Source: Candidatus Bathyarchaeia archaeon (GTDB taxonomy: Archaea > Asgardarchaeota > Heimdallarchaeia > JABLTI01). Taken from it: DNA of 24,000 nucleotides. The number at the start of each line of letters is the position of its first letter. The stretch's first letter is position 1. The stretch covers positions 10,375 to 34,374 of the forward strand of contig DATKZI010000032.1 of assembly GCA_035528035.1 (NCBI GenBank), written 5' to 3'. Positions 1 through 24,000 of this stretch are shown here, one piece after another. The notes below the pieces were generated by a model. That model saw nothing but the letters and a program-made list of their open reading frames with translations, made no database searches and was not told the DNA's origin. The translations under genes and the position numbers were made by a program.

Positions 1-2952
1 TATAAGATCAATTATACGGGAAATTTTCTTGGGATCAATAAATTTGAATGTTTGTTCATAAAATTCCAAAGGATATCTTTTCATACAATCAACTGCATGT
101 GACTCATCATCAACTTCTCGAGGATTAAGAATGATTCCCAAGGTTAATGGTGCGTCCATTGAACCTCCACGTGTTATTGGTAGAAATTGTTTTGAGAAAT
201 CCAAAAACCCTTCAAGCATTAATATAATAGCATCCTCATCTCCATCACAATTTCTTCTTTTTGCTGCTTGCCAATAAGGATGAGCTAGATTTCCTTTTAC
301 AGAGGTAAAACCAATTATCCTTCCAGTTATTCCAGATGAAGTATGTGGTGCTAACCCTATGACAAAATGCCCTATTAAATCTGATATTCTTGTTATATTA
401 TAATATCTTGGTATACCATAAACAAGTTCTAGCATATCATCAACATATTTGGAAACACGGTAAAGAAATTCACCATTATCAAGATTTAGAACAACATCTT
501 GGATTTTTAATTCGAGTATTTGATCATCATTAATTAATGGATCATTCTCTATATCGTGAGTGTAACCTAAATTTATTAATTGTTCAATAGAAGCATTAAC
601 TTCTTTTGGTTTGAAATGCATTAGAGGTATGTCTGTAGAGTCAAAACGAATTGTTCCATCCTTATAAACGTTCAATCCATGGCGTGCTCGTAGAAATCCT
701 TTTTCAAGTATTTCAGGTATTTTTCCTCTGTTCATTAATTTTTTAACACCTTTAGTGTCAGAAGGAATTGATCCTCCAAGAGCTTTCTTGACACGCGTAA
801 TATCTTCTCTAAGATTAACGCCTCGTTCTGAATATGTTACTGTTAGTCGATTGCATGATTTGCAAAATTCCTCATTAGTTTCTCTTCCACAACTTGGACA
901 ACTTCTAATATATTCAGTTCTTTTATTACATTTAGTACAAATAGGCATATGAGTAATTAGATGACAATTTTTACATTCTCTTTGAGCAACAGTAATAGTA
1001 ATAATCTCATTTTTGGCTGCTTCCAGTATAAGTCTATTATTTCCTCCTCCTTCCATTTCTAACGGAAATAGTGAATGGATTGGTGGATTCATTTTCCTTT
1101 CTTTTGCTTTTTCTGGTCTGCCCATTCTTGCACCAGTGTAAATAGGTGATTTTAATTTAATCTCAAAAGGAACCATGTGTGTGAAGGGAGGACCAGCTTC
1201 TCGTTCAATATCTTGAGAGTTTATTTTAGGATTTTTTAGTTGCATACAATGATCTAGGATTAAATTACTCTCTTCAATCACAATATGTTGTTTTATTACT
1301 TTATGTGGTAAACCTATACGTTCAAAAATACGTTTCTGTTTAAATTCCTTCATTAAAACTATTGCATCTCTATTTCTGGTAAATTCTTGTATTTTTTCCT
1401 TATCATTAATTCTTGAGATTATCATATCACTTCGTAATTCAAAAAACTCGTCAAAAGAAATATCATGCCAAGCATAAGTAAAAAAGGGATGTAATGGAAT
1501 CATAAATTCGTAACTAAAAGATAACGCTTCTTCTTGAGTGGGTTTGGTTTTCAATGGATTTGTCAGAAATTCGAGTAAACGGTTCGAATTCATATTAAGA
1601 TGTTTGGCTGCTTCATCTATATTATTACCAAATTTTTGCTTTATTCGTGATTCTAAATATAGTACCCACCACTCTTCTACAAAACCAGATGGAATTAAAG
1701 GATGGTTATTTTCTAGGAATTCACCAAAACCAACTAATAGGTCACCCAAGAAAAGTACCTCTTTTATTTTCTTATCATATTTTGTTGCTTGCTCATAGCT
1801 ATCAATTCTAAGGACCGAACCATCTTTCAAAAGTACAACTGGACCTTCAATTGAATCCACTGGCATAACAACACTCCCCTTACCAGGTCTTTCAGTTCGA
1901 ATATGTGTTCCTGGAGCAAGAAATTCCATAACTACTTTCATAGTAGCAGGATGGATTCCTATACCAGCTAAACCAGTATTCCTGGAGTGGCCATATCTTA
2001 TTCTAAATCCTCCCGGTTTTGATGGGTGAGAAAATATTGGTCGACCAGCAATTACATCTTTTATATACCCAAAAGACGGTTGTGTTTTTGCTTTTGCTTC
2101 TTCTTTTTCTTTATTTTCTTCAGCTTTTGCTACAGTTGCTTTAACGGATTTTAACCATTCCCAATCGGTTAATCCTACTGCATTAACAGTTTTGAGAATT
2201 TTCATAGCACGTCCCACAATACCATCATTCAAAACAAGACAAGCTCCACCTCTTAATGAATTAGTTTCAATTCGTGGTAAATCTCGAAAAGCTGAAACTT
2301 CATCAGGATTTGTACTTTCACCTGTGACTTCTACGGGTAAGTTCATTACAGCATATTCTATTTGTTCTGGAGTTGTAGGACTTTGTAAATGCATTACTCT
2401 ATTATATAAATCAACTTCTTCAACAAAACGCTTCATCTCTTGTCTAGTTGCTTTATATCGTGATAGATTAAGCGCTTTTCTTACATGATCAGATATTAAG
2501 ACTGTTAGAGCTGCTTCAGTACCACCAGCTGAACGAATAGGACCAGCGAAATAAACAGCCAAATATTTTGTGTTATCCTCATTACGTTTGATCTTAACTT
2601 TAGCAATCCCTTCTAAAGGAGCGGCAGTTACACCTTCTGTAAGAATCGCTAAAGCAGTTCTAATTGCTAAATCAGCTTTTTGTTCGTCGGGAAGATCACC
2701 TATTAATTTACCCATAGCTAGTTCTTGAGCTATCTTAAAAGCAACATTTTCTCTATCCATTTGTTTACTTAGACTACTAATTCGATCAGCGATACCCTTG
2801 ATACCCATTAATCCTTCAACTTTACCTGCAACATCTTTCGCAAGATGAATTTCAGGTTCAATTTCTGGATCTAAACCTTTTTCTCTTGCCTTGCTTGCCA
2901 AAGCATATAATTTATACACTTCTTCTTCTAGCATTTGAAAATAAGCTTTCAT
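1..2952 (-). CDS. polC: DNA polymerase II (PolD) large catalytic subunit DP2; first ~984 codons, C-terminus runs off the left edge
   Basis: Absent from the ORF track because no stop codon lies in the window. Manual minus-strand translation from the ATG at 2952..2950 is open to position 1: MKAYFQMLEEEVYKLYALASKAREKGLDPEIEPEIHLAKDVAGKVEGL... It contains YFAGPIRSAGGTEAA, GRPIFSHPSKPGGFRIRYGHSRNTG, a Cys cluster (CKNCH..CTKC..CPSCG..CKSC) and the DP2 catalytic KRRNCDGDEDA motif. In-frame TTG codons at 2970 and 2979 are alternative starts; an upstream in-frame stop lies at 3004-3006. Confidence 0.93.
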   Translation of the reverse strand, partial: MKAYFQMLEEEVYKLYALASKAREKGLDPEIEPEIHLAKDVAGKVEGLMGIKGIADRISSLSKQMDRENVAFKIAQELAMGKLIGDLPDEQKADLAIRTALAILTEGVTAAPLEGIAKVKIKRNEDNTKYLAVYFAGPIRSAGGTEAALTVLISDHVRKALNLSRYKATRQEMKRFVEEVDLYNRVMHLQSPTTPEQIEYAVMNLPVEVTGESTNPDEVSAFRDLPRIETNSLRGGACLVLNDGIVGRAMKILKTVNAVGLTDWEWLKSVKATVAKAEENKEKEEAKAKTQPSFGYIKDVIAGRPIFSHPSKPGGFRIRYGHSRNTGLAGIGIHPATMKVVMEFLAPGTHIRTERPGKGSVVMPVDSIEGPVVLLKDGSVLRIDSYEQATKYDKKIKEVLFLGDLLVGFGEFLENNHPLIPSGFVEEWWVLYLESRIKQKFGNNIDEAAKHLNMNSNRLLEFLTNPLKTKPTQEEALSFSYEFMIPLHPFFTYAWHDISFDEFFELRSDMIISRINDKEKIQEFTRNRDAIVLMKEFKQKRIFERIGLPHKVIKQHIVIEESNLILDHCMQLKNPKINSQDIEREAGPPFTHMVPFEIKLKSPIYTGARMGRPEKAKERKMNPPIHSLFPLEMEGGGNNRLILEAAKNEIITITVAQRECKNCHLITHMPICTKCNKRTEYIRSCPSCGRETNEEFCKSCNRLTVTYSERGVNLREDITRVKKALGGSIPSDTKGVKKLMNRGKIPEILEKGFLRARHGLNVYKDGTIRFDSTDIPLMHFKPKEVNASIEQLINLGYTHDIENDPLINDDQILELKIQDVVLNLDNGEFLYRVSKYVDDMLELVYGIPRYYNITRISDLIGHFVIGLAPHTSSGITGRIIGFTSVKGNLAHPYWQAAKRRNCDGDEDAIILMLEGFLDFSKQFLPITRGGSMDAPLTLGIILNPREVDDESHAVDCMKRYPLEFYEQTFKFIDPKKISRIIDLI

Positions 2953-3102
2953 GTTATCAGAGGCAGCCAATTCAACCAATTTAGTTTCACAACTTGTATT
3001 TGTTTATCGTTTCACGTGTTTAGTTTATCCTATTTCTTAAGTAGAAAATTCTATTTAATAATTCTAGTACTACGATTCACTTTAGTTTTTTTTAGTTTTA
3101 AA

Positions 3103-4698
3103 TTAAGGAATTAACAAATAAGCATTTTCTATAATTGATTTCCCTATCAATGAAGGAATTAATCCTAAAATAATTAATCCTAATGCAACGATCGTCCCAA
3201 TAATTGATGTCATTGATACATCTTGACTTAATCCTCCCGAGATTAAAGTTGAATCCTGATCTGGTTTATCAAATAAAAGATACTTGATGACAACGAGATA
3301 ACTGATAAGCATCAGTACTAGGATAAAGATAATTATTATTGTGTAACTGATATAATTCAATTGGATCAATGTAAATAGTAGCATATAGAGATTAACTCCA
3401 CCAAACATAGGTAATAAACCAATCATTGAAGCTAATCCGACAATTAGATTAAATGTTGTTAATGGATATTCTCTTCCCACACCACGAAGATCGATTAGTT
3501 TTTCACTTCTATTCCTTTTAATCATCAAATTATCTTTAGCAATAAAAGCAAGAAATGATGTTATACCTATGTTGATTATCTGTAAAATACTATAACCAAA
3601 GCATTCCTTAACTGAAAAGAGTGTTTCCTCGGTTCCTGAGTTAACCATTCCACCTATAGATATTCCAGTTAAAATCACACCAATATTTACAAAGATTGTA
3701 TAGATGATAATTTTTGATAAAGTAATATTCTCTTTATCTTTTCGAGTTACCTGATAGACAAGAACAAGAACTCCTTCTAAAGCTGTCATTAGTCCAATTA
3801 TCGCTAAAATTAATGGATAATTAATTATCGTCATTTGTGTTGTATCAAAGAATGAAAATAATACCTTGAAGATTGACAACAATGCTAAACCACTAACTAT
3901 TCCCACTGAGAATACTTGTGTACTAGCACTTGATTTTTCTATTGCATTTGGCATCCAAAGATTCAGCATGAAAATATTTGCAAGTAGACCAAATCCTACA
4001 ATAGTTAGTGCTATTATTAAATAGATAATTGCTTTTGCATCTGTAGTGATTCGTTCTGAATTCAATAAAACAACGTCATCATGAATATAATCATAATTTA
4101 GTGTGCCAAATAAACCATAACATAATATTACTGCAGTTAATATGAATACTACACTCAAACTAATCAAAATAAAAGCTCGCATTCCACCTTCTCTAAGATC
4201 CTCTTGACGTTTCTGAAATGCAATTAATGTTATAAGAGATATCCCAATTATTATCCAGCCAAGTAGTGTTGTAAAGAAATCATTTGCTAAAACACTGGCA
4301 TTAATTCCTGTAACTAAGAAGAGTATTAGTCCGATATAAATAGGTCCTTCAGCTTTACCTCTTTGCTTGACGGATTCATAGAAGAGTATTAACACAACAA
4401 TTATGTTTAGCACTAGAAGGAAGATACTGGTAAAACCATCCACTTTAAATTGAACGCCACTAGGAGCACTAAATTCTGCCCCTAAAACAGTTTTATAGAA
4501 TCCAAACAAAGCACCAGAGCCATTTTTAATTCGATAATACAAAGCAGCCAATATCATAATATTAGCGATAATACCCCCAGCAGCTATTTCTCCTGAAAAT
4601 CCTTTCAACCATTTCTTTAATCCAATAATGAATATAGCCATTATGAATGGTAGAAATATTGTTGATAAGATTAGAAAGTTAACAGAAATTTCTGCCAT
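3103..4698 (-). CDS. Antiporter-like polytopic membrane subunit, MrpD/NuoM/NuoN family, highly divergent
   Basis: ORF track 3103..4761 (552 aa), TM-rich throughout. NLWMPNAIEKSSASTQVF aligns to the W-L-P-D-A..PT..S core of proton-conducting membrane transporter subunits. I prefer the ATG at 4698 (MAEISVNF...) because it forms a TAATG stop/start overlap with the upstream gene. The longer ORF would overlap that gene by 64 nt. Confidence 0.75.
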   Translation of the reverse strand: MAEISVNFLILSTIFLPFIMAIFIIGLKKWLKGFSGEIAAGGIIANIMILAALYYRIKNGSGALFGFYKTVLGAEFSAPSGVQFKVDGFTSIFLLVLNIIVVLILFYESVKQRGKAEGPIYIGLILFLVTGINASVLANDFFTTLLGWIIIGISLITLIAFQKRQEDLREGGMRAFILISLSVVFILTAVILCYGLFGTLNYDYIHDDVVLLNSERITTDAKAIIYLIIALTIVGFGLLANIFMLNLWMPNAIEKSSASTQVFSVGIVSGLALLSIFKVLFSFFDTTQMTIINYPLILAIIGLMTALEGVLVLVYQVTRKDKENITLSKIIIYTIFVNIGVILTGISIGGMVNSGTEETLFSVKECFGYSILQIINIGITSFLAFIAKDNLMIKRNRSEKLIDLRGVGREYPLTTFNLIVGLASMIGLLPMFGGVNLYMLLFTLIQLNYISYTIIIIFILVLMLISYLVVIKYLLFDKPDQDSTLISGGLSQDVSMTSIIGTIVALGLIILGLIPSLIGKSIIENAYLLIP

Positions 4699-6617
4699 TA
4701 AATTGAACCTCCCATTATTAGGAATATACATATTAATAATACCACTGAGAGAACTGCCCAAATAATACTACCAAAAGGTGCCTTAATCCGAGTCCAAGAG
4801 AAGAATCGTCCTAAATAGTCAATTGGTCTAAAGATCAATAGCTCATAAATTTTATCCAAATATAGACCGTTTACAAAGAATTTCTTAAAGGGCAAAATAA
4901 ATTTACTGTTCTTAAATTTGAATAGAATATTTCCTTCCCCATCTCGATAAATAAAATAACCTGCAAGAAATGCTGATATAGATGTCAGTAAAATAATAGG
5001 GGATGAAATAAAATTAGCAGTAAAGGGTGAATCATAATTTAAGGTGAAAATTCGTCCAAGCAATCCTGAAAATAGAAATGGTTTGGGATAACCTATGAGA
5101 ATGAGAACCAGACCAGATAACATCGACCAACCTAAAGCTGCTCCCGTTGAGATAAGAGAAAGTGATTTCAAAGGTCTGGTAGAATAATCCTCAACCATTT
5201 CTCCATAAAATATCTGCATATAAACTTTCATTATAGCAAAAATAACAAACATAGAGCAAATTATTGTTAAAATATAAAGTCCCCAATGTGTAGGAATATT
5301 ACTTGTACGTAATGCTTCAAATATCATATCTTTTGAAAAATACATACTTGATGGGAAGATTCCTGCAAAACTTGCTATGGAGAAAACACCAAATAAATGT
5401 AAAAGAGGGTGTTTGTCTTTTATACCATTAACTCGAGAGATGTCTTTAATTCGCAAGGATTCAATGACTGATCCAAAAACAAGAGCTAGAGCTATTACCG
5501 TCGGTGCACCTGCTATAATTTGAAAAATAGTTCCAACAAGTCCAATTGTAGTGTTGGAGCTAAAACTCAATAAAGCTAGACTAAGTTGTGCAATTCCTGC
5601 ACCAATTGTTACTCGATTAATGTTTTTAGCAACTAATATGAAGCCCACAACTACAACTAACGAAAGTATAGCTATCCAACCAATCAACATAAATGGAGCA
5701 GAATGATATAGCTCAATATTTGTACCTTCTTCTAACCCCTTGCGCGAAAATAATGGATAAAAAGTACATAGAAGAAATAAGCCTATATTTCCCACTGTAA
5801 CTGAAATTAAGCTGGATGAGATTGGGAGTGGTGCTTTAGAAATATCATAATCCGATTTTTGACCACCTATAGGCCATAAAAGAAAAGGTATTTGAGCTGA
5901 TTTAATTAGAGCACCTATTGCAATAAATAACTTGATTAGCAATCTTGTAGTCCTACTTGAGTCACCAATAATCCTTATCGGTTGTTGGGACCAAACATTG
6001 ATAATATTACTAATTACTGGTGTTTTGAATGCTACAAGAATAAAGCTGAATCCAATTAGAAGGAATATATCGCCAATTACACTCATGATCAAATATCTTA
6101 TTGCTGCTTTTCCTGCTTTGTCTCCTTCTTCACCCGATTTCTTATACCAGTGTGAAATAAGGAAAAATGCTCCAATAGCTGCAACTTCGATTCCTCCAAA
6201 CATCCAAAACAAGTTATTAGAGAAGATTATCATCATCATTGCTGAAACTGTTAATTGAAAGAAGAACCAATATCGTGTGCGATTTCGATCATAACTCATA
6301 TAGGATATTGAGTATAATGCTAATAGAGCTGAAAGACATATGATAGCACATGCTAAAACAATTGAGACTTCATTGATACGTAAACCAATAACTATCCCTG
6401 GCAACCAACTTACAGAATAAGTGGCTGGAACGTGAAGATACTTGAATAATATAAATGAGACTATTATTGATGGAAGGAAGATCAATATAAATATCAACCA
6501 ATCTCGAGTCTTACCTTCTGCTGCAACAGCATCTTCAAGTCTTCCAAAGAAAATCCCTAAAAGTGTACCTACTGCAGGAATAATAATCAACAGTGCTGCT
6601 AATAATAAACCACTCAT
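4698..6617 (-). CDS. MrpA/NuoL-like antiporter-type membrane subunit
   Basis: 639 aa. It has a NuoL-type N-terminal region (YMSYDRNRTRYWFFFQL). FGGIEVAAIGAFFLISHW matches GWE.vGl.SylLI. IKSAQIPFLLWP matches KSAQ.P...WLP. FSKDMIFEAL matches F.SKD.I. C-terminal GLYLDKIYELLIFRPIDYLGRFF plus a final TM resembles the NuoL/MrpA lateral-helix segment. ATGA overlap with the upstream gene at 6614-6617. Confidence 0.85.
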   Translation of the reverse strand: MSGLLLAALLIIIPAVGTLLGIFFGRLEDAVAAEGKTRDWLIFILIFLPSIIVSFILFKYLHVPATYSVSWLPGIVIGLRINEVSIVLACAIICLSALLALYSISYMSYDRNRTRYWFFFQLTVSAMMMIIFSNNLFWMFGGIEVAAIGAFFLISHWYKKSGEEGDKAGKAAIRYLIMSVIGDIFLLIGFSFILVAFKTPVISNIINVWSQQPIRIIGDSSRTTRLLIKLFIAIGALIKSAQIPFLLWPIGGQKSDYDISKAPLPISSSLISVTVGNIGLFLLCTFYPLFSRKGLEEGTNIELYHSAPFMLIGWIAILSLVVVVGFILVAKNINRVTIGAGIAQLSLALLSFSSNTTIGLVGTIFQIIAGAPTVIALALVFGSVIESLRIKDISRVNGIKDKHPLLHLFGVFSIASFAGIFPSSMYFSKDMIFEALRTSNIPTHWGLYILTIICSMFVIFAIMKVYMQIFYGEMVEDYSTRPLKSLSLISTGAALGWSMLSGLVLILIGYPKPFLFSGLLGRIFTLNYDSPFTANFISSPIILLTSISAFLAGYFIYRDGEGNILFKFKNSKFILPFKKFFVNGLYLDKIYELLIFRPIDYLGRFFSWTRIKAPFGSIIWAVLSVVLLICIFLIMGGSI

Positions 6618-7027
6618 ACTATTTCCACTCCTTTATCATCTTTTTGAGTTTCTTCTTTTTCAGATGTAGAAGTTACTTCTTCTTGAGGTTTTTTAATTAA
6701 CCCCTCAAACTCGAAGTTGAAATCTAATATTGTAGAATCACCACTCTGTTTTAATTGTCTTTCAATGGATGTTCCTACAATCAGAAAAACTAATCCAATT
6801 ACTACAATAAATATTGATAGTGTGTGTGCTAAAGGTGAAGGGTAGAGTGTAGAACCTTCATTTCCTAATCCAAAAGAGAGTAATAATAAATTTGCTGCCA
6901 TCAGTAATATCTCTATACTAAATATGACACGAAGAAAATGTTTGCTTGTAATTAACCCATAAATACCTATACCAAATAATGTTATAACAGCTATTAATGT
7001 ATAAGGAAAAAGCGTAGACCAATCCAT
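6614..7027 (-). CDS. MrpC/NuoK-like small membrane subunit with acidic C-terminal tail
   Basis: 137 aa with three predicted TM segments. FSIEILLMAANLLLLSFG resembles the NuoK/MbhG TM2 with its Glu. YPSPLAHTLSIFIVVIGLVFLIVG aligns to MrpC dPLPQALiLTAIVI.f. The tail is acidic (KKPQEEVTSTSEKEETQKDDKGVEIV). TAATG overlap with the upstream gene at 7027. Confidence 0.7.
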   Translation of the reverse strand: MDWSTLFPYTLIAVITLFGIGIYGLITSKHFLRVIFSIEILLMAANLLLLSFGLGNEGSTLYPSPLAHTLSIFIVVIGLVFLIVGTSIERQLKQSGDSTILDFNFEFEGLIKKPQEEVTSTSEKEETQKDDKGVEIV

Positions 7028-7362
7028 TAATAGCTTCTCCTCCTTTGTTCCTGCATTGGTTTTGAAATCATATGTTTATACCCTACAAAATAATATGCTG
7101 AAATTACTCCCAATAGAACAATTATAAAAATCAATAATAAATCTAAAACTCTAAAAGTCCAAAGATATTTACCAATTTGCTTTACTAAAATAACAAAATT
7201 AAAACTTTCTGGTGTCGCTCCTCCTGAATGGAATAAACTCGAATCTAAATCAAGTAATGATATTGTAATGATTAATACAAATAATCCTGAAACAATTAAT
7301 CCTATACCTCGGACAAACCATTGATTTGTTCTTCGCTTAGTTTCATCACTCATTTTAAACAC
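7027..7362 (-). CDS. Small membrane protein, possibly MnhB-domain (MrpB/MbhE)-like
   Basis: 111 aa, 2-3 TM. WTFRVLDLLLIFIIVLLGV loosely matches the yRg.DTlgE..Vl motif of MnhB-domain proteins (R and D kept, Glu position is Ile). Its position immediately upstream of the MrpC-like gene matches Mrp/Mbh gene order. The assignment is tentative. Confidence 0.4.
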   Translation of the reverse strand: MFKMSDETKRRTNQWFVRGIGLIVSGLFVLIITISLLDLDSSLFHSGGATPESFNFVILVKQIGKYLWTFRVLDLLLIFIIVLLGVISAYYFVGYKHMISKPMQEQRRRSY

Positions 7363-7368
7363 CCTTGA

Positions 7369-7791
7369 TTATATTTCCCTTAAATCTCTTTGAACTGTGC
7401 GTTTAGATCTTACCTTTGCTCGGTCGATTAGCATCAAACTAAAGAATATTAGAATGACTACGAAGAGGATAAATGGCCATATATCTCTTAACGATAAGTT
7501 ATTCTTAAATCCAAAAAATGATACCATAAGAAAAATTGCACACACGCTGAAACTAATGATATAAACTGTATACAGATATAAATCATTTAGATGTTTACCA
7601 GTAGTTTTTACTTTAGTTATTGGTTCTTTAGTATCCTCAAATGTTTGGGATTGAGTTTCATTTGTTGGTTCCATCTTTTCTGTATCCTTATCCTTCTCTA
7701 TAACAGAGAAAAGGGTCATTAAGATAAATATTATTATCCCAAATAAAGCTAGAAATGTTCCCAATACCTTAATAGTCAATCCAATGAACAT
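7369..7791 (-). CDS. Membrane protein of unknown family; first gene of the coupled membrane-subunit block
   Basis: 140 aa, ATG start. An N-terminal TM is followed by a ~45-aa acidic/Thr-rich loop (EKDKDTEKMEPTNETQSQTFEDTKEPITKVKTTGK), 2-3 more TM segments and a basic tail. It is 6 nt from the next gene and 56 nt downstream of the 896-aa gene. No MrpE/F/G motif recognised. Confidence 0.5.
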   Translation of the reverse strand: MFIGLTIKVLGTFLALFGIIIFILMTLFSVIEKDKDTEKMEPTNETQSQTFEDTKEPITKVKTTGKHLNDLYLYTVYIISFSVCAIFLMVSFFGFKNNLSLRDIWPFILFVVILIFFSLMLIDRAKVRSKRTVQRDLREI

Positions 7792-7847
7792 ATTTACCCA
7801 ACTATTATAGCTCTATATCAAGCATAAAAGCTTTTATTATTTATATT

Positions 7848-10538
7848 CTAATTGGTTATTTTCGTGAAAGATAATTGACTACAAATTTGATTATATGTTT
7901 GTAGTAATAAATATTGTAGGTTTGATATTCCACCATGTATTTTTTTACCCATCTTATTTATTGTTATTAAACCAGGTTCAATTGTTTGATATGCTCTTCT
8001 AAAGGCATCTGAAATTATTAGTTCTGTTAAACTATTAATTTGTTGGTTTTCAAACGTCAGATAGGAATATACTCGACCTATTATCACTGGTTTTTCTTCT
8101 TCTGAAATAATGAAAAACTTTGATATTTCTTCTGAAATTATAGGAGGTTGAATTGGCGAGAAACTGGACAAATAATTTTTCTCATCGTCTGGTTTTGATA
8201 GATGTATTGTTGTGAAAAGTCTCAATGGTTTATTTAGGAGTAATCTATCACCTATTAAATTATATAATTCGTCTTTGAAATAATAACAAGATTTCATAAA
8301 TTGATACCTCTCAATATCACTATTGGGCAAGCTTTCTAATCTCTTATTAATTTCATCATTAACTCCTGATCGTAAAAATCTTGTAATGATATTTTCATGA
8401 ATCGGGAGATTTTCTATGTCAGTAATTTCCAAACCCAAACGAAAAACTGTATCAATTACTTGATCAAAATCAAGATTCCATTTTCTAAAGTTAGTAAATA
8501 TATCCCGAACTTCTTTGCTATATTCTGAATCCTTTTGAGGTAGTGGAACCGTTAAAAGTTGCATTGAAGTGATGTTTGTTGTTAATCCTTTAAAATTAAC
8601 AGATGTTGCTTCTGAAATTAAATCTAATTCTTTTTCCGAGAGGTTTTTGTTAGCATTCTTTAATTCATCAATTAATTTTCTAGTATATGGTACACTGATA
8701 TCTTGTATTCTCCCAAGGAATCCTGATACAAGGTATGCTTTCTTATTTTCACTAGTAATTCTGCCTTCCACTGCATCTGTTTCAATTTGAGTTACAATAT
8801 TAATTATACGTTCAGATGTCTTTCTAAATTGTTCATTCACATGTTCTACATCTATCGTTAATTTTCTTTCGGGGGTATATTCAATATTCGAATCAGGATC
8901 GAAAATTTTCAACTTTGCCTCAATATCATCAATAATCCTACTGAGCTGACCAATTAACCATGTTCTTGGACTAGAAAATGCTTGTATTATATCGAAAATT
9001 AATCCCATTTCAATTGTTAAGGATTCTGAAATATTGTAAAAAAACATTCCATCATTTGATATAACGGGAAGATTTTTCTTATCAATTGAAATGTTACCAT
9101 ATAGATAATCATGAATCCAGCTATAAATTCTACTTATGGCTCGTATTAAAGACTGGTTTTTTGTGATATTACTTTCTGGAGTTGCTGAAGGTAAATTGAT
9201 ATTTATTTTTTTAATTTCCTGATTTTCGGTAGTGATTACCTCTTTATCTTCAATAGGAGATTTCATGTATGTTGGTATACTGGGAGCGGTATTAGCTTTT
9301 CCTTTGGAAGATTTTTTAGGTGATAGGATTTCCTTTTGAGATTTCAAATCATCAAGATTTAGTGGTTTAGAAAGAGCTGTATTGATTATGTTCACAAATT
9401 GATTGAGATAACTTTTTGGGACGATTGTTGATTTAATATCAATAATGGCAGATAAGAATTCTTTTGCTAAATCAAAATCAATTAATAATTTAACAAATTG
9501 CTTCAAGTAAGTTTGTTCAAATGGATGATCACCTAATTCTAATAGAAAATATTTAACAAATTGCCAACCAATTAATTTTTCATTGCCATGTTTCAATTGT
9601 GAAATATTCTGTGAAATACTTCGTAAACTAATTCCAGAAGGACCTCGAATTGGTAAAAGATTGCAAACAAAATTCTCGAAAACTTTTGGTAATTCATTTT
9701 CATAAAAAATTTCTATGCGTTTTATGATATCATCAGAATAGAGTATTAAAGGCATTAAACCTGCCTTTAGAATATAATTGAACAAAGAAGCTGAAACTTG
9801 ATTTTTAAATTCTAATGTTTTTAGATCATTAGTAAATTTCTCTTTAATTACTTGGACATAATTCCAATATTCTTTTTTCCCAAAGAAATTGATAAAATCA
9901 AATGTTGGAAAATAGTCCGGGTAATATTGTTGTTCGATCCATTGAGAAAATTCACGTATTTGATATTCCAATAAAGAATCATTAAAGGTTAAAATAGTAA
10001 ATTTATCTTTTTCTTGTATGAAATTTGTATTTTCGTAAAACAGAGATTTCTTTGATCTTTTGCGATAATCGTTAATGGCATCAGCTAAAATTTGAATAGT
10101 TTCTTGATAAGAAGGAATATAACCTTCAATATTTCCTTTTATTAATTTCTTCGCTAAATGACTTCTTTGACAGATTATAACCATAATAGAATAACATAAT
10201 TCGCTTAAAGCTAACTCTTGTTCTCTAGATAATTCACCCTCTCGAACAATTATAGCAACACGCATTTGAGCACCATGTTTAATTTCAGGACCTATTAAAC
10301 CTAAAATATCATTCATTTGTGTTAAATGGCGAATGTATACATGAGCATTATAGAGCTCCGAATGTCGAAGTTCTCCTTGTTTTAATAATTCCTGAAACAT
10401 ATTTGACATGCCTGTAAGGGCGCCACTTAGTAATGTTGCATCAGAATCATCACCTTGAAAAACCCCTGCAGTAATAAAAGGAACGGACCCAGTCATAACT
10501 ACTAAATCGATTTTTTTAGCGATTATTTCTGTGCCCAT
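7848..10538 (-). CDS. Large (~896 aa) soluble protein of unknown function; N-terminal alpha/beta domain with a longin/roadblock-like secondary-structure pattern (tentative)
   Basis: ORF track 7848..10547 begins at a GTG. The ATG at 10538 (MGTEIIAKK...) is preceded by GGTGA with 5-nt spacing, so I prefer it. The first ~130 aa read as beta-beta-alpha-beta-beta-beta-alpha (LVVMTG / PFITAGV / ATLLSGALTGMSNMFQELL / LRHSELY / HVYIRHL / RVAIIVRE / EQELALSELCYSIMVII). A central Lys/Ser/Pro/Thr-rich linker (SPKKSSKGKANTAPSIPTYMKSPIEDKE) follows. The rest is Asn/Ile/Lys-rich and probably helical, with no catalytic motif recognised. Confidence 0.7.
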   Translation of the reverse strand: MGTEIIAKKIDLVVMTGSVPFITAGVFQGDDSDATLLSGALTGMSNMFQELLKQGELRHSELYNAHVYIRHLTQMNDILGLIGPEIKHGAQMRVAIIVREGELSREQELALSELCYSIMVIICQRSHLAKKLIKGNIEGYIPSYQETIQILADAINDYRKRSKKSLFYENTNFIQEKDKFTILTFNDSLLEYQIREFSQWIEQQYYPDYFPTFDFINFFGKKEYWNYVQVIKEKFTNDLKTLEFKNQVSASLFNYILKAGLMPLILYSDDIIKRIEIFYENELPKVFENFVCNLLPIRGPSGISLRSISQNISQLKHGNEKLIGWQFVKYFLLELGDHPFEQTYLKQFVKLLIDFDLAKEFLSAIIDIKSTIVPKSYLNQFVNIINTALSKPLNLDDLKSQKEILSPKKSSKGKANTAPSIPTYMKSPIEDKEVITTENQEIKKININLPSATPESNITKNQSLIRAISRIYSWIHDYLYGNISIDKKNLPVISNDGMFFYNISESLTIEMGLIFDIIQAFSSPRTWLIGQLSRIIDDIEAKLKIFDPDSNIEYTPERKLTIDVEHVNEQFRKTSERIINIVTQIETDAVEGRITSENKKAYLVSGFLGRIQDISVPYTRKLIDELKNANKNLSEKELDLISEATSVNFKGLTTNITSMQLLTVPLPQKDSEYSKEVRDIFTNFRKWNLDFDQVIDTVFRLGLEITDIENLPIHENIITRFLRSGVNDEINKRLESLPNSDIERYQFMKSCYYFKDELYNLIGDRLLLNKPLRLFTTIHLSKPDDEKNYLSSFSPIQPPIISEEISKFFIISEEEKPVIIGRVYSYLTFENQQINSLTELIISDAFRRAYQTIEPGLITINKMGKKIHGGISNLQYLLLQTYNQICSQLSFTKITN

Positions 10539-10742
10539 ATATTTCACCTAATATAATTATATTAACAACAAATACTTTTTAGATAGCTAAAAAAATCTTT
10601 CCTTGATATCTTGGAAAAAAATAAACTGTGAATCAATTATTTTTTTCACGGGGTTTTTATAAGTAAAAACACATTTGATTAAATTTCAAAATCACTAAAT
10701 GAAAATAAAAATAGAAAAAAAAGTATAGAAAAACATCAAAAA

Positions 10743-11474
10743 CTAGATTTGATGCATCCATAACAAACTTCTATAAACACCGATAATTCTATCTTTAAGC
10801 TCTTGGGCTGCTTTTGCTTCATTAAATTTCTCTAAACCTTTGAGGACTTTTCGACAATAATCACATTCTTCACCATTAATGACTCTTTTTTCATCGATTT
10901 CTAAAAAGACTTCTGATTCATAATAGTCCTTTAAGTTTGGAGCAATACCAATGATATCATAATCTCGAGGATCAACAAAAGTCTCAGTATACCAGCTTAT
11001 TCGTAAATCCTTTTTGTGAACAAAAAGTTTTAGCGTGGCAATAGCTATTTCCATGAGGGCTAAATCACCTACAACTATAACAGTTTTACCTGTCATAATG
11101 GGTTTCATAACATATTCTAAGTTCCCACCAAATGTTTTGAGCATTAAGGTGATGCTAGCTCTTGCTTCTGGTCTTGGTGTCCCAGCAGCTGCTGATGCTG
11201 TACTGGATGCTGATGCTTGATATGTTGTTTCAGCAGCTGATCTCGCAGCAACTTCTTCTCTGCTTGTTCTTGCAATGGTTGATGCTCGATGCTGTCGTAA
11301 TGCAAGATTTTTATCAAGAAGAAGAGTAATAACATGATCATCATGTAGAAAAGATACTTGCCATAACCCACCGACTTGTGTCTTCAAATCATCTACATAA
11401 ATTGGTATAGTTATATCCTTATCACAGCCTTTACATGTGAGAGATACTTCTTTTAATGGTACCCTAGCGGACAA
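10743..11474 (-). CDS. Hypothetical two-domain protein with Ala/Ser/Thr-rich linker
   Basis: 243 aa. TTG start preceded by GGAG about 10 nt upstream, and no in-frame ATG before residue ~110. The N-terminal beta-rich part carries CKGC. The locally GC-rich linker reads ARSAAETTYQASASSTASAAAGTPRPEARA. The C-terminal alpha/beta part contains GKTVIVVGDLALMEIAIATLKLF...DIIGIAPNL and a late CDYC. Confidence 0.6.
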   Translation of the reverse strand: MSARVPLKEVSLTCKGCDKDITIPIYVDDLKTQVGGLWQVSFLHDDHVITLLLDKNLALRQHRASTIARTSREEVAARSAAETTYQASASSTASAAAGTPRPEARASITLMLKTFGGNLEYVMKPIMTGKTVIVVGDLALMEIAIATLKLFVHKKDLRISWYTETFVDPRDYDIIGIAPNLKDYYESEVFLEIDEKRVINGEECDYCRKVLKGLEKFNEAKAAQELKDRIIGVYRSLLWMHQI

Positions 11475-11559
11475 AATTTAACAACTCCGACTAATTTAGC
11501 TACAAATATACTTTTTGATTTTCTTAGTAAGTACTAAATATATTTCCTTTAAAGATTTG

Positions 11560-11590
11560 TGGAAAAATTATCCGCATTTAAAGGATAATT
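11560..11590. promoter_or_regulatory. Palindrome AATTATCC-N9-GGATAATT embedded in a motif shared with 13961-13985
   Basis: The 8-bp perfect inverted arms lie at 11566-11573 and 11583-11590, about 90-115 nt upstream of the 243-aa gene start. The left part TGGAAAAATTATCCGCATT resembles TGGAAATTATCCACATT at 13961-13977. Confidence 0.35.
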
Positions 11591-11686
11591 AAATTACTTT
11601 CTTTACTGGAATTATATATGTAATACTTTCTATTATCCATATAATACTATTCCTTTTTCTGTTAATAAAAGGTTTTTTTACGGCAA

Positions 11687-13390
11687 TTAAATCAAAAAAG
11701 CTATTAGTATAAAGATTATTCCAAAATAGAATGATACAGTCATAGCTAATGGAAGCAATCTTTTACTTCGAAGTACTATTCTTGGAAGATCTTTAAACTT
11801 GTATGGAAATTTCCTCACTTCCCGTAAAGAGAAAAAGGGAATAGATGTTGCAACTCTACCTATAAATCCTACAGCTAATGCTATTGTAATAGCACGATAT
11901 TGAGAATATCCTGGAGAAAATCCAAAAAAGGAAATATTTCCCATAAGGAAATCCATTAAATAACCACCAAACAATGACCCAAGGAATAATATTATTCCAT
12001 AAAACATATTGTAAAAACCAACATACATGCTTCTTTCTTTTTCAGGAGTAACATCAATCAAATAAGCTTCTAATACAGCAGAATTCAAGCCAAGTGGTAT
12101 ACAAATAACTGCGTGAAGAATTATAATGTGCCAAACTTGAGTTGCAAACATATAACTAAAAGGCATAGCAGCTAAAATTAATCGATTCATAATCATTTGT
12201 GGTTTTCGACCTATAAGGTCAGATACACGACCAGCATAACGTATAGTAGTTAAAGTCGCTGTGCTCATTACTACCGAAAAAATAGCTATCTGTAAAAAAT
12301 CAGCTCCAATATCTGATCTTTGTCTTATAGGAAATAATGGCCAACACATTGACATAAAAAAGGATTGAATTCCAAAGACAATGGTAAATTTCATGAAATT
12401 CTTATTTCTAAGCATTAAGAGGATTCTATTGGATGAAGTGGGAATTTCGTGTGTAGTTTTTGATTTTGTTTTAATTTTTTTATCTACTAAAATCTCTGAA
12501 GAAACACAAACTGTTTTACTTCCTGAATTAGTAATTTGTTGAGGGTCCTTATCACTAGCTAGCACACCTTTGATTACACAAGGTTCTATCACAGTTTTCA
12601 GTTTTTTATTTGCTTTCTTTTGATCTTTCTCATGTAATAAAGCATTTAATTTTTGAGCTCGTTCTTTAGCTTTTTTCTCTTTAAAAGTGAAAATAACAAC
12701 AGCTGAGGCTAAACCAGCTATTAACCCTATTAAAATCGGAAAGAAGTAACTCCTTGGAAAAACCCTGGAACCCAATGAGAATTCTCCGACAATATAATTG
12801 AATAATACTCCTCCTAGAATTGTTGAGAGAATATATGGTAATTGTGAAAACCAATTAAGGTTAGCAATAATTTTCCCCCGAACTTTAGCAGGAGTAATCT
12901 CTCCTAGTAATGCCATCCAAGCAGGAGCACCCATTGAAACAACAAGAGAGATGATTCCAGCGATAACTATGATCATGGTTACATTATTTACAAATAAAAG
13001 TAAAACCCAAATGCTAGAATAGAGAATATTTGATAATGCAACGAAAATTGAGCGTCGTTGAACACGATCAGATAAAAAGCCAAACAATGGTTGAACAAAA
13101 TTACCTAATAAATTTGTAACTGCTCGTAACCAACCCATTTGACCACCAGTAGCTCCTAAATCAACAGCAATGGTAGTTAGAAAAGGATCAACCATTCCAT
13201 AACTAAAAGTCGCTAAAGCAGATCTTCCATAAATTTTCTCTCGATCTGGTATTTTTATTAATTCATCATCAGATAAATCAACTTTGCCAGGAGGTATCTT
13301 TTTTATTTCATCAGTTAATGGAAGAAGAGGAACTGCAGTTATAGGAGCAATAGTTTGTTTTTCAGCTCCCGAAGGTTCATTATCTGGCAA
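11687..13390 (-). CDS. Major facilitator superfamily transporter with long Lys-rich central cytoplasmic loop
   Basis: 567 aa, about 12 TM. MFS motif A-like GFLSDRVQRRS lies after TM2. A central loop of ~100 aa separates the two halves (KEKKAKERAQKLNALLHEKDQKKANKK...). The TTG start at 13390 is preceded by AGGTG with 8-nt spacing. Confidence 0.8.
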   Translation of the reverse strand: MPDNEPSGAEKQTIAPITAVPLLPLTDEIKKIPPGKVDLSDDELIKIPDREKIYGRSALATFSYGMVDPFLTTIAVDLGATGGQMGWLRAVTNLLGNFVQPLFGFLSDRVQRRSIFVALSNILYSSIWVLLLFVNNVTMIIVIAGIISLVVSMGAPAWMALLGEITPAKVRGKIIANLNWFSQLPYILSTILGGVLFNYIVGEFSLGSRVFPRSYFFPILIGLIAGLASAVVIFTFKEKKAKERAQKLNALLHEKDQKKANKKLKTVIEPCVIKGVLASDKDPQQITNSGSKTVCVSSEILVDKKIKTKSKTTHEIPTSSNRILLMLRNKNFMKFTIVFGIQSFFMSMCWPLFPIRQRSDIGADFLQIAIFSVVMSTATLTTIRYAGRVSDLIGRKPQMIMNRLILAAMPFSYMFATQVWHIIILHAVICIPLGLNSAVLEAYLIDVTPEKERSMYVGFYNMFYGIILFLGSLFGGYLMDFLMGNISFFGFSPGYSQYRAITIALAVGFIGRVATSIPFFSLREVRKFPYKFKDLPRIVLRSKRLLPLAMTVSFYFGIIFILIAFLI

Positions 13391-13532
13391 AATTAAACAC
13401 CTATTGATTTAATGCTACTTTAACTTTTTAGTCTCAGATAGAGTTTTGTTCTAAAAACTTTCTGATTTATATTATCTTAGACATCGATTAATGAAAATTA
13501 AAAACTGGTAAAATACAAAATTATTTCTTCTA

Positions 13533-13565
13533 AAATAAAAAAAAGAAGAAGAGATAAATCTCTTC
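13533..13565 (-). terminator. Hairpin plus T-rich tract downstream of the 116-aa membrane-protein gene
   Basis: GAAGAGA-TAAA-TCTCTTC forms a perfect 7-bp stem at 13548-13565. On the minus strand it is followed by TTCTTTTTTTTATTTT (complement of 13533-13547). It begins 12 nt after the stop codon. Confidence 0.5.
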
Positions 13566-13576
13566 GATTTTTTCAA

Positions 13577-13927
13577 TTATTCAATAAATCTGGCAACTAA
13601 TACGAGGATACCACCAAGGATAACGATATAACCGCCAATACCAAACATGAGTACACCAAGTATAATGATTATAATTGCCCAAATGATTTTATCGAAATCA
13701 AAGAATTTCAAAAAAGTCTTTAGACCTATTAGAAGTGCTAACGCACTTGCTGCGAGGGCAACTATAGGACCAACGATTCCAGTTAAGAAAATTCCTAGAA
13801 AACCAGGTCCGCCTAAATACCAACTTTGGAAAAAAGCCTTTCCAAGAAAGTTGAGTATTCCAAAAACTACGCCAACTATTCCTCCAACTAATGTTGCGAG
13901 GAAGCCAATCTTATCTAATTTAACCAT
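13577..13927 (-). CDS. Small Gly-rich integral membrane protein, unknown function
   Basis: 116 aa with ~4 TM segments (GFLATLVGGIVGVVFGIL, GFLGIFLTGIVGPIVALAASALALLIGL, IIWAIIIIILGVLMFGIGGYIVILGGILVLV). ATG start, with a hairpin plus T-run downstream. Confidence 0.6.
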   Translation of the reverse strand: MVKLDKIGFLATLVGGIVGVVFGILNFLGKAFFQSWYLGGPGFLGIFLTGIVGPIVALAASALALLIGLKTFLKFFDFDKIIWAIIIIILGVLMFGIGGYIVILGGILVLVARFIE

Positions 13928-13960
13928 TGTTGTAATAACTTCCTTATAGTTAGTAATTGA

Positions 13961-13985
13961 TGGAAATTATCCACATTGTGTGGAT
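13961..13985. promoter_or_regulatory. Perfect palindrome ATCCACA-TTG-TGTGGAT preceded by TGGAAATT
   Basis: The palindrome spans 13969-13985, 42-58 nt upstream of the 116-aa membrane-protein gene start (13927). It shares TGGAAA..TTATCC(R)CATT with 11560-11578. Confidence 0.35.
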
Positions 13986-14285
13986 TGAAGTATAAACCAA
14001 ATTATCAAATAAAAGGATTATGCACTTTAACAGTAAAAGAGTAAAATCATAGTTTGAAATTAAATTTTTATCGTTTTTAGGGAAATCTTCACATGAAATT
14101 TCCTAATGTAAAAATCACCATTATTAGTTTAATATCAAAGATTTTTAGAGAAAAGTAGAATTATTATTACTTAAGATGAAGGTAGTATTAATATACTAAA
14201 AGTAAAAAGCTATTGAATATACCCCAAAGACATAACAACCAAAAAGATTTTAAAATAAAATATGACGCAAATATAACGTAACGCT

Positions 14286-14360
14286 GCCGCGTTAGCTCAG
14301 CGGTAGAGCTCTCGGCTGTTAACCGGGTGGCCACAGGTTCAAATCCTGTACGCGGCGCCA
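14286..14360 (+). tRNA. tRNA-Asn (anticodon GTT) with genomically encoded CCA
   Basis: Cloverleaf folded by hand. Acceptor GCCGCGT/ACGCGGC. D arm GCTC-AGCGGTA-GAGC. Anticodon arm CTCGG-CTGTTAA-CCGGG. Variable loop TGGCC. T arm ACAGG-TTCAAAT-CCTGT. Discriminator G, then CCA at 14358-14360. A T-run (TTGTTTTCT) follows. An A/T-rich TATA-like TTTTAAAATA lies at 14248-14257, about 30 nt upstream. Confidence 0.95.
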
Positions 14361-14368
14361 ATTGTTTT

Positions 14369-14626
14369 CTAAAATTCTTCGTCGATTTCATGTAAGATTT
14401 CTAATGCTTTCTCAAGTTTATTGTTAATATAAAAACTCATATCACCATAATCCTCATCATGTAAAATTCTTGAAACATCTATAAAAGCTTCTTCTAATGC
14501 TTCATGAGCCATTTTCATTAATTCTTCTTTCTCCTCTTCCTCTTCAATCGCAGCGAATTTTGCTCCCACAAATAAAGAACCATTTCCTACTGCTTTTACA
14601 AAAAAGAAATTAAAATACTCAGGCAT
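14369..14626 (-). CDS. Small acidic hypothetical protein
   Basis: 85 aa. The ATG is preceded by GAGGA about 9 nt upstream. A hydrophobic N-terminus (MPEYFNFFFVKAVGNGSLFVGAKFAAI) is followed by a strongly acidic helical region (EEEEEKEELMKMAHEALEEAF...HEIDEEF). It is convergent with the tRNA; its stop lies 8 nt after the CCA end. Confidence 0.5.
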   Translation of the reverse strand: MPEYFNFFFVKAVGNGSLFVGAKFAAIEEEEEKEELMKMAHEALEEAFIDVSRILHDEDYGDMSFYINNKLEKALEILHEIDEEF

Positions 14627-14789
14627 TTTACTTTTCCTCGTACATTTCAGTATTATTTTTCTTTAAAATTTCTTTCCTTTAAGGTGCTTTTTTTAATATT
14701 CATATGAAGCGATATTCTTATAATAAATCTCTTTTCTTTATCTTTTATACCTTTGACCTTCATAGATTTACAAGTAGGGATATTACCAA

Positions 14790-15845
14790 ATGGCTATCAT
14801 TGTTGACGAGAATAAAACTGTTAGAGATTATAACTCCAGGGAAGAAGAAATCCTTGAAACACTTAAATTAGTTGAAGGTTCTAATCTCTGGGATATTACC
14901 TTTCGAAGAATGAAGAGAGATAAATTAGGTATGTTTGGTTTTGGTGTTGTAATCTTTCTGTCAATTATTGCTATTGTCGCCTTTTTAATCATACAGTATG
15001 ACAAATGGTTTGGTTTGGCAAATCCTACTAATGATCCTTGGGACATGCATAATTATTATATTGAAATTTGGATTCCTGGTACAGAAAAATATCTTAGATT
15101 AATTGCTCATCCAAGACATATTATTGCAGGAGATGAAACACTTCCTCCCTCTTGGAAATATCCTTTTGGTACTGATGCTATGGGACATGATATTTTTTCT
15201 AGAATGATTTTTGGTACTCCTTTATCTCTTGCTTTAGGATTATCAGGACAATTCTTTACAACAATAATCGGTACGGCTGTAGGAGCTATATCAGGTTATT
15301 ATGGTGGTTTATTTGATGATATAATCCAACGTATAAATGAGGTAATTATTGGCCTGCCTGATTTTATTTTGTTTATCTTTGCAGTTGCCCTTTTCCGGGA
15401 AGTATCCCAAACAATTGAAGGGGGATACTATATAGTTGTGCTGACGATATTATCTCTGATTAGCTGGGGTGGTACAAGTCTAATTGTTCGAAGTACTGTT
15501 TTGAGTCTGAAAGCTCGAGAATTTATAGAAGCTGAACGAGCTCTCGGTGCTAGCCCCCGCCGAATCATCTTCAAACACATTATACCAAATGCATTATCAC
15601 CAATTATTATTATTACAACATTGGGTATTGCTGGTACTATAATGAGCATTACTGGATTAGCTTTCTTTGGATTTGGTGATCCAACAGCTGTTTCTTGGGG
15701 TGATGACCTAGCAACCTATAGAGATCAATTAATGACCCATTGGTGGATGCCCACATGGCCTGCAACGATGATTTTTATTACTATGTTGGGATTCAATCTC
15801 ATGGGCGATGCTTTGCGAGATGCATTAGATCCAAAATTAAAATAA
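14790..15845 (+). CDS. ABC transporter permease, OppC/DppC (peptide/nickel) type
   Basis: 351 aa. N-terminal LWDITFRRMKRDKLGMFGFGVVIFL (OppC_N-like). PFGTDAMGHDIFSRMIFG precedes TM2. Classic EAA loop EAERALGASPRRIIFKHIIPNALSPIII. Confidence 0.85.
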   Translation: MAIIVDENKTVRDYNSREEEILETLKLVEGSNLWDITFRRMKRDKLGMFGFGVVIFLSIIAIVAFLIIQYDKWFGLANPTNDPWDMHNYYIEIWIPGTEKYLRLIAHPRHIIAGDETLPPSWKYPFGTDAMGHDIFSRMIFGTPLSLALGLSGQFFTTIIGTAVGAISGYYGGLFDDIIQRINEVIIGLPDFILFIFAVALFREVSQTIEGGYYIVVLTILSLISWGGTSLIVRSTVLSLKAREFIEAERALGASPRRIIFKHIIPNALSPIIIITTLGIAGTIMSITGLAFFGFGDPTAVSWGDDLATYRDQLMTHWWMPTWPATMIFITMLGFNLMGDALRDALDPKLK

Positions 15846-15872
15846 AGAAGAGAATTATTTTTCTTCTTTCAT

Positions 15873-16658
15873 TTATTCTTTTGAGAATTTTACTACCCGA
15901 GTGTTATTTGTTAAAGTAATAATATCATTTCTAGAAATCGGCACTATATTAATGAAATTTAATCGGCTGCAAAATTCTATATCATCAATGTAATTTAAAT
16001 CAATCAATTTTTTACCATGAGCAGTTTGATACAATAGATCGTAAAGCGTAGTAGTTTTTAGTAATTCCTCTAAATAAGCTATTTCTTCAGTAACTTCTTG
16101 AGCTAGAGTAACACCTATATTCTGGAATTCATTTGCTATAATTAATCCACCCAATTGATCTTCTGTAATAGTATTGTTTTGAATATTACCTTCTGAAAAT
16201 GCTGGAATGATTACTACTTTAAGTTGTCTCTCATCTTCTTGAGCTATGTCAATTACTTTTTGTGCGATAACTTTAGCATTAACTATTGAACCAATTAGGA
16301 TATATTTTGCTCCTATTGATTCCACTACCCTCCTTGCTCCAGTAGAGGAAGTAAATGCTGTTGCTGGTTTTGCAAAATTAATTTTAGAACTAACTTCAAC
16401 AGGGCTATTGCCAAAATCAAATCCTTCTAACATCAAGCACCCTCGTTCACCCATAAGGAGAGTGTCAAATTCAACTTTTACTTGGCGTGTATCTTCAACC
16501 TCCTTTGCAACATAGAAGGTGTTTAAACCTTGCCGCATAGCAGTAGGTATTGTTGTGCTTGCTCGTAAAACATCTACGATTATTGCTACACCATTTGTTG
16601 TTTCTGAAGCTAATTTCGATCCTTCATTATTTCCTAAAAGAACCACTTCAATTGACAT
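15873..16658 (-). CDS. comB: 2-phosphosulfolactate phosphatase (ComB) family protein
   Basis: 261 aa. Contains IIVDVLRASTTIPTAM, GERGCLMLEGFDFGNSPVEV and TEDQLGGLIIANEF, which match recalled ComB-family motifs (DvlRaSTti, GERng..i.GFdlgNSP, ED.l.aG). The physiological substrate is not inferable. Confidence 0.75.
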   Translation of the reverse strand: MSIEVVLLGNNEGSKLASETTNGVAIIVDVLRASTTIPTAMRQGLNTFYVAKEVEDTRQVKVEFDTLLMGERGCLMLEGFDFGNSPVEVSSKINFAKPATAFTSSTGARRVVESIGAKYILIGSIVNAKVIAQKVIDIAQEDERQLKVVIIPAFSEGNIQNNTITEDQLGGLIIANEFQNIGVTLAQEVTEEIAYLEELLKTTTLYDLLYQTAHGKKLIDLNYIDDIEFCSRLNFINIVPISRNDIITLTNNTRVVKFSKE

Positions 16659-16809
16659 AGTGACCAGAATTTTTTGTGTTTTTCCTCTTTTTAAGCACTA
16701 GTACTTATATTGGTATGAAAGAAAAATAACCAAGAAATAGAAAAAATGAAAAAGGTTAATAAATTAGTATCTCAAAGATAGCAAATCGTATGAGCTTGTA
16801 GTCGAACAC

Positions 16810-16828
16810 TCTGACTTTTTGAGTCAGA
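16810..16828. promoter_or_regulatory. Perfect 7-bp inverted repeat TCTGACT-TTTTG-AGTCAGA in the divergent comB / HEAT-repeat intergenic region
   Basis: Read directly from the sequence. It lies about 80 nt upstream of the HEAT gene start and about 150 nt upstream of comB. It could be an operator or an RNA hairpin. Confidence 0.3.
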
Positions 16829-16905
16829 TAATTATCTTAAATGAAATCAAATAAACTGATAATATACTTAAGGAATCAATCAGACTGTTACTAGGAGGAT
16901 TAATT

Positions 16906-18003
16906 TTGACCTCGATGGATGATATTAAGCAGCTACTTTTGGACAAGAAGGAAGAAGAAATTTTAAAGCTGATGAAAAGAGAAAAGAAAAATATTCGAGA
17001 TATTTTACTTGGAATTGCAGAAAACGATTCCGATTGGAAATTTAGAAGAGATGCAATTAAGATTCTTGGAAAAGCAAAAATCAATGAAAGCATTGAACTT
17101 TTGCAAAAAATTCTGTTGAAAGATCATTTAACAGTTTTAAGGAAATTTGCAGCAAAAGCAATTGGTTCTATTGACGATCCTGCAGGGATACCACCATTGT
17201 TAGATGCACTAAAAACATCTAAAGATCCTGCTGTGATTGTTGAGATTAGTAATGCATTGGGATGTTTAAAAGCAACCGAAGCTATCGAACCTTTAGTTGC
17301 CTTACTCAAGACAAGCAAGGATGGTGAAATACGAGAAAATGCTGCAGAAGCCTTAGGATTGATTGGTGATAAAAAAGCAGTAGATAGTTTATTAGGAATT
17401 TTGAAAAATGATAAAGAAGATTGGGTAAGAGGACAAGCAGCAGAAGCTTTAGGATTAATTGGTGATAAAAAAGCTGTTCCTGATTTAATCACCACCCTAA
17501 CCAAAGATGGTGGTTTAGGAGTTGCTGTAAAAACTGCAACAGCATTAGGACGCTTAAAAGATACAGAAGCTGTTGAATCATTAATTAATTTCATACAAAA
17601 AGGTCAAAATGTAGAAAATAGACGAGCTGCAACTTATGCTTTAGGTGAAATTGGTGATAAGAAAGCTGCAGAAATCTTCTTAGAATTATTGGAATCTGAT
17701 GAAGATGAAACTGTTAGATACTGGTCCTGTTTATCTTTAGGTTTTATGAAATATTCTAAAGCCTCAAATACTATGTTAGAAATTTTGAAAAATGATTCCA
17801 GCGCTCGCGTTCGAAAAACTGCTGCTCTGTCAGTTCGTCAATTACCTCCTAAATCAAAGAAAGCGATAAAAGAACTTTTAGGAATAAAAGAAGCTGAAGT
17901 TGATCCAGAAGTAAAAGAGAAAATTCAAGAAATTATTTTAAAAATAGCTGAAGAACAGGATTGTTCCAGTGAAATGGAATTAATAAAGAAAATGGAACTT
18001 TAA
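16906..18003 (+). CDS. HEAT / PBS-lyase-type repeat protein
   Basis: 365 aa with at least 7 repeats of the type vRxxAAxALGxIGDKKAVxxLixxLkd (e.g. IRENAAEALGLIGDKKAVDSLLGILKND, VRGQAAEALGLIGDKKAVPDLITTLTKD). The TTG at 16906 is preceded by GGAGG (16894-16898) with 7-nt spacing. The alternative ATG at 16915 has poorer spacing. Confidence 0.85.
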   Translation: MTSMDDIKQLLLDKKEEEILKLMKREKKNIRDILLGIAENDSDWKFRRDAIKILGKAKINESIELLQKILLKDHLTVLRKFAAKAIGSIDDPAGIPPLLDALKTSKDPAVIVEISNALGCLKATEAIEPLVALLKTSKDGEIRENAAEALGLIGDKKAVDSLLGILKNDKEDWVRGQAAEALGLIGDKKAVPDLITTLTKDGGLGVAVKTATALGRLKDTEAVESLINFIQKGQNVENRRAATYALGEIGDKKAAEIFLELLESDEDETVRYWSCLSLGFMKYSKASNTMLEILKNDSSARVRKTAALSVRQLPPKSKKAIKELLGIKEAEVDPEVKEKIQEIILKIAEEQDCSSEMELIKKMEL

Positions 18004-18013
18004 CAACAATCAT

Positions 18014-18042
18014 ATTATGAGCTTTGCTCATAATTATTTTTT
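18014..18042 (+). terminator. Hairpin plus T6 run downstream of the HEAT-repeat gene
   Basis: ATTATGAGC-TTT-GCTCATAAT forms a perfect 9-bp stem (18014-18034). It is followed by TATTTTTT with a T6 run at 18037-18042, 11 nt after the stop codon. Confidence 0.55.
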
Positions 18043-18109
18043 ATTTATTAATGTAATAATAACAGATTCTTAGTAATAGATAAAAACTATTTTTAGAAAT
18101 AAACGAATT

Positions 18110-19549
18110 ATGACTGTTCAAGAGCTATTTATCACTTCGGTAGGAATTGATGTTGGAACATCAACATCCCATATGGTTTTTTCCAAACTACATTTAGTTA
18201 AACAAATGAGTCGATCTTCAAAGAAATTTGAAATTATTAGTCGAGACATACTCTATCGAGGTAACATTTATTTAACCCCTCTTATTGATCGTGAAACAAT
18301 TGATTTTGATAAACTTTCTGTGATTTTTCAAGAGGAATTTAAAAATGCCAATATAACAAAAGATGACATTGATACTGGAGCGGTGATTGTTACTGGTGAA
18401 ACAGCTAAGAAAAAGAATGCAGAAAAAATCGTTAGTTTATTAGCTGCTGAAGCGGGTAAGTTTGTAGCAGCAACTGCTGGGCCTAATTTTGAATCAGTCA
18501 TAGCTGGAATGGGTAGTGGTGCAGTTACTCGAGCTAAAGAATTAAAGAAAACTATTGTGAATATTGACACAGGAGGAGGTACATCAAACATTGCTGTTAT
18601 TTCTCCTGATGGAGATATTATTGATACTGCTTGTATAAATGTTGGTGGAAGATTACTAGTAACAAATGGTTCTGAAAATATAATTGAACGAATAGAAGAT
18701 GCTGCTAAATATGCTGCTGAAGATATTGGCGTTCATTTAGAAATAGGTAAATCCATTTCCATTGAAGATAAAGAAAAGGTATCTAGACGTCTTGTAGAAG
18801 CTTTAATTGAAGTTATAACCAAACAAGAAAATGTTTCACACGTCGCTATGAAATTAATGTTGACTCCACTTTTAACTTTTGATGGTAAAATTGATTATTA
18901 CTCTTTCTCGGGTGGAGTTGCTGAATATATTTATGGGAAAACTAAGGAATATTATAATGATATAGGGATTCAAGTCGCTAATGAAATTAAGAAGCAATGT
19001 CAAAAAGCTAAATTGAAACTTATTGAACCACCAGAATTAATTCGCGCGACAGTTATTGGAGCAGGTCAATACTCTTTACAAGTAAGTGGAGCAACAACTC
19101 TTGTAACAGAGGATAATGATTTTCCAATCAGAAATATTCCAGTTGTTGTACCTTATATTCCTCAAGAAAATCCTACTGAAGAAGATATCAAACATGCTGT
19201 GACCATGGCCTATAAGCGAATTGATCTTTCAGAAGGTGAAGCTCCTGTTGCACTTTCATTTCACAAAACTATTGGTTTATCTTATGAACGTTTGAAATCT
19301 TTTGCTAAAGGAATAGTTTCGGCGGTTCCCACATTGGTAAAGAAGAATTTACCGTTAATCTTAGTTTTCAATGATGATATTGGTAACAGTGTAGGTAATG
19401 TTATGCGAAGAGAAACTGATTTGACTAAAAATATCATCTCTATTGATGAATTAGGTTTAAGAGAAGGGGACTATATTGATATAGGTGAACCCATGGCTAA
19501 TAAACAAGTGGTTCCAGTTGTTGTTAAAACACTAATATTTGAAAATTAA
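18110..19549 (+). CDS. EutA/GlmL-like ASKHA-fold ATPase (reactivase-family homologue)
   Basis: 479 aa. ITSVGIDVGTSTSHMVFSKL (phosphate-1 DxGT motif), IDTGAVIVTGETAKKKNAEKI, FVAATAGPNFESVIAGMGSGA and NIDTGGGTSNIAVI...CINVGGRLL follow the order and wording I recall for EutA-family proteins. Confidence 0.7.
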   Translation: MTVQELFITSVGIDVGTSTSHMVFSKLHLVKQMSRSSKKFEIISRDILYRGNIYLTPLIDRETIDFDKLSVIFQEEFKNANITKDDIDTGAVIVTGETAKKKNAEKIVSLLAAEAGKFVAATAGPNFESVIAGMGSGAVTRAKELKKTIVNIDTGGGTSNIAVISPDGDIIDTACINVGGRLLVTNGSENIIERIEDAAKYAAEDIGVHLEIGKSISIEDKEKVSRRLVEALIEVITKQENVSHVAMKLMLTPLLTFDGKIDYYSFSGGVAEYIYGKTKEYYNDIGIQVANEIKKQCQKAKLKLIEPPELIRATVIGAGQYSLQVSGATTLVTEDNDFPIRNIPVVVPYIPQENPTEEDIKHAVTMAYKRIDLSEGEAPVALSFHKTIGLSYERLKSFAKGIVSAVPTLVKKNLPLILVFNDDIGNSVGNVMRRETDLTKNIISIDELGLREGDYIDIGEPMANKQVVPVVVKTLIFEN

Positions 19550-19805
19550 TAGCGAAAAATTAGTATGCAAATGTATAAGAACCTCAAGAAGTATATATAA
19601 TTGAACGGAAAAATAATCTGCGGAAGATTTTCCCAAAAAGCATTTTAACAGTAACATTTGTATGTTAACTTGAGGTTTTTAAACAATATTTTCCATTCAT
19701 AAATGATTAGCATTAAAAGAGCGCAGTCATAGAAAAAATTTACCTGTTAATAAAAAACAACAAAATTGAACGAATAAGGTACAAGTAGAAAAACAAGGTG
19801 TTTGA

Positions 19806-20087
19806 ATGAAAGAAAAAATCATTAATTTAACAGAGAAACTATATGAAGCAGGTTTTGTCATTGAAGGAATTGACGTAGAAGCATCTGATATTATTAGGAT
19901 TAAATTTAGTGGATTAGCTGGTTTAGAAGTTGTTATCAATGATACTTATGCTAAAATCATTGAAGGGGATTGTTCAGAAAAAGCAATAATAAAACTCAAA
20001 AAATTACTAAAGTCTAACTATGTTTTAAAAGATGAAATTGAATCTATAGATAATGATATGTTCAATAAATTGTTAAATGCATCTTAA
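19806..20087 (+). CDS. Small hypothetical protein
   Basis: 93 aa. The ATG is preceded by AAGGTG with ~6-nt spacing. Predicted alpha/beta with no recognised motif. Confidence 0.5.
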   Translation: MKEKIINLTEKLYEAGFVIEGIDVEASDIIRIKFSGLAGLEVVINDTYAKIIEGDCSEKAIIKLKKLLKSNYVLKDEIESIDNDMFNKLLNAS

Positions 20088-20135
20088 ATTTAAGATAAAA
20101 AATCTAGAAAATAGAATAACTGAAAAATAAAGCAA

Positions 20136-20348
20136 TTATTGTCCAGCCATTTTTTTAACTGAACAACTTTTATCTTCACAGCTGTAACAGCTTGTTCCTT
20201 TATATTTTTGAGAACAATAAGAGACCTGGTTTCTATTTTTACACCAATCTATTACACAATCTAAACAAAAAATAGATTCTTTAGTTTTTACTGAGAGCGC
20301 TGTCTTTTCACGAGATAAGGGTTTATTTTCTTGAATTTTAATTGCCAA
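20136..20348 (-). CDS. Cys-rich mini-protein, paralogue 1
   Basis: 70 aa. The only canonical start is the TTG at 20348; GGTGA lies 3 nt upstream and an in-frame TGA two codons upstream. Core: FCLDCVIDWCKNRNQVSYCSQKYKGTSCYSCEDKSC. Confidence 0.55.
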   Translation of the reverse strand: MAIKIQENKPLSREKTALSVKTKESIFCLDCVIDWCKNRNQVSYCSQKYKGTSCYSCEDKSCSVKKMAGQ

Positions 20349-20476
20349 TCTTCACCATTCCTTTAAGAATTCATCCAAATTATAAATCTTTAATCAATAC
20401 TTTTTAAGTTGCTAATATGTCGGGAATATGGCAGTAGTACCTAATAATCACTAAAATAACAATATAAATATGGATA

Positions 20477-20668
20477 TTACTCTAATTGACAATAGCCATC
20501 CTCACAATTTAGTCCACTAATTCCCTTATATTTAAATGAACAATAGACTATTTGATTTCGTAGAGAACACCAACTATACATACATTTACTACAGAATCCA
20601 ATACTTGAATCATCTAAAGGTAAGAGTAATTCCTCTACTTTTGATCTCTTTTTTGAATCAGTAACCAA
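20477..20668 (-). CDS. Cys-rich mini-protein, paralogue 2
   Basis: 63 aa, TTG start at 20668. Core: FCSKCMYSWCSLRNQIVYCSFKYKGISGLNCEDGYC. It shares F-C-x2-C-x3-W-C-x2-RNQ-x2-YCS-x-KYKG-x-S-x3-CED-x2-C with the neighbouring gene. Confidence 0.55.
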   Translation of the reverse strand: MVTDSKKRSKVEELLLPLDDSSIGFCSKCMYSWCSLRNQIVYCSFKYKGISGLNCEDGYCQLE

Positions 20669-20804
20669 TTTTCTTCGCCAAATTTTTTCTTTTATAAATT
20701 TTTTAATGTAATAAATTAATCCATAGATGTCTTTTATTTGCTAAATCTATATTTGAAATTTAATTATTAAAGTCACCATATTTTATAATCTTCTTATTAT
20801 CATT

Positions 20805-21941
20805 TTATATTGTATTTGGAATGGCTTTTCCAAGATGTTTCTTTTGACTAGTTATTTCCCTATTGATAATTATTTGATTTTCTAATGATTGATTAATTTG
20901 AAGGTATTCATCAAGGGTGTAATTCATTACCAATAATCCATTAAGCAATTTACAAACATTTTCAGCCTGGTATAGATCTCGATGATTCCATAATTGATTT
21001 CTATTAATATCATAATCAGCGATATTTTCTGCACCAGGTAAACAAACATTTGAAGCTGATACAACACCATCATTTTCTTCTTTTTTATTGTAAATTAAAT
21101 TGGAAAACCAGTGATTTTTTGTGCCACGAATAGTTATCCAGCGAATTTTACCAGGAGTGGGATTAAGACTATTTAACCCTTCTAGAAAATCATTCGGAGG
21201 TGATTTTTTTCGAAACATTTTACCTAAAATTCGGCCATAAATTTTCACATTACCAATACCAATTTGTTGAAATTGTTCACTTTTAGAAAAATTATTTCTA
21301 CCATAGAAAAGATGTAATAGTAATTGCATCAATGGTAAACGCAATTTATCAATAATTAAGCAACCATAATTTGGTGTTCCTATCATAACAATTGTTTTAA
21401 TTTTCAAATAACCATAATTTGCTGTTTTTATTTGATTCTCACCTAAAAGATATTTATGGATGAATTTTCTTAAAATCAATCCGCCCATACTTGCTGCAAT
21501 AAAATCTATTTCGCCATTTTTTATTAGATGCCAATCATTTATGTTAGAATTAATTTTAGAGTACAATTCATCAGCTAAATTTGTTATATTATACTCGAAA
21601 TTGCATCTACCGTCTTTCTTTGAATAAAGATCATAAAGGTAAATTTGTTTATAACCAAAAGGATTCTTTTTAGGATGATATTTTAATGCTTCAATATAAT
21701 ATCTATGATCGCCTATTTTTGGGGGATTTGATACAGAATAACCAGGGATTATTATTAAAATACGCTTAGACCTATCATTTGATATTCTATTTTTTAGATT
21801 GGGAAATTCTTCTTTGTCTGATTGTTGATTCCTTTTGATAGATGATAATACAAGTAAATTTAGAGTATCAATTGTTAATTCATTTTGAAGGATTTGATAC
21901 GACGTTAATTTTTGGATTTCTAAATTCATTTGCCTAACCAT
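20805..21941 (-). CDS. Alpha/beta-hydrolase, lipase/esterase-like (PGAP1 / DUF676-type serine hydrolase)
   Basis: 378 aa. RILIIIPGY (strand plus oxyanion region). Nucleophile elbow IDFIAASMGGLILRKF (A-x-S-x-G). IVMIGTPNYG (GTP-x-x-G as in PGAP1/DUF676 lipases). ENDGVVSASNV (candidate acid). LWNHRDLY (candidate His). Confidence 0.65.
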   Translation of the reverse strand: MVRQMNLEIQKLTSYQILQNELTIDTLNLLVLSSIKRNQQSDKEEFPNLKNRISNDRSKRILIIIPGYSVSNPPKIGDHRYYIEALKYHPKKNPFGYKQIYLYDLYSKKDGRCNFEYNITNLADELYSKINSNINDWHLIKNGEIDFIAASMGGLILRKFIHKYLLGENQIKTANYGYLKIKTIVMIGTPNYGCLIIDKLRLPLMQLLLHLFYGRNNFSKSEQFQQIGIGNVKIYGRILGKMFRKKSPPNDFLEGLNSLNPTPGKIRWITIRGTKNHWFSNLIYNKKEENDGVVSASNVCLPGAENIADYDINRNQLWNHRDLYQAENVCKLLNGLLVMNYTLDEYLQINQSLENQIIINREITSQKKHLGKAIPNTI

Positions 21942-22006
21942 TTAGAGTTCATTTAATGGAAACTCCTCATGTTTAGTTTAAAAATAGCTAACTGCAGATT
22001 TTCAGA

Positions 22007-22756
22007 TTACTCAATAATAATAATATTATGTTTATTCAATATTGAAATAAAGCTTTTCTTAGAAAGTATGGGTTTTATTGTAAACATATTCTGATACTCA
22101 ATCTTGTTTAGCTGCTTAATGATTTTAGTTACTTTTTCTTTAATTTCATCTTCAAGATTTTTAGGAATATATGTATAGATGATTTTTTCCTTTTCATCAA
22201 TTAGTGAAGTTAATTCATTGCCCAATTTAATCTTTGAGTCTTCATATTCAACTGTCAAACCATCATTTATCCTAAATAATCTCTTTTTTGGCTTTAATTT
22301 CAAGTTGGCAACTAGTTCTTTGTAAATCTGCTTTATCGTTTCAGCATGAAGATTATCTTCAGAAGGCAAATAATTTTCTTGATATACATTTAACAAAGAT
22401 TCAATCATCGAATAAACATTAGCAATGAATCTTATCATTTCTTTTTTGAAGATCAAAAATAAAGAGCAAAAACGTCCTTCTGCCAAAGTTTTGGACTTAA
22501 CAGTAAAAATATAAATTAACGCTCGAAAGGCTTCATTATAAGGCACAGGTATAGGACCAAAGAGACCTTTTTGATTATTTTCGCCCATACCTACTGCAGT
22601 AATGCCATGGATTATTGTAGCTATTGCTCCTCGTTCATCTAAAGAGCTTAAATTTAGAGATAATGATGGACCTGTTTCTTCCCCTATCGCAAATAGGATG
22701 CCATCAAATATGGAATCAATAGTATCAGTAGGTTCAGTAGCGATCTTAAAGGTCAT
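22007..22756 (-). CDS. Hypothetical protein; N-terminal alpha/beta domain of unknown family
   Basis: 249 aa. The ATG is preceded by GGAG about 9 nt upstream. The N-terminal ~130 aa pattern is beta-beta-alpha-beta-beta-beta-alpha (GILFAIGEE / SLSLNL / ERGAIATIIHGITAVGMG / GLFGPIPVP / RALIYIFTVKS / RFCSLFLIFKKE / IRFIANVYSMIESLL). The C-terminus is Lys/Glu/Ile-rich. Confidence 0.55.
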   Translation of the reverse strand: MTFKIATEPTDTIDSIFDGILFAIGEETGPSLSLNLSSLDERGAIATIIHGITAVGMGENNQKGLFGPIPVPYNEAFRALIYIFTVKSKTLAEGRFCSLFLIFKKEMIRFIANVYSMIESLLNVYQENYLPSEDNLHAETIKQIYKELVANLKLKPKKRLFRINDGLTVEYEDSKIKLGNELTSLIDEKEKIIYTYIPKNLEDEIKEKVTKIIKQLNKIEYQNMFTIKPILSKKSFISILNKHNIIIIE

Positions 22757-22926
22757 TTACTTGTTCTCCAATTATACACCCTATCAAATTGAAAAGTCTG
22801 TAATCATTCTTTAAACTTTTGCTTTTGAAAATCAATGATTTTTACTTTTACTAAATTATTCTTTAATATGAAAAAAAGTTAATAGTAGTAATGTTGTTAA
22901 GAGTTTGTGTAATAGAGGAATATAGA

Positions 22927-24000
22927 ATGACAAGGAATGAAATGATTGATTCACAAACAGATCAAGATGTAGCAAAATCAAGGATATTAAGCTCAATTTC
23001 ATCATTTTCTAAAAAAACATCAGAGAGGATTAAAAATCGATTGAATAAAGTATCTTGGGGTGAATATAGCCTAGAAATTGGTATAGTCGCAATGTTAATC
23101 TCAATTGCACTTTTTATACGAATAGTATTAGCTTATGAATTTCGTGTTAATTGGGGATACGGTTCTGATGAAATTATCTGGAATTTAGGATTACCATTTA
23201 ATATCAATAATGTTAATTTCAGGGGGTTTGCTGATTTTGGATATTATTATTATTCTTGGGTTACAGGATGGTTTGAAAATGGATGGTATCCTTATCAATG
23301 GACAGAACCAGCAGATGTCTATGACTATTATTCCTATCCTCCTGTCTTTCTTTACTTCCTTGTTCTAATTTGGCGTCCTGGTATGAGTAATTTTTGGATT
23401 GCGTTTCCAATGGTTTTTGCTGATGCTGCTTGTGCTGGAGTTGTTTACCTAATTTTACGTGAAGCAATAAAAAAAGATACTTCCCGCATCATTGCTATTA
23501 TTGGTGGTTTTCTAATGGCACTTGCACCTATCAACGTTATTTATGACGGTATTTTTTGGCTTAATCCTGGTCCTGTTACTTTATTATCATTAATAGCTTT
23601 TTACTTCGCAATTAAAAATAAATGGTGGCAAGCATTCTTTTGGCTTGCTTTTGCAACTATGACTAAACAAAATGCTCTGTTCTTTACTTTTCCAATGTTC
23701 ATGGTTATGTTGGGGCAAAAAGCGAGAGACAAAAGTGTTAGAGAAGCAATCATTGAAAGCATTATGAATGCTGTTCTTTTTGTTGCTGTTTGTTTACTTT
23801 TATCTGTTCCTTACATCTTTATTGATCCCTTACAATATGGGCGACATATGCTCTTTCCAGGCAGAGGAATAGAATGGCGATTTTACCCAACAGATCCAGC
23901 TGGAAATGATTGTGTTCCATTTGCTACATCTCTGTGGAAATTAGGTGTGCAGGGAATTCTGTTAGCAGTTATTTCTCTCGGTACCTATAACATGTTTTTT
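22927..24000 (+). CDS. GT-C-fold glycosyltransferase-like polytopic membrane protein (PMT/ArnT/DUF2029-like), N-terminal ~358 codons; continues past the right edge
   Basis: Absent from the ORF track because no stop lies in the window. The ATG at 22927 is preceded by GAGGA. Manual translation: MTRNEMIDSQTDQDVAKSRIL...SLEIGIVAMLISIALFIRIVLAYEFRVNWGYGSDEIIWNLG (Asp-Glu in the first loop after TM1, as in GT-C enzymes)...YYSYPPVFLYFLVLIW...ATMTKQNALFFTFPMF. There are many aromatic-rich TM segments. Confidence 0.55.
   Translation, partial: MTRNEMIDSQTDQDVAKSRILSSISSFSKKTSERIKNRLNKVSWGEYSLEIGIVAMLISIALFIRIVLAYEFRVNWGYGSDEIIWNLGLPFNINNVNFRGFADFGYYYYSWVTGWFENGWYPYQWTEPADVYDYYSYPPVFLYFLVLIWRPGMSNFWIAFPMVFADAACAGVVYLILREAIKKDTSRIIAIIGGFLMALAPINVIYDGIFWLNPGPVTLLSLIAFYFAIKNKWWQAFFWLAFATMTKQNALFFTFPMFMVMLGQKARDKSVREAIIESIMNAVLFVAVCLLLSVPYIFIDPLQYGRHMLFPGRGIEWRFYPTDPAGNDCVPFATSLWKLGVQGILLAVISLGTYNMFF

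Follow-up and report, generated by a model that had tools for sequence, protein, structure and literature searches.

A conserved five-gene membrane module of the complex I/group-4 hydrogenase type, without nearby redox genes, in Heimdallarchaeota

What does a set of complex I- and Mrp-type membrane proteins do when no redox partner is encoded beside it? This question is raised by five consecutive minus-strand ORFs (7791-3103) in a 24,000-nucleotide stretch of archaeal DNA (the window), identified from the ORF listing and the sequence itself. In order of transcription these are X or A' (7369..7791; 140 aa, ATG start, three TM helices), Y or J' (7027..7353; 108 aa, two TM helices), the NuoK/MrpC-like K' (6614..7027; 137 aa, three TM helices), the NuoL/MrpA(N)-like L' (4698..6617; 639 aa, 16 TM helices in the structure model) and the MrpD/MbhH/NuoN-like N' (3103..4698; 531 aa, 14 TM helices). 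The TAATG junctions at 7027 and 4698 and the ATGA overlap at 6614-6617 given in a preliminary description of the locus are present, whereas the 6-nt gap between X and Y is likely 15 nt, because translation of Y most likely starts at ATG 7353. AAGGGTG lies ahead of this codon, and the protein in public gene calls on the identical contig has 108 aa, not the 111 aa obtained from GTG 7362. N' starts at ATG 4698, with GGAGG upstream (an alternative TTG at 4761 would give 552 aa). The last four genes are tightly spaced in relatives too, overlapping by up to 4 nt or separated by up to 6 nt. An AT-rich spacer of 56 nt (7792..7847, minus strand) lies between X and the gene for an 896-aa orphan soluble protein (7848..10538), located upstream on the same strand. 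The spacer contains the stretch AAAGCTTTTATGCTTGATATAG approximately 25-45 nt 5′ of the X ATG, and may be a candidate archaeal promoter for the five genes.

Neighbourhood comparison showed that at least 12 further loci repeat the five genes, their order and their flanks (a 243-aa gene upstream and PolD downstream), with or without the 896-aa gene; protein identity is 43-58%. The arrangement is thus not due to chance, and the view of the block as a conserved, translationally coupled module of the Mrp/complex I membrane-arm type is upheld. Every named locus is from Heimdallarchaeota MAGs, one of them in the JABLTI01 (Gerdarchaeales) type assembly, and each of the five proteins forms a sharply isolated clade. 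Omega values for unsaturated pairs were 0.11-0.39 across all five genes (0.11-0.20 for N'), indicating purifying selection similar to that on a neighbouring MFS transporter (0.10-0.17). Together, these results give good support to a vertically inherited five-subunit membrane complex. That N', K' and, in part, L' have lost catalytic residues (described below) could suggest pseudogenising leftovers of a lost respiratory complex; however, ORFs and translational coupling are intact in all of approximately 12 lineages, down to 43% identity, many residues are invariant across the module proteins, and this reading is refuted by the purifying selection on all five genes. No description of the five-gene arrangement, and no characterised Mrp subtype corresponding to it, was found in the literature searched.

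In the Pfam-annotated neighbourhoods of approximately 12 loci, no MrpE/F/G, NuoH, hydrogenase or other redox gene was found within 10 kb. The module is therefore stand-alone as first described, at the scale of 10-kb neighbourhoods, and the absence of MrpE/F/G and redox genes beside the block holds for the window and the related loci alike. The 896-aa protein had been regarded as an orphan flank, and it has no match in Pfam, NCBIfam or PDB, either singly or as a family profile. It is not a random flank, however, but a conserved and dispensable upstream neighbour: homologues of 39-54% identity lie 22-62 nt upstream of X in L007, L012/L013, L015 and L027, such that the gene is present in five lineages and missing from that position in six (L003, L006, L008, L010, L011 and L026). 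The orphan measures approximately 900-1100 aa across several lineages and its divergence is close to that of the module (39-54% versus 42-45% identity), and it is possible that it is an accessory partner.

The family assignments proposed for the last three genes were confirmed by profile searches. K' matches PF00420 (E = 2.4e-13) and NuoK NCBIfam models (5e-9) and carries the conserved motif [LI][DE]F[ND]F; its first ~40 residues show up to 49% identity to NuoK of L017, an Asgard example of a complex I-like group-4 [NiFe]-hydrogenase operon (A-B-CD-H-I-J-K-L-M-N). The acidic charged segment noted at its C-terminus is present, although the tail is variable. L' matches PF00361 (2.9e-24), PF00662 and the NCBIfam NuoL model (6e-45, model positions 5-558 of 615), and its profile matches NuoL (2.6e-40), Nqo12 (1e-34) and MrpA (7e-34) in PDB, with a weak match to DabB2 (3.7e-7); it is ~24-25% identical to any canonical NuoL. 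The AF2 model of L' (pLDDT 79.5, pTM 0.86) contains a helix at residues 587-609 followed by a TM helix at 613-635, and gave Foldseek TM-scores of 0.75-0.78 against ND5/NuoL and 0.72 against MrpA. In L', a short lateral helix is followed by a C-terminal anchor helix, and the MrpA C-terminal (MbhD/MbhE) domain is missing. N' matches PF00361 (7e-14) and MrpD/NuoN models (~1e-22), and its best profile scores in PDB are to MbhH (6cfw_H, 7e-24) and MrpD (6z16_D, 1e-23), followed by MbsH (3e-18). The N' family comprises 17 members of at least 39% identity, after which the next E-value jumps from 1e-174 to 4e-23; its AF2 model is poor (pLDDT 59.8).

Neither X nor Y has a significant Pfam or NCBIfam match. 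According to TM prediction and family alignments, TM1 of X is separated from a TM2-TM3 hairpin by a charged but variable cytoplasmic loop, and the basic tail (K..SKRTVQ[RK][DE][ML]R) is conserved. The acidic loop singled out in the preliminary description is conserved as a charged cytoplasmic segment but not in length or sequence, and in the window it carries a 14-aa insertion. X has seven relatives in the database, all within the X family. In PDB its profile matches NuoA of E. coli (E = 0.002-0.004) and of M. smegmatis (0.46-1.4), and an environmental NuoA is matched at 13 bits, a score reached by 3 of 1000 local shuffles; matches to environmental MrpF, MrpG, MbhD and NuoJ were not significant. 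X lacks the acidic TM2 residues of NuoA, and in sequence may be described as weakly NuoA-like. It is not an ordinary MrpE or MrpG, as MNHE, MrpF and PhaG were matched by none of the nine members searched, and neither the Mrp E/F/G chains of PDB nor MrpE/F/G proteins from an environmental set showed similarity to it. For Y, an exhaustive phmmer search of 1.84 billion representatives found just 12 relatives, and there is no PDB match. Where TM2 of Y starts, the motif W-T-F-R-V-x-D-L contains two invariant residues, Arg68 and Asp71. In profile comparison this RxxD helix aligns with the segment 'YRGFDTLGE' in an MbhE/MnhB protein (a score attained by 2 of 1000 shuffles), placing Asp71 on the first Asp of the MbhE 'DTLGE' motif, and with 'LWNLRSVDVIL' in the last TM helix of an environmental NuoJ (17-26 of 1000 shuffles); three of the 12 members have weak Pfam Oxidored_q3 matches in the C-terminal half. 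These weak similarities suggest that Y carries a NuoJ/MbhE-type RxxD motif. NuoJ, MrpA-C and MbhD+MbhE share one fold, and MrpA-C has three essential carboxylates, E706, D792 and E796 (PMC7419157).

A reduced Mrp operon would fit the correspondence of L', N' and K' to MrpA(N), MrpD and MrpC. Like Mrp (Mnh/Pha/Sha, CPA3), the module combines NuoL-like, MrpD-like, NuoK-like and small subunits independently of redox partners, with one lateral helix over a single MrpD-type neighbour. An ordinary CPA3 Na+/H+ antiporter with B, E, F and G subunits too divergent to recognise would also account for the missing redox partner nearby and for the RxxD motif of Y, which is of MnhB/MbhE type. However, Mrp has six or seven genes rather than five; the module has two small proteins with five TM helices in total in place of MrpA-C, B, E, F and G, without a recognisable 4-TM MrpB; no member matches PF01899, PF04066, PF03334, PF13244, PF20501 or PF04039; and the X and Y profiles match neither the E/F/G chains of PDB Mrp structures nor those of a real Mbx-type cluster. 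In addition, N' is without the conserved charged residues of MrpD (TM5 Glu, TM7 Lys, TM12 Lys), and the gene order is nuo-like, not mrp-like. An ordinary Mrp antiporter is therefore highly improbable and largely refuted by the small-subunit set, the profiles, the N' residues and the gene order.

Instead, the gene order, the NuoL-type C-terminus of L', the weakly NuoA-like X and the RxxD motif of Y argue for a membrane arm of the complex I/group-4 hydrogenase type, and the module is well supported as an A'-J'-K'-L'-N' derivative of such an arm with approximately 38 TM helices. As in the complex I arm (NuoA/J/K/L/M/N), two small subunits precede K, L and N, and L' shares the NuoL GxYxD motif, the lateral helix and the terminal anchor TM helix; the RxxD helix of Y is similar to the final TM helix of L017 NuoJ. 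Unlike complex I, the module has neither NuoH nor a B/C/D/I module in its vicinity and includes just two antiporter-like subunits. Its lateral-helix linker has 33 residues from the GxYxD motif to TM16 (versus 84 in a three-pump NuoL), and its J' has two TM helices rather than the five of NuoJ. The MBH/MBS/Mbx family, exemplified by L029 (MrpE-F-G-MbhD-MbhE/MnhB-K-H-H'-NuoH-B-C-D), includes the nearest outgroup of N' (P0138, 24% identity), and its split MbhD (three TM helices) and MbhE before K parallel X and Y before K'. Nevertheless, its clusters encode NuoH, homologues of MrpEFG and a catalytic module (NiFe or related), all of them absent here; MBH-type clusters have no NuoL-type subunit with a lateral helix, and the X profile does not match MbhD. 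DAB (DabB-DabA) and cyanobacterial CUP systems are precedents for PF00361 antiporter-like proteins with non-redox partners, but DAB has only one antiporter-like subunit, with neither NuoK nor small subunits, and the module has no adjacent ORF of DabA size (~840 aa) or other known partner. Apparent Dab-like pairs, defined by size and order only as a PF00361-like ORF followed by an ORF of ~840 aa, were seen in a motif scan.

The E-channel and central-axis charges of complex I are largely lost in the module, and wholly in N'. Alignment with MbhH, MbhH', NuoN, NuoM and NuoL references showed that all five canonical proton-path positions of N' are uncharged: TM5 Glu is replaced by I/V/T/A, TM7 Lys/Glu by L/F/I, TM11 Lys by S/M/I/L/G and TM12 Lys/Glu by L/I/T, and TM8 is uncharged. 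In L' (n = 29), TM7 Lys and TM6 Asp are each present in 29/29 sequences, TM12 Lys/Arg in 25/29 and TM5 Glu in 22/29, while TM8 His and TM11 Lys/His are lost; the buried TM7 Lys/TM6 Asp pair is thus invariant, and there is no lineage-invariant Glu-Lys-Lys triad. The first TM2 glutamate of K' (E38) is kept in most lineages; L007 and L015 have Gln at this position, and L008 and L026 have Val. The second (equivalent to E. coli NuoK E72) is missing in all lineages. In L008 and L026 the change of K' Glu to Val occurs together with L' TM5 Glu to Ala, and in the L003 clade L' TM12 Lys is Leu. As most canonical proton-path residues are gone, the antiporter-like function first proposed is doubtful, and at low confidence the module is most likely not a canonical multi-channel proton pump.

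The module could act as an ion translocator in reduced form, as a scaffold or as an arm working in trans. Given the residue losses in N', K' and L' and the few charges that are invariant, the reading we prefer, with a probability of roughly 40%, is a redox-independent, Mrp-like secondary ion translocator of reduced capacity derived from a complex I/group-4-type arm. By analogy with known arms, X, Y and K' would adjoin N' with L' at the far end, and the lateral-helix linker of L', about one subunit's width, would clamp across N'. The translocated ion could be H+ or Na+; L' and the small-subunit region (Y/K') would each offer no more than one ion site, and N' would act as a structural spacer. 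The family offers a precedent in Mrp, where the same parts assemble independently of redox partners (PMC7419157).

The losses in L' and K' of L008 and L026 and in L' of the L003 clade are hard to reconcile with canonical ion translocation, and fit a non-transport role equally. The antiporter-like fold may have been kept and ion pumping given up, leaving an exapted membrane platform or anchor whose cytoplasmic partners are bound through the charged tails, invariantly basic in X and acidic in K'; the upstream orphan is a candidate partner. These tails are the most conserved features of the small subunits, the orphan lies close upstream in five lineages and has diverged like the module, the N' axis has no charged residue and K' no second Glu, and TM5 Glu, TM12 Lys and K' Glu have each been lost in some lineages without gene decay (omega still 0.11-0.2). 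We nevertheless regard a scaffold as somewhat unlikely: invariant membrane-embedded charges (L' TM7 Lys/TM6 Asp; Y Arg/Asp) would be unusual for a pure scaffold, and the orphan is not beside the module in six lineages. No example of an antiporter-like assembly without transport is known to us.

The five proteins could also dock onto a complex I-like group-4 [NiFe]-hydrogenase whose genes lie elsewhere in the genome, providing the distal subunits that it lacks; Appler et al. note that their modelling covered adjacent annotated ORFs only. In complex I, NuoH is contacted by the NuoA/J/K set, to which X, Y and K' are similar, and the closest canonical relative of L' and K' is the hydrogenase operon L017, in which the fused NuoCD retains the NiFe Cys motifs. 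Such a trans-encoded arm is quite unlikely, however, as the module lies beside redox genes in none of ~12 loci and its own A'/J'/K' would clash with A/J/K of a complete operon such as L017. The coupling route is also broken: X is without the TM2 acidic residues of E. coli NuoA and, by inspection only, shows no counterpart of the 'ESG / ACGE' loop of L017 NuoA (which we take to be a form of the canonical NuoA loop motif), K' is without its second Glu, and N' is without TM5 Glu and all lysines. The lateral helix, furthermore, fits a self-contained two-subunit unit.

What is new here is the proton-path residue state of a five-gene complex I/Mrp-type module without a redox partner within 10 kb. 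With no such partner and with most proton-moving charges replaced, the module represents a new branch, puzzling in function, of a well-known family.

The five-gene module lies on the minus strand of a window with a G+C content of ~31%. The ORF listing placed X (also designated A′, 140 aa) at 7791-7369, Y (J′) at 7362/7353-7027, K′ (137 aa) at 7027-6614, L′ (639 aa) at 6617-4698 and N′ at 4761/4698-3103, and reading of the sequence bore out the five consecutive minus-strand ORFs of the preliminary description together with their overlaps (TAATG at 7027, ATGA at 6614-6617 and TAATG at 4698). Two starts were revised: Y, previously begun further upstream, most plausibly starts at ATG 7353 (108 aa), because AAGGGTG lies upstream of this codon and public gene calls on an identical contig also give 108 aa, and N′, for which only an approximate length had been available, starts at ATG 4698 (531 aa). 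Across relatives, the spacing of the last four genes ranges from a 4-nt overlap to a 6-nt gap. The families proposed for the 137-, 639- and 531-aa proteins were backed by Pfam and NCBIfam, K′ being NuoK/MrpC-like (PF00420, 2.4e-13; MrpC NCBIfam matches weak), L′ NuoL/MrpA-like (PF00361 and PF00662; top model NuoL, 6e-45, covering model positions 5-558 of 615 including the C-terminal region) and N′ MrpD/NuoN-like (~1e-22). X and Y had no Pfam or NCBIfam match above any cut-off. Their single-sequence matches to Oxidored_q3, Oxidored_q4 and DUF2207_C were at noise level, all under the cut-offs, and were rejected.

The L′ family comprised 30 clusters at at least 43% identity, after which the next match, an ordinary NuoL, stood at 25% identity and E = 3e-31; the 17 N′ clusters, at at least 39% identity, were followed by a change in E value from 1.6e-174 to 3.8e-23. 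All seven matches to X were family members, and an exhaustive HMMER search of 1.84 billion representatives gave 12 relatives of Y, all 99-134 aa in length. The nearest N′ outgroup, P0138, is encoded in a classical Mbx/Mbs-type cluster (L029) with the order MrpE-F-G-MbhD-MbhE/MnhB-K-H-H′-NuoH-B-C-D. The nearest canonical relative of both L′ and K′ is L017, an environmental operon (Ga0315535_1000608, 1393-10927) with the order A-B-CD-H-I-J-K-L-M-N and a complete three-pump arm. Both NiFe-binding cysteine motifs (RICGICNSCH and DPCFSC) are preserved in the fused NuoCD of L017, making the operon a complex-I-like group-4 hydrogenase; such hydrogenases have recently been described for Heimdallarchaeia (bioRxiv 10.1101/2024.07.04.601786). 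The L017 NuoK also has an acidic C-terminal tail.

Comparison of an L′ family profile with the PDB showed that NuoL was the best match (8e9g_L, 2.6e-40; Nqo12, 1e-34), followed by MrpA (7e-34), and L′ aligned to Nqo12 up through the GxYxD motif. The AF2 model of L′ was good (pLDDT 79.5, pTM 0.86), with Foldseek TM-scores of 0.75-0.78 to NuoL/ND5, and past TM15 it consists of short helices, one amphipathic helix (587-609) and a final TM helix (613-635). The lateral helix and TM16 anchor of NuoL are present in L′ with a shortened linker, the distance from GxYxD to TM16 being 33 residues compared to 84 in the three-pump L017 NuoL. By analogy with Mrp, the L′ lateral helix would reach across one neighbour only. 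L′ ends after TM16 at residue 639, with neither PF13244 nor PF20501, both of which are borne by real MrpA matches, and without the fused C-terminal MbhD/MbhE (NuoJ-fold) domain of MrpA. The N′ family profile matched MbhH (6.9e-24), MrpD (1.1e-23) and MbsH (2.7e-18), all ahead of NuoN. The AF2 model of N′, built from 16 sequences, was poor (pLDDT 59.8, pTM 0.49); its Foldseek matches were antiporter-like subunits throughout, at a TM-score of only ~0.36 that serves as a weak consistency check.

For a census of proton-path residues, family members were aligned with the five reference antiporter-like subunits of L017 and L029, and also with PDB chains. There was no charge at any canonical position in every N′ sequence examined: TM5, Glu in the references, is I/V/T/A; TM7, Lys/Glu in the references, is L/F/I; TM8, Lys/Glu/Asp in the references, is uncharged; TM11, Lys in three of the five references, is S/M/I/L/G; and TM12, Lys/Glu in the references, is L/I/T. 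N′ thus matches the MrpD fold family (PDB, 1e-23) and has none of the MrpD residues TM5 Glu, TM7 Lys, TM8 Lys and TM12 Lys. In L′, TM7 Lys and TM6 Asp were each present in 29/29 sequences, 22/29 had TM5 Glu and 25/29 had Lys/Arg at TM12; neither the TM8 His nor the TM11 Lys/His is retained, leaving TM7 Lys as the only invariant residue of the charged central axis (TM5 Glu, TM7 Lys, TM8 Lys/His, TM12 Lys/Glu). In the L017 NuoL, the TM11 Lys position is occupied by Gln. Two loci, L008 and L026, have Ala in place of the L′ TM5 Glu jointly with Val in place of the K′ Glu, and in the L003 clade (L003, L004, L005, L009 and L010) Leu stands in for the L′ TM12 Lys. These further losses of charge were lineage-specific and correlated. 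The first TM2 Glu of K′ is kept in most lineages and is Gln or Val in four loci, and the second Glu is absent in all, so that K′ does not have the two membrane glutamates of NuoK (E. coli E36 and E72). The census of N′, L′ and K′ therefore leaves no complete canonical proton path conserved family-wide.

X has three TM helices, a long, variable, charged, low-complexity loop between TM1 and TM2, and a conserved basic tail. Its profile matched E. coli NuoA in the PDB (E = 0.002-0.004), with M. smegmatis NuoA and NdhC lower in very short match lists, and among 16 reference subunits its sole notable score was to the L017 NuoA (13 bits, reached by 3/1000 local shuffles; next best 1 bit). The NuoA TM1-2 loop motif is conserved; comparison by eye found no counterpart of the L017 NuoA loop motif in the X loop, the Asp/Glu of 'FDVE' in E. 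coli NuoA align with non-acidic residues of X, and X is without the acidic TM2 residues of NuoA. The score of X against NuoJ TM1-3 was not significant (reached by 76/1000 shuffles). Y has two TM helices with invariant Arg68 and Asp71, and this RxxD helix aligns with 'YRGFDTLGE' of an MbhE/MnhB protein (2/1000 local shuffles reach the score) and with 'LWNLRSVDVIL' in the last TM helix of the L017 NuoJ (17-26/1000 shuffles). Y does not have the five TM helices and TM3 pi-bulge helix of NuoJ, of which only the last helix and C-terminal half were matched. No PF04039 (MnhB) match was found for Y, which has two TM helices compared to four in MrpB, and profiles of 12 and then 20 Y sequences retrieved nothing relevant from the PDB. 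PF01899, PF04066 and PF03334 were absent from X (9 members) and Y (12 members), neither profile matched the Mrp E/F/G chains of the PDB or the MrpE/F/G of L029, and no extra genes were present inside the block in ~12 loci.

MrpA-C, MbhD+MbhE and NuoJ share one common fold, and MrpA-C contains three essential carboxylates, E706, D792 and E796 (Steiner and Sazanov, PMC7419157). From their spacing, D792 and E796 would correspond to the two acidic residues of the 'DTLGE' motif. The position of X and Y ahead of K′ suggests that the two proteins, with 3 + 2 TM helices, may jointly be a split equivalent of NuoJ or MbhD+MbhE, and their sequence signals suggest another reading, that X may derive from NuoA and Y may represent the C-terminal half of NuoJ. 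Under either reading, the module is a unit of proximal small subunits with N and L, and no MrpE/F/G. A trans-encoded arm for the short-armed hydrogenases of Heimdallarchaeia would be an unlikely role for this unit, since it brings its own A′, J′ and K′ and its coupling residues are gone.

Scans of genome and metagenome collections and contig look-ups showed that the module is present in at least 12 further loci, and an identical 639-aa L′ is also encoded on metagenome contigs of 130-150 kb. All named loci with the module are from Heimdallarchaeota or 'Asgard group' MAGs, and one (L003) is in assembly JABLTI01, the name-giving genome of a GTDB order equated with Gerdarchaeota (PMC9723677). GCA_014730365.1, GCA_018238155.1 and GCA_054386155.1 also carry the module. 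Proteins identical to the L′ and N′ of the window bear NCBI names from 'Candidatus Bathyarchaeia archaeon', and an N′ homologue with 45% identity (P0125) is named from 'candidate division Zixibacteria', the remaining named members all being Heimdallarchaeota; the Bathyarchaeia and Zixibacteria names can probably be attributed to contigs mis-binned in public MAGs. As to canonical Nuo or hydrogenase genes in the MAGs that carry the module, no second match sharing the same locus-tag prefix was seen among the L′ and N′ database matches. The gene order X-Y-K′-L′-N′ is found in every locus, and the flanks are constant, with a 243-aa gene upstream and the PolD large subunit gene downstream. Within 10 kb on either side, Pfam-annotated neighbourhoods contained no NuoH, NuoB/C/D/I, hydrogenase, ferredoxin-type or MrpE/F/G gene, and in L001, L007, L008, L026 and L027 no PF00146, PF01058, PF00329, PF00346 or ferredoxin-type gene was present within the same distance.

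Compared to Mrp (CPA3), the module has a counterpart of the NuoK-like MrpC in K′ but not MrpE/F/G or the MrpA C-terminal domain, and an ordinary Mrp antiporter is effectively excluded. It differs from complex I in that NuoH and the NuoB/C/D/I module do not occur within 10 kb, from group 4 membrane-bound [NiFe]-hydrogenases (Mbh/Mbx/Ech/Hyf) in that no module neighbourhood contains a NiFe large or small subunit gene, whereas L017 and L029 do, and from DAB/CUP in that no DabA (or CupA) partner adjoins its PF00361 proteins. The L′ motif scan also picked up unrelated loci (L019, L020, L023, L024 and L025) in which an ORF of ~840 aa comes after a PF00361-like ORF; from the size and order of the ORFs alone, these look like DabB/DabA CO2-uptake pairs.

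Nei-Gojobori estimates of omega, from unsaturated pairs only, were 0.22-0.39 for X, 0.13-0.21 for Y, 0.12-0.15 for K′, 0.13 for L′ and 0.11 for N′. With omega at 0.11-0.39 in all five, the module genes are functional and are not remnants, and a decaying remnant is effectively excluded. An MFS transporter gene beside the module had an omega of 0.14-0.17.

The 896-aa protein encoded upstream of X has no family or PDB match. Five lineages have a homologue (39-54% identity) 22-62 nt upstream of X and six have none at that position, indicating an optional neighbour outside the invariant core and a possible accessory partner. A window-specific insertion, considered because L003, L006 and L008 are without the gene, was rejected, as homologues occupy the same place in L007, L012/L013, L015 and L027; a Roadblock/longin-like N-terminus found no support from Pfam or PDB comparison. 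Members of this orphan family (window 7848-10538, minus strand; L007 5450-8809; L027 4163-6865; L015 1389-4730) are soluble proteins of 896-1119 aa, encoded immediately before the module in only some of the lineages. Conservation is strong over ~400 aa at the N-terminus and ~440 aa at the C-terminus, and the Lys-rich region in between is variable. The 243-aa gene (10743-11474, minus strand; no Pfam or NCBIfam match) is upstream of the module, and ahead of the 896-aa gene if present, in every locus reaching that far. Its product shows much stronger conservation than the module (amino acid identity 75-85%, omega 0.05-0.10) and has an N-terminal and a C-terminal CxxC as well as a linker rich in Ala, Ser, Thr and Arg, which is unusual in a genome of 31% G+C.

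Downstream of the module, the PolD large subunit gene (1-2979, minus strand) is intein-free in the window and in L027 (1166-1167 aa), and is interrupted by an intein bearing a LAGLIDADG homing-endonuclease domain in three relatives (1627-1654 aa; L003 13603-18567, L007 13694-18577, L008 13611-18521). The sole Rfam or ARAGORN match in the window was a tRNA-Asn (GTT) at 14286-14360 on the plus strand. It is followed by genes for an OppC-type ABC permease (14790-15845), a 2-phosphosulfolactate phosphatase homologue (15873-16658), a HEAT-repeat protein (16906-18003) and an EutA homologue (18110-19549), the positions of which are kept in L003, L007 and L008, and for a 378-aa DUF7379-like protein (20805-21941) under the Pfam cut-off. 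Several small orphans are also present in 13577-24000.

The module is a self-contained block of five genes for complex-I/Mrp-type membrane subunits that is conserved and under selection, with no adjoining redox genes or MrpEFG, depleted proton-path residues and a shortened lateral helix. We infer a subunit arrangement of (X, Y, K′)-N′-L′ and an origin from a complex-I-like hydrogenase arm that lost B-I, M and part of J. The favoured reading, with a probability of about 0.4, is that the module would act as a reduced, redox-independent ion translocator, working through L′ and a Y/K′ site. An exapted scaffold is a doubtful alternative. Likewise tentative, and on balance rather unlikely, is the wider proposal that this would be the first natural antiporter-like (complex I/Mrp) assembly exapted from proton pumping, as a scaffold, sensor or unconventional conductor, or one in which ions move in L′ across an inert N′. 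If exaptation is true, a stable five-subunit complex with a charge-less MrpD/NuoN-type subunit would be held by purifying selection; should ion movement in L′ persist across an inert N′, the module would provide a natural test of mechanical (lateral-helix) versus electrostatic coupling.

In complex I, Mrp and membrane-bound hydrogenases, ions are universally moved by antiporter-like subunits, whose buried chain of Lys, Glu and His is regarded as indispensable. The module is a variant within this well-known superfamily, notable for its charge-less antiporter-like subunit and its restriction to Heimdallarchaeia, the class of archaea to which the closest known relatives of eukaryotes belong. It is unusual in having no redox module or NuoH within 10 kb, an N′ without the canonical charges, and an L′ in which only a Lys/Asp pair of charges is invariant. 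A literature search found no earlier description of the five-gene module, and in two supplementary text files of the Hodarchaeales isolate paper NuoL, NuoK, NuoN and antiporter were not mentioned. If the module still moves ions, it constrains models of distant-site coupling as a natural "charge-less spacer" experiment, and if it moves none, it is a new case of a bioenergetic fold being re-used. Public annotations of the module proteins read 'hypothetical', 'proton-conducting transporter membrane subunit', 'NuoL' or 'MnhD', and in accounts of Heimdallarchaeial energy metabolism genes annotated "NuoL/NuoN/Mrp" in this way could be miscounted as complex I or Mrp.

Follow-up and report, generated by a model that had tools for sequence, protein, structure and literature searches.

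The pairs of TM5 Glu and TM7 Lys in the antiporter-like subunits of the complex I/Mrp/MBH superfamily have been described as invariant and essential (PMC7419157), and together with the Lys/His residues of TM8 and TM12 they are treated as such throughout complex I, Mrp and MBH. An earlier reading of this locus, made from the sequence alone, noted that such positions appear substituted in two neighbouring antiporter-like subunits, raising the question of whether the two proteins are misaligned or decaying, transporters of altered ion chemistry, or parts of a complex that no longer pumps.

Gene Content and Operon Structure

The two large-subunit genes lie on the minus strand at positions 3103-6617 of the window, the 24-kb stretch of DNA that was analysed, and belong to a translationally coupled operon of five genes encoding a small 3-TM protein, the C-terminal half of NuoJ, and NuoK-, NuoL- and NuoN/MrpD-like subunits:

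7369..7791, minus strand: gene 1, small membrane protein of 140 aa with three predicted TM segments (ORF)
7027..7362, minus strand: gene 2, NuoJ C-terminal half (TM4-loop-TM5), 108-111 aa (hhalign, PF00499)
6614..7027, minus strand: gene 3, NuoK/MrpC-like subunit, 137 aa (PF00420, 50 bits, above the cut-off)
4698..6617, minus strand: gene 4, NuoL-like (L-like) antiporter-like subunit, 639 aa (PF00361, PF00662, AF2/Foldseek)
3103..4698, minus strand: gene 5, NuoN/MrpD/MbhH-like (D-like) antiporter-like subunit, 531 aa (PF00361, profiles, AF2/Foldseek)

Coupling is tight, since stop and start codons overlap and all five genes are syntenic in every locus of sufficient length. The stop of gene 2 and the start of the NuoK-like gene overlap as TAATG, as do the stop of the L-like gene and the ATG of the D-like gene at 4698, which is most likely the true start of an ORF originally called as 3103..4761 and gives the 531-aa product. 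For gene 2, the ATG at 7353 is likely the true start. The order J(C-half)-K-L-N matches the NuoJ-NuoK-NuoL-(M)-NuoN order of complex I and group-4 [NiFe]-hydrogenase complexes. The operon is confined to a narrow group of Asgard archaea within the Heimdallarchaeia (Gerdarchaeota-type MAGs), with GCA_016927615.1, GCA_016649575.1 and GCA_054386155.1 among the MAGs that carry it.

The gene 1 product has a long TM1-TM2 loop and a conserved basic C-terminal tail (SKRTVQ+DMR), with orthologues located upstream of the module in all loci reaching far enough upstream and a dN/dS of 0.19-0.24. Three of seven members matched PF00499 below the cut-off (E 7e-5), the family profile reached E 0.3-1.2 against NuoA chains, and hhalign matched neither the NuoA-like protein of Heimdall operons nor the NuoJ N-terminal half significantly. 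Gene 2 is marked by an invariant N-terminal QWF.RGIG motif and by LWTFRV.DL, its family profile aligning by hhalign to residues 83-143 of the 166-aa NuoJ of a related Heimdall locus, L020 (E 2.2e-4), and five of eight members matching PF00499 at model positions 64-144. Profile comparisons of the small operon proteins did not find a clear NuoJ N-terminal half (TM1-3, coupling helix). In MBH (6cfw; MbhD/E/G), NuoJ is split into two small proteins that accompany a NuoK-like subunit, an arrangement that the module may share.

The profile of gene 3 aligns to NdhE (6hum_E), Nqo11 (4he8_K) and MrpC (7qru_C). In the window its TM2 Glu is kept (E39, codon 6911-6913), with Val or Ile at this site in one subclade (loci L011, L012 and L014), and the TM3 Glu position is occupied by a hydrophobic residue. 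A family-specific C-terminal extension carries an LDFNFE motif with an invariant F-x-F, followed by an acidic tail.

Fold and Alignment Register of the Large Subunits

Both large subunits retain the 14-TM core fold of the antiporter-like superfamily (PF00361; NuoL/M/N, MrpA/D, MbhH) in their AF2 models (pTM 0.86 for the L-like and 0.81 for the D-like subunit), and both pass PF00361 with 86 and 52 bits, respectively, against a cut-off of 21.5 bits. The L-like subunit is of the NuoL/MrpA subtype, as established by its Proton_antipo_N domain (PF00662, 28.8 bits against a cut-off of 24.5), its lateral helix (about residues 574-609 of the model) and its anchor TM (613-635). Its best NCBIfam match is NuoL (154 bits vs a 556-bit cut-off), its FVNGLYLDKIYE motif aligns to LNKWYFDEIYE of NuoL and the best Foldseek matches of its model are NuoL/ND5 (TM 0.75-0.81). 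The D-like model is closest to MrpD (6z16_D and 7qru_D, TM 0.78-0.85), with MbhH (6cfw) being the best PDB sequence match of the family (E 5.8e-25). The models predict a helix break at TM12 in both subunits and at TM7 in the L-like one; for the D-like model confidence is low near TM7 (pLDDT <50, residues 215-249).

The sequence strings on which the sequence-only reading relied were all found in the two minus-strand ORFs, 4698..6617 and 3103..4761. Its register, drawn by eye, was tested with single-sequence phmmer and with family profiles, using as profile references MbhH 6cfw_H, MrpD 6z16_D and 7qru_D, MbsH 6u8y_H and MbsH' 6u8y_X for the D-like subunit and M. smegmatis NuoL 8e9g_L, Nqo12 4he8_L, MrpA 6z16_A and NdhF 6hum_F for the L-like subunit, with P. 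denitrificans NuoL 8qby_L as an L-like reference for single-sequence phmmer. All references gave one identical register, anchored by the flanking motifs W248-P250, GLLP-x-GG, FSKD and IKSAQ and agreeing with the alignment by eye.

Residues Lost From the D-Like Subunit

The D-like subunit had seemed to lack all four canonical charged positions, and the profiles bear this out, with hydrophobic or small residues at every canonical charged site and no Glu or Lys at those of TM5, TM7 and TM12. The TM5 Glu is replaced by I149 (codon 4252-4254), the TM7 Lys by L239 (3982-3984), the TM8 Lys by G270 (3889-3891), the TM11 His/His/Lys by Q373/I377/S381 (3556-3582) and the TM12 Lys by L437 (3388-3390), with N246 also listed among the replacements of canonical protonatable positions. 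These losses are seen in each of the 21 orthologues, whose source is always a Heimdallarchaeota/Gerdarchaeota MAG. Of the 142 representatives nearest to the family out of 1.84 billion proteins, 139 have the TM5 Glu, 116 the TM12 Lys/Glu and 103 the TM7 Lys, compared with 0/21 in the D-like family in each case; the TM8 Lys is likewise found in 0/21. The family has polar residues of its own, N98 and N246 being invariant and N241 and E308 near-invariant (at least 90% for E308), and these four may take part in a candidate water-mediated or alternative polar path.

Residues Kept and Lost in the L-Like Subunit

The retention of the TM5 Glu, TM7 Lys and TM12 Lys-Asp had been proposed for the L-like subunit and holds in the window (E144, 6186-6188; K239, 5901-5903; K429/D430, 5328-5333), with the TM5 Glu and TM12 Lys not being fixed in the family. 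In 7 of 29 orthologues the TM5 Glu is Ala or Ser, and the TM12 Lys position is K in 12, R in 13, L in 2 and Y in 2. In L011, L012 and L014 the TM5 Glu is lost together with the TM2 Glu of the NuoK-like subunit, with the TM12 Lys replaced by Arg. The TM7 Lys and Gln242 are invariant across the family and the TM12 Asp nearly so.

The absence of the TM11 connecting motif was upheld, with Q366/G370/V374 at the His/His/Lys positions (5496-5522) and I271 (codon 5805-5807) in place of the TM8 His. The loss of the TM8 His and of the TM11 His-x3-His-x3-Lys motif holds in all 29 orthologues, all from Heimdallarchaeota/Gerdarchaeota MAGs. The TM8 His and TM11 Lys each occur in 90/90 canonical NuoL/MrpA sequences vs 0/29 in the family, and the second TM11 His in 88/90 vs 0/29; the first His position is H, Q or N. 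In 28 of 29 orthologues the TM11 sequence GSVIH has become GSVI(E/D/N), whereby TM11 gains an acidic or polar residue. An insertion of 7 residues ahead of D258, in the TM7b-TM8 loop, had been read together with the missing TM8 His. Both features are present, but the insertion is common to intact Heimdall NuoL relatives and is thus a lineage marker not tied to residue loss.

Conservation and Selection

The full-length orthologues have intact frames and lengths of 527-533 aa (D-like) and 637-648 aa (L-like). Against close relatives dN/dS was 0.07 for the D-like and 0.08-0.10 for the L-like subunit, compared with 0.05-0.06 for PolD and 0.09 for MFS, rising to 0.11-0.16 in the most degenerate subclade. 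As the losses are fixed in all orthologues and dN/dS lies at 0.07-0.16, they represent a conserved functional shift under strong purifying selection and not sporadic decay. That the pattern arises from a wrong register, or from pseudogenes drifting after loss of function, is very improbable. The module subunits do diverge faster than their neighbours (42-56% identity vs 73-85% for PolD and a 243-aa protein) and the D-like model is poorly resolved at TM7, features that such an artefact would share; against this stand the single register from sequences, profiles and several independent structures, its anchoring motifs, the intact frames and constant lengths, and the low dN/dS, by which the artefact or pseudogene reading was rejected.

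Relationship to Heimdall Hydrogenase and Complex I-Like Operons

Heimdallarchaeial group-4 [NiFe]-hydrogenase/complex-I-like operons have been described in general terms (bioRxiv 10.1101/2024.07.04.601786). The module descends from the membrane arm of such an enzyme: the nearest outgroups of both large subunits sit in Heimdall operons with NuoH and a [NiFe] large subunit, in orders such as B-CD-H-I-J-J-K-L-N and H-A-J-K-L-N. Two of these loci are:

L022: NuoB-NuoCD/[NiFe]-NuoH-NuoI-J1-J2-K-L-N
L020: HypE-HypF-NuoH-A-J-K-L-N

They share with the module an identical J-K-L-N order, a split NuoJ (in L022), two antiporter-like subunits, a short NuoL lateral helix with one anchor TM and the 7-residue insertion in the TM7b-TM8 loop, the large subunits of the module being only ~25-27% identical to theirs. 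Unlike the module, they encode NuoH in the operon, L022 also encoding B, CD and I, and their NuoL keeps every canonical residue. Their N-like subunits lack only the TM7 Lys, replaced by Thr or Ser, with or without the TM8 Lys, in contrast to the module, where all canonical residues are lost.

The 24-kb window yielded no NuoH, B, D or I, and among the genes called up to 10 kb to each side of the D-like gene in L001-L003, L015 and L016 none encodes NuoH or a redox subunit; none of NuoH, A, B, C, D and I was assigned to the module with confidence. It is conceivable that the arm is the distal part of a split group-4 [NiFe]-hydrogenase or complex-I-like enzyme, with NuoH, NuoB, NuoCD and NuoI encoded elsewhere in the genome and the arm either anchoring the enzyme passively or pumping in reduced form through the L-like subunit only. 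The (A/J)-J-K-L-N order does correspond to the 3' part of the Heimdall operons, the membrane-arm genes of L020 and L027 already lie apart from B/CD/I, and the N-like subunits of the related operons are already partly degenerate. We nevertheless regard a split enzyme as unlikely. Every related operon observed places NuoH together with the arm, yet NuoH is absent from all syntenic loci of the module; a clear NuoJ N-terminal half was not found, and one subclade no longer has the TM2 Glu of NuoK. An uncharged D-like subunit placed between K/J and L would break the coupling axis, such that L could not be driven. Moreover, in relatives that possess NuoH and a redox module no canonical NuoL residue is lost, indicating that residue loss tracks the orphan state.

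Comparison With Mrp, MBH and Complex I

Mrp (CPA3; 6z16, 7qru, 7d3u) resembles the module in lacking redox subunits and standing alone as a membrane complex, in having two antiporter-like subunits with one NuoK/MrpC-like subunit, and in the lateral helix of the L/A-type subunit spanning one D-type subunit; MrpD is also the best structural match of the D-like model. It differs in the extra C-terminal domain of MrpA, absent from the L-like subunit of only 639 aa, and in the retention by both MrpA and MrpD of the TM5 Glu, the Lys residues of TM7, TM8 and TM12 and the His residues. No Pfam/NCBIfam match to MrpB/E/F/G or to the MrpA C-terminal domain (PF13244/PF20501) was found in the operon or window. 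MBH of Pyrococcus furiosus (6cfw) has MbhM (NuoH-like), a hydrogenase module and Mrp-type E/F/G subunits that the module does not, and its MbhH keeps all the charged residues lost from the D-like subunit. In complex I (4he8, 3rko, 8e9g), NuoL and NuoN have the same folds as the large subunits of the module, and NuoL shares with the L-like subunit the Proton_antipo_N domain, the lateral-helix motif and the TM12 Lys-Asp. Complex I differs in possessing NuoM and the central His/Lys of NuoL, and the modelled L-like lateral helix, at roughly 35 residues, is visibly short for complex I.

This likeness to Mrp raises the idea of a minimal stand-alone transporter moving an ion or other substrate by a non-canonical route, either through L alone or through family-specific polar residues with the small subunits. 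It would draw on the Mrp-like subunit set without a redox module, the MrpD-like model, the invariant TM7 Lys and Gln242, near-invariant TM12 Asp and mostly retained TM5 Glu of the L-like subunit, the GSVI(E/D/N) sequence in TM11 and new conserved polar residues in the modelled D-like helices (N98, N241, N246, E308, N338 and N376). Such a device appears decidedly improbable given that the parts in which the Na+ site of Mrp is proposed to lie, MrpB/E/F/G and the C-terminal domain of MrpA, are absent, that the residues replacing the canonical ones in the D-like subunit are hydrophobic rather than polar, and that the TM12 Lys changes to Arg, Leu or Tyr and the Glu residues are lost in a subclade, such that no single charged site besides the TM7 Lys is required.

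A Probably Non-Pumping Membrane Arm

The sequence-only reading had offered altered ion chemistry or a non-pumping structural role, a proposal in keeping with both register and conservation. The evidence leans toward the non-pumping role because the TM12 Lys is Arg in 13/29 orthologues, the TM5 Glu of L and the TM2 Glu of K are co-lost in a subclade and neither NuoH nor a redox module lies nearby. Since the residues are lost yet the genes are kept by selection, the arm has probably acquired a different use, and the five-gene module is best read, with a probability of roughly 55% on sequence evidence, as an orphan, repurposed and probably non-pumping membrane arm.

In such an arm, the central hydrophilic axis, which ordinarily connects each TM5 Glu/TM7 Lys pair with the Lys/His proton sites of TM8 and TM12, would be gone. 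The D-like subunit presents hydrophobic or small residues at all axis sites, and the L-like subunit lacks the bridging TM8 His and TM11 His/His/Lys, with Arg for the TM12 Lys in nearly half of the family. Given the loss of these residues, canonical redox-driven or antiport proton translocation would most likely be abolished. The L-like subunit's invariant TM7 Lys and near-invariant TM12 Asp may be structural or mark a vestigial half-channel; ions may still move through L to some extent, since the TM5 Glu, the TM7 Lys and the TM12 Lys/Arg-Asp are present in most members. The fold is retained as 14-TM cores with broken TM7 and TM12 and a short L lateral helix that would clamp one neighbour, accompanied by what appear to be new family-specific conserved cytoplasmic loops and tails, a combination suggesting that the complex serves structurally, as a docking scaffold or a stable platform in the membrane, with a new task. 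We tentatively propose that the arm, freed from its redox module and NuoH, has been strongly selected as a non-pumping five-subunit complex with a new job, for example as a platform on which cytoplasmic partners dock through its newly conserved charged loops and tails.

Implications

One subunit of the module lacks all canonical residues and its partner the bridging ones, with both under strong purifying selection, a natural experiment in which the structural role of the antiporter-like fold is separated from ion translocation. If the non-pumping reading is true, the module would amount to a 'pseudo-pump' of natural origin, comparable to pseudo-enzymes, carried by the archaea most closely related to eukaryotes. 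Annotation by homology ("NuoL", "NuoN", "MnhD") would wrongly credit such genomes with a proton pump or Na+/H+ antiporter. Degeneration of Heimdallarchaeial complex-I-like arms is graded, from Thr/Ser in place of the TM7 Lys in the NuoH operons to total loss in the orphan module, which bears on the number of ions translocated per enzyme and thus on how the bioenergetics of eukaryotes' archaeal relatives is reconstructed.

Gene Organization and Distribution of the Module

The genes for J1, J2 and the NuoK-like, NuoL-like (L-like) and NuoN/MrpD-like (D-like) subunits lie directly upstream of the PolD large-subunit gene, in archaeal, AT-rich DNA (~31% GC).

Features of the window
1-3003, minus strand: most of the gene for the PolD large subunit, running past the left window edge
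4698-3103, minus strand: D-like subunit; PF00361 above the curated cut-off
6617-4698, minus strand: L-like subunit, 639 aa; PF00361 and PF00662 above the curated cut-off
7027-6614, minus strand: NuoK-like subunit, 137 aa; PF00420 above the curated cut-off
7362-7027, minus strand: J2, 111 aa, in the tightly packed cluster
7791-7369, minus strand: J1, 140 aa, tightly packed upstream of PolD
7848-10547, minus strand: 899-aa ORF, flanked by the 243-aa gene and the module
10743-11474, minus strand: 243-aa protein with N-terminal CxxC, C-terminal CxxC and an Ala/Ser-rich linker
14286-14360, plus strand: tRNA-Asn (GTT)

The D-like ORF as listed begins at 4761 (TTG). Translation from the ATG at 4698, which shares TAATG with the L-like stop codon, gives the 531-aa product common to all orthologues. 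This overlap, together with TAATG at the J2/K junction and ATGA at the K/L junction, fits the expectation for a single translationally coupled operon. NCBIfam scores fall far under the equivalog cut-offs (NuoL, for instance, scores 154 bits where 556 are required); the module proteins are very divergent family members.

Orthologues come from MAGs labelled Heimdallarchaeota, some named Candidatus Gerdarchaeota, with a single exception. This is P0014, a D-like orthologue at 45% identity, which carries the NCBI label 'candidate division Zixibacteria bacterium' among otherwise Heimdall, Gerd or Asgard names, probably reflecting a mis-binned contig or labelling oddity rather than a bacterial occurrence. 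Synteny is fixed, running from the 243-aa protein through the optional 899-aa protein, J1, J2, K, L and D to PolD. The 243-aa protein is invariably just upstream of the module with 80-95% identity in all relatives, a conservation far above that of the module. The 899-aa protein is found in some syntenic loci (L003, L007, L009 and L010; 53-60% identity) and missing in others (L001, L005 and L015), so it is non-obligatory as a module part and looks like a variable insertion. Considered as possible module partners, neither upstream protein shows similarity in Pfam, NCBIfam or the PDB, and the 899-aa gene is missing from many syntenic loci.

Elsewhere in these neighbourhoods, PolD of a close relative (L017, 5000-9919) is 1639 aa long with an intein (Intein_splicing and LAGLIDADG) that is absent from PolD of the other relatives (~1166 aa) and from the part visible in the window. 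A probably spurious 67-aa ORF (14188-14391) overlaps the tRNA-Asn on the opposite strand. At 16906-19549 on the plus strand an all-HEAT-repeat protein (365 aa) precedes a EutA-like protein of full length (PF06277, E 8e-145), and farther along come an ABC permease of OppC type and a ComB-like 2-phosphosulfolactate phosphatase; the HEAT-repeat/EutA-like neighbourhood is syntenic in relatives.

Loss of Canonical Residues in the Two Antiporter-Like Subunits

TM5 Glu/TM7 Lys pairs are described as invariant and essential in this superfamily, with proton paths around the TM8 and TM12 Lys (PMC7419157). A sequence-only reading had proposed, from by-eye alignment, that the D-like subunit lacks the canonical charged residues and that the L-like subunit lacks the TM8 His and the TM11 connecting motif. 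The peptide strings on which it drew are all present in the window ORFs, and its register was reproduced by single-sequence phmmer searches of both large subunits against all PDB chains and by family profiles (17 D-like and 29 L-like orthologues) run against the same chain library, ruling out a register error as the cause of the substitutions. Over its full length the D-like subunit aligns with MbhH (6cfw_H; E 5.8e-25, profile), MrpD (6z16_D, 7qru_D), MbsH and MbsH' (6u8y), the canonical positions falling on the same D-like residues in every printed alignment. The L-like subunit aligns with NuoL (8e9g_L, 4he8_L), MrpA and NdhF, and with a further NuoL, 8qby_L, via single-sequence phmmer. AlphaFold models built from the family alignments show the expected folds (pTM 0.81 for D-like, with low confidence near TM7, and 0.86 for L-like), the best structural matches being MrpD for D-like (TM 0.78-0.85) and NuoL/ND5 for L-like (TM 0.75-0.81).

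Canonical positions in the D-like subunit (profile alignments; presence of the canonical residue in 142 nearest outgroup representatives and in the D-like family)
TM5 Glu: I149; nearest relatives 139/142, family 0/21
TM7 Lys: L239; nearest relatives 103/142, family 0/21
His three turns after TM7 Lys: N246
TM8 Lys: G270
TM11 His / His / Lys: Q373 / I377 / S381
TM12 Lys (counted as Lys or Glu): L437; nearest relatives 116/142, family 0/21

Canonical positions in the L-like subunit (presence of the canonical residue in 90 canonical NuoL/MrpA sequences and in 29 orthologues)
TM5 Glu: E144, kept; canonical 86/90, family 22/29
TM7 Lys: K239, kept; canonical 90/90, family 29/29
TM8 His: I271; canonical 90/90, family 0/29
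TM11 His-x3-His-x3-Lys: Q366 / G370 / V374; second His canonical 88/90, family 0/29; Lys canonical 90/90, family 0/29
TM12 Lys-Asp: K429-D430, kept; Lys canonical 90/90, family 12/29 (Arg 13, Leu 2, Tyr 2)
GSVIH motif: GSVIE

A D-like profile run against 1.84 billion representative proteins recovered only about eight clusters of the family, beyond which the score falls sharply from 287 to 168 bits. Loss of all three of TM5 Glu, TM7 Lys and TM12 Lys/Glu was seen in none of the 142 outgroup sequences, aligned to the D-like family model. These counts and those for the L-like family therefore mark the losses as fixed family features, conserved among orthologues rather than sporadic, and both proposed sets of losses stand. 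The residues listed as retained in the L-like subunit are indeed retained in the window, but TM5 Glu and TM12 Lys are not constant across the family, so some of the residues kept here are dispensable. In the subclade L011/L012/L014 three exchanges go together: Val/Ile replaces TM2 Glu in the NuoK-like subunit, Ala replaces TM5 Glu in the NuoL-like subunit, and Arg stands in place of the TM12 Lys.

Purifying Selection on the Module

Reading frames are intact in all orthologues and lengths near-constant (527-533 aa for D-like and 637-648 aa for L-like). Nei-Gojobori dN/dS between the window and its two closest relatives (89% and 86% identity) was 0.07 for D-like, 0.08-0.10 for L-like, 0.10-0.12 for K-like and 0.18-0.24 for the two small proteins, with 0.05-0.06 for the neighbouring PolD and 0.09 for a neighbouring MFS transporter; inside the most degenerate subclade it is still 0.11-0.16. 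Strong purifying selection thus acts on the 'dead' D-like subunit. Of functional shift and decay, the alternatives left by the sequence-only reading, decay into pseudogenes is excluded by the intact frames, constant lengths and dN/dS of 0.07-0.16, and with register and selection tests both against it an artefact or decay is a highly improbable source of the substitutions. Over longer distances the module diverges faster than its neighbours: its identity is 42-56%, against 73-85% in PolD and in the 243-aa protein upstream.

Origin From a Heimdallarchaeial J-K-L-N Arm

The nearest full operons lie in assemblies (GCA_029856365.1 and GCA_964534625.1) outside the set found carrying the orphan module. 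The D-like outgroup P0161 is the last gene of an operon starting with NuoB, NuoCD (with a [NiFe] large-subunit domain), NuoH and NuoI and continuing with a 94-aa NuoJ N-half, an 88-aa protein, NuoK, NuoL (646 aa) and the N-like subunit (519 aa). P0160, from Heimdallarchaeaceae, is likewise last in its operon, where HypE-HypF-NuoH are followed by a 132-aa NuoA-like protein, NuoJ, NuoK, NuoL (611 aa) and the N-like subunit (504 aa). NuoL of both operons has the 7-residue TM7b-TM8 insertion (WLSAGDTVDIDAMQGP) found ahead of D258 in the window L-like subunit, and the same short lateral helix and single anchor TM, but unlike the latter keeps all canonical residues; the insertion is accordingly ruled out as part of the functional shift. 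The N-like subunits of these operons have lost only the TM7 Lys, with or without the TM8 Lys. Across L020-L023 and P0159-P0161, P0167, P0181, P0220 and P0246 the TM7 Lys is replaced by Thr and the nearby His by Asn, with TM5 Glu kept, and partial pump-residue degeneration therefore seems common in the nearest D-like relatives, even beside NuoH (P0160, P0161). A third operon type (L027) has, beside H, A, J and K, a single N-like subunit that is also partly degenerate (TM7 Lys to Ser, TM12 Lys to Arg); the operon's 137-aa NuoK (11964-12377) has a fused C-terminal TM (KINWSMILSIVFAITIICVFILIL) similar to the NuoL anchor helix of L020, a HypE-HypF-NuoH-A-J-K-L-N operon, as if NuoL had been lost and its anchor joined to NuoK.

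By profile, J2 matches the L020 NuoJ in its C-terminal half (E 2.2e-4). For J1, profile matches to NuoA chains reach E 0.3-1.2, Pfam NuoJ is under the cut-off in 3/7 members, and hhalign against the Heimdall NuoA-like protein, the NuoJ N-half and full NuoJ gave no significant match. Membership of an Mrp antiporter was ruled out, since MrpB/E/F/G and the MrpA C-terminal domain are all absent. The outgroup operons, common insertion and lateral helix identify the module as an orphan derivative of the J-K-L-N arm found in Heimdall group-4 hydrogenase/complex-I-like enzymes. The membrane arms of these enzymes are described as shortened in a preprint (10.1101/2024.07.04.601786).

Proposed Role and Implications

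With hydrophobic residues at the TM5, TM7, TM8 and TM12 sites the D-like subunit would be incapable of canonical proton conduction. NuoN and MrpD have NuoL/MrpA on one side and the small subunits on the other; in the equivalent place the D-like subunit would be located between K/J and L and there break the hydrophilic axis. The L-like TM12 site would be retained for charge or structure rather than proton shuttling, because Lys to Arg is frequent on TM12 and TM5 Glu is dispensable. The residue losses, the broken axis and the TM12 exchange speak for a membrane complex that is conserved in structure, does not pump and has a new role, a reading whose probability we put at slightly better than even (about 0.55). 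This was one of two readings suggested earlier; the other, that the subunits form a transporter of altered ion or substrate chemistry, fits the invariant L-like TM7 Lys and the new polar residues but is unlikely given that all other charged sites vary. Somewhat less doubtful is a split enzyme, with the arm attaching to a NuoH/hydrogenase module whose genes lie at another site, as the gene order is that of the relatives' arm and such genes are scattered in relatives; against this, the NuoJ N-half is missing, the axis is broken and the arm operon is without NuoH, none of NuoH, NuoB, NuoD and NuoI being found in the 24-kb window or, in the loci with gene calls, among the genes called up to 10 kb to each side of the D-like gene. 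For a non-pumping complex, conserved family-specific features may speculatively form a docking surface; candidates are the TM1-TM2 loop of the D-like subunit with its K/W/E motif, the L-like loop that carries AAEGKTRDW, the J1 and J2 tails, both basic, and, in K, the acidic tail together with LDFNFE.

The Asgard/Heimdall antiporter-like literature, as far as searchable, holds no account of this module, nor was a description of a fully uncharged antiporter-like subunit found in searchable literature. The module offers a natural separation of fold from function in a much-studied superfamily, hints at degeneration of Heimdallarchaeial complex-I-like arms and is a caution on bioenergetic inference from annotation.

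Follow-up and report, generated by a model that had tools for sequence, protein, structure and literature searches.

The core regulators of membrane traffic in eukaryotes include longin, roadblock and DENN proteins. Longin and roadblock domains bind small GTPases or other longin, roadblock or DENN proteins, and the eukaryotic longin-DENN regulators FLCN-FNIP and C9orf72-SMCR8 are recruited by membrane scaffolds. Asgard archaea encode many longin, roadblock and DENN proteins. In the consulted sections of PMC10933270, the longin domain is defined as β1-β2-α1-β3-β4-β5-α2-α3, with no helix before β1. A keyword look-up in these sections and in those of PMC12290439 found neither the 896-aa architecture described here nor its adjacency to a complex-I-like membrane arm.

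Here we describe P0001, a soluble 896-aa protein encoded in a window of 24,000 nucleotides from a heimdallarchaeial genome (contig DATKZI010000032.1). P0001 comes from the same phylum as the Asgard longin proteins treated in the consulted sections of PMC10933270 and PMC12290439, and its N-terminal head resembles theirs. Its gene lies between a gene for a 243-aa protein and a five-gene membrane module, and the locus is organized as follows.

3103..7791, minus strand: five-gene complex-I/Mrp-like membrane module, with two NuoJ-like genes, NuoK, a NuoL-like gene and a NuoN/MrpD-like gene (Pfam/NCBIfam)
7839..7857, minus strand: putative promoter-like block AACCAATTAG(A/C)(A/T)A(A/T)TA(A/T)A(A/T), ~55 nt before the first membrane gene
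7848..10538, minus strand: open reading frame of the 896-aa soluble orphan protein P0001, with 13 full-length orthologues
7851..9206, minus strand: C-terminal half of P0001, residues ~445-896 (orthologue alignment and AlphaFold2)
9207..9338, minus strand: Lys/Ser/Pro-rich disordered linker, residues ~401-444 (pLDDT < 50, length variation)
9345..10109, minus strand: all-α domain, residues ~144-398 (AlphaFold2 pLDDT about 85-94)
10137..10514, minus strand: longin-like head, residues ~9-134 (AlphaFold2 topology, Foldseek, profile links)
10581..10602, minus strand: putative BRE/TATA-like block GGAAAGATTTTTTTAGCTATCT, which precedes the 896-aa frame by about 45-60 nt
10701..10742, minus strand: oligo-T runs (T5-T8), archaeal terminator-like, directly after the stop of the 243-aa gene
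10743..11474, minus strand: 243-aa protein encoded upstream of P0001; its N-terminus carries CxxC, and its C-terminal domain is folliculin-type DENN-core-like

The minus-strand frame is open across 7848-10547. We place the start of P0001 at the ATG at 10538, giving 896 aa, because all orthologues begin with MG(T/M/A)E and AGGTGA lies 7 nt upstream. The gene is single-copy in its own genome, its 13 full-length orthologues share 48-58% identity, and the whole-gene dN/dS is 0.09-0.10; it is a real gene under constraint. Its distribution is narrow, covering part of one heimdallarchaeial genus. Searching 1.84 billion representative sequences with phmmer returned eight matches, all from the P0001 family itself, and a full-length profile search of 400 Asgard genomes confined the family to a single genus (g1) of Heimdallarchaeia, the one further match being stop-ridden, 21 bits in score and spurious. 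P0001 matched nothing in Pfam, NCBIfam, PADLOC, PHROGs or a profile search of PDB sequences, and Pfam and NCBIfam gave no match for any of the 13 family members. An earlier sequence-only reading of the window had described a soluble orphan without a catalytic motif, and these empty searches bear it out.

The head is the most conserved part of P0001, with a dN/dS of 0.02-0.04. AlphaFold2 places strands at residues 9-16 and 19-26, a helix at 32-53, strands at 65-71 and 92-99, and helices at 105-124 and 126-134 (ends approximate). This corresponds to a β-β-α-β-β-α-α topology without an N-terminal helix, in which four of the five longin strands are predicted, in a model of low confidence (pLDDT 61, residues ranging from 40 to 80). 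The β-β-α-β-β-β-α pattern proposed earlier for this region is thus seen in the low-confidence prediction, with one strand fewer. Foldseek listed Fuzzy, AP2 sigma, Sedlin, Lamtor, SRX, zeta-COP, Mon1/Ccz1 and Sec22b as top matches of the head, and longin and roadblock proteins made up the majority of the best 50 (E of at least 0.04, TM 0.35-0.51, rmsd 6-10 Å). The best match of the isolated head, Fuzzy (7q3d_C), reached a probability of 0.89 and was not significant. No curated Pfam longin model matched P0001 or any of the 13 orthologues. With predicted topology, Foldseek and profile links taken together and no single match significant, the longin-type N-terminus suggested from the sequence is the best, and a probable, reading of residues ~9-134.

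The profile links lead to a large family of related domains. In hhalign, the head aligned with Asgard domain family A7 at 97%, a value inflated because the A7 sequences were chosen by similarity to the P0001 head, and with the less biased own-genome set A8 at 72% over 40 columns. The A7 HMM retrieves P0001 in its own genome (E = 2.6e-8) and has at least 24 members there; a single-sequence search with the head found no paralogues in this genome, which were reached via the profile only. By profile, the head belongs to this own-genome domain family. Its members gave sub-threshold matches to Fuz_longin_1, Intu_longin_1 and Robl_LC7, the best Fuz_longin_1 score being E = 9e-4 (19 bits against a cut-off of 26), and to Bet5, Trs23, MON1A and one roadblock protein in the PDB; the family appears to be longin-type. 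Within the same genome, the domain type is fused to polytopic membrane domains, TPR arrays, winged-helix domains and a V4R/TRAPPC3-like domain, and also occurs in giant proteins of ~1800 aa. One member combines a longin-like domain with V4R, and the consulted sections of PMC10933270 report a longin-TRAPPC3/V4R fusion for a Heimdall protein. The closest relatives of the P0001 head occur as domains at the C-terminus of polytopic membrane proteins, so this type of head often works beside a membrane domain.

Three other identities were considered for P0001 and are not supported. A roadblock/LC7 domain does not fit the predicted β1, which begins at residue 9 without a preceding helix, and P0001 has no Robl_LC7 match; one paralogue of the head scores E = 0.04-0.085 against that model. 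A folliculin/SMCR8-type longin received a probability of 0.3% when the head was aligned by hhalign with the Asgard folliculin-like family, and the head lacks profile similarity to Asgard longins of that type. Its β1-β2 loop reads T-G-S-V-P (G17-x-x-P20), not GP, the motif given for this loop of FLCN-type longins in the consulted sections of PMC12290439, and no arginine finger could be assigned to the head. The same genome encodes a separate folliculin-like longin-DENN protein, distinct from P0001. A DENN module within P0001 does not fit either, as residues 144-398 are predicted to be all-α (pLDDT about 90), with no α/β cDENN core following the head. In its low-confidence model, the head shares its topology with the first longin of tri-longin RabGEFs (Fuzzy/Mon1/HPS1, PF19036) and with the TRAPP subunits Bet5 and Trs23. 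Compared to these, a loop of ~20 aa with a short helix (residues 72-91) takes the place of one meander strand out of three. P0001 also carries one such domain, not the three of the tri-longin proteins, and the ~750 aa that follow are unrelated to them.

Behind the head, the all-α domain yielded no significant Foldseek match in the PDB or BFVD. The linker had been predicted from composition to split the protein at 9140-9360, in close agreement with the disorder located here at 9207-9338. It carries an insertion of ~215 aa in three aligned homologues (P0009, P0010 and P0015), and its dN/dS is 0.3-0.7, compared to about 0.1 elsewhere in P0001. The C-terminal half consists of a conserved LPKATPES motif, a long helical hairpin (residues 454-545) and helical bundles, and includes a small α/β unit (779-889) with the motifs GFLGRxQExSIP and NLTELIISDAFRRAY. 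PDB profile and Foldseek searches, and Pfam/NCBIfam searches across the 13 members, gave no family or fold match for this half, and a Foldseek search of the PDB and BFVD with full-length P0001 returned nothing significant. The ~750 aa beyond the head, about 85% of the protein, have no recognisable relative, so that the word scaffold, as used below, describes a shape and not an established function.

The 243-aa protein upstream of P0001 is 75-85% identical across its family (f1), to which it is confined. Its C-terminal domain matches a 380-aa paralogue of the same genome (phmmer E = 3e-15) that passes the Pfam Folliculin model PF11704; by sequence comparison, the neighbour is related to folliculin-type DENN proteins. 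Of 11 related family genomes, 10 have the gene beside the membrane module, as does the genome studied here. On the other side, the module (in which both NuoJ-like assignments are weak) is present in all 12 family genomes, and all 11 related family genomes and the genome studied here contain its NuoL-like orthogroup, which is absent elsewhere in the class. P0001 follows a different distribution: its gene was found in four of the 12 genomes, and six have a spacer too short to accommodate it. The 243-aa gene and the module persist without the P0001 gene in at least six related genomes, five of the same genus and one of the sister genus. In these six (G081, G082, G084, G087, G089 and G091), the 243-aa gene lies 1.3-1.45 kb from the NuoL-like gene; in the three for which open reading frames were listed, 142-294 nt separate it from the first membrane gene, and no ~900-aa gene intervenes. 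A tblastn search for remnants in genomes without the gene found none. On the NuoL tree, presence and absence require three state changes, and a single gain or loss is rejected by the AU test (p = 0.011). Loss (or gain) of the P0001 gene therefore occurred at least twice, with the 243-aa gene and the module staying paired throughout. The constant neighbour of the membrane arm is the 243-aa DENN-like protein; P0001 is optional and dispensable for retention of the module. The conserved synteny with the Mrp-like genes that the sequence-only reading had set as a condition does not hold in relatives that keep the module.

We consider P0001 to be an accessory cytoplasmic, non-enzymatic, longin-headed scaffold or adaptor of one Heimdallarchaeia genus, a reading to which we assign a probability of roughly 0.5. 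The head would be a divergent member of a large Asgard longin-domain family. The remainder would combine a helical body specific to this lineage with a flexible linker, an extended helical hairpin and, at the C-terminus, a small α/β unit. The gene appears to have been slotted between the DENN-core-like gene and the putative promoter-like element of the module. By analogy, the head may bind a small GTPase or another longin, roadblock or DENN protein, the 243-aa protein being the obvious candidate, and the long helical body could serve as a platform. The window contains no GTPase gene. Since no terminator follows the P0001 gene, its transcript may run into the membrane genes and expression may be loosely coupled; P0001 would not be a core subunit of the arm. 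We infer the scaffold role, the binding partners and any link to the membrane module. As it stands, P0001 is a well-conserved, genus-restricted orphan.

That P0001 is instead a lineage-specific structural or coiled-coil protein, occupying a permissive spacer with no tie to either neighbour, is the possibility that survives best among the alternatives, and we regard it as unlikely but worth taking seriously. An orphan in part of one genus, with clean edges of presence and absence within a spacer of 142-294 nt, would fit such an origin. Upstream of the gene, the BRE/TATA-like block (consensus GAAAGATTTTATTA) is the best-conserved block in an intergenic alignment of eight loci and would provide P0001 with its own putative promoter. 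The T-runs would insulate it from the 243-aa gene, and matching T-runs follow that gene in the three loci lacking P0001 whose sequence was examined that far upstream (G081, G084 and G091). Furthermore, both neighbours are equally conserved with or without the P0001 gene, and the 243-aa protein is accordingly independent of P0001. Against mere coincidence stand the missing terminator towards the membrane genes, the placement of a longin-type head beside a DENN-core-like protein, which recalls the eukaryotic longin-DENN regulators, and the dN/dS of the head, as purifying selection of that strength argues for a specific binding partner.

The sequence-only reading raised the possibility of a dedicated, co-transcribed cytoplasmic partner docked on the antiporter-like arm in place of a redox module, which we now judge improbable. 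The observations behind it are sound in part. P0001 and the module share a strand; the P0001 stop (TAG, 7848-7850) is followed after a 56-nt gap by the ATG of the next gene at 7791. As the earlier description of this gap had it, it contains no hairpin/T-run terminator. T runs of five or more are missing from it here and at eight other gene-carrying loci. With no terminator ahead of the membrane genes, read-through is possible. Wherever the P0001 gene was found (10 of 10 sequenced loci), it occupies exactly this position; its evolutionary rate resembles that of the membrane genes, and the closest relatives of its head reside in polytopic membrane proteins. However, the putative promoter-like block AACCAATTAG, which extends over the final two codons and the stop of the P0001 gene, precedes the first membrane gene with an invariant core and a fixed distance to the ATG in nine aligned loci with the P0001 gene and in six without it. 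Downstream of it lie a conserved ATAGAG-like block at 7811-7816 and, at 7796-7802, a GGG-rich site resembling a Shine-Dalgarno sequence. Regarding signals between 7792 and 7847 that would uncouple the two transcription units, the earlier expectation holds for the terminator, which is missing, and is weakened for the promoter, as a conserved putative element lies in and just before this interval in both arrangements. The cis blocks around the P0001 gene are conserved, and a promoter function of either block is a suggestion from sequence. AACCAATTAG was rejected as a genome-wide regulatory motif, since it is not enriched (13 matches, compared to 15 for the reversed control). A sigma-70-type promoter scan, which is irrelevant for archaea, stayed below the shuffled expectation.

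Adjacency itself carries little weight, because the whole 20-kb neighbourhood is syntenic throughout close relatives. In the first membrane protein, no feature was seen to vary with the presence or absence of P0001, and at least six genomes retain the module and the 243-aa gene with neither P0001 nor a remnant of it, its presence having changed more than once. P0001 resembles the peripheral subunits of complex I, Mrp and Mbh (NuoB/C/D/I, MrpE/F/G) in position and strand only; it has no sequence or fold similarity to them, and the module is kept without it. A place in the peripheral or redox-module slot of the arm is thus unsupported, given also the promoter-like block in both arrangements, although a looser, accessory tie to the module that is not essential is compatible with these observations.

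Mobile-element cargo or a defence-type variable gene at a hotspot is highly improbable: variable presence between conserved genes within a genus and mosaic synonymous divergence inside the gene, which suggests recombination, would fit, but PADLOC, PHROG and viral-fold searches gave no match, nothing like an integrase, flanking repeats or anomalous composition was noticed in the window, the site is the same in every lineage, identities to relatives rank as those of the NuoL-like gene do, and P0001 is a single gene, not a system.

In this locus, the genes of a longin-headed and a DENN-core-like protein directly adjoin those of a degenerate complex-I-like arm, which makes for a small number of candidate interactions open to testing. 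By analogy, it may pair a longin head, a DENN-core-like protein and a membrane complex as FLCN-FNIP and C9orf72-SMCR8 do. In contrast to these regulators, the longin and DENN-like parts are carried on separate genes here, and the DENN-like gene occurs without the P0001 gene in many genomes. A bolder and decidedly doubtful extension would have P0001 and the 243-aa protein assemble on the arm as a longin/DENN platform. The arm would then be a former ion pump, now a membrane anchor or sensor, with P0001 as a genus-specific add-on, and the whole would be an archaeal counterpart of FLCN-FNIP/Ragulator docking on lysosomal membrane machinery. The picture of an orphan arm is in any case corrected by its constant DENN-like neighbour, by the optional nature of P0001 and by genes co-distributed in trans: a degenerate NuoD-like/NuoH-like pair, encoded elsewhere in the genome on contig C24 at 23627-26601, follows the membrane arm across the genus. 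If the platform exists, this pair may complete the arm in trans, and it is a more natural partner of the arm than P0001.

The 896-aa ORF is a real, constrained gene of a very narrow family, and we postulate, with a probability of about 0.5, that its product is an accessory longin-headed scaffold. The origin of the closest proteins places the AT-rich window (G+C about 31%) in a Heimdallarchaeial (Asgard) genome. The ORF starts with an ATG at 10538, with AGGTGA 7 nt upstream, and an MG(T/M/A)E N-terminus is common to all orthologues. A gap of 56 nt separates its stop codon TAG (7848-7850) from the first membrane gene's ATG, and the ORF, strand and gap described in the sequence-only reading are correct. 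The locus is arranged as follows.

11687-13390, minus: MFS transporter
10743-11474, minus: 243-aa protein
7848-10538, minus: 896-aa ORF
3103-7791, minus: five membrane genes (two weak NuoJ-like, NuoK, NuoL-like, NuoN/MrpD-like)
Last of the gene run after the membrane genes, minus: DNA polymerase D large subunit (DP2)

Among the related loci L001, L002 and L006, some encode a DP2 of 1621-1635 aa with a LAGLIDADG-containing intein, others an intein-free DP2 of 1164-1167 aa.

Among 5.8 billion proteins, a word-indexed search retrieved 15 with full-length identities of 49-58%, each from a Heimdall or "Asgard group" bin. The eight representatives matched by phmmer among 1.84 billion cluster representatives all belong to the 896-aa family. 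In a profile search of 400 Asgard genomes, the orthologue family (the ~900-aa gene) was confined to the window's own genus, and the 896-aa gene is single-copy in its genome. Two pairs of close orthologues yield a whole-gene dN/dS of 0.09-0.10, with values of 0.02-0.04 in residues 1-180, about 0.1 in the helical parts and 0.3-0.7 in the linker.

An AlphaFold2 model built on a 13-sequence alignment (mean pLDDT 75) comprises the following parts.

Residues 9-134: small alpha/beta head, low confidence
Residues 144-398: all-alpha domain, confident (pLDDT about 90)
Residues 401-444: disordered stretch
Residues 454-545: long helical hairpin, followed by helical bundles
Residues 779-889: small C-terminal alpha/beta unit

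The Lys/Ser/Pro-rich linker recognised earlier corresponds to the disordered residues 401-444. It varies in length among the ~900-aa proteins, and the aligned homologues P0009, P0010 and P0015 carry a helical insertion of ~215 aa exactly at this point. These three and P0016, which lies outside the alignment, are variants of 1105-1113 aa (loci L005 and L007). The Thorarchaeota source label of P0015 is probably a binning or labelling error, as its locus has the Heimdall structure. Between the orthologues P0006 and P0008 (loci L057 and L003), synonymous divergence is 0.44-0.64 in codons 1-400 and 0.06 from codon 451 to the end, with 0.04-0.16 in the flanking genes. This step suggests a recombination breakpoint near the linker.

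The modelled head follows a beta-beta-alpha-beta-beta-alpha-alpha topology with no helix before the first strand. By the definition stated in PMC10933270, a longin domain is a roadblock domain that lacks the N-terminal helix and has an additional helix at the C-terminus; on that definition the topology favours longin over roadblock. When the isolated head (pLDDT 61) was used in a fold search, longin or roadblock proteins made up most of the 50 best matches, among them Fuzzy, AP-2 sigma, Sedlin, a Lamtor subunit, SRX, zeta-COP, MON1A/CCZ1, Sec22b and Lst4, with no match better than E = 0.04 and TM scores of 0.35-0.51. Fuzzy also ranked first by probability in the full-length search. A head-only profile gave about ten weak matches in the 400 Asgard genomes, all sharing the motif (S/G)G(I/V)P-x-(F/Y) ... 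LFSG-x-L-x-G-(I/M)-S ... E-x-L-x-x-G-x-(L/I)-R; the matched proteins are polytopic membrane proteins of 335-390 aa and TPR proteins, and the motif is in their C-terminal domain. An HMM of the aligned Asgard head-like domains (A7) found 24 proteins in the window's genome, the 896-aa protein at E = 2.6e-8. The hhalign probability of A7 against the head was 97%; since its members had been picked by similarity to the head, the test was repeated with 20 own-genome members chosen by A7, giving 72% (E = 3.4e-5) over 40 columns. In the wider domain family, three members have sub-threshold matches to Fuz_longin_1 (best E = 9e-4), accompanied by sub-threshold matches to Intu_longin_1 and Robl_LC7; comparison with the PDB returned TRAPP Bet5 (E = 0.009), Trs23, MON1A and a roadblock protein. 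One own-genome member combines a longin-like domain with V4R, the same architecture as the longin-TRAPPC3 protein (longin + V4R) described for Heimdall in PMC10933270. Taken together, these four layers (topology, fold search, profiles and wider-family matches) favour the longin-type N-terminus proposed from sequence, and the head is quite probably of this type. It would be of a known kind, among Asgard longin domains; new are the 896-aa architecture and about 85% of the sequence, in a family limited to part of one genus. A folliculin-type longin was rejected for the head (hhalign against the Asgard folliculin-type family, 0.3%).

In the window's genome this longin-like domain forms, at 24 loci, a large paralogous family without a Pfam model of its own (for example C52:63842-64999, C5:52066-54084, C8:5652-6923, C13:30339-31214 and C14:216926-222268). 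Its members are fused to polytopic membrane domains, TPR arrays, MarR/winged-helix domains, V4R or a methyltransferase, or form part of giant proteins of ~1800 aa.

The ~900-aa gene occupies exactly this position in 10/10 sequenced carrier loci; adjacency alone says little, because the carriers are so close that the whole 20-kb neighbourhood is syntenic. Across the 12 family genomes, the NuoL-like gene is present in all and the 243-aa gene in all but the incomplete G090, while neither occurs in the remaining 71 genomes of the class. Only four of the 12 yielded the ~900-aa gene. From the 243-aa gene to the NuoL-like gene, the distance is 1.3-1.45 kb in G081, G082, G084, G087, G089 and the sister-genus genome G091, just enough room for the three small membrane genes. 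ORF listings of three non-carrier loci place the first membrane gene 142-294 nt after the 243-aa gene, and tblastn in non-carrier genomes revealed no remnant of the ~900-aa gene. Synteny is thus not conserved in these six genomes although the module is kept, and the arrangement proposed from sequence finds no support as an obligate coupling to the arm. In the NuoL tree, non-carriers form two well-supported clades, each sister to carrier lineages, which requires three changes of state; a tree with carriers on one side of a branch was rejected (AU test, p = 0.011). As every carrier has the gene at an identical site, a single gain with at least one later loss (two on the best tree) is the simplest history, and the module and the 243-aa gene have thus been repeatedly maintained without the 896-aa protein. 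A functionally unrelated insertion is an unlikely reading, to be weighed between this patchy distribution and the constraint on the head. It is improbable that the protein is a genuine subunit of the arm, the constant position in carriers standing beside the genomes that keep the arm alone. Mobile or defence cargo is highly improbable, and nothing in the protein or its orthologues was recognised in Pfam, NCBIfam, PDB sequences, PADLOC or PHROGs.

The 243-aa protein is the arm's constant neighbour. Its gene adjoins the module in every family genome with both genes on one contig, and the protein is 75-85% identical across family genomes, far more conserved than the membrane genes. Its C-terminal domain matches the C-terminal part of an own-genome 380-aa protein (phmmer E = 3e-15) that, like several of its orthologues, passes the Pfam Folliculin model; the 243-aa protein therefore consists of a CxxC domain and a folliculin-type DENN-core-like domain. 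It has five paralogues in its genome, one passing Pfam Folliculin. Outside the window, on contig C24 of the same genome (23627-26601), three adjacent genes encode a NuoD-like protein, a NuoH-like protein and a membrane protein of 205 aa, and no antiporter-like subunit is encoded nearby. Cys-bearing terminal motifs are typical of [NiFe] large subunits; inspected by eye, the NuoD-like protein has neither of the two. Its orthogroup occurs in the window's genome and in 10/10 related genomes of that genus, and nowhere else in the class; it was not found in the sister genus, where the arm is kept. As a candidate peripheral partner in trans for the orphan arm, the NuoD-like protein is a more natural choice than the 896-aa protein.

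As an accessory longin-headed scaffold, the 896-aa protein would bind a specific partner through its strongly constrained head, as longin and roadblock domains do, and its lineage-specific helical body and flexible linker would provide reach and further binding surfaces. The first candidate partner would be the adjacent DENN-core-like protein, the second the membrane arm. For longin/DENN proteins located next to a degenerate complex-I-like arm, the locus is a compact test case.

We aligned the sequence that precedes the first membrane gene in nine loci with the ~900-aa gene and six without. An invariant core, AACCAA(T/A)TAG, followed by a TATA-like (A/T)A(A/T)TA(A/T)A(A/T), lies about 55-58 nt from the ATG; further downstream come, at about -25, a conserved block resembling ATAGAG and a Shine-Dalgarno-like site rich in GGG. 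The window's copy is as follows.

7839-7857, minus: AACCAATTAG and TATA-like run, kept in 15 loci of the genus, with or without the ~900-aa gene

This block overlaps the stop codon of the 896-aa ORF and the two codons before it. In P0010, P0012 and P0011 the ORF ends some bases short of this point, leaving the block entirely outside the coding sequence, and in P0015 the overlap with the stop codon is limited to the block's first two bases, which argues for a cis element and not coding constraint. The AACCAATTAG block shows no genome-wide enrichment in the window's genome. An archaeal TATA box sits about 25 nt before the start site, and the spacing fits such a box, a start site and a ~20-nt leader; we infer that the block is likely the module's promoter or operator. 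T5-T8 runs follow the 243-aa gene, and about 50 nt before the ~900-aa gene lies a GAAAGATTTTATTA block of its own. The stretch from the ~900-aa stop to the next ATG contains no run of five T in any carrier, so read-through into the membrane genes is possible; they would not depend on it. For 7792-7847, the absence of a terminator T-run noted in the sequence-only reading stands, and the conserved promoter-like block lies in and just before this gap. A second near-copy, AACCAATTAGGATATATTT, at 16290-16308 (plus) inside comB, about 600 nt upstream of a HEAT-repeat gene, may be due to chance.
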